This document shows positions 1-64,000 of a DNA stretch of 64,000 nucleotides, one piece after another. Every line of letters starts with the position of its first letter. Positions within the stretch are counted from its first letter, which is position 1. Under the pieces are notes generated by a model. It ran no database searches. It saw nothing but the letters and a program-made list of their open reading frames with translations, and was not told the DNA's origin. This stretch comes from Podarcis gaigeae (lineage: Eukaryota). The position numbers and the translations under genes were made by a program. The stretch lies in the NCBI GenBank assembly GCA_964106915.2, contig OZ066914.1. One strand, 5' to 3'.

Positions 1-508
1 GCACTCTATGTGGGGCTACCTTTGAAGGTGACCCGGAAAATACAACTAATCCAGAATGTGGCAGCTAGACTGGTGACTGGGGGTGGCTGCCAAGACCACA
101 TTACACTGGTCTTGAAAGACCTACATTGGCTCCCAGTACGTTTCTGAGCACAATTCAAAGTGTAGGTGCTGACCTTTAAAGCCCTAAACAGCCTCGGTCT
201 TGTATACCTGAAGGAGCGTCTCCACCCCCATCGTTCAGCCCAGACACTGAGATCTAGCGCCAAGGGCCTTCTGGCAGTTTCCTCATTGTGAGAAGTGAGG
301 TTATAGGGAACCAGGCTGAGGGCCCGCCCTGTGGAATGCCCTCTCATCAGATGTCAAAGAGATAAACAACTGCCTGACATTCAGAAGACATCTGAAGGCA
401 GCCCTGTTCAGGGAAGTTTTTAATGTGTGACATTTTAGAGTATTTTTGTTGGAAGCCACCCAGAGTGGCTGGGGAAACCCAGCCAGATGGGCGGGGTACA
501 AAAAATAG

Positions 509-543
<35 letters not shown>
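1..543 (+). mobile_element. L2-clade LINE 3' fragment (runs off the window start) with (TTA)n tail
   Basis: Decayed ORF2 C-terminus reads LYVGLPLKVTRKIQLIQNVAARLVTG...HITLVLKDLHWLPVRF, carrying the L2-typical QN.AAR and LHWLP motifs. A 3' UTR follows, ending in (TTA)n at about 509-543. Related copies lie at about 22290-22500 and 59900-60380. Confidence 0.8.
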
Positions 544-2332
544 TCATTTCGGTCTTTATGCATATCTGAAATGCAACTGATATGTTCATAATTGCCCCAA
601 TCACCACCTGTCTCATGAGATTTCTAGGCAGGTCTGGAAATAAGTATTTAACAACAACAACAACAACAAAAGCTCTGCTCTGGGAAAGAGCAGCAGAAGA
701 GATCCCAGCTGTGGTCTTTTGGCTTTCTGAAGTGTGGGTCGAGGGGAAGCAAACCTAATTCTGGTGCAACACATGCCACTAACAGCTTCCTTTCTAGTGC
801 TCTGCTGCCTGAGGAATGTGATAATGGCTACCATAAATGAAATGTCAATGCATGAGCTGATCAGCATTTTTTGCTGCTGTGTGTAAGATTCCTAAGAGCT
901 GGTTGTAAGTAAGAAAGAGTGTCAGCTCCTCTGAAACACCAGCTCCTGACGTGGTGAAAATGCTCCACCAAGATACCCTCAATTATGTTTAATAGAACAC
1001 TTGTCTGGGTAAACTAGGAATAGTCAAAACAGATTCTGAAGCTGCAGGGATGTGGGCTGGGCTGGTGTATTCTTGATCTATGTGTTGAAATCATATACTC
1101 TTTTAATGTTGTGGAAGCCAGAAACTCTCTACTACACTCCCCCCTTTTCCTCCTTAGGAGAGACTTTCGTCCTTCATTGAAGAAGTTTGTGGTGTGCTCA
1201 TTATGAAAGAGAGTTCCCCTGGTTGAGTTGCAGCCTGTAACATTATGCTGTTATCGGGCAGGGTGCTGAACGCACCCAGATAAGCAAGGCAAATGGAGGG
1301 AGCTCACAGAACTCACATGGACCCAGTCAGACTAGACTTCCTTCTGGTTTTGCATCTGAAGCAGTGAACTTAGTCATTGGCTTTTTCCAGTGCTTTAGAT
1401 GAGTCTTTAGATTCTTCATTATTATTGGAGCCAACCACAACTCCCCACCTGTGAGGCTACGTGGTTAAATAACTTCCTTAGTCATTCACCATAGGGCAAT
1501 GATGGATATGGTTACCTGAAATAATGCCTTCTGCCATATGGACCTAACTACATTGTAAGATCCTATGCCAAAGCCCTGGCTTAAAGTGCCTCTGCCAAAT
1601 GAAGTGTGGTGGGAAAAACCAGTTGGCCCTGGGAATTGACTGGGGAGAGGATCATTTTGGCACTGGCACCCTGCTCAGGGACTGGTTTTCCTACAGAGTT
1701 TCTTCCACCTTCATAATGGCCTTTTGGGTACCAGGAGGTGAAGATGTTGCTGTTCTCTCCAAGCTTCTAAATACCCTCTGTTTTATGGTCTTAGTTTTAA
1801 ATTGAGCGTTAAATTGTATTTTTAAATTGTGTCACTTTTGTTAATTGTGCCGTCCCTGCTCTCCCAGGCCACTTTGTGAGCCATCCATAGAACTCCTTAC
1901 GATGGGGCGGCTTCATAAATGCAGAAAACACAACTTAACAGATAAATGTAGACAAGGTGGCGACTGGCGGTTTATTCTGCTGCTGCAGCAGTTGCTGTTT
2001 AATCTAGATGAAGCCCTTGGACACAGAGGCTTTTCAAGCACAGAGCTCCCTGGCTTTCCTTGGTTCCGCCTTACTTCATACTGTAGCTGCTGCCTTCAGA
2101 GCATTCTCTTTGAGCCGAGTGTGTTGGGAGGTGGAGTTCTGCGCCACTCCCTTTGCCTCAATTAGTCTCATGCTTGAGGCCTGACTCAGAGGGACAGGCT
2201 GCCAGGTTGGAGAGCCAAGAATAGAACAACTCTGCAGGAAGAGACATCTGTATTGCATGTGGCACCAGAGTACACAAGGAGCTGCAACCTGCTTAATAGT
2301 TGCACCGCCTGTTTTCTTTGCTAATTGTTGTA

Positions 2333-2560
2333 CAGTGGTACCTCTGGTTAAGAACTTAATTCAATCTGGAGGTCCGTTCTTAACCTGAAACTGTTCTTAA
2401 CCTGAGGTACCACTTTAGCTAATGGGGCCTCCCGCTGCCGTGCGATTTCTGTTCTCATCCTGAGGTAAAGTTCTTAACCCGAGGTACTACTTCCGGGTTA
2501 GCGGAGTCTGTAACCTGAAGCATTTGTAACCCGAAGCGTTTGTAACCTGAGGTACCACTG
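2333..2560. mobile_element. Tc1/mariner-type MITE (family A)
   Basis: TIRs CAGTGGTACCTC...GAGGTACCACTG with TA duplication at 2331-2332 and 2561-2562. Same family at 48848-49056 and 50984-51225. Confidence 0.85.
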
Positions 2561-2845
2561 TACTGTCTACTGAGTTTGTACCTCAACACGGAGTATGTGC
2601 TTAAGATGCACCTATTTGGGTGGTTGAATATTGGACTTCCTGCTCTTCTTCCATATTAAAGCAACATTTATTTTTTACTAAAATATATTGGAACTTTGCG
2701 AAACCACAGCTTTTTAGTGTTAGATTTGTATGACACATTGGGGTGGGGATGTAATTCTTCTGCCAGGATTTTGGCATCCAACGCAGCTAGGATTAAAAAA
2801 TATAGATCTGTAAAAATACAAACCAGTCAAGAGAAAGAGAGGCTT

Positions 2846-3267
2846 AACTAAAGAATCATGGCAAGAAAAATAGACAAACTATGTAGAACTGGCAAAACTG
2901 ACATACAAGCTACGGGACAAGGATAACTGTGACTTTAAGGATGAATGGGATCCCTTTACAAAGTGTCTGAAGATGCAACAAAGTGAACTGGAGTCCTTGG
3001 CAGGTCTTGAATAAACATTCACAAAGTTTTAATTGATAATAATCAGCTAAATAGGTTGAGGATCTATACAACTTTGTAACATGCAAAAAACAGCATTCTT
3101 AGAGAAACCAAAGACTGGAACTGAGGGAAGTCAGGGGGTGGGGGCGGGTGGGTTTTATGTGGGAGGGTGGGGGGAGGGAGGAAAAATGGGGGAAAACAAG
3201 GATGATATGCTTCTGGATAATATTTCTTGTTTTAATTTTGAATAAAAAAACTTTATAAAAAAAAGAA
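2846..3267 (+). mobile_element. 5'-truncated L1/Tx1-like LINE 3' end
   Basis: 12-bp TSD AAAGAGAGGCTT at 2834-2845 and 3268-3279; G-rich 3' UTR tract at about 3125-3190; AATAAA plus A-rich tail at 3241-3267. The clade assignment is inference. Confidence 0.65.
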
Positions 3268-5373
3268 AAAGAGAGGCTTGAACCATCCCAAACGTACATA
3301 TATCTGTCAGGGTGGTGGTAGTGACAGCAGGGGGAATATAAAATCTGTAGAGTAGTGGTATTGCAACGTAAGTAGGTCTCCCATCTAGCAAAGCATTTCC
3401 AAAATGATTTCAGGAGGTGAGTTAGGCCAGTAGAAATGGTTGTTTCAAATCCTTTGATCATTGTCTGTTGGTTCTAGAAATCTGCTCTGTAAATTGCTCT
3501 TTAAACATAATGTAAACAAATTTTCAAGGATAGGAAAGGGAGGTGCATAAGACATCATTCTACTCTTGGCACTTTGCCAAGTACAACAAAGAGTGACGAC
3601 TGGAATGTGACCTTGGTGACAAATGATCGTTAGAGAAAATTACCTGAGTGCGTTAAAGTATTTGTATCTGCTTTAATTTTGACTAGTTCCTGTATGGTAG
3701 CTCCACAGTACAGTATTTTGGTACTTGGACAGAGAGGTCTTGCACCATCTAGTTTTGTGTTTATTGTTTAGTTGTTACAAAAAAAAACCAAACCCAACAA
3801 CTCTGGCAGTTTCTTTTTAATGCAGGCTATATTTCTAAGTACTGTACTGGAATAGGAACCACTATTTCCTCCATTCCTTTGGCTTTGCTCTTGCTCCCTG
3901 GCCTGCCCAGGGGCCCTTGATAATTGTTCTCACAAATACCCCCTTCTGGATTTCAACAACAACACACACACACACACACACACACGTGCCCCGCTCCAGG
4001 CAGGTAGGGATGTTCCAGTCCCCCATGACCTGTTTAACTGGTCATTTCTGCAACATCTTCTCCTTCTGGCAGTTCTTTGGGCATCTGATCCAGTGTAGTT
4101 TATGACCTTTGGAGTTGAACTATTTGCTTTACTGTCAGATAAAAGAATTTGCTTGTTATTGAGGAGAGGAGGGGGAGTGCAAAAAAAGAAAAATGAGGTT
4201 GGACCAAGTGGCAAGTTCTATTCACTTAAGGCCCATCAGTTTCAACAGAAGCTTAAGTAAAGGTGAGTGCATCCCATTGATTTAAGTGTTGTCTAATTTC
4301 AGTTTAGTATGGAGGATCTAAACCTTTATATCCCTTGACTTCTGCTGGAGTCTTGCTTTTGACTCAAGTCCTTGCAGCTGCCTAGAATTGTAAATTTATA
4401 GAGGTGGGCTTTTTCCATCCAAGGGCCCCAGTTCCTCATAGGAAATCTTTGGGAAACTACATACCTGTGGTGGGCGTAGCCAGAGGTAAAAGTGGGCAAA
4501 CAACAGAAGTGACACTTGCTTTTGTACCATAGGCTGTGTTCCAGCCACACAAAAGTGCACGTTTTCCCAGTGATCCATCCAAGCAGGAGATGCAGTATTC
4601 TCAAAGTTCATGGACGCATTCCAGCCAAGCAAAAACCTTGAAGAAGGTTTCAGTGCAGGGCTGGTGAGGGCTGTGGCTTGAGGAGAGGCCCGATAAAGGA
4701 ATTTGGCCTGAGGGTCTCCACCCATGCTCTCCAAACAATGCAAGGTTCACTCTCTGCTCATGTGACTGGGCGTCTCCCCTCAACTGTATTCTTTAAGCCT
4801 AATTAGGATTGCTAGATGTCCTTTGCTCTGTTTTCAAAGGATCAATCCTTACTTTAAGAAGCCAGTTTAGGAAAGCATTATGGGATAGGAAATTGTGACA
4901 TTAGAGAATAAGGGATAGTCCTTTAAAATAAACTTCCCGCAGGAGATAATGGGCATGCCTTTGCCCTGTGTCAACATTATAGATCCAAAATGCCTTTTGT
5001 ATTTCTAAATATTTTAAGTAAACCTAATTTAACCCTGACCTTGCAGCTTCTTCCCTGATGTGGGTGCTGTTTGCAGCAGTATAAATTCATTTTATTTGCA
5101 AATGTGTTTAGCAATGGTGGGGGAACTGTGTCCACTCTCTCCAGATGTTGTTGGAGCTCTCGACTCCCATCAGCCCCAGCCAAATATGGCAAGTGGTAAT
5201 CCAACACCCTCTGGAGGGCTACAGGTTCCCACTCCTGGTTTGCCACTGAATTTTTCTCTCAGTTTGTTAATTCCTTTGACTTGTACCATTGTTAAGTCAT
5301 TGCAGAAATTGGCATTTGTACTTTTCATTATCCCTCACTCCTTGACCCTGTTAGGGTTTGATCAGATGATATC

Positions 5374-6198
5374 TGTCAGAGCTGCCCTAGGTCCCAGCTC
5401 ACAAAGGACCAACGCCAGTTCTTGTTATATACAAAAGTCTTTATTGAAGTTCAGTTTCGATTTCAAAGCCGCGGCGCGCAGCTCTACGTCTTAAACTCTA
5501 GACCGCTGAAGCTCCGCCTGAATCTCCTCCCCCCAGACACCAGTTTAAGACTCTAGCCTTGCTCCACCTCTTCCTCTGCTCTTTCCTTCTCTGGGTCCGC
5601 CTGTCCACTGGGGTCTTGCCCTTTCTGGACTCTTCTGACGCTGAGTCCCCTGATTCTTCCCCCTGCCTCCGGCGGGCTTTAGGACCTGGTTCCCAATCCG
5701 GGTTCTCTGCCGTCCCGCGCGCCTGTACATTTGAACTTGGCGCGTGCGCCCAGCTGGCAACCTTTCTCCTGACCGTTACACTGCTCCTGTCACTGCTTCC
5801 CCCTTCGGGGGGGCTAGTTGGACCTGACTTCCCCTCTGTTCCCTCACTCTCTGATAGAGGCGTGGTCAGCCCGGACTCATCTCCTTTCCCTACTGGAGGA
5901 GACGCTGGCCCTGATACATGGGACTCTTCCCCCCCCACTACGCTCTGGTGGGGGAACTGGTCCTGATCTCCCGCTGCTGCTTTGGGAGTCCCCGCTGGCC
6001 CCTTGCTTCTGGTGCGTCCCCCCTGGGACCCCCCTTGCCCTGGCCATCGGCGCCCCCCTCTGGGAATCTTCTGAATCGCTGGAGAAGCTCATGGAATCTC
6101 TCGGGCCACTGTCATACTCCCCTACGCTGCCCTCAGATTCTTCCCCTTCGCTCTCCGTTTCCTCTCTCCCCTGTGCCTCTGCTCCTGAACCCCTGACA
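5374..6198 (-). mobile_element. Solo LTR (825 bp), probably Gypsy/Ty3-type
   Basis: Ends TGTCAG...CTGACA (TG..CA) with a perfect 5-bp TSD ATATC at 5369-5373 and 6199-6203. AATAAA on the minus strand at 5440-5445 lies near the 3' end. Visibly more GC- and CpG-rich than its flanks. Confidence 0.85.
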
Positions 6199-8049
6199 AT
6201 ATCTATGAGAAGATACTTTATAACCATAATACCTTTTTCATTATGATTTAGGAGATCTCCCTTGGTCTCACTCTAGCCAGACAGGAAATGAATGGGGCAT
6301 CTTTTCTGTGTGTTTTTTTCCATGTACATGGAGAGGAGATAACATGTGCTGAAGATGAAAGCAATGCTTCCAGATAGGAAAGGGTGATGTTTACATAAGC
6401 TTCAGTAGTCTGGCAGATGTAACTTCCTTGTCCTATCAGTTCCCGTTTCCTTTCACTATATGAATTGTCATAGCAGCAGTTTGAGGTGCCAGTACCCAAC
6501 CTCTTATGTACATACACAAGGCAGGATAAACAATAAAGTGCAAATTAGTCTTTGGTGGACGGGAAGGCCAAGGTCTCAACAACCTCACTTTGGAAGAACC
6601 CAATTCTATCTGTCAGGCAAAAAGCTTTTCCTGACAATTCTGTCTTTCTGGACCCAACCACATTCTCTCTCACTTTCCCTCCAACTAAAAAGCCATGGTA
6701 AATGAAGAAGAATGCTGCCCTTTGCACCAGTTTTTAAACTAATCATTAAACTGCTTATCATGACCCCTCCTTCCATTTCTTTTCAGTACTCAGATCTGAC
6801 TAGGGAATAGCAGGACTGCCTTGCAAATGTCAATTCTGCAAAACAAGTAGACCCTTCCTTTTTCTCTGTGTTCAAGTTCTCCCTGTTTATTCGGTGAGTG
6901 CCCCCTTAAACATCCGGAAAGGATTTGTTTGCCCTTCCTCTGAACTGCTTCTCACAATGTTGTGTTGTCTTGCGAAATTACTTTCTTTCACTTCTCCCTC
7001 TTCCCCCCATAGGCCCCTGGAAGGAAAAATAATTTTTGGAAAAGAGGAGGGGTGTGTGTGTATGGAAAATATTGCATCTGCTGTGGCATGGATGGCTGCC
7101 ATGTTCTCTTCTCCCTCCCCAGGGGGCTTCCATATGTTTGCCCACCTGTGATTGGTCAAAATTAATCTGTTCACACAGGCTCTCCTCTCCTCAAGGAGTC
7201 TCCTCAGGAGAAAGTTGCCCTCTTTCCCTAGAGAACTAGCTTGCTTAGAAGCTGTGGGTGAGTGGGAACAAGCTAGAAAGGAGTGCCAATGTTTTGCAAC
7301 TGAGGGAGCGTACCATCTTGGCAGCCTTTGGCCTCATAAGTCGGCACTTTGGTTTAAGCAGCCGCGGTTGAGGTACAGTTTGTTCCTAAAGAGGCCTAGG
7401 AGCAGCAACATCTGTTTTTTATATTCATTGGGACATAGGAAGGAAATTGCCATCTAGCTCAATACTGTCTACACTGACTGGCAGAGGCTCTTCAGGGTTT
7501 CAGGCAGGGGTATCTCCCAGCCCTACCTGGAGAAGATTGAAACCTGGGACCTTCTGCATGCCAAACACATGCTCTGCCATTAAGGCTGAATTTGTGACAT
7601 ACAGATTCATTAATCCCTGAGTTTGTAGCCTTAGCATATCCAGTCATTGCCTAGCACCGTAGCAAGATTGTGGATGATACAATTTATCAAAAAATTGAAA
7701 ATTTTTTCAAGGCTCTTCTTGCCTTGCCTGCCCCACACATCTGTAGCATATCAACACCCTGAATGGGGACTGGGATGGGGAGGCAACCAAATTTCACTGG
7801 CTGCCTGGCGTGATTCTAACATGCCACACAGGCTGCTTGCACAGCATACATTTAAAGCACAACAGAATCCTGGGAGCTGTAGTTTGCGCCTCAAAGAGCT
7901 ACAATTCCCAGCACCTTGGATAAAGTACCGTTCCCAGGATCCTTAGAAGGAAGCCGCATAGTTTAAACATATGGTGTGTACATACGACTGGGCAACTGGG
8001 TATACAACTCTGGCATTCTCCTGTTGTAGAGACAAGCACAACCATAGCA

Positions 8050-8381
8050 CAGGGTGGGGCATCTTAGGCCCCAGGGCAAAATGTGGCCTCCTAGGCCTCT
8101 CTGCCTGGCTTCTGGGACTCTCCCCAGGCCATGCCCTTCACTGGCCATGTTTCACATTCTCCTCAATTGGTTTTGCCCAGTTGAAATGTGTCCTTGAACT
8201 TGGCCTGAGTGGAGGATAGAGGCGGGTGGGTTAAGCGTGTGTAGAAATCTTGCCTAGTCTACAAAGGTGAAATGTTACATCCATTGCTTTGCCTGCTTAT
8301 GCTTCTGGCCCCACCACCCACTGACATGCAGCCCCTGGAAGATTGCCCAAAACCAATGCTTAAAAAGATTCTTCACCCCAG
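8050..8381. mobile_element. Non-autonomous hAT element
   Basis: Ends CAGGGTGGGG...CACCCCAG; 8-bp TSD CCATAGCA/CGATAGCA (1 mismatch). Confidence 0.6.
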
Positions 8382-9193
8382 CGATAGCATCTGTTCCTTT
8401 TACATGCAAGAAGCGCTGACAAGCCATGGAATAAGCAGGCGCTGGGGCTGGGGAGGGGTTTGCTAATGAGCATCTTTCTGTTGTGGCCATCCATGTACGG
8501 TGGTAAGTGAAAACACTGGGCTCGTTTGTGCTTGTTTTCCCTTAGAAGGGAGGGATATATAAATATATTAAATAAATAAATAAAAGCTGTGCATTCAAGT
8601 GCCCAACTGTGGGGAGGGCACTCTTGAGAAATGGTTCTGGAATTGCTAACTGGCATCAGCACAAAAGGGCTGGTTTGCTGTCCACCCTGAAGAATGTTAA
8701 AAGGAATCTCAGGCCAGTAGTGGAAATGATTCTCAATTTCTTCCTGTGTCTCAAACCTGAGTTATCCTGAGGCTGTACTTCTCTCCCTTGGCCCCCCTCC
8801 CTCCCTCTCTCTCTTCTGACCAGCATCATGTGTGCATAATAATTTGACAGGAATTATAGCACCGGTAATATTAACTGCTGCGTAATCAGCTGCTTTTTGG
8901 TCCAGGGTAGGCTTCTGATTTTCTTCTTGCCCTGGCACCACACGCATTCAAAAGGGCCATCCTATCTCCTGGGAGGTCATACATATATGAGCAACAGGTA
9001 AAATAGATCAGCTCCTTTAGGGAGTCACTGGAGAAATCTGAAATGAGAATTGTTGGGCTTCTTTTAAAAGATATGCTGCTGACATGCCAAGGCATTGCTG
9101 TACATATACTGTACACCACTTGCTGTTCTACAGTGAAATGTAATGGATCAGAAGTTGTGGAGCAAAGAAACTCCCTCTTTACTGCTCCATATA

Positions 9194-9452
9194 CCGTATT
9201 TTTCGCTCTATAAGATGCACCAGACCACAAGACGCACCTAGTTTTTGGAGGAGGAAAACAAGAAAAAAAATATTCTGAATTTCAGAAGCCAGAACAGCAA
9301 GAGGGATCGCTACGCAGTGAAAGCAGCAATCCCTCTTGCTGCTCTGGCTTCTGTGATAGCTGCGCAGCCACCATTCGCTCCATAAGACGCACACACATTT
9401 CCCCTTACTTTTTAGGAGGGAAAAAGCGAGTCTTATAGAGCAAAAAATACGG
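9194..9452. mobile_element. Tc1/mariner-pogo-type MITE (family B)
   Basis: TIRs CCGTATTTTTCGCTCTATAAGA...TCTTATAGAGCAAAAAATACGG flanked by TA on both sides. Confidence 0.85.
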
Positions 9453-10994
9453 TAAATACGTTGCCAGTACCAGGCCAGAGGTGCATATAGGCAATGACTG
9501 TTTTATGCGCATTCAAAGCATGCACAACCATGCACGTGCACATCACCACAACCCAGAAGTGGCTGGAAAAGGAAGCGTCATGGGAGCATGGCGAGCTTAT
9601 ATATGCTCTGCTGACAAGTGTGGGGGGTCAGGGATGCAACCCATGTGCAAAACAGCTATTGCCTATATGGTATTTACACAAATGCAATGCACTCCTTTTT
9701 TGGCTGAAGTATGTCGCAAAAATTAGGATATGCATTAGATTTGATGCTGCATTTACATTTGCCAGAAAAAATTGCTTTTCGTTTCAAGGTTTTTGAAAAT
9801 TGAAGTGTGTGTTAGATTCAATGGCGCATTAGATTCACATAAATACAGTATTTTAAATTGTGGACACAATTTTAAATGACTGAATGTGCTGTACAGTTTT
9901 AGGCTGCAGGCACTGATTCAATGAGAATATACTATGCCATCTTGCCTGTTGCCCTTATTAAGCTTTTCAAATTTATTTAAGTCGAATTATATATGTTTTC
10001 CACTATGTAACTATGGTCTGAGGGAGGTTTGAGGGCAATATATCAGTGGAAGAGTTCCTACTTTGCATGCTGAAGCCCACCTCCCCTAGGTAGGACTGGG
10101 AAAGACAGCTGTATGAACCCCTGGAGAGTAACCACTCATCAGCATATAGACAGCAGTGAACTAGATAGGCTAATACTGTAGTCTGATCTGGAATAAGGCA
10201 GCAGCACCCTATCAGGCAAGAGGAGGTGGCGAAGAAAAAGCTGTGTCTGTGTGGTGCCATTCTCAAAGTCTTCATTTCATAACAATCATGAGCTATAATG
10301 TGGAAGGAAGGGGTTTCTCAGAAATAGCTGGATTCGCCTTTTGAGATGCAAGACGGATCATAAGATGGCACGCAAGTCTCTTGGGACGAGAAAAAAAGGA
10401 CGTTACTCGGGTTTTTTGAGAAGTTACTAGTCACTTAGTTCTCTCTCAAGTCCTATATGGAATTCACACGTTCCTTTAAAAGCAGAGGATAAAAAATAAA
10501 GAGCAAAGTTGGTGGAGATTATCAATGACACTTCCTAAAAATCCAACAGTTAACAGGTGCCAAAGAATTGCGCTTGAAGGATACATGTCCTCCAACCCCT
10601 GCTAGCCAACTTCAGGCAGTAATATATTCTTCCTTTAGTCTTAGGATTCTGCTACTACAGCCTTCATCCCCCTGATGCCCTCCAGGAGTTTCGAAGCACA
10701 GTTTGCATCAGCAGTAGCACTGATGTGAGTTGTATTCCAGAGGGCACCAGGTTGGTGAAGCCTGCTCTGCTGGACCGCTCTATTCAGCAAGACATTTGCT
10801 TCCTTGTGACTTCCTTTTGGCTCCCCCCACTGGCCATTTTTGGTTCTGATGCACCATCGAGACACAAGAGGCAATGCATGTATATAAAGGGTGATCTGCA
10901 TGGTTTTTTGTTCAGTATGGTGGAATTTATTTTGCAGGTGCGCTATTAGGGTTTTACCTCTTTTGTTTTTCAGTGCTGGGAGCCTCGCTGCGAC

Positions 10995-21033
<10,039 letters not shown>

Positions 21034-21473
21034 GAAGCTGAGGCCGTGCCTCTGTGCTAGAACTTTGGCAACCCTCCCTAGAAGTTCAGGGGACCCCTGA
21101 CTTTTATTTTCTTAATATAATGTTCTGCTGCGTTGCTCTCGCCTCCTAGAATGTATAAACGCTACTAAGGGATTCACATAGTGGACAGAGCTAAAGATAA
21201 GATATGATACATTGTATACGCTGTAGATATTGACTCTAATTTGTAAGATGTCGTTTATTTCTCCATTTCCACATGTGGAATCACCTTTTTTTATCTGATG
21301 CCCTGGGTACAGGAATCTGTATCACTGGAGTGATGTATCCTAGCCCTCTCAACTTATCTCTTATTTGTATTTTTTGTTTGGTTGTTTATTTTTGGTCAGC
21401 TTACTTATCTAAAATGTAGATGGCCCTTCCAGCTAGAAAATCCAAAGATCCAGGGCTCAACTATACAACGGCA

Positions 21474-21479
21474 AATAAA
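21474..21479 (+). terminator. Candidate polyadenylation signal of TMBIM1
   Basis: AATAAA about 440 nt after the stop codon, followed by T/GT-rich sequence. Confidence 0.5.
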
Positions 21480-21689
21480 ATTTATATTTTTGAATAAGAT
21501 CTCCCAGATTGATGTGATGGGGGCAGTGTTATGCTGGTTGCATTTATTATTGTTATTATTATTATTATTATTATTGCAATGTTTATTAACTTTCATTATA
21601 AAAAAATACAAATGTAATAATTACATTCATCAACATGAAATACAAAACAAACATATGGGAACTAGAAGAGCTTGCAGCTGTAATCTCAG

Positions 21690-21900
21690 AGCCTCTATCT
21701 ATATAATCTTTGAGCATTCTTGAAGAACAGGCGATGTCCCTGCAGTCTGGAGACAGGCAAATGTTGTCCCTGTCAAGGAGGGGATCACTTTCCTGAGTCC
21801 TCCCTCTAAGCTTCTAATAACTCACACATGGGTTCTAATAACCCAGCATGGGTTTCTCAAAAACAAGCAATACAACTGGGTGATACTGAAAGTCATGGAA
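21690..21900 (+). mobile_element. Decayed CR1 LINE ORF2 fragment
   Basis: Residual reading IIFEHS*RTGDVPAVWRQANVVP resembles the CR1 ORF2 segment IF..S..TG.VP.DW+.ANV.P. Confidence 0.5.
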
Positions 21901-23249
21901 TTTGATGAGGTCACCCAGGTGCAGATGAGGCTGATGGGAGTTGTAGTCTAAAACACCTGTCGGGCACCAGGTTGGGGAAAGGATAGTGTTGACAATAGTT
22001 GGGTGCTGCTTCAGACAGTAGTTATGTGCACAGTAAATCATACAGCATACACACCTTGTTCTAAAGAGTTAAAGGATCCCTATCTATCCCAAAAGCCTAG
22101 AGAGACTGTAAGCATGACGATTTGCCACAGACTTGTGCTTTGAAAAAAAGTGAGAAAGGGAGGGAAAGGGTGTACCTGTTCTGAAGCAATTGGAACCCAA
22201 GTCAGACATCGAAAGGGCTGTGCCTTTTGTTACTTATGGTCTCCCCAGATTGGCATGCAATGTTACACTGCAACGGGTGCAACCACTACATCTTCTCCTG
22301 GACTGGGAGAGCTTGACCACAGTAGTGCACTCACTGGTGACTTCAAAACTGGATTACTGCAGTACACTCTATGTGGGGCTAACCTTGTACTTCCCTTGGA
22401 AACTGCAGTTAATGCAGAATACTGCAGCTTCGTTGCTGGCAGGAGTGAGACTCTGAGCATGTAAAGCCTTTAGGCAAGATATATACACTGGTTGCCCATT
22501 TGCTTAGCAGGTTGACTCCTCCTTCCGTCTCAGAAGATCTGGGAAACATGGTGTGGTTTCTAAACTAATATTTTCTGTTATTGTGGGTTTCCTGTTTCTT
22601 TTGTGTTTGCATTCTGTTTTTTTCTTCAACTTTGAGGTGCACTTGCAGTCTCAGTAAGGCACAAAGTTCTGATCACTCTGACACCACAAAGTCTCATGTA
22701 CTATATTCCCAAACTACTAGAAGCCTACGCACTGTAAGCTGATGTTTGCTGCTGCCCCAATACAATTTTTTATGTCTCTGTAACACTTCCCCAATGATAG
22801 AAATACAAATCAAAGACCAGGGCATGCAGGGTTGGCCCTATCATTAGGCAAAGTGAAGCGACCACCTCAGGTGGCAGGTGCTGGGAGGCAGCCGCTGCCA
22901 CCACCCTTAAGTGTCCCTCTTAACCCTACAATGATCTTTGGGCTTTCGCAACCCCAACGTCCTGCTTCAACCCCATTTAGTGAGTCTATTTGCATGGATT
23001 ACAACACCAGACTCCATTTATGACTTACCTTAATGACTTGTCCCTGATGTGCTCAAAAGTCAGAAGTGTGTATCTGCAAGTGTTATGTAATTTGGAGGAA
23101 TATTAACCTTGCAATTGCCCAAAAGGTTTATCAGAAGCCAAGTGTTGGTTCAAACAGTAGTAGCTAGTGCATGATTCCAGGACAAGGACTGAATCCAGGA
23201 GGAAATCTGCTGATCTGGAGCCTTCCAAGACTTCTAGTGCTACTTTTTA

Positions 23250-24060
23250 GGTGTACAGGGAATTTCCTTTGACCTCGGTGCTAACATTTCCTCCCTGAGC
23301 TCTCGACGCAAGGGGAGCTTGCAATAGCTCCACTTCGCCTCTTGGAGGCACTCCCGCTCCATCCCAGAGCCCGCTTCAGACAATAGGGAGGGGACCAAAC
23401 GTTCCCCCTCCCATCACTTCCTCGTCATTTCTGGGAACTTTTCTCCCATCATTCTCGGGATTTACTTCGAAGAGCCGTAGGTCATTTTTCGGTCTAAGAT
23501 TTTGGCAACGGGAGAAGAGGGTGCTGGAGCTAGGCACACGGGTTAAGGTAAGGATGCTGGGAAATTTGGGGCAAGGGATTGAGTATCTGTTCTCAGTCAC
23601 ATGGCGTAGGGGGTCGCTTCGGTTTGGACAGGCATCGCTCTAGCCAGCGAAAAAGTCCCAGTCTCCAAAGTTCAGGTCTAATTTTAATTCCCGCGCTAAG
23701 ATTCAGGGGCGGAGGTGGAGTCTGATCTTGAGGGGATCAGTGGCGTAGCGTGGGGGGTGCAGGGGGGGCCGGCCGCACCGGGCGCAACATCTGGGGGTTA
23801 GGGTTAGGGGGCGCAAATCCACGGTTAGGGGGCACAAATTACTTGCCTTGCCCCGGGTGCTGACAACCCACGCTACGCCACTGGAGGGGATCAGTAACTT
23901 CCAGCCCATTTTTGCCTGGAAATAAACCGACTGGCACAAGGACCACCGGCGCCTTGTGTTCGGCTGTGACTTTTCTGACGGACCTACTAAGGGATAAACG
24001 CTACTCTCAAACTCACATCATCGCACGTGCGAGCAGACCCTCTCGGGTCCAGACAGGCCC
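23250..24060 (+). promoter_or_regulatory. CpG-enriched candidate promoter and non-coding first exon of the TMBIM1 paralog
   Basis: Local CpG enrichment; strong donor AAG|GTAAGG at 23547/23548; motifs GGGAATTTCC (NF-kB, 23258-23267), CACTTCCT (ETS, 23415-23422), CGTCA (23423-23427) and TTCTGGGAA (STAT/GAS, 23429-23437). Lies about 3.8 kb upstream of the acceptor at 27378. Confidence 0.5.
23738..23883. mobile_element. Young 146-bp hAT MITE
   Basis: Perfect 17-bp TIRs CAGTGGCGTAGCGTGGG / CCCACGCTACGCCACTG and a perfect 8-bp TSD GAGGGGAT (23730-23737, 23884-23891). Confidence 0.9.
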
Positions 24061-27000
24061 AGGACACTTCCAGCTTCAGAGATCCTTAGCCCATAATAAC
24101 GACAATGCAAAAATATCAAAATAAGGCTCTTAAAAAAGAGTGAGACGTCATTTGATTAAAAAAACAATTAACGCAAGCTTTCCTTTTCTGTGCAAATGCA
24201 CTAATTATTGAGGTGGAAATGTATTTTTTGTGCCATGCCACAGTTGATACTAAGCATGGTGAGTCTGTTTGAATGCTCTTGTTCCATAACGGAGCAGTAA
24301 TGGTTCTTTACCTGCTCCAACATGTTTCATGGAAGCCGCTAATTCAGGCAAACCGGCAAAAGTATGCCATGAAATTGTGCTATTAAGAAATAACATTAAG
24401 ATATGCACCAGAGAGTCGCAAGTTTGAGTATGTCTTGAAGCCATTTCCTTTGAATTGCAATGTTTCAAAGTTTAATGAAGATACTTGTTTGAGGAAGATG
24501 GCCTTGTCAGTGAGGTATTTTGAGGTTTCTTTGATGTACAGTGCTGCTTGCTGTGAATTGCTGCAGAAAGTAGATCTCCATTACTCAAAATGATCGTGGG
24601 TGGAGGAACTCTCCTGTGTGGATGAAACCGTTGCGACTTTGGGGGCTTTTTAGTTTGGAAAAACTGAGTAAGAAGGGACAAGATAGAGTTGTATGAGATT
24701 ATACATGATGTGGAGAAAGTGGATTGAAAGAAGTTTGTCTCCCCCTCTCCTGATACTGGAACTGGGCTGCAAAACTGAATGCTGGAAGTTTTGAGACAGG
24801 TAAAAGAAGGTACGTTCTTCAAACAGCATGTAGTCAAAACGATGGGATTCAATCCCACAAGAGGAAGTGATGGCCACCAACTTGGATGGCTATAAAAGAG
24901 GATTAGACAAAGTCATGGAGGGATAAGTATATCTGTGGAAGCCAGATAACACTAGGTAAGTATGCCTCTGAATACCTGTTTGCTGGAAATCACCTGTTGT
25001 TCCACACACGTGGTTGACCGCCATGAGAACAGGATACAGAACTAGATAGGCACCTGTGTTTCCATGACTTTGATGGGTATAAAATGCAGTGCCAATTTAA
25101 AGCATGTATGTTATTCACATATCATCGTATTCTTGCAGATACATTTATACGTTGTATTAATTGTTCTTAGAAATATTGATAGTCTTAAAAACAGTGATGG
25201 GGGACCATTGGGTTTCCCAATATTGCTGAAGGACAACTCCCATCAGCCCCAGTAAGCATGGCCAATGGCCAGGGATGATGGGAGTTATTGTTCAGCAACA
25301 TCTGAAGGGCTAAAGGTTCCCAACACATTCTCTAAAAGATCTGGAATGTGAATATATAATAAATAGAACTGTCAGGCCCATATCCCCTCTGCCATAGAAC
25401 CAAATGCTGTCAATTTGGCAGATTGACAGAGGCTATTAGGGGTCAGCCCAAACAAAAATTTCAAAAAGAATGAGAAAATATAAAGGATACCTTAAAAAGG
25501 AGTGCCCTCAAATTAATACTTGGACTTGTTTCAATTAACTTCTGCAAAATAAATTATGGCCTTTAAGTTAAAAAACAGAAAGAAAAAAGCAGTGATAACG
25601 AAATAAGGAGACAGTTTACAAAAAATGAAAAGAGAACCATGTTGAGGATGAAGGAAGTTAATTGGAAGAAAAGAAGAACTGAAACATGGTATATATATTG
25701 TTAATTATTTGTTCAAGCTGTCCATCAACCTGTCCAGTAAAGTTAGTGAGGAAATGGGGGGCGGGGGAAAGAACCAAATGCTGTTCCATTTAGCCAGTAT
25801 GCTGTTCAGATGTTGGTGGGTGGTAGTGTATTAAGATTACAATAATATATGTATGTATTCTGAGAATACTTGCATTCAGAAGTGACAGACCCCTAAAGAA
25901 AAAAGGGGGTCATGACTAACCAATAGCAGACAGTCCTTCCCCCACTTAACCACAGAGTTTGTTTTGCTCAGGGTTGCGCTTCCTGTGAGAACTCACAGTG
26001 TGAGGATTTTTTAAATATATGGAACTGCTTTTAAATGAGCAGGTGATAGTGGTGGCCAGGATTGCCTTTCCCCTCAGTTTAGGTGGCTATATCCACCATA
26101 TGCCCTTCCTTCAATAGGTCTCATTGAGCAGCAACATTGAGTCATGCCTTAGTGACAGCCAGATCACACTCTTCATGGGGCTATTTTTGAAGAGTTCAGA
26201 ATCTGGCTGCTGGGAGACGGAGATGGGTTGCAGAGGGTCAGTCCTGAAACAAGGATGGTTAGTTTCAGGGTCCAGTTCAGAATGTCTCCCCCACCCCCCT
26301 TTTCATTGCAATGTTCCATTTATTAAAAATATACACCTCTTTGAAGAAACACTGCAAATCAGGCAGCTAGTGTCGTGATAGATACTTTCAGCTATGTCAG
26401 GTGTGGGGAACTTTTGGCTCTCCAGATATTGCTGAACCACAACTCCCACCAGCCCCAGCAAGCATGGTCAATAGCCAGGGATGATGGGCATTGTCATTCA
26501 GCAACATCATCTAGAGAGGGCTGAAGGTTCCCCACACCCAAGCTATGTCATGGAGTGCAGACACCTTTCCTCCATGGCCCTAGAAGACAAGGCAACAGGC
26601 TATGGGGAAATAACAGGAGTTTGAACCTACAGATAGGCTACCTCAGAGACCATTTTTCTTATGCATAGGCCAGTTCTTAAGAACGTGCTTTGCAGCTCCA
26701 GCTGAGCAGAAGTAGGTGGCAGCCCCTTGTCCAAATTCCCACCACCAGGAACTCATGCATTATAGAAACTCCCTCATCTTTGTTCTTTATGGTCCTGCCT
26801 TTACAGCCTCCTGAAGGTCAATATCTCTGGAGTAAACAGTCGCTCTGGCAGTGTTAGAAACTCAAATGGCTCTTTAAACCAGGGCTACAGTTGCCGAAAC
26901 AAAATGCCTAGTTGTCATTTGGGGGCCATATGGCTTGGAAGTTGTATTTTCCAACATGACTTTTTGGTTTTCTAAATTCAAATATAATGGATAGAATTCT

Positions 27001-27406
27001 ACAGGATGTGATGCTCATGGGTGAAAACAGTCAAGATCCAAGGATCCCTAGGCATGCAGCTCCAGATGGTGGAGACATCAAACACCATCCTGGCACTTGG
27101 GCATCTTCACTTGGTTGCAAGTAGCTGATAGCCAGGAGCAAAATTCCCCTGGTACCTGGTGAATTTTGAATGCTGCATTCTGGATCCAACACCTTTTCCC
27201 TTATGGTTTATGCTTGGCACACCTTGCTGGGCTCCTTTGGCCTGGTATGTTCAGAACCAGCAGTTCAGAGAAGGGGTGCTGCCTCAGGGAAGGGCATGTT
27301 GTATTTTGCACCCTGTATTTTATGTTTGTTTTCACTCTCCAAGTGATAATGAGGGTTTATCTCCTTGGTTTTTTCCAGGTGCTGTGCTAAGCCTCCCTGA
27401 GACATC

Positions 27407-30400
27407 ATGGCAGAGCAGAGTCCACCTCCCTATGATGGCAAGAAAACTGGAGCTGTAGGTGCGAGAGCATACTTTGACTCACCTGGTTAAAAGCAGAGAT
27501 TCTGCAAGAAAGGTGGCAGAGGGGTGAGGGGCAAGAATATTGCAAATTGCTGGGGGACAGGAGAATCTCCACAAACAGGGAGGAAAGTTGAGAACTGGTA
27601 TGAGGAGAGGCGCCAGGTACTAGGCAAGCCAAGAACCAAAATAGATGGGATGTTAAATGCATGGTTAATATATTTCTTAAACTACAAACAGTTGCCACTG
27701 GTGGGGGCTACCAGCAACTATTGGGATGGCAGTGGGTATTGATGGATAATATAGTGCCATGTTAAAGGTCCTGTTGAACCACTGTTTGAATTCTACTTCA
27801 TGCTAAGTGTGGAAAAGCAATGCTTCAGCAGCGTCTATGGGCCCTAGGGTGGAATCTGTACCATCCAAATCTTGTGGCTTTGAAATTTACATTAACAAAT
27901 GTTGCTGTTTGTCATCAGATACAACAGATTTGGAGTGTCTCGCAGAGGAAGATGGGGGTTTTCGCATTGCTTGTTGGGTTGACAAGAATGTCCGGCAAAC
28001 TTTCATTCGCAAGGTAAGTCTGAAGGCACTTTGAGGGAGAGGGAGAAGGCATATATGATAGGGTCAAGGTGCTCTAGTACACAATTCAGCAACAGTCACC
28101 ATTCATGTGAATCTGATCTTGCTACTGGGTTATCTTGGCATCTGTAAATTGCAACATGCTTGTTTGCATTTATATATACATATGCAGATGCTCACATCTT
28201 GTTTGTCTTCATGACCAGGTCTACAGCATCATCACCCTTCAGCTGTTGGTGACTGTGGGCATCGTTGCACTCTTCACTTTTTCGTAAGTTTTCTGGTGCT
28301 TTGCTAGAACTCTGGAGGGGTTCTGGGACTCTAAAGGTAGGGGTTATCAGAATGAACCAGTTCTACCCCACTATTCTGACATCTGGTTATTTCTGTTCCC
28401 ATTTAGCTGCATTTGGAAATTCACATTCTAGATTGTAGAAGATGAAATTCTGTACCTGTGCCATTTCCCTAAAATCAGAAAAAAAGTATTTTATGTTGAT
28501 TTGTTTTTAATTTATTTATTTTTTAATCTGTCCTGCAATTTTAAAGTGGTGAAATTATTCAAATATCTGCCTCTCTATCATTTGGGCTTGTTTTGTGGAA
28601 CTTTTTTCTAGATGGGAGGGGATACTTTATTTTGTGACTTTGGCTTTTCTCAAAATCTTTAATAAAGAGATATTTGAATGGGTTCTTTCCCCCTTTTTCT
28701 TTTTGCCCATTAAAAAAAACATGCAAAATTATGCAATGAAAGAATTTCACCAGTGCATCGTTTCTCCATTGTTATAATTTTGTCTTTTAAATGGAAAACA
28801 TAAATTTAAAAACCTTGTCCTTTCAAAGTTTCATCATTTTCACTACGGAAAAATGGCAAAATGCTCCTCCAAAGTCCAGCTGGATTCTGCCCACAATGTT
28901 CTGATCCAGAAACTATTCTGGCAGTACAGAACTGCAAGAACCAGGGCAGGTATCTCATCTTGTGCTCTCTTCCTTCTCCACAGACACCCTGTGAGCCATT
29001 ATGTGCAAAGGAATATTGCCCTGTACTATGTATCTTAGTAAGTATCACTCCCTATACAGATGCAGAGCCAAATTCCGCTCTTGACCTGTTGCCAAGACAG
29101 ATTGCTCTACTGGCCAGCTAAGCTGCTTCATGTCAGATTCTCTCACCCTGTCTCTCCTGTAACTTCCATCACTACCATTTCATAACAGCACAATGGCTGT
29201 GTTGTGCAGGGGGCCTCTGGGGAATAAGTTGCACATGGTGTCCTTCCCTAGAGGAAACCTGCCTTCTTCATCCATAGTTTCCTGATGAAACGTTGACATC
29301 TGATTTTACTGGTAATTTTAATGCGCTTTTTATATTTTATGTAAAATGCTGTTGAAGTATATAAATTCTATTAAATTAAATAACAGACATGCATAGTCAA
29401 TTGATGGGAGGGATATTATTTTTGTATGGAGGCTATTTTCCTTCATGGTTCAAGAAGGGCTTGAGGGAGCTCCTACATTTGGAAAGCTGTTTATTTATTA
29501 GAGTTGCCAGCTAGTTTTAAATAAGTCATCTCGCTCTCTCTCTTTTTCATCCCTAGTGCTGTATTCTTGATCTGCTACCTTGTGCTGGTCTTGTGTAGAA
29601 GCATCCAGTACGTATCTGTTGACGACATTTGTGATCACACAAAAAACCGAGTTTCAACATTTGCTGGGACTCATAAGGAGGGGACAACGACAGAAGATGG
29701 ACCTGTCAAAGGAGTTAGCATTTTGACAATGGCTTTGGATATAAATTGCCTTGGTATTTTACTTGGCCAGCTCTCTGGTACAGTGGCTTCACTTCTGTCC
29801 ATAGGGCCAGTTCAGAGAGAGAACTACTGGCTGACTCAGTTCCCTGTCAGTTGTGCTGTGGGGTACTACAGGGAACTTGTATTTTCCCCAAATTAACATC
29901 TCCATAAAGCCGCTGGGAGCAGCCATTAGGACAGGGGTCAGTAAACTTTTTCAGCAGGGGGCCGGTCCACTGTCCCTCAGACCTTGTGGGGGGCCGGACT
30001 ATTTTTTTTTTTGGGGGGGGAATGAACAAATTCCTATGCCCCACAAATAACCCTGAGATGCATTTTAAATAAAAGCCATATTCTACTCATGTAAAAACAC
30101 CAGACAGGCCCCACAAATAACCCAGAGATGCATTTTAAATAAAAGCACATATTCTACTCATGTAAAAACACGCTGATTCCCAGACTGTCCGCAGGCCGGA
30201 TTTAGAAGGTGATTGGGCTGGATCCAGCCCCCGGGCCTTAGTTTGCCTACCCATGCATTAGGAGATTTGAAGTGCAGTGTCATCAGTATGTTGAATTCTC
30301 TCAGAAGGCTCCTTTTCTTGAGGTGAGACCGCCTGCACGTACTCTCTGACTCTCTTGCCGGTGTCTTTCAGGAGGCGCTTCCCATGGAACATAATCCTCA

Positions 30401-33400
30401 TGACTATCTTTGTAAGTACAGTTTTTTGTGTGGTTTGCATTCGAATGATGCAAAATCTCTATTGGGGGGAGATGGTGGAAGAAGGGTCTAAGATGAAGTG
30501 TAGGGCAATGCATTTGACTCGCCACAAATTTTCAAGCAAAATAAATTGTCCAAATTGGTTTAGTATGTAAAAAATAAATACTTGCAATTCTATCCCCTTT
30601 TCATAAATTCAGAACACCTTTGTATATCAAATATTGGGATCAACTAACTAGCCTTGCTAGTGGAAGTGGGCTTTCCCCCTTTTCTTCTCCCTACACCCCC
30701 AAAATTGACTTTGGGTGTGTATGAGAGAAGCCACAGAAAAGTATGTAGGGAAAAGTGGGGTGGGGGTGGGTTGTTCCATCTGGTGAGGTGAAAAGCTTGT
30801 GCTGACTGGATGATTGCCATAGTGCTAGGAAAAGGGCCAGCACAGAGTAGCAGATAAAGTATTTCTGTTATGTAAATAATGGAAGAAGCCGAAACTATTT
30901 GTCCTGATGTGTAACTAGGGGGTCAAAGGATGCTGTAGGTCAGAAGTGGGGAACCTGTGACCCTCCAGATGTTGTTGGACTCCAACTCCCATATGTCCCA
31001 GCCATGATGGTCAGTGGCCACAGATTACGGAATCTGTTAGATCTGGAAGGCCACATTTTCACCATCTCTAGTGCAGATGGTGCTCTGTTAATTTTTGTTT
31101 TGTTTTCTGATTTTCCCTAGACCATGTCCACGGCATTCATGACTGGCACAATCGCAAGGTACTGTGCAAAGTGGTAAATGGAAGTGATACAGTAGAGGCC
31201 TACACAGTGGGAAGCTGTTTCTGAGCTGGATTTAGAAAATGTCTCCAAATAGGTCATATCCCCAGACGCTACTGCACATCCCTTTTCACCCCTCTGCATG
31301 GAACTCATTTCTATGGTTGTGGCTGCAAAAAAATTAAATTAAATTAAATTAAAAATTGCATAGCAAAAGTGTGGAAATAATTTAACATCCTGACAGAATG
31401 TGAAAAGTTCAGCAGGTGGAAAGTACAGGAGGTAGTAGTGAGGGAAACAATAGCCAATAATGCAAAATTAAGTCTGCAATCCTAAACAAACCTAGAATTA
31501 TGGGTGCTTGGAGTTGAACTGACCAAAGGTCATCTACTCCAACTTCCTGCTTATGCAGGCAGTCTGCTGCCACAGCTTCCCTGGGAGATGGCTGTCCAGC
31601 CTCTCCTTTAAAAAAAACCAACACCCCCCCCTTACTAGATTCTTTAATTGCTACTGGGGAAATTCCACTGAACATAGTGGAGCTTATTTCTGAGTAAACA
31701 TCCCTAGGATTGCACTGTGAGAGAAGCAAACAATCAAGTGGATTCTTGATGAAATAAGGAAGCAGAAGGGTCTTGGCTCAATGATAGAGACCTGTTCTGC
31801 GTGCAGATGCTCCCAGCTTCAATTCCTAGGGCTGAGAGAAACCTGCCTGAAACCTTCGAGAGCTGCTGCCAGTCAGTGTAGGCATAACTGAGCTGGATGA
31901 ACTGAAAGGTTGACTTGGCATAATGCAGCTTCCTATTTTCCTATGTTTGCACCAGCAAAATCATGTGGCTGGAGCATTGGATACAACCCCTCAAGTTTGA
32001 AAAGTTGTTGTTGTTTAGTCGTTTAGTTGTGTCCGACTCTTCGTGACCCCATGGACCAGAGCACGCCAGGCACTTCTGTCTTCCATTGCCTCCCGCAGTT
32101 TGGTCAGACTCATGTTTGTAGCTTCGAAGACACTATCCAACCATCTCGTCCTCTGTCATCCCCTTCTCCTTGTGCCCTCCACCTTTCCCAACATCAGGGT
32201 CTTTTCCAGGGAGTCTTCTCATGAGGTGGCCAAAGTATTGGAGCCTCAGCTTCATGATCCAGTGAGCACTCAGGGCTGATTTCCTTCAGAATGGATAGGT
32301 TTGATCTTCTTGCAGTCCATGGGACTCTCAAGAGTCTCATCCAGCACCATAATTCAAAAGCATCAATTCTTCAGCGATCAGCCTTCTTTATGGTCCAGCT
32401 CTCACTTCCATACATCACTACTGGGAAAACCATAGCTTTTACTATACGGACCTTTGTTGGCAAGGTGATGTCTCTACTTTTTAAGATGCTGTCTAGGTTG
32501 GTCATTGCTTTCCTCCCAAGAAGCAGGCGTCTCTTAACCATCTGCAGTGATCATGGAGCCCAAGAAAGTAAAATCTCTCACTGCCTCCATTTCTTCTCCT
32601 TCTATTTGCCAGGAGGTGATGGGACCAGTGGCCATGATCTTCGGTTTTTTGATGTTGAGCTTCAGACCATATTTTGCGCTCTCCTCTTTCACCCTCAATA
32701 AAAGGTTCTTTAATTCCTCCTCACTTTCTGCCATCAAGGTTGTGTCATTTGCATATCTGAGGTTGTTGATATTTCTTCCAGCAATCTTAATTCCGGCTAG
32801 GGATTCATCCAGCCCAGCCTTTCACATGATGAATTCTGCATATAAGTTAAATAACCAGGGAGACAATATATAGCCTTGTCGTACTCCTTTCCCAATTTTG
32901 AACCGATCAGTTGTTCCATATCCAGTTCTAACTGTAGCTTCTTGTCCCACATAGAGATTTCTCAGGAGACAGATGAGGTGATCAGGCACTCCCATTTCTT
33001 TAAGAACTTGCCATAGTTTGCTGTGGTCGACACAGTCAAAGGCTTTTGCATAGTCAATGAAGCAGAAGTAGATGTCTTTCTGGAACTCTCTAGCTTTCTC
33101 CATAATCCAGCGCATGTTTGCAATTTGGTCTCTGGTTCCTCTGCCTCTTCGAAATCCAGTTTGCACTTCTGGGAGTTCTTGGTCCACATACTGCTTGAGC
33201 CTTCCTTGTAGAATTTTAAGCATAACCTTGCTAGCGTGTGAAATGAGTGCAATTGTGCGGTAGTTGGAGCATTCTTTAGCACTGCCCTTCTTTGGGATTG
33301 GGATGTAGACTGATCTTCTCCAATCCTCTGGCCACTGCTGAGTTTTCCAAACTTGCTGGCATATTGAGTGTAGCACCTTAACAGCATCATCTTTTAAAAT

Positions 33401-36400
33401 TTTAAATAGTTCAGCTGGAATACCATCACTTCCACTGGCCGTGTTATTTGCAGTGCTTTCTAAGGCCCATTTGACTTCACTCTCCAGGATGTTTGGCTCA
33501 AGGTCAGCAACCCCACTACCTGGGGTGTACGAGACATCCATATCTTTCTGGTATAATTCCTCTGTGTATTTTTGCCACCTCTTCTTGATGTCTTCTGCTT
33601 CTGTTAGGTCCTTACCACTTTTGTCCTTTATTATGGCAATCTTTGAACGAAATGTTCCTTTCATATCTCCAATTTTCTTGAACAGATCTCTGGTTCTTCC
33701 CATTCTGTTGTTTCCCTCTATTTCTTTGCATTGCTCGTTTAAGAAGGCCTTCTTATCTCTCCTTGCTATTTTTTGGAAATCTGCATTCAGTTTCCTGTAT
33801 CTTTATCTCCCTCGCATTTTGCTTGCCTTCTCTCCCCCGCTATTTGTAAGGCCTCATTGGACAGCCACTTTGCTTTCTTGCATTTCCTTTTCATTGGGAT
33901 GGTTTTCGTTGCTGCCTCCTATATAATGTTGCGAGCCTCCATCCATAGTTCTTCAGGCACTCTGTCTAGCAAATCTAAATCCTTAAACCTGTTCCTCACT
34001 TCCACTGTGTATTCATAAGGGATTTGATTTAGATTGTATCTTACCGGCCCAGCGGTTCAGTGCATAAACTTGGATTACTGTTATGTTAAAAGGTCTGCCT
34101 TGGATTCGTATCGAGATCATTCTATCATTTTTGAGATTGCATCCCAGTACTGCTTTCGCCACTCTTTTGTTGACTATGAGGGCCACTCCATTTCTTTTGC
34201 GGGTTTCTTGCCCACGGTAGTAGATATGATGGTCATCCGAACTGAATTCGCCCATTCCCGTCCATTTTAGTTCACTGGTGTCCAGGATGTCAATATTTAT
34301 TCTTGCCATCTCATTTTTGACCACATCCAACTTACCAAGGTTCATGGTTCTTACATTCCAGGTTCCTATGCAATATTTTTCTTTACAGCATTGGACTTTC
34401 CTTTCGCTTCCAGGCATATCCGCAACTGAACGTCCTTTCGGCTTTGGCCCAGCCGCTTCATCAGCTCTGAATCTACTTGTACTTGTCCTCCGCTCTTCCC
34501 CAGTAGCATGTTGGATGCCTTCCGACCTGAGGGGCTCATCTTCCAGCGTCATAACTTTTATATGCCTGTTGTCTTTGTCCATGGAGTTTTCTTGGCAGGG
34601 ATACTGGAGTGGCTTGCCGGTTCCTCCTCCAGGTGGATCACGTTTGGTCAAAACTCTCCACTATGACCGTTTGAAAAGTACCTTGTGCCTAATTTTGTTG
34701 TTGTTGTTGCATTATAATAAAATTATTTTAACAAAAATGTATGATTTATTTTTTTTACCTTTTTGTTACCAGCGTGTATGATACCAAGACTGTAGTCATT
34801 GCCATGATCATCACAGCAGTTGTAACCATCACTGTCACTGTTTTCTCCTTTCAGACAAAGGTGAGAAAGCCCGTTTTTTTCCAGTACAGTTAGCAGGCTT
34901 AGGAAGGGTGATTACCCTGTGGTGGAAATGGTGACTTAGCTAAACATGTTTGGATCCCACCCTTACAATACAAGGCCCTTGTCATAAACAAGAAATTCCT
35001 TGTCATGGTGTTATGTACACCTGGCCTGTCATTACGACATGCAGCCCTCCATTTCATGAGTTAGGCGAGACAGCCACCCTTCTCTTTTGTATGCTCCCAT
35101 GAGCTGATCTTTCGGGGGGGGGGGGACACCATAGATATAATAATGCAGGCTAATGGCTGCAATTGTGACTACCCCTCCATTAAAAAATGGTATATGCAGG
35201 TAGAAAACTGGTTCCAGCCTGGCGAGCTCTAAACTAGAGGCCTTCCTTTTCCTCACACACTGGATTTACATGGATAGGAACATGGAAACACTCAATACAA
35301 AGTAGTTGTCTCCCAGGGTGCTTATGCGGTTCTTGCTGTTTGCCTTAAACTTTCACATCAGCTGTATATTGTAGACCCTCTTTGTGTGTAGTTTCAGAAC
35401 TGCACAGGCAATATTTTATCTCATTAAAATAAATTGATTGTAAAAACCTGGTTACATGGCTTGGTGGGGGCAGAAAGGGATGGAGGAGAGAGTGTTGTTG
35501 TTCTCAGTTCCTTCTTTTGGGTTTCCCACAGGCATCTGATTGGCCACTGTGAGAAGAGGATGCTGGACTATATGGGCATTTGGCCGGATCCTGTTCTTAA
35601 GTCCCCCCCAGGCATCTGGGAGCAAATTAGTAGGCTTCCGCCATGTGTATGTAACACACTAAAATCAGAAAAGAATTACTTTCTCTTGCTTTCCTGTCTG
35701 TCGTGCTAAAAAAAAAAGCCCCCACAGTTCCTCTGTTTACTGATTTGAGAGGAACTCCATCATACCTAGTGGGGCTTCTGAACAGACTTGCAGAGAATTG
35801 GGAATTCTAATCTGAGGTAGCCATGGCTGAAAGTGGAAAGTGGACAGTTTTTATGTCAGGTTAGTTAATCCAGGACACTGTTGTCTTTGGCTCTGCCCAC
35901 CTGTTGCCCTCAGTACAAAAATGGTTGCCCACCCGTGACGGAGGACTTCATAACTGAATACATTTGGGCAGTAATACTTCCAGAGGTAATAAGGTATTTT
36001 TGTCACTTCCTCCGTTGACAGGTGGATCTCACAACCTGGCGTGGTTTCTTCTGTATCATGGCCATTGTCTTCATGGTGACTGGCATTGCCACTGCCATTG
36101 TCCTGAGCTGCAAATACGTAAGTGGCTGGGGAACTTGCTAGCCTATGGGATCAGCAATACAACAAAGCTTCCAGTGGCAAAGCAATCCCAGTTGATATGT
36201 GTGTGTGTGTTCGGTGGGGGCTGCTGCATTGTTTCAGGAGGCTTTGAGCAATGGCTGCCCTTGCCCAATCTCTCACTTTCCTGAAAGAGTTCATTCCCTT
36301 CCTTTGGACCAAGGCCTGTTTAGAAGTTCAGCTTTATTCCCTTTGCCTGCTGCCTTAAGCATCCCTTCAGTATGCAATATGTTCTCCATGGGAATATTTT

Positions 36401-38152
36401 TGTTTTTTAAATGTACATCTATTTCTGTTAAGTCGCCTTGGGCCATTTTGAGAAACAGCGACTCGTAAACATAAATAAATACATATCGGCAGGTCTCTTG
36501 CTAGGTGATTACTTAACCTTTTTCATTCAGAGATGTAGAAACTCATTAGTTGACGCTCTTTTTCTTGTCTTGCAGATGTACTGGCTCGACTTGCTTTATG
36601 CGGCCATTTCTGCTGTAGTCTTCACCCTGGTTAGTAGAGATTTACTGTTGATTGCATGAATAGAGGTACCCCTTTTCCTGAAACAATATACGTGCAGCAT
36701 TTTGAATATTCTGGGTGTACTGTGTTAATTCTGATAGGCAACAACTCAAGAGTTTCCTGTTTCGCCACCACCTCTTTGAGGTGGAGACCCTTCAAGAATC
36801 TTCTGGCTGTCCCAGACTAGCAGCATAACAGGCAAATGAAGCTAGAGGGGCACAAAAACAAGGAAAGGCTTTGGAGAGTGGATTTTGTCTAGCATCTTTA
36901 GATTTCTAGCAAAATTTATTTATTGCTTACGTTTCTACCTTGCTCCTCAGCCAAAAGACAAGTACGGCTGACAGTACTACTGTATGCAATGTAGCTTCAT
37001 AGCAAATAGATGTGTGCTAAATCCAATGGCAGCTGCGTTGAGGAGGTGGGTACCAATTTTGTGGGAAGATGCTGGAACATTAAGATCCTTGGCTTTGTAG
37101 CTTTCACTATGTTTGCAGACACCAACGAATGCTTAACTACAGCTGCAAATTACTTTGAATTGGTTTCGGCCTGTCAGTATTTTCATCCCTCCCATTGCAA
37201 AGATCACCAGATCATGTTTGTTTTACTTTCTGTCTCAGAGAAAGGAGGGGGCGGAAACCACTCTTCCAGACTTCCGTCCCTAGCACTGTGCTGGTTTTTC
37301 TTTGATCTGTCTAGAGACTAGGTGGCAGTATGAGAGAGCTGGTTCTCTCATGCATGTCCGTTATGTTCTTTTGTTTTGTAGTAGTAGTAAAGTTAGGTAT
37401 GCAACAAAACCTCCACTGTTTCGTTTCCATTACTCTGCTGCATTTGAGGTGCTCACAATAGCAAATGTGAGTCCACTGCACCAGGACCTGTTCCAGAGGA
37501 ATGCTGTGCTCTGCTGTTCCTGTGATCAGAGGGTTGGTGAAAGTGCTCCCAACACCCATCCCATGCAGCTGCTGAAGACGTGGGCTTTAAAGGGTGTACA
37601 GACAGGGCCTTGCTATATTGCAATAGGCTTAAGAAAAGTTTACAGATGACTAAGTGGGAAACTCTGGACCAAACTAGACACAGCATTTTTCATTTAGTTG
37701 GTCCCACATAGCTGCCCCCTGCACCTTAATCAATAGCTGGTGTGGGGAGGGGGAAATCAGAGGGATCATGGCAGCCCCAGCCCAATACATTTTGGCACCC
37801 GAGGCAAACCACAAAATGGTTCCCTAGCCAGGGAAGAAGCAGTGAGTGGAGAGTTACATCAGGAACAGGTGGGGAGCAGGAAATCAAATCAGCTTTACCC
37901 AATGGTTGAGGTGGGAATCAAAGGCTGTTGATGGGGAAAGGAGGAAGCTTTAAAGATAGACCGTTTATTGAATGATGTGGCTAAATGCTGCTTTGTGATT
38001 CCTTACAGTTCCTTGCTTATGATACTCAGCTGCTGCTGGGGAACAGGAAATATGCCATCAGTCCCGAGGATTACATTTATGGAGCCATCCAGATCTACAT
38101 AGATGTCATCTACATCTTCCTCTCCTTCACAAGGCTTGTGGGCAGGAATTAG
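27407..38152 (+). CDS. TMBIM1-like tandem paralog (protein lifeguard 3-like), 258 aa, 11 coding exons, intact frame
   Basis: Coding exons: 27407-27458, 27919-28013, 28219-28283, 28984-29037, 29557-29607, 30372-30411, 31121-31158, 34773-34860, 36022-36117, 36576-36629, 38009-38152 (777 nt). Internal exon lengths 95/65/54/51/40/38/88/96/54 are identical to TMBIM1. Translation MAEQSPPPYDGKKTGAVDTTDLECLAEEDGGFRIACWVDKNVRQTFIRKVYSIITLQLL...RRFPWNII...FSFQTKVDLTTW...[41 protein letters not shown]. Confidence 0.9.
29932..30255. mobile_element. hAT/Charlie-type MITE with internal tandem duplication
   Basis: Ends CAGGGGTCAGTAAACT...AGTTTGCCTACCCATG; perfect 8-bp TSD CATTAGGA (29924-29931, 30256-30263); a roughly 70-bp unit (CCCCACAAATAACCC...GTAAAAACAC) is repeated twice inside. 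Confidence 0.85.
32006..34668 (-). mobile_element. BovB (RTE-clade) LINE, internally deleted and inactive
   Basis: ORF pieces: 34013-34651 (APE endonuclease IGTWNVRTMN), 32822-33703 (RT: CSNYRTIALISHASK, FIDYAKAFD, GVRQG) and 32534-32737. The YADD motif is mutated to YAND; premature stops and internal deletions are present. BovB-type 3' end with (CAA)n tail; 11-bp TSD GTTTGAAAAGT at 31995-32005 and 34669-34679. Confidence 0.92.
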
Positions 38153-38807
38153 GGACTGTGGGACCTGTACTTAGGGCCAGGACTTTGTCTCAGCATTTGG
38201 GCGAAACGTTTCTTCACCTTTTCCCTCTTCACCAGCACACGAGTCTGTTGTTTGCAAAGATCCTATACTGATGGTACACAAAGCTGATGCATAACCACTC
38301 CGCCACTAAGGCATTTTTGTATGGCCATTAAAATTTTGCATGTAATTTGACTGCGTGAAAATGCTCAACTGCAGAGAGTTAGTTGCGCTTAGGTCCTGTT
38401 GAAATCCATGAGATGTGTTATAGTCACAATTGATTTAAACCCCGCTGGTTTCAGTGTCATGGGCACAAATTGATTTCCGGGATTGGAGCCTGTAATTTTT
38501 ACATTTTTCTGCAACATATGTAGGCAAGAAATATAGACCTTGCAGTGAACTTCCGCTCTCTTAGCTGTAACTGCAAATATATATATTTAAAATAAGCCAA
38601 CTGTCCATTCTTGTTACATATTAGAGATTACGACAACTGTCTAAATATAGCACTGTTTGACGTAGTAGGCCAGTGATGGTGAACCTTTTAGAGACTGAGT
38701 GCTCAAACTGCAACCCAAAACCCACTTATTTATCGCAAAGTGCCAACACGGCAATTTAACCTGTTATGCAATTTTTCCGTGTGTTTCTTCTTTATGACTG
38801 CTGTTGT

Positions 38808-38813
38808 AATAAA
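38808..38813 (+). terminator. Candidate polyadenylation signal of the TMBIM1 paralog
   Basis: AATAAA about 655 nt after the stop codon; an ATTAAA also occurs near 38327. Confidence 0.4.
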
Positions 38814-39535
38814 TAATCTTTCCTAAAAGTTATTGCATTATATATATATATATGTCTCTGAACACGGCCCTCAATAAGTGAAAGAGATGGATTCTTTGTC
38901 AAGAATAAGACCACATAGTCCCTTTTATTTCTCATAAAACAAATGCCTCCCCTGTAGAGAGCAAGAATGATTAAGGATAAACCTTTGCAGGATTGTTAGC
39001 CCCCTATCTTACTTGACCCACCCTCAAATTGGCATGAGTTACAAAAAATACAAACGCCTCTTTTAAAAAAAATGAAATGCACCCAACTATTAATTATGAG
39101 AATTAAAACACATGCTCTAAAACCCATGTATGGGGTGGGGGAAGTACACTGAAAAATTATACTTTTCATCTATGTAATTTAATAATACCATAAATGCAGT
39201 GTCTGGACACTTAATGGTTTGTGGAACTGACTAGAAACAGCTGTTCCTTTTACTTCATCTCGCAGCTTGCTGGTATTGCTACACAATCCTAGTCATTAGG
39301 GAAGTTATTGAAATCTGTGAGTGGTGTTTGTGCCAACTGTAACATTACAGTGGAACTAACACCACACTTTTATAGGTGTGCAGGATGGCAGAAGGCACTC
39401 TGTGGAAGAGGCATGGGAACAATATATTTGACTATCAAAAATGGTTACAAGCAGCAATTGATTTAATATGCTAGAAAGGACCCTGTAATGATACCGCCAG
39501 TGTTTAGGAAATCAAATATTGTGCTATTCACACAC

Positions 39536-39632
39536 AAGAATCATAGAATCTTAAGAGTTGGAAGGGACCCCTAGGGTCATTTAGTCCAACCCCCTGCAAT
39601 GCAGGAATCTGAGCTAAAGCATCCATGACAGA
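39536..39632 (-). mobile_element. CR1 LINE 3' end fragment
   Basis: The reverse strand reads GGGTTGGACTAAATGACCC...CCCTTCCAACTC...ATTCTATGATTCT, the CR1 terminal (ATTCTRTG)-type tail. Confidence 0.7.
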
Positions 39633-40309
39633 TTGTTGGATTATAGCCAGTCGGTTCACCACAGTTCACCACATGCTCAAAATAAACCTGCATCTGCAAT
39701 GAATCAGACTTCACACTTTCAATTTCAAGGATTTAATGGGACATTTTTATGCCAATCTGGCAAGGTGTGAATGGTGAGACCTGGTCTCCCCTCTGGCCAA
39801 TTTTTTTTGTAAAAAATGTGATGAGAACACAGTTTTATTCCTAAATATGCTGCTGATCTAGAAAGTACAAGAAGATGGACTTAATGGGTCCTCGCTGCCA
39901 AACATTCCTTAAATAACTACTGTACCTGCGCTTATAATTCCACACCCCGCCTAAATATTACTCAGACCCACAAGAAGATCATCTTTTAACCCAAGATACC
40001 TACAACTTGATGCCAAGCTAGACTGCAGTGCTGTTTTCCTAGGACACATCTAATGTTGGTGATGGTAGGGAATTTATCGATAACCTCTGCTTAATCCCAC
40101 ACAAAGGCATCATGAGAAATCAGCTGACCATATTTCATACAGCGCTGTATGGTGTCTCACGCAGATTCAGAGAATGCACCGCGATAACAGCTGGTGGCAG
40201 AAGCCAATACCTGCAAGGTACTCCAATACACTGCAAAGTACTCTGGTACAGAGATAGAGCATCTTAAAAATGGCAATGATTGAGAGTTCTAGCCACTTTC
40301 ATCCCAGGG

Positions 40310-42441
40310 CTAGGACTTCGTTTCAGCAAGTCCCTCTGTTTCTCGCAATGCCGTCCTGTATCGCTCTCTTTCATAGTCTCCCTCATTGGATGCCCTCATT
40401 TTCTGGCGGACTTTCAGCTGCTTCAGACGGTTCTTGTCCACTTCTCGTTTAGTGAGGAGGAAAAGGATGATGCCAGAAGGGAAACCAATGGCCCTGGAGA
40501 GAGGCAAAGAATACATAAGCCACAACTTGCTCCCAGGAAGATTTTGCTTGGGGCTGTTCAGTCTCACACCACAGCCTGATATCCTTCCACTCCCATACTC
40601 AGCCCATATATTCAAGGGTTCCTTAGCATTTCCATCAAACTGAGTTGCCTGGCATTGTAGGCTGCAAGATTGACAACTAACCTGGGGAGATCATAAAACA
40701 AACTGATGAAATGATGCTCACCAAGCAATGCCAACTGCCTTCATGGGGTTCTTGCCCTTCCTCCCTGTGGGAATATACTCCACATGTTCATAGGTCTTTC
40801 CACCAGACTGTGGTTTTGTCTGTAATTCTTCCAAAGCCCTGCAGCTCCTGTGGAAGGATCGGGCAGGAGTTCTGAAAGGCACACCTAAGCCTACAGCTCG
40901 GTTCATAGTGGCAGAAAGAAGGCCTGCAAAGGAGACACACTATAGTGAAATTGTACTTTTAAACATTTCATCTAGATTTATCCACCAATGCTATGTCCTA
41001 AACTCACTGAGTAACGTTGACCCTTTTAGTTTATGTACATGAAAATGTGCCTAGTGGTCTGATCCTATGCATTTGTGCTTCTAGGTGTGCCTTAGCAAAG
41101 TTCCTAAGCTGTCTTTTAAGAGGTCATCCATAGTGTGTTTGTCAGCATATTGCAAAGTGTCTTTTAATGTGCCTGATCCTTGGGACAATTCTGGTATAAC
41201 AAATCCTGGCAGGAGACTAAAATGCCAGTCAGATGCAGAAAATTAATATGGCTTCTGTGCTTTGAACAAATTCCATGGAAGGATATTTTGGCAGGCATGA
41301 CTGTCCTCTTCTTCACAGAGCTGTTGAAGTGCAAAGGAGCTCTATTAAAATAAAAACAAGGCTCTGGGGATTGGAGGTGTCTGTGCCCTCACCTACCTGG
41401 CCATGATTTACAAAGTGCTCCTCCATGGGCTGTTGTTGCAGCATGGCACAACAAACAGGGAGCATTTTTAAACCTGCTTTTTTTGCACACATCTGGTAGA
41501 TTAAAAAAACCCCGTGTATTAAAAAATCCATCAATCATTGGTCATTTTGCCTACTTTGAAACTTGCCTGAAAAGTTGGTTTGTTGGAAAGCTTGTCAGGC
41601 TATCTCACAGACAATTTTCTTAAGGTGTGTGTGGATAGCTAAATAAATTCCTGCATGCATGCCTACAGTGGACCTCCAGTTTCCAAAACTTATGGAGGTA
41701 AATACTAATTGAGAGGAGGGTCAACCACATACAGTGTGAATATATTCCACCAAGTGCCACCCACTAGTGGGGACAGGAAAAAAGAGGCATAAAATTGAAA
41801 GTGCTGTGTGGACAACACACACACAAAATCACTCCCGTTATGTATCAATGCCCTAGAGTGGGTACAGCCAAGGTATACTTTCCCTGTTACTCCCTTGCTT
41901 CCGTTTACCTGACCTAACGGTGGGAAACAACACATATTTTTATTCACAAATCTTCATTGTTTCAGCCCCCATATTTTACGGAGGGCAGAACTGCAGAATC
42001 CTCCAGCCTGGGAAGCCTTTCTTTCTGACCCTCCTGTGCCGGGCGGGGGCTTTGCTGCCCGGCATTGTTTTGCTTGCCAGCTGATCGACGGCATTTATGC
42101 AGCGGATTTGGTCTGAGTCTGCCGCTCGCCGCTGTTTTTGGGGGGAGTTGCACCAAAAAGTGACATTTAAAACAACTACTGTGGGGCAGAGCCCTGGGCC
42201 CTGGCTGGGAATCTCAGCACAGCCACAGAGCTCTCTAGGCGACACCTCTTCCTCTCCTAACCAGCCCCAGCAGCAGCAGCAGCAGCTGCTCCTCCTCCGC
42301 CGCCGCCTAATTCACCAGCCTACCCGCTCGCTGTTTCCTCCCCGATGCCAGACCCCGCTTCCTCCCCAACAAGGTCGCATTGCACGGGCAGCCGCGCCTC
42401 CCCTCCCTACCCTGCAATCGAACCCTGCAAGCGGCCGCCAT
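40310..42441 (-). CDS. PNKD: PNKD (myofibrillogenesis regulator 1) short isoform MR-1S, about 138 aa; exons 1-2 are shared with the long isoform
   Basis: Exon 1 42441-42411 (MAAACRVRLQ; donor CAGG|GTAGGG, with an alternative in-frame donor at 42324). Exon 2 40923-40722 (GLLSATMNRA...EYIPTGRKGKNPMKAVGIAW). Exon 3 40493-40310 (AIGFPSGIILFLLTKREVDKNRLKQLKVRQKMRASNEGDYERERY...*). Motifs and phases (1, 2) match PNKD-S. The exon 1 3' boundary is the least certain. Candidate AATAAA (minus) at 39834-39839. Confidence 0.88.
42268..42285 (+). repeat. (CAG)6 microsatellite followed by CTC/CCG triplets in PNKD intron 1
   Basis: Direct reading of the sequence. Confidence 0.85.
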
Positions 42442-42800
42442 CTCGGGGAAAAGTTCTCTCTCGCTTCCTCCCGCTGCGCGCCAGGTACTAGCAAGGTCGA
42501 GGAGAAGGAAGCGAACCCGACACTACAACTCCCATGACTCCCTTTTTCGACGGCGAGGGGTCACATGGGCAACGAAGGCGCTCCTTCTAGGAGGAGGAGG
42601 AGGCGGCCCTCTGGCTCGGAACGCGGAGCTGGCGAATGAGGGAGTCCGCGCTGATGACCCCTCCTCCGATTCGCTAGCCCGTTCCGATCCGCTTCGCTGA
42701 TTGGCGGCGGAGACTTTCACCCCGCCCCCCCCCCGCGACGGGAGGGAGGAGGAGATCAGCGTAGGCGCGTGCGGGTTGCTGGTAGGCTGAAGTCGTCAGC
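42442..42800. promoter_or_regulatory. Bidirectional CpG-island promoter shared by PNKD and AAMP
   Basis: 359 bp between divergent ATGs. Contains ACTACAACTCCCA (ZNF143/THAP11-type motif, 42522-42534), an inverted CCAAT box (ATTGG, about 42700) and a GC box CCCGCCCC (about 42721). A YY1-like GAGATGGCGGC overlaps the PNKD ATG. Confidence 0.85.
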
Positions 42801-45800
42801 ATGGCGGAACCCGCAGACGGGGCAGGTTTGGAGGCGGCCTCGGAGGGGCTCTTGCTGATGGCAGCCGGCGATGAGGAGGGGGCCGCGGAGGAGATCGTGG
42901 AGGTGGTGGACCTTGAGGCGCCTGGACCCGGTAAAGAGGCGAGGGACTGGGTGGCTGGGACGGGGACTTGGGATCCTTTTCCAGGGACTTTTGCAGAGGA
43001 AAACGTGACCACCCTGAAAAGTAGTAAGAGGGCTGACCGGTTAGGTGTCATCACCCCCATCCTCATTATCGTCACTCAGTCTGTCAGATTTATTTGTTAG
43101 GAGACTTTGGTCAACTACAGCCTAGCTGAGCGAAACATTTTAACATAAATCACCCCCTAGCACGTTGGACCTCGTTTTGTGCAATAAATCATTGGTTCAT
43201 CCGTTGGGTGCCTAGAGCAACCCTAGAAACCTTATATGTAATATACTATATTTATGCCTGTCAAGTAGTAAATAGCAGCTTTCTCCCTAATGTTAAAAAA
43301 AAGAGGAAACTGGCCCTTGAATCTTTTTCACAACCCATCCCTAGGGGATTATACAGGAAACAGTATAATACACTGTGAACAATCTTTTGGTCACAGATGC
43401 ACATACATTTACCGATATTCTGGTGTTCACCAACATCTTTGTTATTTATACACCCAGAGACAGGATGGATTTAGAGCTGGCCACTTGGAGGTGCTCTAGC
43501 TCAAGAATATTACAAAGACAAGTCTCTACCCCAAGAGGCTAACAATCTAGAATGGACACAGTGAAACAACAGAGAAAGGGGGAAATGGAGTCATGGGAAA
43601 TACATGTGATTATTTCAATTGCATGCTATTTGGCTTTGGGAACAATTCTGTGTGCAAGAAGCTGCCATAAAGTAAGCTGATGTAAATTAAGCCAGCGTAA
43701 AGTTAGATTAGGTCCATACATCATGGGGCATCGGGGGGGGGGGGCGCTGCTTTCTACCTAAGCTTGGTAGAGGGAAAACAAGCATTTAAAGTAGTGTTTT
43801 ATGCTGGGTTGCTAGGTCACATGACTGAGCTGAATGGGCTTAGGGTGCAGTCCAAATTCTACCCCCTCATCACACCTTTTGAGGGACTTATATTGGCCTT
43901 AGCTCTCGTGACTGAGCCAGAATGAGCAAGGTACACTGGCTTATCTTTGGCTGAGCTAGGGTTGGCTCTAAGGTGACCCAGTGCTTCCTATGTTGCTCAT
44001 CCTGGTGGATTTTGCCATAGGATTGCTGCCTTGGTTTAAAAAAAGGTATAGGTACAAAGCAGGTGATGGAGTAGCAATCACAGGGGGAATGGGAGAAGGG
44101 GAGCTGTTTGGAGGCAATGAATAAGAGAACAGAGGAGAGAGAGGGAGGATGGGGTTCATAATTATCAAAACCGATGTCTCACATAGGTTAGGGAACGCTA
44201 TTATGTATTACAATCTATAATTTGACATAGGAATATAATTGAGGGGCTCAGGTTCTAGTCACAGCAGCATTTCAGACCACATAGAGTGGAAGGGGCACAG
44301 GAGATTAGGGTTGTGATTTCTACAATTTGTCTGAATCCTTTGCAACTAAGACTTACTGGCACTTAGCTGTGGACTGAGGTTGGCAGTTTACCACGTAAGG
44401 TTCATTCTTCTCCTCTAAACAGGACTGTGAGTGCACACAGAGATACCACAGTTTAGCACACTTGCTTTTACTTATTATGCAGGGCTGGGTTGGAGGGGGG
44501 AACCTTCATGCTGACTGGCTTTGTAAAATAGCATTGCTTTGTTTGCTTCTGCAGATGATCTGGCTGATGAAATGGAAGATGTGGATTTAGATGAAGAGGA
44601 GGCTGCTTGGGAGGATGTTGAGGCAGAGGAAGGCATGGAGGCCCAAGATGACAGTGAGGTCACGTTCTCCAAACACACGGGTGAGCTGGTAGATGAATGA
44701 GAGTAGGCATCTCATTCATTATCTAGTGCCCCAGGTTTGGGCCTACCTATTCTGTGCCTATTTTGTGGCCCGGCAAGACTACTTTATTATTATTTGCAAA
44801 AGAAACCTGGTCGATAAAGGATTTAACCAGCTCTTTGTCAGTGGCTAGCACAGTATTCCATCGGTGGGTTGCTGACGCAAGGTCACACTAGCCGGTGAGC
44901 CTGCTTTCTACTTTTAAGTCCCAGCCCTGCTAATTTAAAGCCAGGGTTGGTGATGTGAATCATCTCTGCTGGTATTTTCCAAGATGGTGCTCTTCCATGT
45001 TTTTCTTTTACCTTAAAAGGGCCAGGTGCCCTTGAGCAAGGAATGGAGGGGAAGCACCTTTGCATCCTCTATAATGCTGTGCTGTTGTGGCTACAGGATG
45101 GTGCTGTTTCAGCTGAGAGTGTGCTTCACTTTCACTGTTCTTTCATTAACCTTTTGCTGGGAGAGAGCAACACAGTTATGCCCCAGTCAAGGATGGGGAA
45201 CTTGTGTCACTCCAGATATTGTTGGATTCCCAGCTCCCATCAACTCCCAGCCAGCATGGTCAATGATGAAATTTGGAGAGTGGCAGGTTTTGCATCTCTG
45301 GTGCTTTTGGTTCCTCTTGTTTGGATGCCCACAATAGGACTGTGAGTGTGAGAGAGAGGTATGTCTGGCTTCTGTCGCTAACATTGTTCTGTTTGTTCCC
45401 CCTAGCATCTGTTTTCTGCGTCAGTCTTGACCCCAAGACCAACACGCTGGCAGTGACAGGCGGTGAAGATGACAAGGCTTTTGTGTGGCGCCTCAGTGAT
45501 GGTGAGCTCCTCTTTGAATGCTCAGGTGAGGCTCTTCTGGGTAATACCTTGCAACTCTAATGCCAATATTTGAATTGCTTTGTGTTGCTGGGGTCAGCAT
45601 AAAACAGTTTTAACAATAAATACTTCCCTCTATCTTGGATAGCCCTGGGGATAAAGTGATCCATATCTAAAAACCTATATATAGGTAACTCTTCAGCTGG
45701 TGATTTGGATAGGAAGGTGTAGCAATGGAAAACATCTATATTTTTGAGGTGACTGAATATCCCCTCCTTTTACTTCTGGCATTGAAAGGACTGCCTGCAG

Positions 45801-48800
45801 ATTGCCATATGTGGATAGCTCCACATTAAGGGTATACTCTATAATGGCCCTGCTCTACTGAAGAAATAATAATTCCAACAGGGCTGGGGCACCTGTGGGC
45901 TTTGAATGTTGTTGGACTACAACACTCATCATTGTTGACCATTAGCAATGGTGGCTGGGGTTCACGGGAGTTAGAGCCTGAAAGAGCCATATATAACCTG
46001 CCTGCACCATGATTATTTTCAGGACTGTTCATTGTGTTGAGGCAGGATGTGTGTGATATTATTGAGCTCCCTGGAGGAACAGCAGGACACTAATACTTCC
46101 ACTGTTGCAAACACAAAGTACATGGTGTTTTACAGTGTCCAGAGCACTCTCTCCACATTATCTTTCACAACAACAGACCTGTAAGGTAGATTAGTATTAT
46201 TACCCTGATGTTGGCAGGGAGTGGGTTGAGGCTGTGAGAGAATGATGTAGAGAAAGATGGTGGCTTTCCTGCAGGCCATGAAGTGTGTTCATGGCAAAGG
46301 AGAGGGATCAGGCACTTCCTGGTATGCTATACTTGCTTATCTTGGAGGACTCTCCATTGAACTTAATGAGATTGATTTCAGAATATGCATGTTCTTGTTC
46401 TTTTCATTATCACCAGGACACAAAGATTCCGTCACTTGTGCTGGTTTCAGCCATGATTCCACATTCGTGGCCACGGGTGACATGAGTGGACTGATAAAAG
46501 TTTGGCGGGTGGATGCCAAAGAGGAGATCTGGTCTTTCGAAGCGGGCGACTTGGAGGTGAGAAATGGGGCCTATAAATTCCAGGGCAAAAGTTTCACCAT
46601 GAGAAGATTTCCCAGGGGAAAGCATGATTACTGTCTTGATTCTAGGGAGAAAACTCTGAGATAATTCAGATAAATTATTTCCTCTGACAGAAATGCAGTG
46701 CTTTATAGCCTGTCATTTGGAACAGTTTCTAATTTGGTTGGGTGCAACAATGTAATATGGAACAAACTGATGCTTTCTGTGCAAGCTACAGTGTTAGGAT
46801 TGCTACAACAAGGCTGTCAGTTTCACTCATTCCGTGTTCTTTGCCACTCTGCCCTAGTCATACAAAGGCTCACAAAACCACATGGCAATGTCATAGCGTG
46901 CCAATTGCACAACCTATATGTTAGGTTGCAATCGTAAGCAAGGTGTACTGGTGAGATGGTGTGATGTTGTGGCTAAAGTGTGGGAGCTAGGAGGCTGGAA
47001 GTCTCCAGCTGAAATCTCGCCTCGGCTGCAGATTTGCTAGGTAATGTTAGGCAAGCTCCCATCTCAGCCTTGGCCCCTTCTCCATCTACCCTGTTGGCGT
47101 TGTATGGAGACCTCTATTAAAGTGTGATTGCACGGAATACTGAGAAGAGCATACGGGAAGCTATTTTCACCATCTCAAGTGTTGTATAAATGCTATACAT
47201 TAAACTTTTGGGGTACGTATTTAAGAGTTGGCTGTTGGATAACTTTTGCACAGTGAGAAAGGATTTGTTGGTCATGTGCAAAGCAGCAGGCTCCTTTCTG
47301 GTATTGCTTAGCTCCCAGCCTATTGCTTTCTCTTTCTCTTCTTGACCCCAGTGGATGGAGTGGCACCCTCAGTCCCATGTCCTTCTGGCTGGCACTGCTG
47401 ACGGCAACTCCTGGATGTGGAAGATCCCTAGTGGAGAGTGCAAGACCTTCCAAGGCCCGTCCTGTCCAGCTACGTGTGGTCATGTCCTTCCTGATGGTGA
47501 GGAGCAGGGCTTGGGATGTGGGGATGGGCTTGTAGAATTGTTATAGGCCTGTCCAATGGCAGAATACATCAGCTTGGTTCACCCATGATGCCAAAGCATG
47601 GTTTGTTTGTTTGTTGTTTGTTTGTTTGTTATATTTATACCCCACCTTTCCTCCAAGGAGCTCAAGGTGGTCTACACAGTTCTCCCCTTCTTCATTTAAT
47701 CCACACAACCCCGTGAGGTAGGTTAAGCTTAAGAGACAGTGACTGGCCCAGTGTCACCCAGTGAGCTTCATGGCTCAGTAGGGGGTGTAAACTCTGGTCT
47801 CTCAGGTCCTAGTCCAACACTAAACATTACACCACACTGGCTTATTGGTTGGTTGAATCTTTGAACCCAGCCAACAGAGCAACCATGGTTTGTGTTTTGG
47901 CAACTTACGACTCCTGGCCGTTTTAACTATGTTTTTGTGTTACGCCTGAACCCAGCAGCATTGCTTAATCAGTTTTTCAGCCACTCCATCCCAGATATTG
48001 GCCAAGTTACAGAGGCAGAAGGCAAGGCTAGATGGAAAACAAACCAAGCTTTGGAGGAACAAGCTATGGCTTGTTTGCTGGATTATAAGGCAACTCCTGG
48101 GTTTTTCTGAGAGTGGGGTGGAATGGTTAAAACAAACCGTAGCTTAGTGTCATGTGTGACTGTAGCTGCTGTGAAATTTGCCTCTTCCAAGCACATCCTC
48201 TGTTTCTTTATGCACAGAGGCAGCCTTCCCCAGCCTAGTGCCCTCCATAGATTTTGAACCTCAACCAGCATGGCCTATGGCCAGCAAGGAAAGAAGCTGT
48301 AGTCTAAAACATTTGGAGGGGAAGGCTGTAATAGCAAGGGATCGTGTTACACTTGGGGTTGACTCTTGGGCTTCCTTGGGATCTCCCTGAATATGACAGA
48401 GTGACTAACACAACGACGCTCAATGCAGGGAGGAGAGCTGTGGTCGGTTACGAAGATGGGACCGTGCGCATCTGGGATCTGAAACAGGGCAGCTCGCTGC
48501 ACGTCCTCAAAGGTACCAAAGGTTCTGTTCGGTTGCCTGTTTCCATTTATTTGCTGTCAGGAAGCTGGAGCAAGGGGAGGCGTTGCTCAGAAACCTCTTT
48601 CAGAGTACTAGCTTTGCACGAGAACTGTAAAGGCAGGAAAGAACCTGAGGGGGAGGAATATGGATGGCTTTCAAGAAACATGGAATCCCAAGTCCTAAAC
48701 AAAAGCAATAAAACTCTGCTTTCATGGTGCAGCCTCTGCAGGATTTCCTCTCTTTGGAGATTGGCGTATTGGCATCCTCTGCTTGGGGGAATGTAATGAT

Positions 48801-51800
48801 GGTCACCAACTTAGTTGCCTTTAAACGGAAATAAGACGAATACAGTACAGTGGTACCTCGGGTTACATACGCTTCAGGTTACAGACTCCACTAACCCAGA
48901 AATAGTGCTTCAGGTTAAGAACTTTGCTTCAGGATGAGAACAGAAATTGTGCTCTGGCGGCGCAGTGGCAGCAGGAGGCCCCATTAGCTAAAGTGGTGCT
49001 TCAGGTTAAGAACAGACCTTTAGAACGAATTAAGTACTTAACCCGAGGTACCACTGTACATGGAGGATGTGGCTATAGCTCTTCGTCACGATTGCCACAT
49101 GCATTGTATGCCGTATGCCTCTGAACACCAGTTACTGAGGAATAGTATTGGGAGAGGCCGTTGTGTTGTCCTTGTGAGCTTAACCAGGACAAAGGTCATT
49201 GTGATTTTGCCTGCTTTTTCCTACCTCCTTGTGGGCTTCCCAGAAGCATCTGGTTGGTCACTGTGGAAACGGGATGTTGGAGGCCTTTGGTCTGATCCAG
49301 CAGGAATCCACTTGCCTTTCTATGAGAATCAGTTAAACTACAACAAAGACTGAGATGGATTGCTTTGAAAAGTATCAGCAGTCACTGGGTTGGTGCAGAG
49401 GAGAAAGGTGTGTTGGTCAACCTTTCTTGTGAAATAGCATCACCCAAGGGCCACTGAGCCACTTCTGCTTGCAGATAACAAGGTGTTATTATGAGTCAAG
49501 GCAAAGGCCACAAGCCTGTCTCATGGTTTTCATGTTCTCATAAGTCATAGTCTTTTTGTTATTTTCTCTTGTGGCTGTAATGTGCTTCAGAGTTGGCAAA
49601 TCCAAAAATAAAAATGGTGAGCCAAGACACAAGCAACTATTTAGGGCAATGAAGGAGGTGGAAGGTCTTGGTAGATGCCTAGGCACCCTTTGATGTGTGA
49701 TCTTTGCTCTCTCACCATTTCTAGGTCAGGACGGGCACCAGGGCCCATTGACATGTGTGGCCAGCAATAAGGATGGCAGCCTAGTCCTGACAGGCTCTGT
49801 TGACTGCCATGCCAAGCTAGTGAGCTCTGCAACTGGCAAGGTGGGTGCCTTCTTCCCCTCCATTCTGGAATGAATATACATGGGAACTTCCTTAGCCCAC
49901 AGGTGTGAGTGTGAAAAACTGTGTTTGTTGCAGCACAATCTTGTATTGCCCATTTGGATAGAAGTTGCATTTTTACTCCACCCTTCTTCCAAGGAGCTCA
50001 GGAGTTCTGTCCTCTTCCTTCTTTCACCGTCACAACAACCCTGCGAAGTAGGTTGGGTGGAAAGTGACCTGGGTCTCCCTCTCCTAGTCCAGATTTTACA
50101 TCAGGGTGGATAAAAATAATTGATTTTTAAAAATTTTGTATTGTTTTGCTTTCCCTTAAAAGTCCCCCCCAAAATGGAACCCCAACAGAATAGGTATAAA
50201 ATGGGGTATTTCCCACCTCTAAAAAAAGGTTAACAACTTTTACCTGAACCCCTAAGAAGGGGGGTAGATCACTGTCAGATTTTAATTCTGAAAGTAGATC
50301 GCAGTCCCTTGGGAGCTGGCCACCCCTCATTATCTTATCATTGGCTGTTTCTTTCCTGCAGGTTGTGTCTGTTTTCAAGGAAGAGGCCATTGTCCCCAAG
50401 TCTTCTGCTGAGGAGGCTGAATCCAACTCAGTTGAATCTCTGGGCTTCTGCAATGTGTGAGTATTGCCTTCTGGGTTGTGGGAACTGCCCGGAACTGATT
50501 GCTGAAATAAGTGAAACGTTTCCATCAGGAACGGGGAACCTGCAGCCCTGCTGGATTTTGTTCCCACAAGTCCTGGCCAGTGGTCAGGAGTGATAAGTGT
50601 TGTAGTCCAACAATGTCTTGAGGACCACAAGTTCCCATCCCTGGTTTGCATGAACAGAATAGAAGGGGACAACTGCCTGCAACATAATGTAGAGCAGCCT
50701 TTGCTAACTCAGTGCCCTACAGATGTTATGGACTATTATAATCAGCCCAACCACTATGATAGTGCTTGTTGAGGCTTATGGGAGTTGCAGTTCAAAGTAC
50801 CTGGAGGGCACCAGGTTGCCAAAGTCTGATCTAGTATAAGATCAATATGGGCTAGATACCACTGCATCATGAAATCTTAATTGTTTATTTTACATGGCAT
50901 TTTCTTCACCCACCCTTCGAATGCATACGCATCCTTTGGGACTGCTTACAACAATTAAACAGCAATATAATGAAACCACTATACAGTGGTACCTCAGGTT
51001 AAGTACTTAATTCGTTCCGGAGGTCTGTTCTTAACCTGAAACTGTTCTTAACCTGAAGCACCACTTTAGCTAATGGGGCCTCCTGCTGCCGCCGCACCAC
51101 CGGAGCACGATTTCTGTTCTCATCCTAAAGCAAAGTTCTTAACCCGAGGTACTATTTCTGGGTTAGCAGAGTCTGTAACCTGAAGCGTCTGTAACCTGAA
51201 GCATATGTAACCCGAGGTACCACTGTATCAAGTAAAATTACATTGGAGAAGAGGCAGACTATTTTGAAAACAAACTTCAGATGGAAGCATCTTCCCAAGA
51301 AGGCAAAGGCCTGCCCACGGTAGTTGGGATGGTTGAGTCTTTGAAAGCCTACTGGCTTCTGAGATTTCACCAGGCATTGCCCTCATGCTTTCAAGGCTAT
51401 CCTCTGCCAGAAGGACTGAAAAAAATAAGAGAATATTTGTGAGCATTTCTGCCAAAGTCAAGTGCTATTTTGTGGAACCCATTTAAGGAGAAAGCTGTCA
51501 CCAAATTTCAAGAAGACTGCCTTCACAGGCAGCTCCTGCATTGCTCCTTTTCTGAAGGAACAAGAGCCAGCCTGGTGACTCCTGAATGACTGTCCTTCCC
51601 GCAGGGAGGTTTGGACTATTTATTAAAGCACACTGCCTACTTTTCCACAAAAAGTTGCACCCAGAAGCCTCCCATTAAAAAAAAGCTCCTTTTTCTCCGG
51701 CTTTGTTGTCATGCAGGATGCCGCTGGCTGCTGTTGGCTACTTGGACGGGACCTTGGCCATTTATGACGTCGCCACGCAGACCCTGAGACACAACTGCCA

Positions 51801-53541
51801 GCATGAGGTAGTGGAGAAGACCCTTCTGGGAATTGCTGGGGGCTTTGGGAAGAGCTGCTGTTGGCAGGAGGAAGCAGTTCAATCCAGGAGGAATGCAGCA
51901 ATAGCCAAGGGCAGCTGTTCACAGATGTCCTGGGTCCTGGCCTCTGCCTTGCAGCCCTGCTGCTGACAGGAGCTTCAGACAGGTCTCTAGTGCCTCGGAT
52001 GGAAGTGACCCTGCACATGATGTTGTGACCACAACTCCCATCGTCCCCAGGCAGCATCACCAGTGGTCAGGGATGATGGGTGTTGGAGTCCAACAACATC
52101 TTGAGGGCCACAGGCTCCCTTTCTTTGCTGCAGCAGGAAACTTTCCTGAGCTAAATCCCCTACATGCAAATAGCACCCAAAAACCCTATTATGGGCGAGC
52201 ACATAATGGAGGGAAGGGTCATATTTTCTAAGCTCTCCTTTAATTCATTCTCTTTTCCTGGGTGAGCGGTCTTCTTTCCCGGGAAGCTTACTGTGCTGTG
52301 ACAGGTTGATTGCAACATGCACTGAGTTTGTAGTCCAGGATTGGCGTCCAACCACCTCTGATTTAGGTAGTCAGTAGAGTTTGTTTCATTAAACATTTCA
52401 GGGTAGGAAGACCTTAGGTGGGCGAAGGATTCTTCTTCTTCTTCTTCTTCTTCTTCATATACTGCCCTATACCTGGAGGTCTCAGGGTGGTTCACAGAAC
52501 AAAATCAAAATACAAAACCACCAAATACATAATCGAAATAAAAACAACAACCTAGTAACACCCCTCCCCAAGAAAACCCCACATTTTAAAAGGGCATAGG
52601 ATGTCAATCAAATCAACAAAAGGCCTGGTTAAAAATGCTAAGTGGGTGGGAATGCTGGTGACTAATAGCACCCTTTCCTTCTGTATTTTCAGTCGGGGAT
52701 TGTGCAGCTCCTGTGGGAAGAGAGTTCCCCTGTGGTCTACACCTGCACCCTGGGTGGGGCCGTGTGCCTCTGGGACGCCCGCTCAGGCAAGCTGATCAGC
52801 GAGTACCGGGGCCACTCAGCGGAAATCCTGGACTTTGCTTTGAACAAGTGAGTTCCTGGAGCAAGAGCCCTTGGGGAGGTGCTGGGTGCTGTGTGGAGGG
52901 GTGCAGAGGGAAGCACAGAAAGCAAGCATTGGAAGGCAAGGATATACGGAACAGTATACATTAAGCTATGGCTTGTTTTTGTGTGGGTGTGAGTAGGGTT
53001 CCTGGGGAAGGGAATACATCTTGTCTTCTTAAGGCTCTTTTCCTCCCAGCTCCCTTCAGAGTTGTCCTTTTCATTTGGAGGGAGGGCTCCACTGGTGGTT
53101 TTTGCAGAGAGCGGTGCACGTACACTAAAATGGAAATATGTGGTTTGGCACAGAGAAGAATGGACTTGGAAAAAGGGTTCATCCCTAGGTAACCTTGGGC
53201 ACTTTGGCTTTCCCTGCCTTCCTTTGTTATATGTAAAATGGGACTTGCTGATATCTGCCCCACCCGGGAGTTGTGAAGGCAAGTGAAATAGCTATTCTGG
53301 TTGGTTTTTGTTTGCTTGCTGGGGATTAAGCCTCACTGAGGTGAACAGGACTTGCTCCTGAGTAAAACTAGTGTAGGTTTGGGCCGTTGAAACTTGCACT
53401 GACATTGATTAGTAATCATTGTTAGGGGTAAACCTTTTTCTCTTCTTGTCACCTCTTTCTTGCAGAGACGCTTCCATTGTGGTTACCACTTCTGGCGACC
53501 ACCAGGCCAAGGTCTTTTGTGTGCAGCGCCCTGACCGCTAA
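42801..53541 (+). CDS. AAMP: Angio-associated migratory cell protein (WD40 repeat), 425 aa, 11 exons
   Basis: Exons 42801-42930, 44555-44680, 45406-45525, 46417-46556, 47352-47496, 48429-48512, 49725-49840, 50362-50456, 51717-51807, 52693-52847, 53466-53541 (1278 nt, GT-AG, phases consistent). Acidic N-terminus, then [64 protein letters not shown], and C-terminal [11 protein letters not shown]. Confidence 0.96.
48848..49056. mobile_element. Tc1/mariner-type MITE (family A), inverted relative to the other two copies
   Basis: CAGTGGTACCTC TIRs with TA TSD; the interior is the reverse complement of 50984-51225. Confidence 0.85.
50984..51225. mobile_element. Tc1/mariner-type MITE (family A)
   Basis: CAGTGGTACCTC...GAGGTACCACTG TIRs, with TA TSD at 50982-50983 and 51226-51227. 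Confidence 0.85.
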
Positions 53542-54264
53542 CAGGGCTCCTCTCGAGCAGTGATTGGCACTGTGAAGAAGCAGCCCCGTGTGGATGCAAG
53601 TGGCCACACCAGTGGGACTGTGGTGGGGTGGGCAGGGTGGTTATCATCCCGCCTAAGAGGGCATCTAATGTTTCTGGGAAGGGAAAGCTTTGCCACCCTA
53701 TCCCCCGACTGTCCGAGGGCTAATATTTTGGAGTTTTGGATGAGAAGCTTTTAATTATTCACCCTGCCTAGTACTCTGAAGAGCTACCAAGGTGTGCAAA
53801 CACACTGTGTCTGGTCTGGGGGATAGATCATCTGCATGACTGTGGTGGGAGAGGTGTGCCATGCCTTTTTCTGCATTTTTTTCTGGTATGGCCCCCCCTT
53901 GTATAACTTGCAAAGGAGTGTGCAAAAACTCTGGTAATCAAAGGTATTGGCTTCCATCCGTTTCTGCATAAGCTGGGACAGGTGGATGGCTTCGCAACCT
54001 CTGAAATGACAAGGAAGTATGTCCTCCCACCTCCCCTGTTTGAAACCTTTGCCCTTGGTTTGGGTGAGCAAATCGTGTGGCTTGGCAGGGAGGGATCGGC
54101 TTTAGCCAGAGTTCTGACGCTCACACATTGTCTTGGAAACATCATCTTATGGTTGGTTGAATAGATCAGCCTGGGAGTTGGGCAGTGGATCTCTCCAGCA
54201 ACAAATACACAATTTGTTTGAACGATCCCTCTGGCCTCTTCTATATCAGATGACATCGTGATGC

Positions 54265-54270
54265 AATAAA
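54265..54270 (+). terminator. Candidate AAMP polyadenylation signal
   Basis: AATAAA about 720 nt after the stop codon; further AATAAA hexamers occur near 54391-54403. Confidence 0.55.
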
Positions 54271-57200
54271 AAAGAACAAATGAAAAAGAAAGGCTATCAT
54301 TTTCCCAAGGACTTCGTTTGGGGACCTATTTGTCCCTGGTCAAACAGTGAGTCGGTTGACTGTTGTCTACTCCCAAACCAATGGTCATTAAATAAAAATA
54401 AAATGTGTGCTTATGTTCCTGAAAAACTGGAAAGAGGGAATGAATGAACACATGGAAGCATCCCTTGCTCCTCCACCAGCCAGTTCCCTGGTCTCAGCAA
54501 AGAGAGCTGAGTTGGGGGTTCTGTTGGGAAGTGCCCAGTGGTTCCTAGGCTTACTCTGTAACCTCTACTGCATAACAGATCTGACCCCAGTATCAGCCAG
54601 ATGTGTGCAAATAGAGCACAACTATTCTAGACATCTTATTATTTGAGGTATTGTATGCTGTGATGACTTTGGTAGGAGTTGGGGCTCCCTCTCTCCCAGA
54701 GCTAGCGCAGTGTCAGAAGAGGGGGAGGGTGGGGAAGAAGAATGCTCCATCGCACTCTGTGTTTTTGCCAGCTAGTCATTGAAAGTGCTGCCCTGCGCTG
54801 AGGGAGGCGGGAACAGAAAATGAGAGAGGGGATGCGGTGTCTCTTATGAGAAACGGTAGCAGGAGGAAGTTCATGGGGTGCAGTTTTCGCTGCCTGTGGT
54901 AACTACCTGCCCCACAGCCACTAACAGCTCAAGAGGCTTCTTTGAAGGCAGTCTTCGCCAATCATGAATTGTGTGTGTATTGTTGCCATAAAAGTCTTGT
55001 TCAGAGGACCTGCTGGAGGGTCCTATGTAGAAGGTGAACATAGAAAGCTATCTTATACTCCAGCAGACTGTTGACTGATCTAGCTTTGAATTGTCTCTGT
55101 AGCTACTGACTAAATAAAGTGCGACTGGAGCTGGAAAGACATGCTAGTATTTTAAACAAAATGCCAAGTATCTATTTAGGATATCCTGGGACAGATGGAT
55201 TAGCCTGTCCCACCAGTAGAAGGCAATTGGTTTCTAATTTGAGTACTATTGAGGTGTCTCTTGTGTTTAGAAGTGGACTGGGAAATAGGTGTGAAATCCT
55301 CTTGCGCCTTTGCGCTTGTGAAACTGCTTTTGAACCATCAGGCACATCTGACAACTTAAGAAAAGGAGATGTAGTTTTTTGTCGTTTCTCACTGCAGTCC
55401 CAGAGGCCCCCCTGTTACAGTGGTGGTGGTGGGGACCCTCCAAAATGGTTTGCCGGGGTGGAGGGGTTGGCTGCAGGAGAAGAGGGGGGAAATGGATTCT
55501 CCTTTACTTCAGTGGATGTCTTCACCGAATTAAAAGCTAATCTGTGAGCAGAATGGTGGCATGGTTGGATTTCCAAGCATGTGATCTCCAGCAAGGAATC
55601 CTGGGAACTGTTGTTTGTTAAGGGTGCTGGATATGGTAGCTCTGTGAGGAGGAAACTCTAATTACCAGGATTGTTTGGGGGAAGTTGTATACTTCAGATG
55701 TCCGTTGAATATTCTTTAAAATGTGTAGTGTGGATCTGCCCTGTGTATGTATGTACAGGTGGTGGTGGGAATTCAACAGTCAACTATTGAAAAAAGTATA
55801 GAAAATGACTTTTTGTAATTGGGTTGCATCACCCACCGTGGTTCTTTTCTTTTTTGAGGCATGCATGTTTTAGCACTGCTGCTTAGAACGGTCGTGAAGA
55901 GGGCAAAGCCTGTTGCATAGGCAACCACCCAACAACGCTTCTTTTCTTTCCATGCAAATATGTTTTGTGTGTATGGCAATGCCTTTAGTCCGGATTGGTT
56001 TGTCTGGCAAATTTTGAAATTTGCTTGTTCACAAAGCAAGGTTCATTTTGTTTACCAAATCCTCAGAAACCTTTGTTCCCCCAGCAGTCAAGCTAGCATC
56101 ATTTGCTTTTGTGTAATGTCTGCGTTTCCATGGAGCAACGTCCTGTACTAGGATTAAACATGAAGAGCCACACCATTGCTCTGAACGTTTTCTTAAAAGT
56201 TCAAGCCAGCAATGAACCCATCCACACAGTGACTGCCGTTCTGCACCTCCTGGTCTGAGGAATGCAGACCATGAGCTCCCAATATTCTTGACTTAAATCA
56301 GCCTCGTCAACAAGCCCACAAAAGTTGCAGAAATGTTTATTAGCCAGCTGGGGCTGTCAGAAAAGAGGCCCCTGTTCCCATTGCAGCTGGTCCAGTGCAT
56401 GGCAGAGGGGGGCGGGCTTCCCTCTGCTGGCACCCTACTTGGTTTCTAACATGATCTGAGGAAGGAAGATGTTCTCTGTCCTCCCCACCCCCCTCCAGTA
56501 GTAGGGATTGCTGAATTTTTCAACTTTCAAATTCCAAAAGTGAGGAATTTGCTAAAAAGTTGCAACGTAACTTGGGAATTCCAAAGATATTTTGGTTAAA
56601 TTAATATAATTTAGTTTTGCTTAATACGTAAAATGTGTAAAATTGCATAGAAATCATTAGAAATGATTGCCAAGTACTTGTAAGTTTTATATAAATATTA
56701 CTGTTGTTATTATTTAGCATTACCTGACATTTTCAAAAGGTAAAATTAAAATCCTTTGCTTTTCTGAGAGCAGTTTATGTGCTTTTTAATCAAATGTAGA
56801 TTTACCAAGCTAAATATTGTCCAATGAAAAATAATAATAGCAGATTTGAATTCCTCACGCCCCAAAATGTATTTTCAAGAACTCTGAAGAAATTTGCAAA
56901 AATTAAATTCCACTCCATAAAATGACATGCTCTACTCCACCAGCACTCCTTCTCTGAGCATCTTTCTGTCACCAGGGGTCCACCATTGAGAGTATGCCTA
57001 TTATCGTATGGAAGAAATACTTACATGGAAGTATATTTTGTTCCTAATGAAGAATGGAACATCCAGTTCTGTTACTTTTTACTGATGATACTGAGTATTT
57101 CTGTCTTTCCAATATGATGGCCTCCAATTGGGAGTTATTGGGTTCCCAGTTAAATTGTTGGGCTCCCACCCAACTCCTATCAGCTCCAGCCAGTAGTCAA

Positions 57201-59899
57201 GAATGATGGGAGTTCTAGTTCAACGTCTGCAGGGCTACATGTTAGGCTCCTCTGGAATATGTAATGTCTGAGTCTGTCTTAAAATAAACTGCTTGGTTTT
57301 GTTTCCCAGTATATGAATATCATGCAATAATATTTGTTTCTGGGAATGTAAGCCGCAGATTTTCTTCCTAGATATGTAAACAGCGATTCTCATGGGAAAA
57401 TGTTGGCCTTTATCTAGCACTCCAGAACTGAGATGAACTTAGATAGTTACAAAATGACGTTGGAGGGCCAGTGCGACCTTATCTAGTTCATACCCCAATC
57501 CCTCAAGGTCCAGATGGTGGTGTGGGGTCTGAGAGAGGCAAGCAAAATGATTTAACCAGAGGCTTATTTCTGAGCAGACATGGTTAGGATTGCACTGTTG
57601 TTCAGAGATGCTAGCAAGACCACATCAAAGTTAGTAAAATGGTTGAATCCAGAGGATTCCTGAACTAGCAGGCTGCCTTTCTGTAATGAAATTAGTCAAA
57701 GGTAAATGAAGACTCCTCCTACCTCAGCTTTCAGTGGCAGCAATGTGGAAAAACCAGAGTGCACACAATGTGTGTGCTAGAAAGGGGTTTCTGTTCCACG
57801 GAACCACAAGTTCAGAGAAATACATGTAAAGCTTAAATTACCAGAGGTCTCCGAAAAGAGCATTTTGTGGAAGCTAGCAAATATTGTATGTTGGTTAAGT
57901 TATTAACAGCAACTCTTACAAGTGGTTGTCAAGTTCAGTGGTCAACGCTGCGCCCCAAAATCACTGTGTGTGTGTGCACCTGTCAAATATAACATGGGTA
58001 AGGTAAAGTGACAAGATGGGGCAACCACCATCTGCAGACTCGAAGGAGGGATTGTTTTGCTTTTAGTGGACCTTCTGGATAGTGATCATAGGAAGTTCTT
58101 TCATACTAGATCAGCCTGTTTGTCCTTCAGGATTAACATTGCTTGCTCCAATAGGCAGCAACTCCATGGCTCTACTAGGCAGGGGTAGAAGCTGGGCCTT
58201 CTGAATATGAAGCATGTGCTGTACCACTGAGCAGTGGCCTCTCCCCTCCTCTTTCCTAGGCATGGGAAAATGTAGCTTTTTGCTTTGACCTGCTTTGGAT
58301 GCTCTCTGCTTAAACGGTTGTATTTTGAAGCTTGGCTTGCTTAGCTTGTGCATGGTATAATATGCTATGGCCTCTGTGGAAGTGTTCTGACAATTTACCC
58401 ACCTTTTCATCATTAAGTTGTTCCAAGATTCCTATCCAGTTTAATATTAAGGAAATGGGAAGTACCATAAGGGACACATAGGCAGGATCTCTGAATGGTG
58501 GCAATTAATACTGATAAAGCTCAGTTTTGCCTCCCTTTCCAAGCTTCCTGAATCTTGGGGGTAGCGCTGCAGTTTAAAGTGGGGCTGAGAAACCTGTGAC
58601 CGTTCATATGTTGTTAGACTCAAAACTCCCATCAGCCACAGCCATCATGGCTGATGGCCAGGGACAAAAGGAGCTGGAGTCTAGCAACATCTGGAGGAGG
58701 CTGCTGGCTCCCCATCCTTAATTTAAAATACAGGGGAGGTAAGAGACTTTTCTCCTGTTGCAAATGAGAGATCAGAGTATTATAGAGTGAGGACTGTGGG
58801 GGCGGCAGCAGAGATGAGTGGCAGGCCTCTGCTGTGCTGCCCTTTCTCTGATCTCTTCCAGGAAGAGCTGCTGCTGCTGCTGCTGCTAGCACAGCATCAG
58901 ATATTATAATAAACACAGGGTAGGGGCTGTTCTTTTTCAAGCATTCCAGCCCTCTCTACATCCTCAGATCACAGAGTCATCAGGGAAGAGAAGCATCCAG
59001 CAGACCAGCTCTTCTGACTGCTCGCACTTGAAACTTAGCAGAACTTATTTGGTATTAAGTCAACGAAAAGCAGAGCTCTGACCTGGGCTGGGTAGAGCAG
59101 GGATGAATTCCTCGTGCTGCCATTTATCCTATGAGAAAACAGCAAGAGTTCCTGGAAGCGCCCGGGCTGCTGTGTCAAACTGCAGAGAAGGCAGCGCTTG
59201 CAAGCCTTCTGCCCGTACTGTCTTTTCTCATTTAATACAGATGACAGTTGCTCCTGGCATGCTGCAGGGAGCCGCAGTTTATCACAGCGTGATCAGGCAA
59301 AGCTGTTGCAACTTCAATTTACACATATCTGCAGTTGCTGTAGCTTGCATTACATCTGCTTGACCGGCTGCCCTTTTCGTGTTGCAGCCTCCAGTCCCTT
59401 CTGATTGAAATCCCAGGCTGATGGATGAGCTGCTGTGTTTCAGTGGCACAAGCGTGTCCTTGGAGCGTTTCAGGAAGCTGTGAGAGATTAACTTGAACAT
59501 TTTGCATCACAGGGTGTGACTGCTGCCCCTTTCCTGGGGGCAGTGTGCTTCCTAATGGAATATTTACGAGCTCTCATCCATCACCTTGCGGAGAGCAGGG
59601 GATGATCATGAGCCATCAAACCCCATCTGTGAGGGTGGAATGGCTAGCTAATCCTCTTTCGAGCAAACACAGTGGCAGATGCTGCTATCGATACAGCCCA
59701 CTTGGCGGTCAGCAAACATTGGTAGGGGGAACTCCCTGGGATGTGGTGAGAGAAGAGGCACCACCGGACTCTATTTGTTCTGTCAGCGTGGGCGAAACAC
59801 CCAGGTTGGTGCCCAAGTAGGATAGTATCATGGTGGGTGATCTAATTATATATACAGATTTACCAGGTTTCACTGGTATGCCAACTGCAACCGTTCCTG

Positions 59900-60380
59900 G
59901 ATAGGGATAGGTTGGCCATGGTGACCTGTGCACTGACAGCCTCAAGAATGGATTACGGTAATGTACTCTATTTGGGGCAGCTCCTAGACCTGGTTTGGAA
60001 GCTGCAACTGGTGCAGAAAGCGGCCCCTGAAGTGCCCCGGCCCAGTATACCTGAAGGAGCGTCTCCACCCCCATCGTTCAGCCCAGACACTGAGGTCCAG
60101 CTCCAAGGGCCTTCTGCTGGTTTCCTCACAGAGAGATGTGAGGTTACAGGGAACCTTCTCGGTGGTGGCGCCTGCCCTGTGGAACATCCTCCCATCAGAT
60201 GTCAAGGAAATAAACAACTGTCTGACTTTTAGAAGACATCTGAAGGCAGCCTTGTTTAGGGAAGTTTTTAATGTTTGAAGTTTTATTCTGTTTTTAATCT
60301 GTTGGGAGCCACTCAGAGTAGCTAAGGAAACCCAGCCGGATGGATGGGGTATGAATAATAAATTATCATCATCATCATCC
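59900..60380 (+). mobile_element. L2-clade LINE 3' fragment with internal deletion
   Basis: Aligns by eye to 1-543 (ATACCTGAAGGAGCGTCTCCACCCCCATCGTTCAGCCCAGACACTGAG is shared). The LHWLP-coding segment is missing; the copy ends in an (ATC)n tail. Confidence 0.75.
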
Positions 60381-61704
60381 CTATTTTCCAAGGACAGTCC
60401 TGGATTTACAGAAGTCATCCTGGTTTCTGATTTGATCCTGGAATTTCCCACATTTCCTTAGGACATCCCTATTTTCATTGGATAGATGTGGGAGGATATG
60501 AGAATACCGTGGTTAGGTTACTGACTGAAGCTTCTTGCTGCATGCATGTAACACCCCTCTTGAAGTAACCACACTTGCTGCCAATCTGGTCCCAAGTCAA
60601 TTTTCCTCTGTTGACATATAAAGCTACAACCAACTTGGGAGCTGGTAACTTGGGGAAAAATGCTTCTTTTAAATAAACCTGCCCATTCAATTGAATCTTC
60701 AAAGGAGGACTTTCTGGCTGGGCCATTAAGTGCATTAATCCACCTTGTGATAACCCAGCATAGTGCCTTGGCTGTGGTGGTGCCTGCTTTGTGGAAAAGC
60801 CTCCTCTCTGAAATATGGCAAGCACCTACAGTAATGTCATTTTGCCATCTGTTAAAAACACATCTATTCAACCAGGCAACCAGCTATTTCTTCCTACTGT
60901 ATTTGTATACTGCATCTTACTTTGATGTAATTTTATCAAAAGGTTTTATATTAATACTGTACACTGCCTTGGAATTTTGTTTTAAATGAAGTGCATTATA
61001 AAAATATTTTAAAATAGCATAAATGCAGTTTAATCAGCCATCTTTAATGTGGTAACCCATATTCAAAAACATATAAAGTAAATTATGGCAAGTCAGTAGA
61101 AAAATCCCAAAGGTATAACCCAGTGGTTCCCAGCCTTTATGACTATGAGGACCCCCATTTAACCTCAAAAAATACCCCCCACGTGCTAATTGCTGTATTT
61201 TTAGGCTGTGTTAATTGAGAAAACACAATAACAAAAAACTATTTTGAACTCAGTAAGGCTTTGCAATGAAGTGTTAAAAAACCTTAATTTTCATTAATTG
61301 CAACTGTCATCATCATCATTATTAAAGCATCCTAATGAAGAACTGAATATAGTTCTCCAGGTGTGGTGCAGTTTGAAAGCTAGTGCTTATACTATCTTCA
61401 TAAATGTGGCTACCTGTGAGACAGAAATATTTGCTGCATTATTCTCCAAGTGGTACAACAGACCCACCTCTTTCTCCTCTGCCAATGGGCAGGATGGGGT
61501 GGAGAGCAGCTATCTCACAAGGGGTACAGACCAAATACAGATACTGTAAGGAAACTACAAACACTCTTGAGGGAACAAGCCAATCTATCTGATATTAGGG
61601 TGGCAGATTTGATGAATGACCAACCAACACAAAAACGATTATTATTCATGGGAAATTCCCAGTCCAGTCAGAGAATCCAAACAGGGATAGAAAAATAACT
61701 TTCT

Positions 61705-62266
61705 CATACTATTTGGTACCATTGGTCCATACTTACTCCTGACAGGTCTCTCCAGTGTCTGGCTATGATGCTTCTGGCTGCTGAAAGTAAGTGGGTTATG
61801 AGTTCTTTGTGGTGTAAGTGGGCATTATTGTCTTGGAAGGTGTTTAGTAAGGCCAATTCTGGGGTGGTTTCTAATACTTGCTTGGTTATTTTACTTATTT
61901 CTCGTATGGTTGTCCCACCCATCCCACTCACACATGAAAACAAAGACCACCACAGCCAACCAAAAATGAATAACCACACCCTAGGCCAACCCCAACCTCT
62001 CTCACCACCAAAGGAACACAAGTGAACAGCAAAGAACCTGCACAAGCGACGCTGATGCCAAACCCTACATATGGTAAGTAAAATAGAAACATCGCTACCC
62101 CATCTCACCCCCACCCATCTCCCCCCTCCACCTCTTTCCCCCTTTTCTTCCTAATGTCTCAACAAATGAAATTGATTTGTAAAAATGTTACATGGAAAAA
62201 AAATACGAGAGAGAGACATTGCACACACTTTTGTAAATCAAGAAAATATTTAATAAAGAAGAAGAA
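61705..62266. mobile_element. L1 LINE 3' insertion with inverted 5' segment
   Basis: 61705 to about 61910 encodes an L1 ORF2-like C-terminus on the minus strand (ITHLLSAARSIIARHWRD...QWYQIV). About 61911-62266 is a plus-strand 3' UTR with AATAAA and an A-rich tail. TSD AAAA(A/G)TAACTTTCT on both sides. Confidence 0.7.
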
Positions 62267-62418
62267 AAAAAGTAACTTTCTTTCCTTTAGGCAACAGGAG
62301 CACAGGGTGACTTACTGATTATGACCAGGGCCCATTTCCAAGATCTGTCTACATATACAATCTTACTCAGAGTGTGGTTTTGCTTGCTTCTAGTGACAAT
62401 TTGCTACCTCCGAAGGTA

Positions 62419-63459
62419 TCAGCCTGGTGCCCCATTGAGGTCTGCCTCTGCAGGGCAATGATGACCATGTGGCAAGTGGGACTTTGCTTTGGCTTTCCTT
62501 TCCTTGCGCCCCTGTCTTTGACAACAGCCCCCACAGCATTTGGTGGCCATGTCTGTCCAAAATTGTGTGTACTGTCTGTTGCCAAGGCTCAGGATGACAG
62601 GCAGTGCAGCTGCGCTGCTGGTGCCTATGCAGGTGACGATAGGAATAATGAGAGGGTGGATGTTATGATTATGATCTATAGACAGCAGTGAGATATTCAG
62701 GCAAACAATATAGGGCACCCAGCAGGCCACGAAGATGAAGGAGACACTAGCAATCTTCTTAGCATTCCTCAGTTCCAGTTGCTGCTCCAGCTCTGAAGGG
62801 GGCTGGCCTTGGTTGACTGAATGAAGGAGTCTTGTGATGTCCTTAAGCTGCCTTCGGGATGTGCACAGCACCTGGATGCACATGAAGCCCATGGCAAGGA
62901 TGGATGGAATGAGGAGGCCATAGGTCTCTAGATAGAGGTAAGGAATAGGGAAGACCAGACCAAAGGAACAGTTGGCATGGGGCCGCCACTGGTTCCAAGC
63001 CAGTGGGAGGCATGCAAAGATCAAAGGAGCTGTCCAGGCTATGAATATGTAAAAACCAGGCCAGCGATACACCCAGGACCGGTGGTAATGCAGTGAGTGG
63101 ATGATGAACACATACTTAACATAGTGCACCACCAGCAGGTTGGCTAAGAAAGCAAGGAAGATGAAGTTAGGTGCCACATAGTTGAAGAAGCAGAGGTGGT
63201 AGTTTAAATCCTTCGTCGAGGACAGCTCAGGAATATTGGGAAGGAATAAGCCGGCCAGAAGATCAGCAAAGAGTAGGCTCAGGAAGAACCAGTTGCTGGT
63301 GTTGCGGAGTCTACGGTTGAAGAGGATCCCAAGGATGAGGAAGATGTTGGCCAAAACAATGAAGGCTGACAGGGGCCTTGAGAGCCAGATGATGATATTT
63401 TGTGTCATAGTTTCTGTGTCTCTAGTGAGGACTCCCCTATCCTCTGCACCTTCCGACAT
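62419..63459 (-). CDS. GPBAR1: G protein-coupled bile acid receptor 1 (TGR5), about 346 aa, single coding exon
   Basis: 7TM ORF with GPBAR1 motifs FFLSLLFADLLAG, YVAPNF, ANCS, YLYLETYGLLIP, RRQLKDI, CWVPY and SAAALP; convergent with AAMP as in other amniotes. The ORF-track start at 63507 falls in intron-like sequence: a branch/pyrimidine tract and acceptor TTCCATTAG|G at 63467/63466 put the likely ATG at 63459 (MSEGAED). Confidence 0.92.
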   Translation of the reverse strand: MSEGAEDRGVLTRDTETMTQNIIIWLSRPLSAFIVLANIFLILGILFNRRLRNTSNWFFLSLLFADLLAGLFLPNIPELSSTKDLNYHLCFFNYVAPNFIFLAFLANLLVVHYVKYVFIIHSLHYHRSWVYRWPGFYIFIAWTAPLIFACLPLAWNQWRPHANCSFGLVFPIPYLYLETYGLLIPSILAMGFMCIQVLCTSRRQLKDITRLLHSVNQGQPPSELEQQLELRNAKKIASVSFIFVACWVPYIVCLNISLLSIDHNHNIHPLIIPIVTCIGTSSAAALPVILSLGNRQYTQFWTDMATKCCGGCCQRQGRKERKAKAKSHLPHGHHCPAEADLNGAPG

Positions 63460-63559
63460 TGACTTCCTAATGGAAATGAGAAAGCACCCCATGTTATTAT
63501 TCAGCAAAGCCAGAAGGTTAGCTTGGCAAACTACATTTCACTTCCAAACCACTGTGGCC

Positions 63560-63980
63560 TGATGATCGTCTTCCAAAGCAACTACTCTATTCTGAACTTA
63601 AAAATGGTAAGCGTAATACTGGTGGGTCAACAAAAGACGTTCAAAGACTCTCTCAAGGCAAATCTTTAAAAATGTAGTATGAACAGTGAAAACTGGGAAA
63701 CACTGGCTTGCAAGCATTCCAGTTGAATAACAGCCTTTACCAAAGGTGTCATGGACTTTGAAGAAGCACGAACTCAAGATGAAAGTGAGAAATGTGCTAA
63801 GAGGAAAGCACGCTTGGCAAACCCTCACTGTGATCAACTCCTGCCCGAAAACCTATGTCCCCGCTGTGGAAGGACATGTGGATCCAGAATTGGCCTCCAC
63901 AGTCACTTACGGACTTACTTTTAAAACCGTGTATATGAAAGACAAACTTACTTGGCTACAAGTGATCGCCGAAGAAGAAA
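63560..63980 (+). mobile_element. RTE-clade LINE 3' fragment
   Basis: Decayed ORF DDRLPKQLLYSELKNGKR...KDSLKANL..WETLA and a C2H2-like CPRCGRTCGSRIGLHSHLR, ending in a short (GAA)n tail. Confidence 0.7.
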
Positions 63981-64000
63981 TATTTCACTGACATGATTAT

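Follow-up and report, generated by a model that had tools for sequence, protein, structure and literature searches.

Introduction

In HIV nef and MMTV sag, coding sequence lies inside U3 and overlaps promoter DNA. Both are separate genes of enveloped retroviruses, and their RNAs are either spliced or started on their own. A GGGAAAC-type -1 frameshift site at the gag-pol overlap is known from PEG10 and Sushi.

In the plant CRM group A elements (CRM, Beetle, and Bingo), the gag-pol ORF is described as reaching the 3' LTR and coding the integrase C-terminus there (PMC3059260, PMC3605345). This LTR-coded end, called the CR motif, is considered a putative targeting domain (PMC3059260, PMC3605345), and the partner of this motif was reported as unknown (PMC3059260). 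The Tf1/Sushi group, or V-clade (Sushi-ichi, Amn), is described as comprising fungal and vertebrate chromoviruses (PMC6317226, PMC3601003, PMC4600332), and self-priming has been described for this group (PMC6317226, PMC4600332). The RRSARLSA motif of HMGN and Dsup is reported to bind the nucleosome acidic patch (PMC12487698).

In this study, a 64-kb window of the Podarcis gaigeae genome (64,000 nucleotides) was analyzed. A solo LTR in this window very probably derives from a chromovirus whose Pol carries a selected tail, likely disordered and serving nuclear entry or chromatin hold.

The solo LTR and its copies

The solo LTR occupied 825 bp (5374..6198, minus strand) and had TGTCA...TGACA ends. 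It was flanked by the target-site duplication (TSD) ATATC on the left (5369..5373, plus strand) and on the right (6199..6203, plus strand). It belonged to subfamily A of a Ty3/Gypsy element, probably a chromovirus of the Tf1/Sushi type, and was the single copy of this LTR in the 64-kb window. Both LTRs of the two-LTR element L031 matched it.

A DNA similarity search gave 2917 first-look candidates for the subfamily A LTR across the 1.51 Gb genome. Among the best 40 of these candidates, the 39 other scored copies were 96–98% identical to the window LTR. The divergence of the window copy was 1.8% from its nearest fetched relative, with a mean of 2.9% over the fetched copies. A 5-bp duplication was present in 22 of the 28 delimited subfamily A copies; the polypurine tract (PPT) preceded three of these 28, and the primer-binding site (PBS) followed two. 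Several solo LTRs (L013, L016, L021, and L129) were surrounded by microsatellites of (TAT)n/(AAT)n or (GATA)n, and the target duplications often looked like R-N-W-N-Y, which may reflect a weak target preference.

The LTR copies were spread over at least 18 contigs and were enriched on C32. This 29.5-Mb contig makes up about 2% of the genome. It held 11 of the top 40 LTR matches and 24 of the top 40 internal-region matches, and it is perhaps a repeat-accumulating, possibly non-recombining chromosome. Near-identical copies at about 24–27 Mb of C32 suggested segmental duplications.

Other features were seen in the window. An intronless frame of 372 codons at 62419-63537 (minus strand) had a rhodopsin-family 7TM domain and is a host GPCR gene. 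Two LINE ORF pieces at 32822-34660 (minus strand) showed a reverse transcriptase (Pfam RVT_1) and an endonuclease-like start; the LINE is presumably RTE/BovB-like. A GC peak of 0.64 at 42001-43000 is likely a CpG-island promoter.

The reading frame in the LTR

Two overlapping minus-strand frames without stops were found in the window, at 5877-6272 and 5498-6088. The initial annotation had described a frame switch between two minus-strand ORFs at a G run, and the overlap and the G homopolymer at 5929..5936 (minus strand) confirmed it. The switch is either a slip after insertion or an assembly error. The ATG at 6227, taken to open the first ORF, proved to be host DNA that lies beyond the TSD.

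Removal of one G had been proposed to give one frame of 233 codons from the LTR edge to 5498. Natural copies bore this out: 20 of 29 other top-scoring subfamily A copies were stop-free from LTR base 2 to a stop at base 698. The length also held, corrected to 232 sense codons plus a stop. In one A copy carrying a 3-base insertion, the stop of the open frame stood at base 701. This frame (5498..6197, minus strand), which codes for the C-terminal tail of Pol/integrase in open copies, is broken in the window copy. The A copies were picked by DNA similarity and not by frame, and it was these natural copies, not a repaired window sequence, that served to verify the single frame. The remaining two sense frames of the A LTR typically had about 10 and about 6 stops. 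Among the 28 delimited copies, the G run differed in length from that of the window in 22, had the same length in two (window included), and had an altered motif in four. The AATAAA polyadenylation signal (5440..5445, minus strand) lay 53 bases past the stop, in agreement with the proposed position of the stop just upstream of it.

The same frame was open in other subfamilies. Subfamily B (823-bp LTR) was recovered by DNA search. Of its 30 copies, 26 were delimited and 4 were not, and 22 of the 26 had the frame open. In subfamily C (760-bp LTR), 27 of 29 copies were open, a count biased by recovery through protein search.

Pol read-through across the PPT

L031, defined by two matches 5.9 kb apart, is a 6713-bp element with LTRs 1.5% apart and the TSD GCTAC. 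Its gag ORF matched Retrotrans_gag, Ty3_capsid, and a weak zinc knuckle in Pfam. Its pol ORF of 1591 aa overlapped gag in the -1 frame, and the Pfam order was RVT_1, RT_RNaseH, Integrase_H2C2, and rve, followed by a Tf2-1-like SH3; the protease match was below the cut-off (E 0.004). No env-sized ORF was found between pol and the LTR in the two-LTR element. The TG...CA LTRs with TSD, gag, the PR-RT-RH-IN order, and the lack of env are those of a Ty3/Gypsy element. GGGAAAY occurred 938–1119 bases past the 5' LTR in nine of ten elements.

The pol of L031 contained an apparently degenerate chromodomain, about 155 acidic residues, the PPT read as G-rich codons, and 232 LTR residues. Its stop was that of the window frame and lay 700 bases inside the 3' LTR of 824 bases. 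A second A element, L154, also had a pol of 1591 aa that ended at this LTR stop. The pol of the C element L153 (1528 aa) shared this endpoint within its 3' LTR, and the B element L152 had a stretch of 1229 aa from RT to the LTR stop, after an internal stop. Across subfamilies A–C, about 155 internal and 210–232 LTR-coded residues followed the chromodomain remnant. The Podarcis muralis proteins P0001 and P0002 had the same junction and tail; P0003 and P0004 left the frame before or at the junction.

Since the two-LTR copies and P0001/P0002 share the junction, the U3 frame codes for the terminal part of Pol and is no separate gene. It is almost certain that pol crosses the PPT in frame and that its last 232 residues are LTR-coded. 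The initial annotation had suggested that a U3 gene may start in the internal region and continue across the boundary of the 3' LTR. This part stood, and full-length elements had the in-frame ORF upstream of the PPT, which is pol. The part that made it a separate accessory gene of the nef or sag type did not stand.

Homologue searches gave 4, 4, and 10 proteins, and the named ones were all from Podarcis, which points to a host among lacertid-type lizards; distant tails were too divergent for sequence search. Databases already list LTR-tail fragments as Podarcis proteins, either hypothetical or uncharacterised.

Read-through in other families

Further families were found in the same genome by searches with distant proteins. 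Families D and E (411–413-bp LTRs) read 304–310 bases into the 3' LTR, and family F (365 bp) read 217 bases. In family K (578–600-bp LTRs), four of the six copies fetched read 349–355 bases in. For D–F, 6 of 18 extra stretches (L211, L213, L215, L217, L221, and L227) had clean LTRs and a chromodomain frame ending 217–310 bases into the 3' LTR. L222 was similar, ending 253 bases in, with a less clean LTR end. Three delimited copies (L210, L219, and L226) had an early stop, and the rest of the 18 were not delimited. Among the families recovered by these protein searches, no related one without read-through was seen.

LTR base 2 was the first codon position in D, E, F, and K alike. Even at 52% RT-RNase H identity, the families had one junction phase, read as G-x-D-V-R or, for K, as G-V. 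The RT-RNase H identity to A was 64–68% for D–F and 52% for K, with a well-supported tree of the in-genome sequences. The tails of the distant families had 71–117 residues, acidic and then basic. They were not alignable in detail, and the plan was an acidic low-complexity part, an Arg-rich patch, and then L-x-[CN]-W (A–F). The K copies L254, L255, L256, and L257 had 115–117 LTR codons, with RRSARL at the tail end in all four and an otherwise low-complexity tail.

The Pfam Chromo match in subfamily A reached 15.8 bits, below the cut-off of 25.1. Chromo passed in the alignable relatives P0012–P0015 (30.6–47.4 bits) and in K (56 bits), and D/F-like proteins had 43–47 bits. The A–C chromodomain looked degenerate, with the aromatic-cage positions judged by eye. 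The families form a natural chromodomain series: intact (K), partial (D–F), and apparently degenerate (A–C). Family K, which has an intact chromodomain and a tail, speaks against an origin of the tail only once the chromodomain was lost.

Broken copies

Among the 20 other PPT-bearing A copies, 18 had their frame shifted by an indel in the region that extends from 100 bases before the LTR as far as the stop. Of 31 single-base indels, 23 were in runs of 4 or more; many were in the PPT, and several affected the same PPT runs across copies. Among L032–L061, single-base losses in the PPT G runs were far commoner than in G/C runs inside the LTR. These losses come either from slippage in reverse transcription or from assembly error.

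With a PPT-shifted query, all 25 K loci ended at most 84 bases past the LTR start, a result biased by the query, and the LTR frame of the same loci was mostly still open for 115–120 codons. Use of K as a negative control, which came from one PPT-shifted copy, was dropped with the finding that four of six K copies read through. Since PPT frameshifts were frequent in A and K, tail-less copies are common and may have spread. The shifted copies would fit post-insertion slippage, homopolymer assembly error, spread in trans, or a tail dispensable in the short run. The window copy is a neutral relic because its upstream gene is lost and its frame is shifted.

Selection on the LTR-coded tail

The dN/dS was calculated by the Nei-Gojobori method on natural two-LTR copies. 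The LTR part of the tail had a dN/dS of 0.27–0.35 in five between-subfamily pairs, with bootstrap upper limits of 0.42–0.51. The tail before the LTR had 0.20–0.41, and the RT, RNase H, and IN core had 0.04–0.12. Constraint was uneven along the LTR part. The first 45 codons (6063..6197, minus strand), which are acidic, Ser-rich, and strongly conserved, and the basic-W block had a dN/dS of 0.09–0.13, from few sites in three subfamily pairs that share branches and are not independent. The middle third had 0.48–0.71, with intervals that reached or exceeded 1. The D/E tails had a dN/dS of 0.14–0.20, and the values for F and K were 0.46 and 0.48.

The subfamilies diverged by 15–18% within the frame. 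Indels between subfamilies had 3 and 63 bases inside the frame and 1–2 bases past the stop. The spectrum-corrected pN/pS of the pol frame was 0.40–0.51 (z 3.8–5.1), and 0.45–0.61 (z 2.5–3.9) once CpG columns were removed. The two other sense frames had a pN/pS of 1.05–2.2. Singletons, used as a rough neutral control, had a pN/pS of 0.65–0.71, each non-significant, and shared variants had 0.30–0.40. Since singletons leaned synonymous too, the neutral baseline of this test lies below 1, and for the same reason the selection signal is moderate and smaller than the raw ratio implies. The conservation of the last 20 codons may be partly at the DNA level, since a TATA-like box and the self-priming site overlap them.

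Alternative explanations

Read-through could be passive: the LTR boundary would have moved into the pol 3' end, the peptide would do little, and the purine-rich, T-poor U3 would be open by chance or for a DNA- or RNA-level need, such as the promoter or a short 3' UTR against nonsense-mediated decay. The base composition of U3 (only 12% T) would fit this, as would a tail of 71–232 aa that scales with U3 length and stops near the U3/R boundary, the weakly constrained middle third, and the frequency of PPT-shifted copies. We consider it improbable, however. Base composition predicts 7.8 stops in the A frame, and the probability of an open frame is 4e-4 for A and 4e-4 to 1e-3 per subfamily. A selected peptide is also favoured by the strong constraint (dN/dS about 0.1) at both ends of the frame, in its first 45 codons and its basic-W block, and by the silent-site variation of the L-L-C-W motif of D/E. 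Moreover, the gag and pol frames differ, so most ribosomes would presumably stop at gag, and a longer pol would leave their 3' UTR no shorter.

A separate accessory gene in U3, whether of the nef or sag type or as an additional ORF, would be expressed from its own or a spliced RNA. Such a gene is very improbable. The frame is indeed open, conserved, and selected, the tail has internal Met codons, and the LTR is covered by RNA reads from a related organism. Yet no stop separated the frame from pol in any of the four two-LTR copies of A, B, and C, the strength of selection was continuous across the PPT, and the junction phase was fixed over the range of families given above. No splice joint into U3 was found in the four RNA runs of the related organism.

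Selection for an antisense (plus-strand) product, whose frame (L031:1138-2145, plus strand; L152:6241-6900, minus strand; window 5502-5966 and 5818-6246, plus strand) shares the wobble base with pol, can be practically dismissed: it is nearly stop-free in A (1 stop in 19 copies) with the same synonymous excess, and in two RNA runs most first mates were on the antisense-RNA strand, if the libraries were of the usual stranded kind, but all 21 of 21 B copies have a stop at one site and 23 of 26 C copies have one at another, the sense amino-acid content predicts only 1.1–2.0 stops, the synonymous excess mirrors that of the pol frame, and most RNA reads ran on into host flanking DNA, the pattern expected when host transcripts contain solo LTRs. 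The caveat of the initial annotation about plus-strand ORFs is resolved by the stops in B and C. A comparison of wobble transversions between the sense and antisense frames had counts too few to separate them.

LTR anatomy and transcription

The PBS was not tRNA-like and was complementary over 11 bases to the LTR at base 679 (A), 676 (B), and 613 (C). The match between the PBS and the LTR site changed on both sides, with covariation across B, C, D, E, and K. Among ten elements, the self-priming pairing had no mismatch in six, one in three, and two in one. This pairing is that of a self-priming PBS of the Tf1/Sushi kind, with the transcript start placed by inference. In the window, the self-priming site (5509..5519, minus strand), with one mismatch to the family PBS, would be the first 11 transcript bases and the start of R. 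To judge by this pairing, transcription likely starts at LTR base 679, which would make U3 678 bases long and wholly coding. The pol stop would then lie about 20–22 bases into R.

A TATA-like TTAAA (5544..5548, minus strand) lay 29 bases upstream of this putative start, inside L-N codons. It was kept in A, B, and C and is a candidate promoter element. In four RNA runs of a related organism, at 85% likeness, depth was mainly on the LTR and was 0–4 just inside the PPT. In the same four runs, the reads on the LTR mostly extended into unrelated flanks, without a clear start site. A search of sequencing runs listed no RNA run with the sequence.

Features and proposed function of the tail

The SGP repeats with silent codon differences were present as the initial annotation claimed (starts 6110, 5966, 5914, and 5827). 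The third repeat was missing in subfamily C, altered in B, and in or beside the 63-base segment that C lacks. The SGPxxPP repeats (5807..5966, minus strand) were rejected as a functional motif; by sequence and dN/dS they are a low-constraint linker in the least constrained third (dN/dS 0.5–0.7).

The basic C-terminal block pointed out in the same annotation was present at 5602-5564. The basic patch, followed by W-S and L-x-W-C (5537..5602, minus strand), was the most conserved protein motif, with a dN/dS of 0.10–0.13. R409, T411, R413, R420, W421, S422, L427, W429, and C430 were invariant in nine sequences. AlphaFold2 on the 9-row alignment gave a mean pLDDT of 40, below 50 almost throughout, and predicted a single helix over the basic patch (residues 410–419, pLDDT about 50). 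The LTR-coded part matched no Pfam family at E 0.1, and the ESM Atlas gave no usable match for the tail. The chromodomain region gave one chance match (E 0.4) against PDB sequences.

The conservation described above makes a protein-level function of the tail highly likely. From its sequence, this function is somewhat likely to be nuclear import or chromatin tethering. In the proposed mechanism, the genomic RNA would start at LTR base 679 and would carry U3 at its 3' end alone. Ribosomes that shift by -1 at GGGAAAC, where gag and pol overlap, would make Gag-Pol, which would end about 20 bases inside R. After protease cleavage, the tail would stay on integrase as a long, mostly disordered extension. 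The acidic linker may act as a flexible spacer, and the basic patch and L-x-W motif may bind importin or the nucleosome surface.

Nucleosome docking was taken as a lead because RRSARL of family K matches the start of the HMGN motif and because there is a plant precedent. In lizard Sushi-type elements, all of U3 may have been turned into an integrase tethering tail independently of CRM, with HMGN-like nucleosome docking by its Arg-rich end (RRSARL in K, the basic patch and L-x-W in A–F) that replaces the decaying A–C chromodomain; this proposal is tentative, and we think it rather doubtful. If nucleosome tethering is true, the tail would be the counterpart, in a vertebrate, of the plant CR motif (PMC3059260). 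The tail is a short peptide and is testable on its own.

Thousands of candidate LTR matches in the genome carry a protein-coding U3, by which gene predictors can be misled. The reading frame also limits how the promoter of these elements can evolve.

Comparison with known systems

The openly available literature that was covered yielded no pol read-through into the LTR of a vertebrate element. Repeat annotators may already be aware of such read-through in vertebrates.

The six residues RRSARL of family K equal the start of the HMGN/Dsup motif RRSARLSA as given in the available text (PMC12487698). This match, in an Arg-rich context, is a lead only, and the Arg-rich patch of family A is without the exact motif. 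A coding U3 is shared with nef and sag, but the lizard frame is fused to pol in an element without env.

The lizard element resembles the Tf1/Sushi group, as described in the available text of the reports, in the PR-RT-RH-IN order with a Tf2-1-like SH3 and a chromodomain, or its remnant, after IN (PMC6317226, PMC3601003, PMC4600332). The TGT...ACA ends fit the Sushi att motif, and the AATAAA near the LTR end and the self-priming PBS are further likenesses (PMC6317226, PMC3601003, PMC4600332). The Sushi U3 is described as T-rich, whereas the lizard U3 is T-poor and coding, and pol running into the LTR is not mentioned in the available text of these reports (PMC6317226, PMC3601003, PMC4600332). 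The subfamily A chromodomain, under the Pfam cut-off, is another difference.

CRM group A, as far as its available descriptions go, has the same layout, with pol reaching into the 3' LTR, and is the closest described case. In CRM group A, the CR motif is described as replacing the chromodomain (PMC6317226), whereas the lizard element keeps a chromodomain or its remnant upstream of the PPT. The host of CRM group A is a plant and its PBS is of tRNA-Met; the lizard element has a self-priming PBS and lizard protein relatives. Unlike CRM group A as described, the lizard element reads through all of U3, and homology of its tail to the CR motif is not expected. The lizard element works like CRM group A in layout and is not a member of that group.

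Follow-up and report, generated by a model that had tools for sequence, protein, structure and literature searches.

The window analysed here, a stretch of 64,000 nucleotides from Podarcis gaigeae, contains two TMBIM1-type genes in tandem on the + strand, followed by a gene for a WD40 protein. The first, C1 (10995-21033), is the TMBIM1 (lifeguard 3) orthologue and consists of 11 coding exons that encode 315 amino acids in a frame without a stop; its introns are all GT-AG. Exon 1 of C1 (10995-11214) is long and encodes an N-terminal region with PSAP and PPxY motifs and a Pro/Gly/Tyr-rich tract. The membrane domain of C1 is identical to that of Podarcis raffonei XP_053258207 at 209 of 210 positions and retains the RRRFPWN, YDTQ and IYTD motifs. 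The second gene, C2 (27407-38152), also has 11 coding exons and encodes 258 amino acids. From the C1 stop to the C2 ATG the spacer measures 6,373 nt (21034-27406), in agreement with the gap of about 6.4 kb reported in a sequence-only reading of this DNA. It contains interspersed repeats and a CpG-rich stretch (23251-24250), and aligns to P. raffonei with 93-97% identity. On its right-hand side the locus has a conserved border, formed by a CpG island and the first coding exon, at about 42.8 kb, of the WD40 gene (42001-43250, + strand), which we take to be AAMP from its length, its domain and the human N-terminus. The order C1-C2-WD40 gene (423-445 aa) is the same in Podarcis, Eublepharis, Notechis and the window, and C1 and C2 are also in tandem in Rhineura. 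C2 therefore has the position beside this putative AAMP that is a trait of the TMBIM1/LFG3 orthogroup.

The C2 frame starts with an ATG, ends with a TAG and has no internal stop, and all ten introns are GT-AG; the gene is complete and intact, with canonical splice sites and no frameshift, as had been read from the letters. Exon 1 (27407-27458, 52 nt) holds the ATG and 17 codons with the PPPY motif inside, and ends in phase 1 as does exon 1 of C1. It is the counterpart of the first 16 or so codons of C1 exon 1, without PSAP and without the Pro/Gly/Tyr tract, and its ATG falls exactly where the CDS is annotated to begin in P. raffonei and Zootoca. Exon 2 (27919-28013) encodes an acidic linker and a W-x-D-K-N-V-R-Q-x-F-I-R-K box, and exon 3 (28219-28283) encodes TM1. 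After exon 4 (28984-29037), TM2 is encoded by exon 5 (29557-29607), the last two bases of which, CA, open a split codon CA/G (Gln). Exon 6 (30372-30411) carries an R-R-F-P-W-N box and is followed by exon 7 (31121-31158). Intron 7 (31159-34772, 3614 nt) is about 2.4 kb longer than in P. raffonei through an antisense LINE fragment, which contains a reverse-transcriptase ORF on the - strand (32822-33703). Exons 8 (34773-34860), 9 (36022-36117) and 10 (36576-36629) follow, the last of these with the donor GTTAGT that is also found in C1. The final exon (38009-38152, 144 nt including the TAG) encodes TM6, a loop and TM7, and contains YDTQ, SPEDY and IYID. All C2 exon boundaries are those of the NCBI gene models in P. 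raffonei and Zootoca.

Exons 2-10, of 95, 65, 54, 51, 40, 38, 88, 96 and 54 nt in that order, are equal in length and phase in the two copies, which confirms the earlier claim of identical internal exons. The terminal exons differ in length: C1 has 220 nt in exon 1 and 147 nt in the last exon, C2 has 52 and 144 nt. A recount of the membrane domain from exon 3 to the end gives exactly the 135/209 identical residues (64.6%) that had been counted by hand, and at the nucleotide level exons 2-10 agree at 410 of 581 positions (70.6%). Collinear blastn matches between C1 and C2 occur only over the exons, with flanks of no more than about 15 nt, and the remaining matches are non-collinear or inverted interspersed repeats. 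DNA similarity therefore ends at the exon edges, just as the introns had seemed not to be alignable by eye. Compared with the membrane domain of orang-utan TMBIM1, C1 is identical at 173 of 209 positions and C2 at 135. Unique changes number 10-11 in C1 against 49-52 in C2 (chi2 24-28; 11 against 49 for a chi2 of 24), about five times more in C2, and the stem branch in a maximum likelihood (ML) tree is 0.5 for C2 against 0.03-0.14 for C1. The asymmetric acceleration of the second copy, previously suggested, is thus seen in the counts. C1, rather than C2, should count as the TMBIM1 orthologue, and C2 merits a name of its own.

At least 15 further squamate genomes contain a C2 orthologue, which is found in amphisbaenians, skinks, cordylids, anguids, snakes and a gecko. 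Those of Rhineura, Notechis, Thamnophis, Erythrolamprus, Elgaria, Tiliqua, Hemicordylus and Eublepharis are 255-279 aa long, and in a profile search a score gap separates C2 orthologues (E 1e-119 or better) from all other proteins (1e-111 or worse). The C2 membrane domain is identical at 203-205 of 209 positions (97-98%) to that of the 258-aa ‘protein lifeguard 3-like’ of Podarcis, Lacerta and Zootoca. The RefSeq entries of this name (P. raffonei XP_053258270, Lacerta agilis XP_033017032, Zootoca XP_034983762, and those of Notechis and Eublepharis) are C2 orthologues that share the length class of 255-279 aa, the exon boundaries and a place flanked by TMBIM1 and the WD40 gene; they differ from C2 by species-level substitutions only, and none is identical to the C2 protein. 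Given the same exon boundaries in the NCBI models and its presence in 15 or more further squamate genomes, C2 is real and is neither chance nor artefact. The sequence-only reading had proposed a probably uncharacterised squamate channel. As a gene model C2 is not new, the databases labelling it ‘protein lifeguard 3-like’, but a literature search found no paper describing it. The matches listed in the profile and database searches include no C2 from Iguania, Varanus or tuatara. The listed matches likewise included no C2 protein derived from Logan transcripts, in contrast to many of the TMBIM1 type, so C2 expression may be low or tissue-restricted.

The last exon of C2 on its own matches Pfam PF01027 (Bax1-I) with an E value of 3.6e-7 over profile positions 165-206; its 30.6 bits fall below the whole-protein cut-off of 34.1 because only a single exon was in the query. 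All full-length C2 orthologues carry PF01027, the domain of the TMBIM superfamily. An AlphaFold2 model of the L. agilis orthologue, taken in place of C2 (membrane domain 205/209 identical), has a pLDDT of 87.3 and a pTM of 0.80 and displays the seven-helix BsYetJ-like fold: its best ten PDB matches in Foldseek are all BsYetJ (TM 0.70-0.77, probability 1.0). The family profile aligns to BsYetJ with an E value of 1.6e-10, and both gate aspartates are aligned. In C2 these residues, the di-aspartyl pH sensor of the superfamily, are present in YDTQ (human D268) and IYID (human D295), corresponding to BsYetJ D171 and D195, and the statement that both di-aspartyl residues are kept is correct. The second is replaced by Asn in two of 11 C2 orthologues (Eublepharis and Erythrolamprus), and thus the gate is not uniformly conserved. 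Despite the same predicted fold, BsYetJ of Bacillus subtilis (PDB 4PGR and related) is only 17-18% identical, has Arg60 where C2 has Gln, and lacks the eukaryotic cytosolic tail of C2.

The roles of R158, D268 and D295 have been described for human RECS1 (PMC8589314), and the arginine latch (R60 in BsYetJ, R158 in human RECS1), which keeps the di-aspartyl gate shut, is reportedly present in LFG1-4 (PMC8589314). At the R158 position C2 has Gln, encoded by the split codon CA/G, whereas both C1 (CG/G) and orang-utan have Arg. Gln is found here in ten of the 11 C2 orthologues, which therefore depart from the LFG1-4 pattern. This residue had been overlooked in the earlier reading. R159 and R160 are retained next to the Gln, and one of these neighbouring arginines might serve as the latch in C2. 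SPE[ED]Y, between TM6 and the last hydrophobic segment, is a lifeguard motif (PMC5451544); it occurs as SPEDY in the last exon of C2 and in ten of the 11 orthologues. The tail up to the FIRK box is 45 residues in C2 compared with 83-113 in TMBIM1. PSAP is absent from all 11 orthologues, PPPY is kept in nine, and the Pro/Gly/Tyr-rich tract is lost, so that the long tail with PSAP and PPxY of TMBIM1/LFG3 is not found in C2. PPPY is a ligand of NEDD4-type WW domains, and PSAP is of the TSG101/ESCRT-I ligand type. In all, C2 and TMBIM1 (RECS1 or lifeguard 3 of human and mouse; C1) have in common 11 exons of the same phases, a locus beside the AAMP-like gene, membrane domains that are 65% identical, the seven-helix fold, D268 and D295, SPE[ED]Y, and a PPxY motif in the tail; TMBIM1 differs in its tail of about 100 residues (about 45 in C2) with PSAP and the Pro/Gly/Tyr tract, and in the latch Arg158.

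The TMBIM/lifeguard family is usually given six or seven members, on a mammalian definition. Squamates possess an additional, long-retained gene derived from TMBIM1 beyond this mammal-defined set. We regard it as probable that C2 is a real and functional paralogue of TMBIM1 (lifeguard 3/RECS1) that arose by tandem duplication in stem squamates, changed fast and then came under constraint, and that most likely acts as a cation leak channel. C2 encodes a membrane protein of the seven-helix TMBIM/BsYetJ fold that most likely still serves endomembranes as a small cation (Ca2+) leak channel sensitive to pH. With the latch Arg replaced by Gln and both aspartates kept, its gating or pH dependence should differ from that of TMBIM1, and with a shortened tail that retains PPPY and lacks PSAP and the Pro/Gly/Tyr tract, so should its sorting and turnover. 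The changes in C2 fall on the parts singled out by experiments on human RECS1, GAAP and BsYetJ, namely the arginine latch and the tail sorting motifs, and leave the rest of the pore as it was. The two copies therefore offer a ready comparison for the roles of the latch and of the PSAP/PPxY tail. More tentatively, C2 could be a squamate-specific ‘latch-less’ lifeguard channel with a rewired gate, and with a tail released from ESCRT-I but still engaged by NEDD4-type ligases. If so, a naturally latch-less TMBIM1 that differs in pH gating and in endolysosomal sorting would have persisted beside the canonical gene for about 200 million years, the time for which C2 has been maintained in lizards and snakes.

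The same residue changes could also be read as a loss of conduction, C2 then partnering TMBIM1 in a modulatory or dominant-negative way, for instance in hetero-oligomers, or serving as a short-tailed adaptor of NEDD4-type ligases. The Gln at the latch, the Asn at the second aspartate in two lineages and a tail with little beyond PPPY would suit this reading, and the related GAAPs are described as oligomerising. However, most orthologues conserve the entire seven-helix core along with SPEDY and the two aspartates, and an interaction of C2 with TMBIM1 is purely hypothetical, which makes this reading unlikely beside that of a leak channel.

In the ML tree, where lacertid database orthologues stand in place of the window's own C2 protein and no TMBIM7 sequence is included, the C2 clade (100/99) is nested inside squamate TMBIM1 (96/92), which in turn lies within amniote (99/96) and tetrapod TMBIM1 (100/96). 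FAIM2-like proteins form the outgroup (100/99). C2 is thus inside the tetrapod TMBIM1 clade, and identity with FAIM2, a grouping that the sequence-only reading had put up for checking, is excluded. The order within the C2 clade mirrors the species tree (gecko / skink and cordylid / amphisbaenian and lacertid / anguid and snake). The gecko C1 is closer to C2 than to the other C1 proteins (96/93), so that any exact order of the duplications is provisional. The sister of the C2 clade is a third gecko copy (292-308 aa); like the independent TMBIM1 duplicates of turtles it is a lineage-specific extra copy named ‘lifeguard 3-like’, but unlike C2 it keeps a long tail and RRRFPWN. The turtle duplicates (317-364 aa) also have long tails.

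Synonymous divergence agrees with the earlier view of C2 as an old duplicate, the clade extending from gecko to snake: paralogue dS (0.74) exceeds the lacertid-gecko dS of C2 (0.58). Paralogue dS is 0.73-0.77 for every species pair used, which argues against gene conversion between C1 and C2. The duplication would have occurred in tandem between TMBIM1 and the AAMP-like gene in the stem lineage of living squamates, before geckos branched off and most likely later than the divergence from turtles and birds. C1 would then have stayed conservative, and C2 would have passed through a burst of amino-acid change followed by moderate purifying selection. It is improbable that C2 comes instead from an older amniote or sauropsid duplication, as an orthologue of, for example, eutherian TMBIM7/Lfg5, with losses in birds, turtles and most mammals and an artefactual nesting in squamates. 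Placing the duplication before the sauropsid crown lowers the lnL by 15.3 and is rejected only marginally (AU p 0.047, a borderline test on groups defined after the tree was seen); the long C2 stem branch makes the placement less safe, the tree is without TMBIM7, and paralogue dS is about three times the lacertid-amphisbaenian value (0.25-0.26). Against this, the best tree places C2 beside short-branched gecko genes, where long-branch attraction would have the opposite effect, paralogue dS is only about 1.3 times the gecko-lacertid C2 value, the turtle duplicates join turtle TMBIM1 rather than C2 (98/89), and Lfg5 has been reported in eutherians only (PMC5451544).

TMBIM7 (Tmbim1b/Lfg5) resembles C2 as an extra, poorly characterised lifeguard member nearest to TMBIM1 by name and similarity; it is eutherian only and testis-specific, maps to mouse chromosome 5 and is represented in human by the pseudogene TMBIM7P (PMC5451544, PMC6842137). 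No TMBIM7 sequence was among the best 120-150 listed matches of the word searches and the representative search. Compared with TMBIM7 by description alone, C2 is squamate-only among the matches listed, in tandem with TMBIM1 and nested in squamate TMBIM1. It shares neither the eutherian-only distribution nor the position of TMBIM7, which in mouse is presumably away from Tmbim1, and its identity with eutherian TMBIM7 is set aside by synteny and by the topology of a tree that had no TMBIM7 sequence.

The dN/dS ratio of C2 is 0.18-0.45 and significantly below 1 in all six pairs compared (0.40 against Rhineura, 0.18 against Notechis and 0.40 against Eublepharis; p 4e-4 or lower against neutrality). 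For C1 it is 0.16, and the difference between C2 and C1 is significant (0.40 compared with 0.16; Fisher p 0.019). These ratios indicate that C2 is under purifying selection, weaker than that on C1, and support the earlier proposal that the second copy has been kept by selection. It is very improbable that C2 is an ORF annotation without function, a duplicate that is decaying or silent in transcription. In favour of this reading, the ATG exon of C2 lies in CpG-poor DNA, the listed matches in the searched collections include no transcript-derived C2 proteins, and dN/dS against P. raffonei is 1.2, a value from only 3 synonymous and 12 non-synonymous differences. Against it, the lacertid, amphisbaenian, snake and gecko genes, over a synonymous divergence of 0.26-1.1, all preserve the frame, the exon lengths and each of the ten GT-AG introns, and about 88 residues, the pore motifs among them, are invariant in 11 C2 orthologues.

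Motif scanning of the window located two last exons of TMBIM type, both on the + strand, at ~20.9 kb and ~38.0 kb, and translation of the window against itself revealed ten exon pairs that are collinear between the two genes concerned. The first, C1, is the TMBIM1 (lifeguard 3/RECS1) orthologue and the second, C2, is a further TMBIM1-type gene. Models built by reading splice flanks contain 11 exons each, encoding 315 amino acids for C1 (10995–21033, + strand) and 258 for C2 (27407–38152, + strand), with a spacer of 6,373 nt between them. Both have an ATG start, a terminal stop, no internal stop and GT-AG at every intron, and the last exon of each matches Pfam Bax1-I. Exons 2–10 are equal in length and phase, whereas exon 1 of C1 (220 nt) is longer than that of C2 (52 nt). 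The boundaries of the C2 exons are those of the annotated coding sequences in Podarcis raffonei and Zootoca. The 11-exon model, free of internal stops, confirms the intact second gene proposed at these coordinates by an earlier sequence-only reading, and the amino acid identity between C1 and C2 from exon 3 to the end, counted there by hand as 135/209, was exactly the same when recomputed. Database queries were single window exons or database proteins; for these counts, frames across exons were read by coordinates.

At the nucleotide level C1 and C2 resemble each other in their exons alone, apart from a few adjoining bases. Further matches are interspersed repeats, scattered or inverted; these non-collinear matches arise because a SINE-like short interspersed repeat occurs in both genes. 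Copies are spread in both orientations over the introns of C1 and C2 and the spacer (11720–11791, 13051–13167, 15460–15557, 17625–17758, 19753–19887, 25159–25334, 26385–26508 and 30927–31024).

The membrane domain of C2 is identical at 203–205 of 209 positions to 258-residue RefSeq/GenBank proteins from five lacertids: P. raffonei (XP_053258270), P. muralis (XP_028598100), P. lilfordi (CAI5762745), Lacerta agilis (XP_033017032) and Zootoca vivipara (XP_034983762). None of the five is identical to the C2 protein of the window, the DNA of which shares ~95% identity with P. raffonei. Orthologues of 255–279 amino acids were found in Rhineura, Notechis, Thamnophis, Erythrolamprus, Elgaria, Tiliqua, Hemicordylus and Eublepharis, with partial models in Ophiophagus and Liasis. 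A profile of 11 full-length C2 proteins gave E-values of ≤1e-119 for C2 and ≥1e-111 for all other matches. The profile matches listed include no C2 from Iguania, Varanus, tuatara or any non-squamate, and the database matches listed include no tuatara, crocodilian, Anolis or Varanus protein of any kind. The 10 kb that follow TMBIM1 in Pogona vitticeps (locus L008:25275–35274) contain no C2-type exon, the corresponding spacer in Rhineura being ~21 kb, and the matches listed from the other protein searches likewise include no C2 of Iguania; C2 may have been lost in Iguania or be located further from TMBIM1. The two genes lie in tandem in Rhineura as well, and the order TMBIM1-type gene, C2, WD40 gene (423–445 amino acids) is common to Podarcis, Eublepharis and Notechis. 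An assembly duplication is ruled out by the 65% identity of the two copies and by the presence of C2 in many genomes.

A search for short transcript-like C2-type protein fragments found none except a king cobra genome model, and the protein-collection matches listed contain no transcript-derived C2 protein. The proposal that this is an uncharacterised squamate gene stands, with one correction: the literature search found no paper describing C2 or a squamate ‘lifeguard 3-like’ gene, but all five lacertid proteins are already annotated as ‘protein lifeguard 3(-like)’. C2 is an additional member of the TMBIM family, annotated and, as far as the literature search found, undescribed.

A maximum likelihood tree was calculated from 71 proteins, excluding the fragmentary or chimeric rows P0018, P0085, P0156, P0167 and P0236 (support is given as UFboot/SH-aLRT). 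The tetrapod (100/96), amniote (99/96) and squamate (96/92) TMBIM1 clades were all recovered, with the C2 clade (100/99) inside the squamates and branching in the order of the species tree: gecko, skink with cordylid, amphisbaenian with lacertid, and anguid with snake. Orthology of C2 to FAIM2 is ruled out, as the FAIM2-like proteins form a separate outgroup (100/99). The literature describes TMBIM7/Lfg5 as eutherian-only and testis-specific (PMC5451544, PMC6842137). No TMBIM7 sequence was among the database matches listed, and the distinction of C2 from TMBIM7 rests on topology, synteny and the literature.

The synonymous divergence (dS) between C1 and C2 is 0.74 within the window and 0.73–0.77 across all cross-species pairings. 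This distance is the same within and between species; the copies have therefore not undergone gene conversion since the lacertid–amphisbaenian split, and recent conversion between them is ruled out. Lacertid and gecko C2 differ by a dS of only 0.58, and the larger paralogue value agrees with a duplication that would be somewhat older than crown Squamata, with a probable origin on the squamate stem. The age of crown Squamata is put at roughly 200 million years. A tree constrained to place the duplication before the sauropsid crown was worse by 15.3 log-likelihood units (AU p 0.047), and one constrained to a single clade of all C1 genes was worse by 9.0 units (p 0.047). Both tests are borderline and their groups were defined once the tree had been inspected, which makes any order of the early events provisional.

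A third TMBIM1-type gene occurs only in geckos (P0218, P0159, P0197, P0188). It encodes 292–308 amino acids with a long tail and retains the RRRFPWN motif. In the tree it is the sister of the C2 clade (100/99), a pattern suggestive of two duplication events early on, with the third copy then lost outside geckos. In Eublepharis macularius this gene lies immediately upstream of C2 (L002:1–5290), the order being shown for these last two members. Turtles have a TMBIM1 gene pair of their own, forming two sister clades (98/89 for the extra copies together with turtle TMBIM1), one of which has a long stem of 0.28 (P0181, P0192, P0209 and P0204 versus P0211, P0249, P0233, P0225, P0235, P0231, P0243, P0220, P0224 and P0034). 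The turtle duplication is independent of the squamate one.

Selection was estimated by the Nei–Gojobori method over exons 3–11 (210 codons). Between the window and Rhineura, dN/dS is 0.40 for C2 (dS 0.262, dN 0.104) and 0.16 for C1 (dS 0.248, dN 0.041), a significant difference (Fisher p 0.019). For C2 the ratio is 0.18 against Notechis (dS 0.908, dN 0.166) and 0.40 against Eublepharis (dS 0.579, dN 0.230), and all six C2 pairs fall below neutrality (p ≤4e-4). C2 differs from its P. raffonei orthologue by 3 synonymous and 12 non-synonymous changes, lacertid counts that are too small to weigh. Unique changes number 11 in C1 versus 49 in C2 with orang-utan as the outgroup (χ2 24.1), and 10 versus 52 with chicken (χ2 28.5). 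Most of the acceleration of C2 falls on the stem (branch length 0.5) and deep branches of the tree; within lacertids the two genes evolve at similar rates. C1 matches orang-utan TMBIM1 at 173/209 positions, and C2 does so at 135/209. The overall interpretation of the sequence-only reading, an old TMBIM1 duplicate kept by selection, is thus upheld, as are the asymmetric acceleration of C2 and, with orang-utan in the place of human, the much closer likeness of C1 to TMBIM1. C2 is genuine: an ancient TMBIM1 paralogue of squamate-wide occurrence.

A search of the PDB with a single sequence gave no match, and a family profile was required to reach BsYetJ (E 1.6e-10). In that alignment D171 and D195 of BsYetJ correspond to the YDTQ and IY-x-D motifs. 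For the Lacerta orthologue, AlphaFold2 gave a confident model (pLDDT 87, pTM 0.80) in which seven long helices follow a disordered tail, and the ten best PDB matches of this model are all BsYetJ. Human RECS1 has an arginine latch, R158, and gate aspartates D268 and D295 (PMC8589314). Both aspartates are present in the C2 of the window, as had been read from its sequence; the second is replaced by Asn in Eublepharis (P0083) and Erythrolamprus (P0234). The latch position is Gln in C2 and in 10 of the 11 orthologues, the codon being split at the exon 5/6 junction as CA|G in C2 versus CG|G in C1. Erythrolamprus (P0234) is the sole orthologue in which this position has reverted to Arg.

The tail of C2 is ~45 residues long, compared with 83–113 in TMBIM1. 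PPPY is found near the N-terminus in 9 of 11 C2 proteins and PSAP is absent from all 11. PPxY and P(S/T)AP are known from the general literature as NEDD4-type and TSG101-type ligands, respectively, and the roles given to them here follow that literature. The C2 gene is intact and under selection, and its product is a TMBIM protein of seven helices that retains the aspartates of the pore; like RECS1, it would most likely still serve endomembranes as a pH-sensitive leak channel for cations. Its gating may be altered because the latch residue has changed, and its sorting or turnover may likewise be altered because the NEDD4-type ligand is kept and the TSG101-type ligand and low-complexity tract are lost. 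The changed latch and trimmed tail are the features of C2 of greatest experimental worth.

Intron 7 of C2 contains ~2.4 kb (within 31757–34669) that is absent at the same place in P. raffonei. It carries an antisense reverse-transcriptase fragment (ORF 32822–33703, − strand; Pfam RVT_1, E 1e-25), and the extra DNA is a truncated LINE insertion. A CpG-rich stretch lies in the C1–C2 spacer (23251–24250; GC 0.51–0.57, CpG observed/expected ~0.7). The ATG exon of C2 is CpG-poor, and the stretch may belong to C2, as its promoter or a 5′ exon, or be unrelated. PNKD would be expected to carry a metallo-β-lactamase H-x-H-x-D-H motif, and the − strand of the window was searched for one with no match. 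Downstream of C2, at 42001–43250 and onward on the + strand, the WD40 gene begins within a CpG island, its first coding exon lying at ~42.8 kb. The protein has 425 amino acids in P. raffonei and its N-terminus resembles that of AAMP, which is most likely the identity of this gene.
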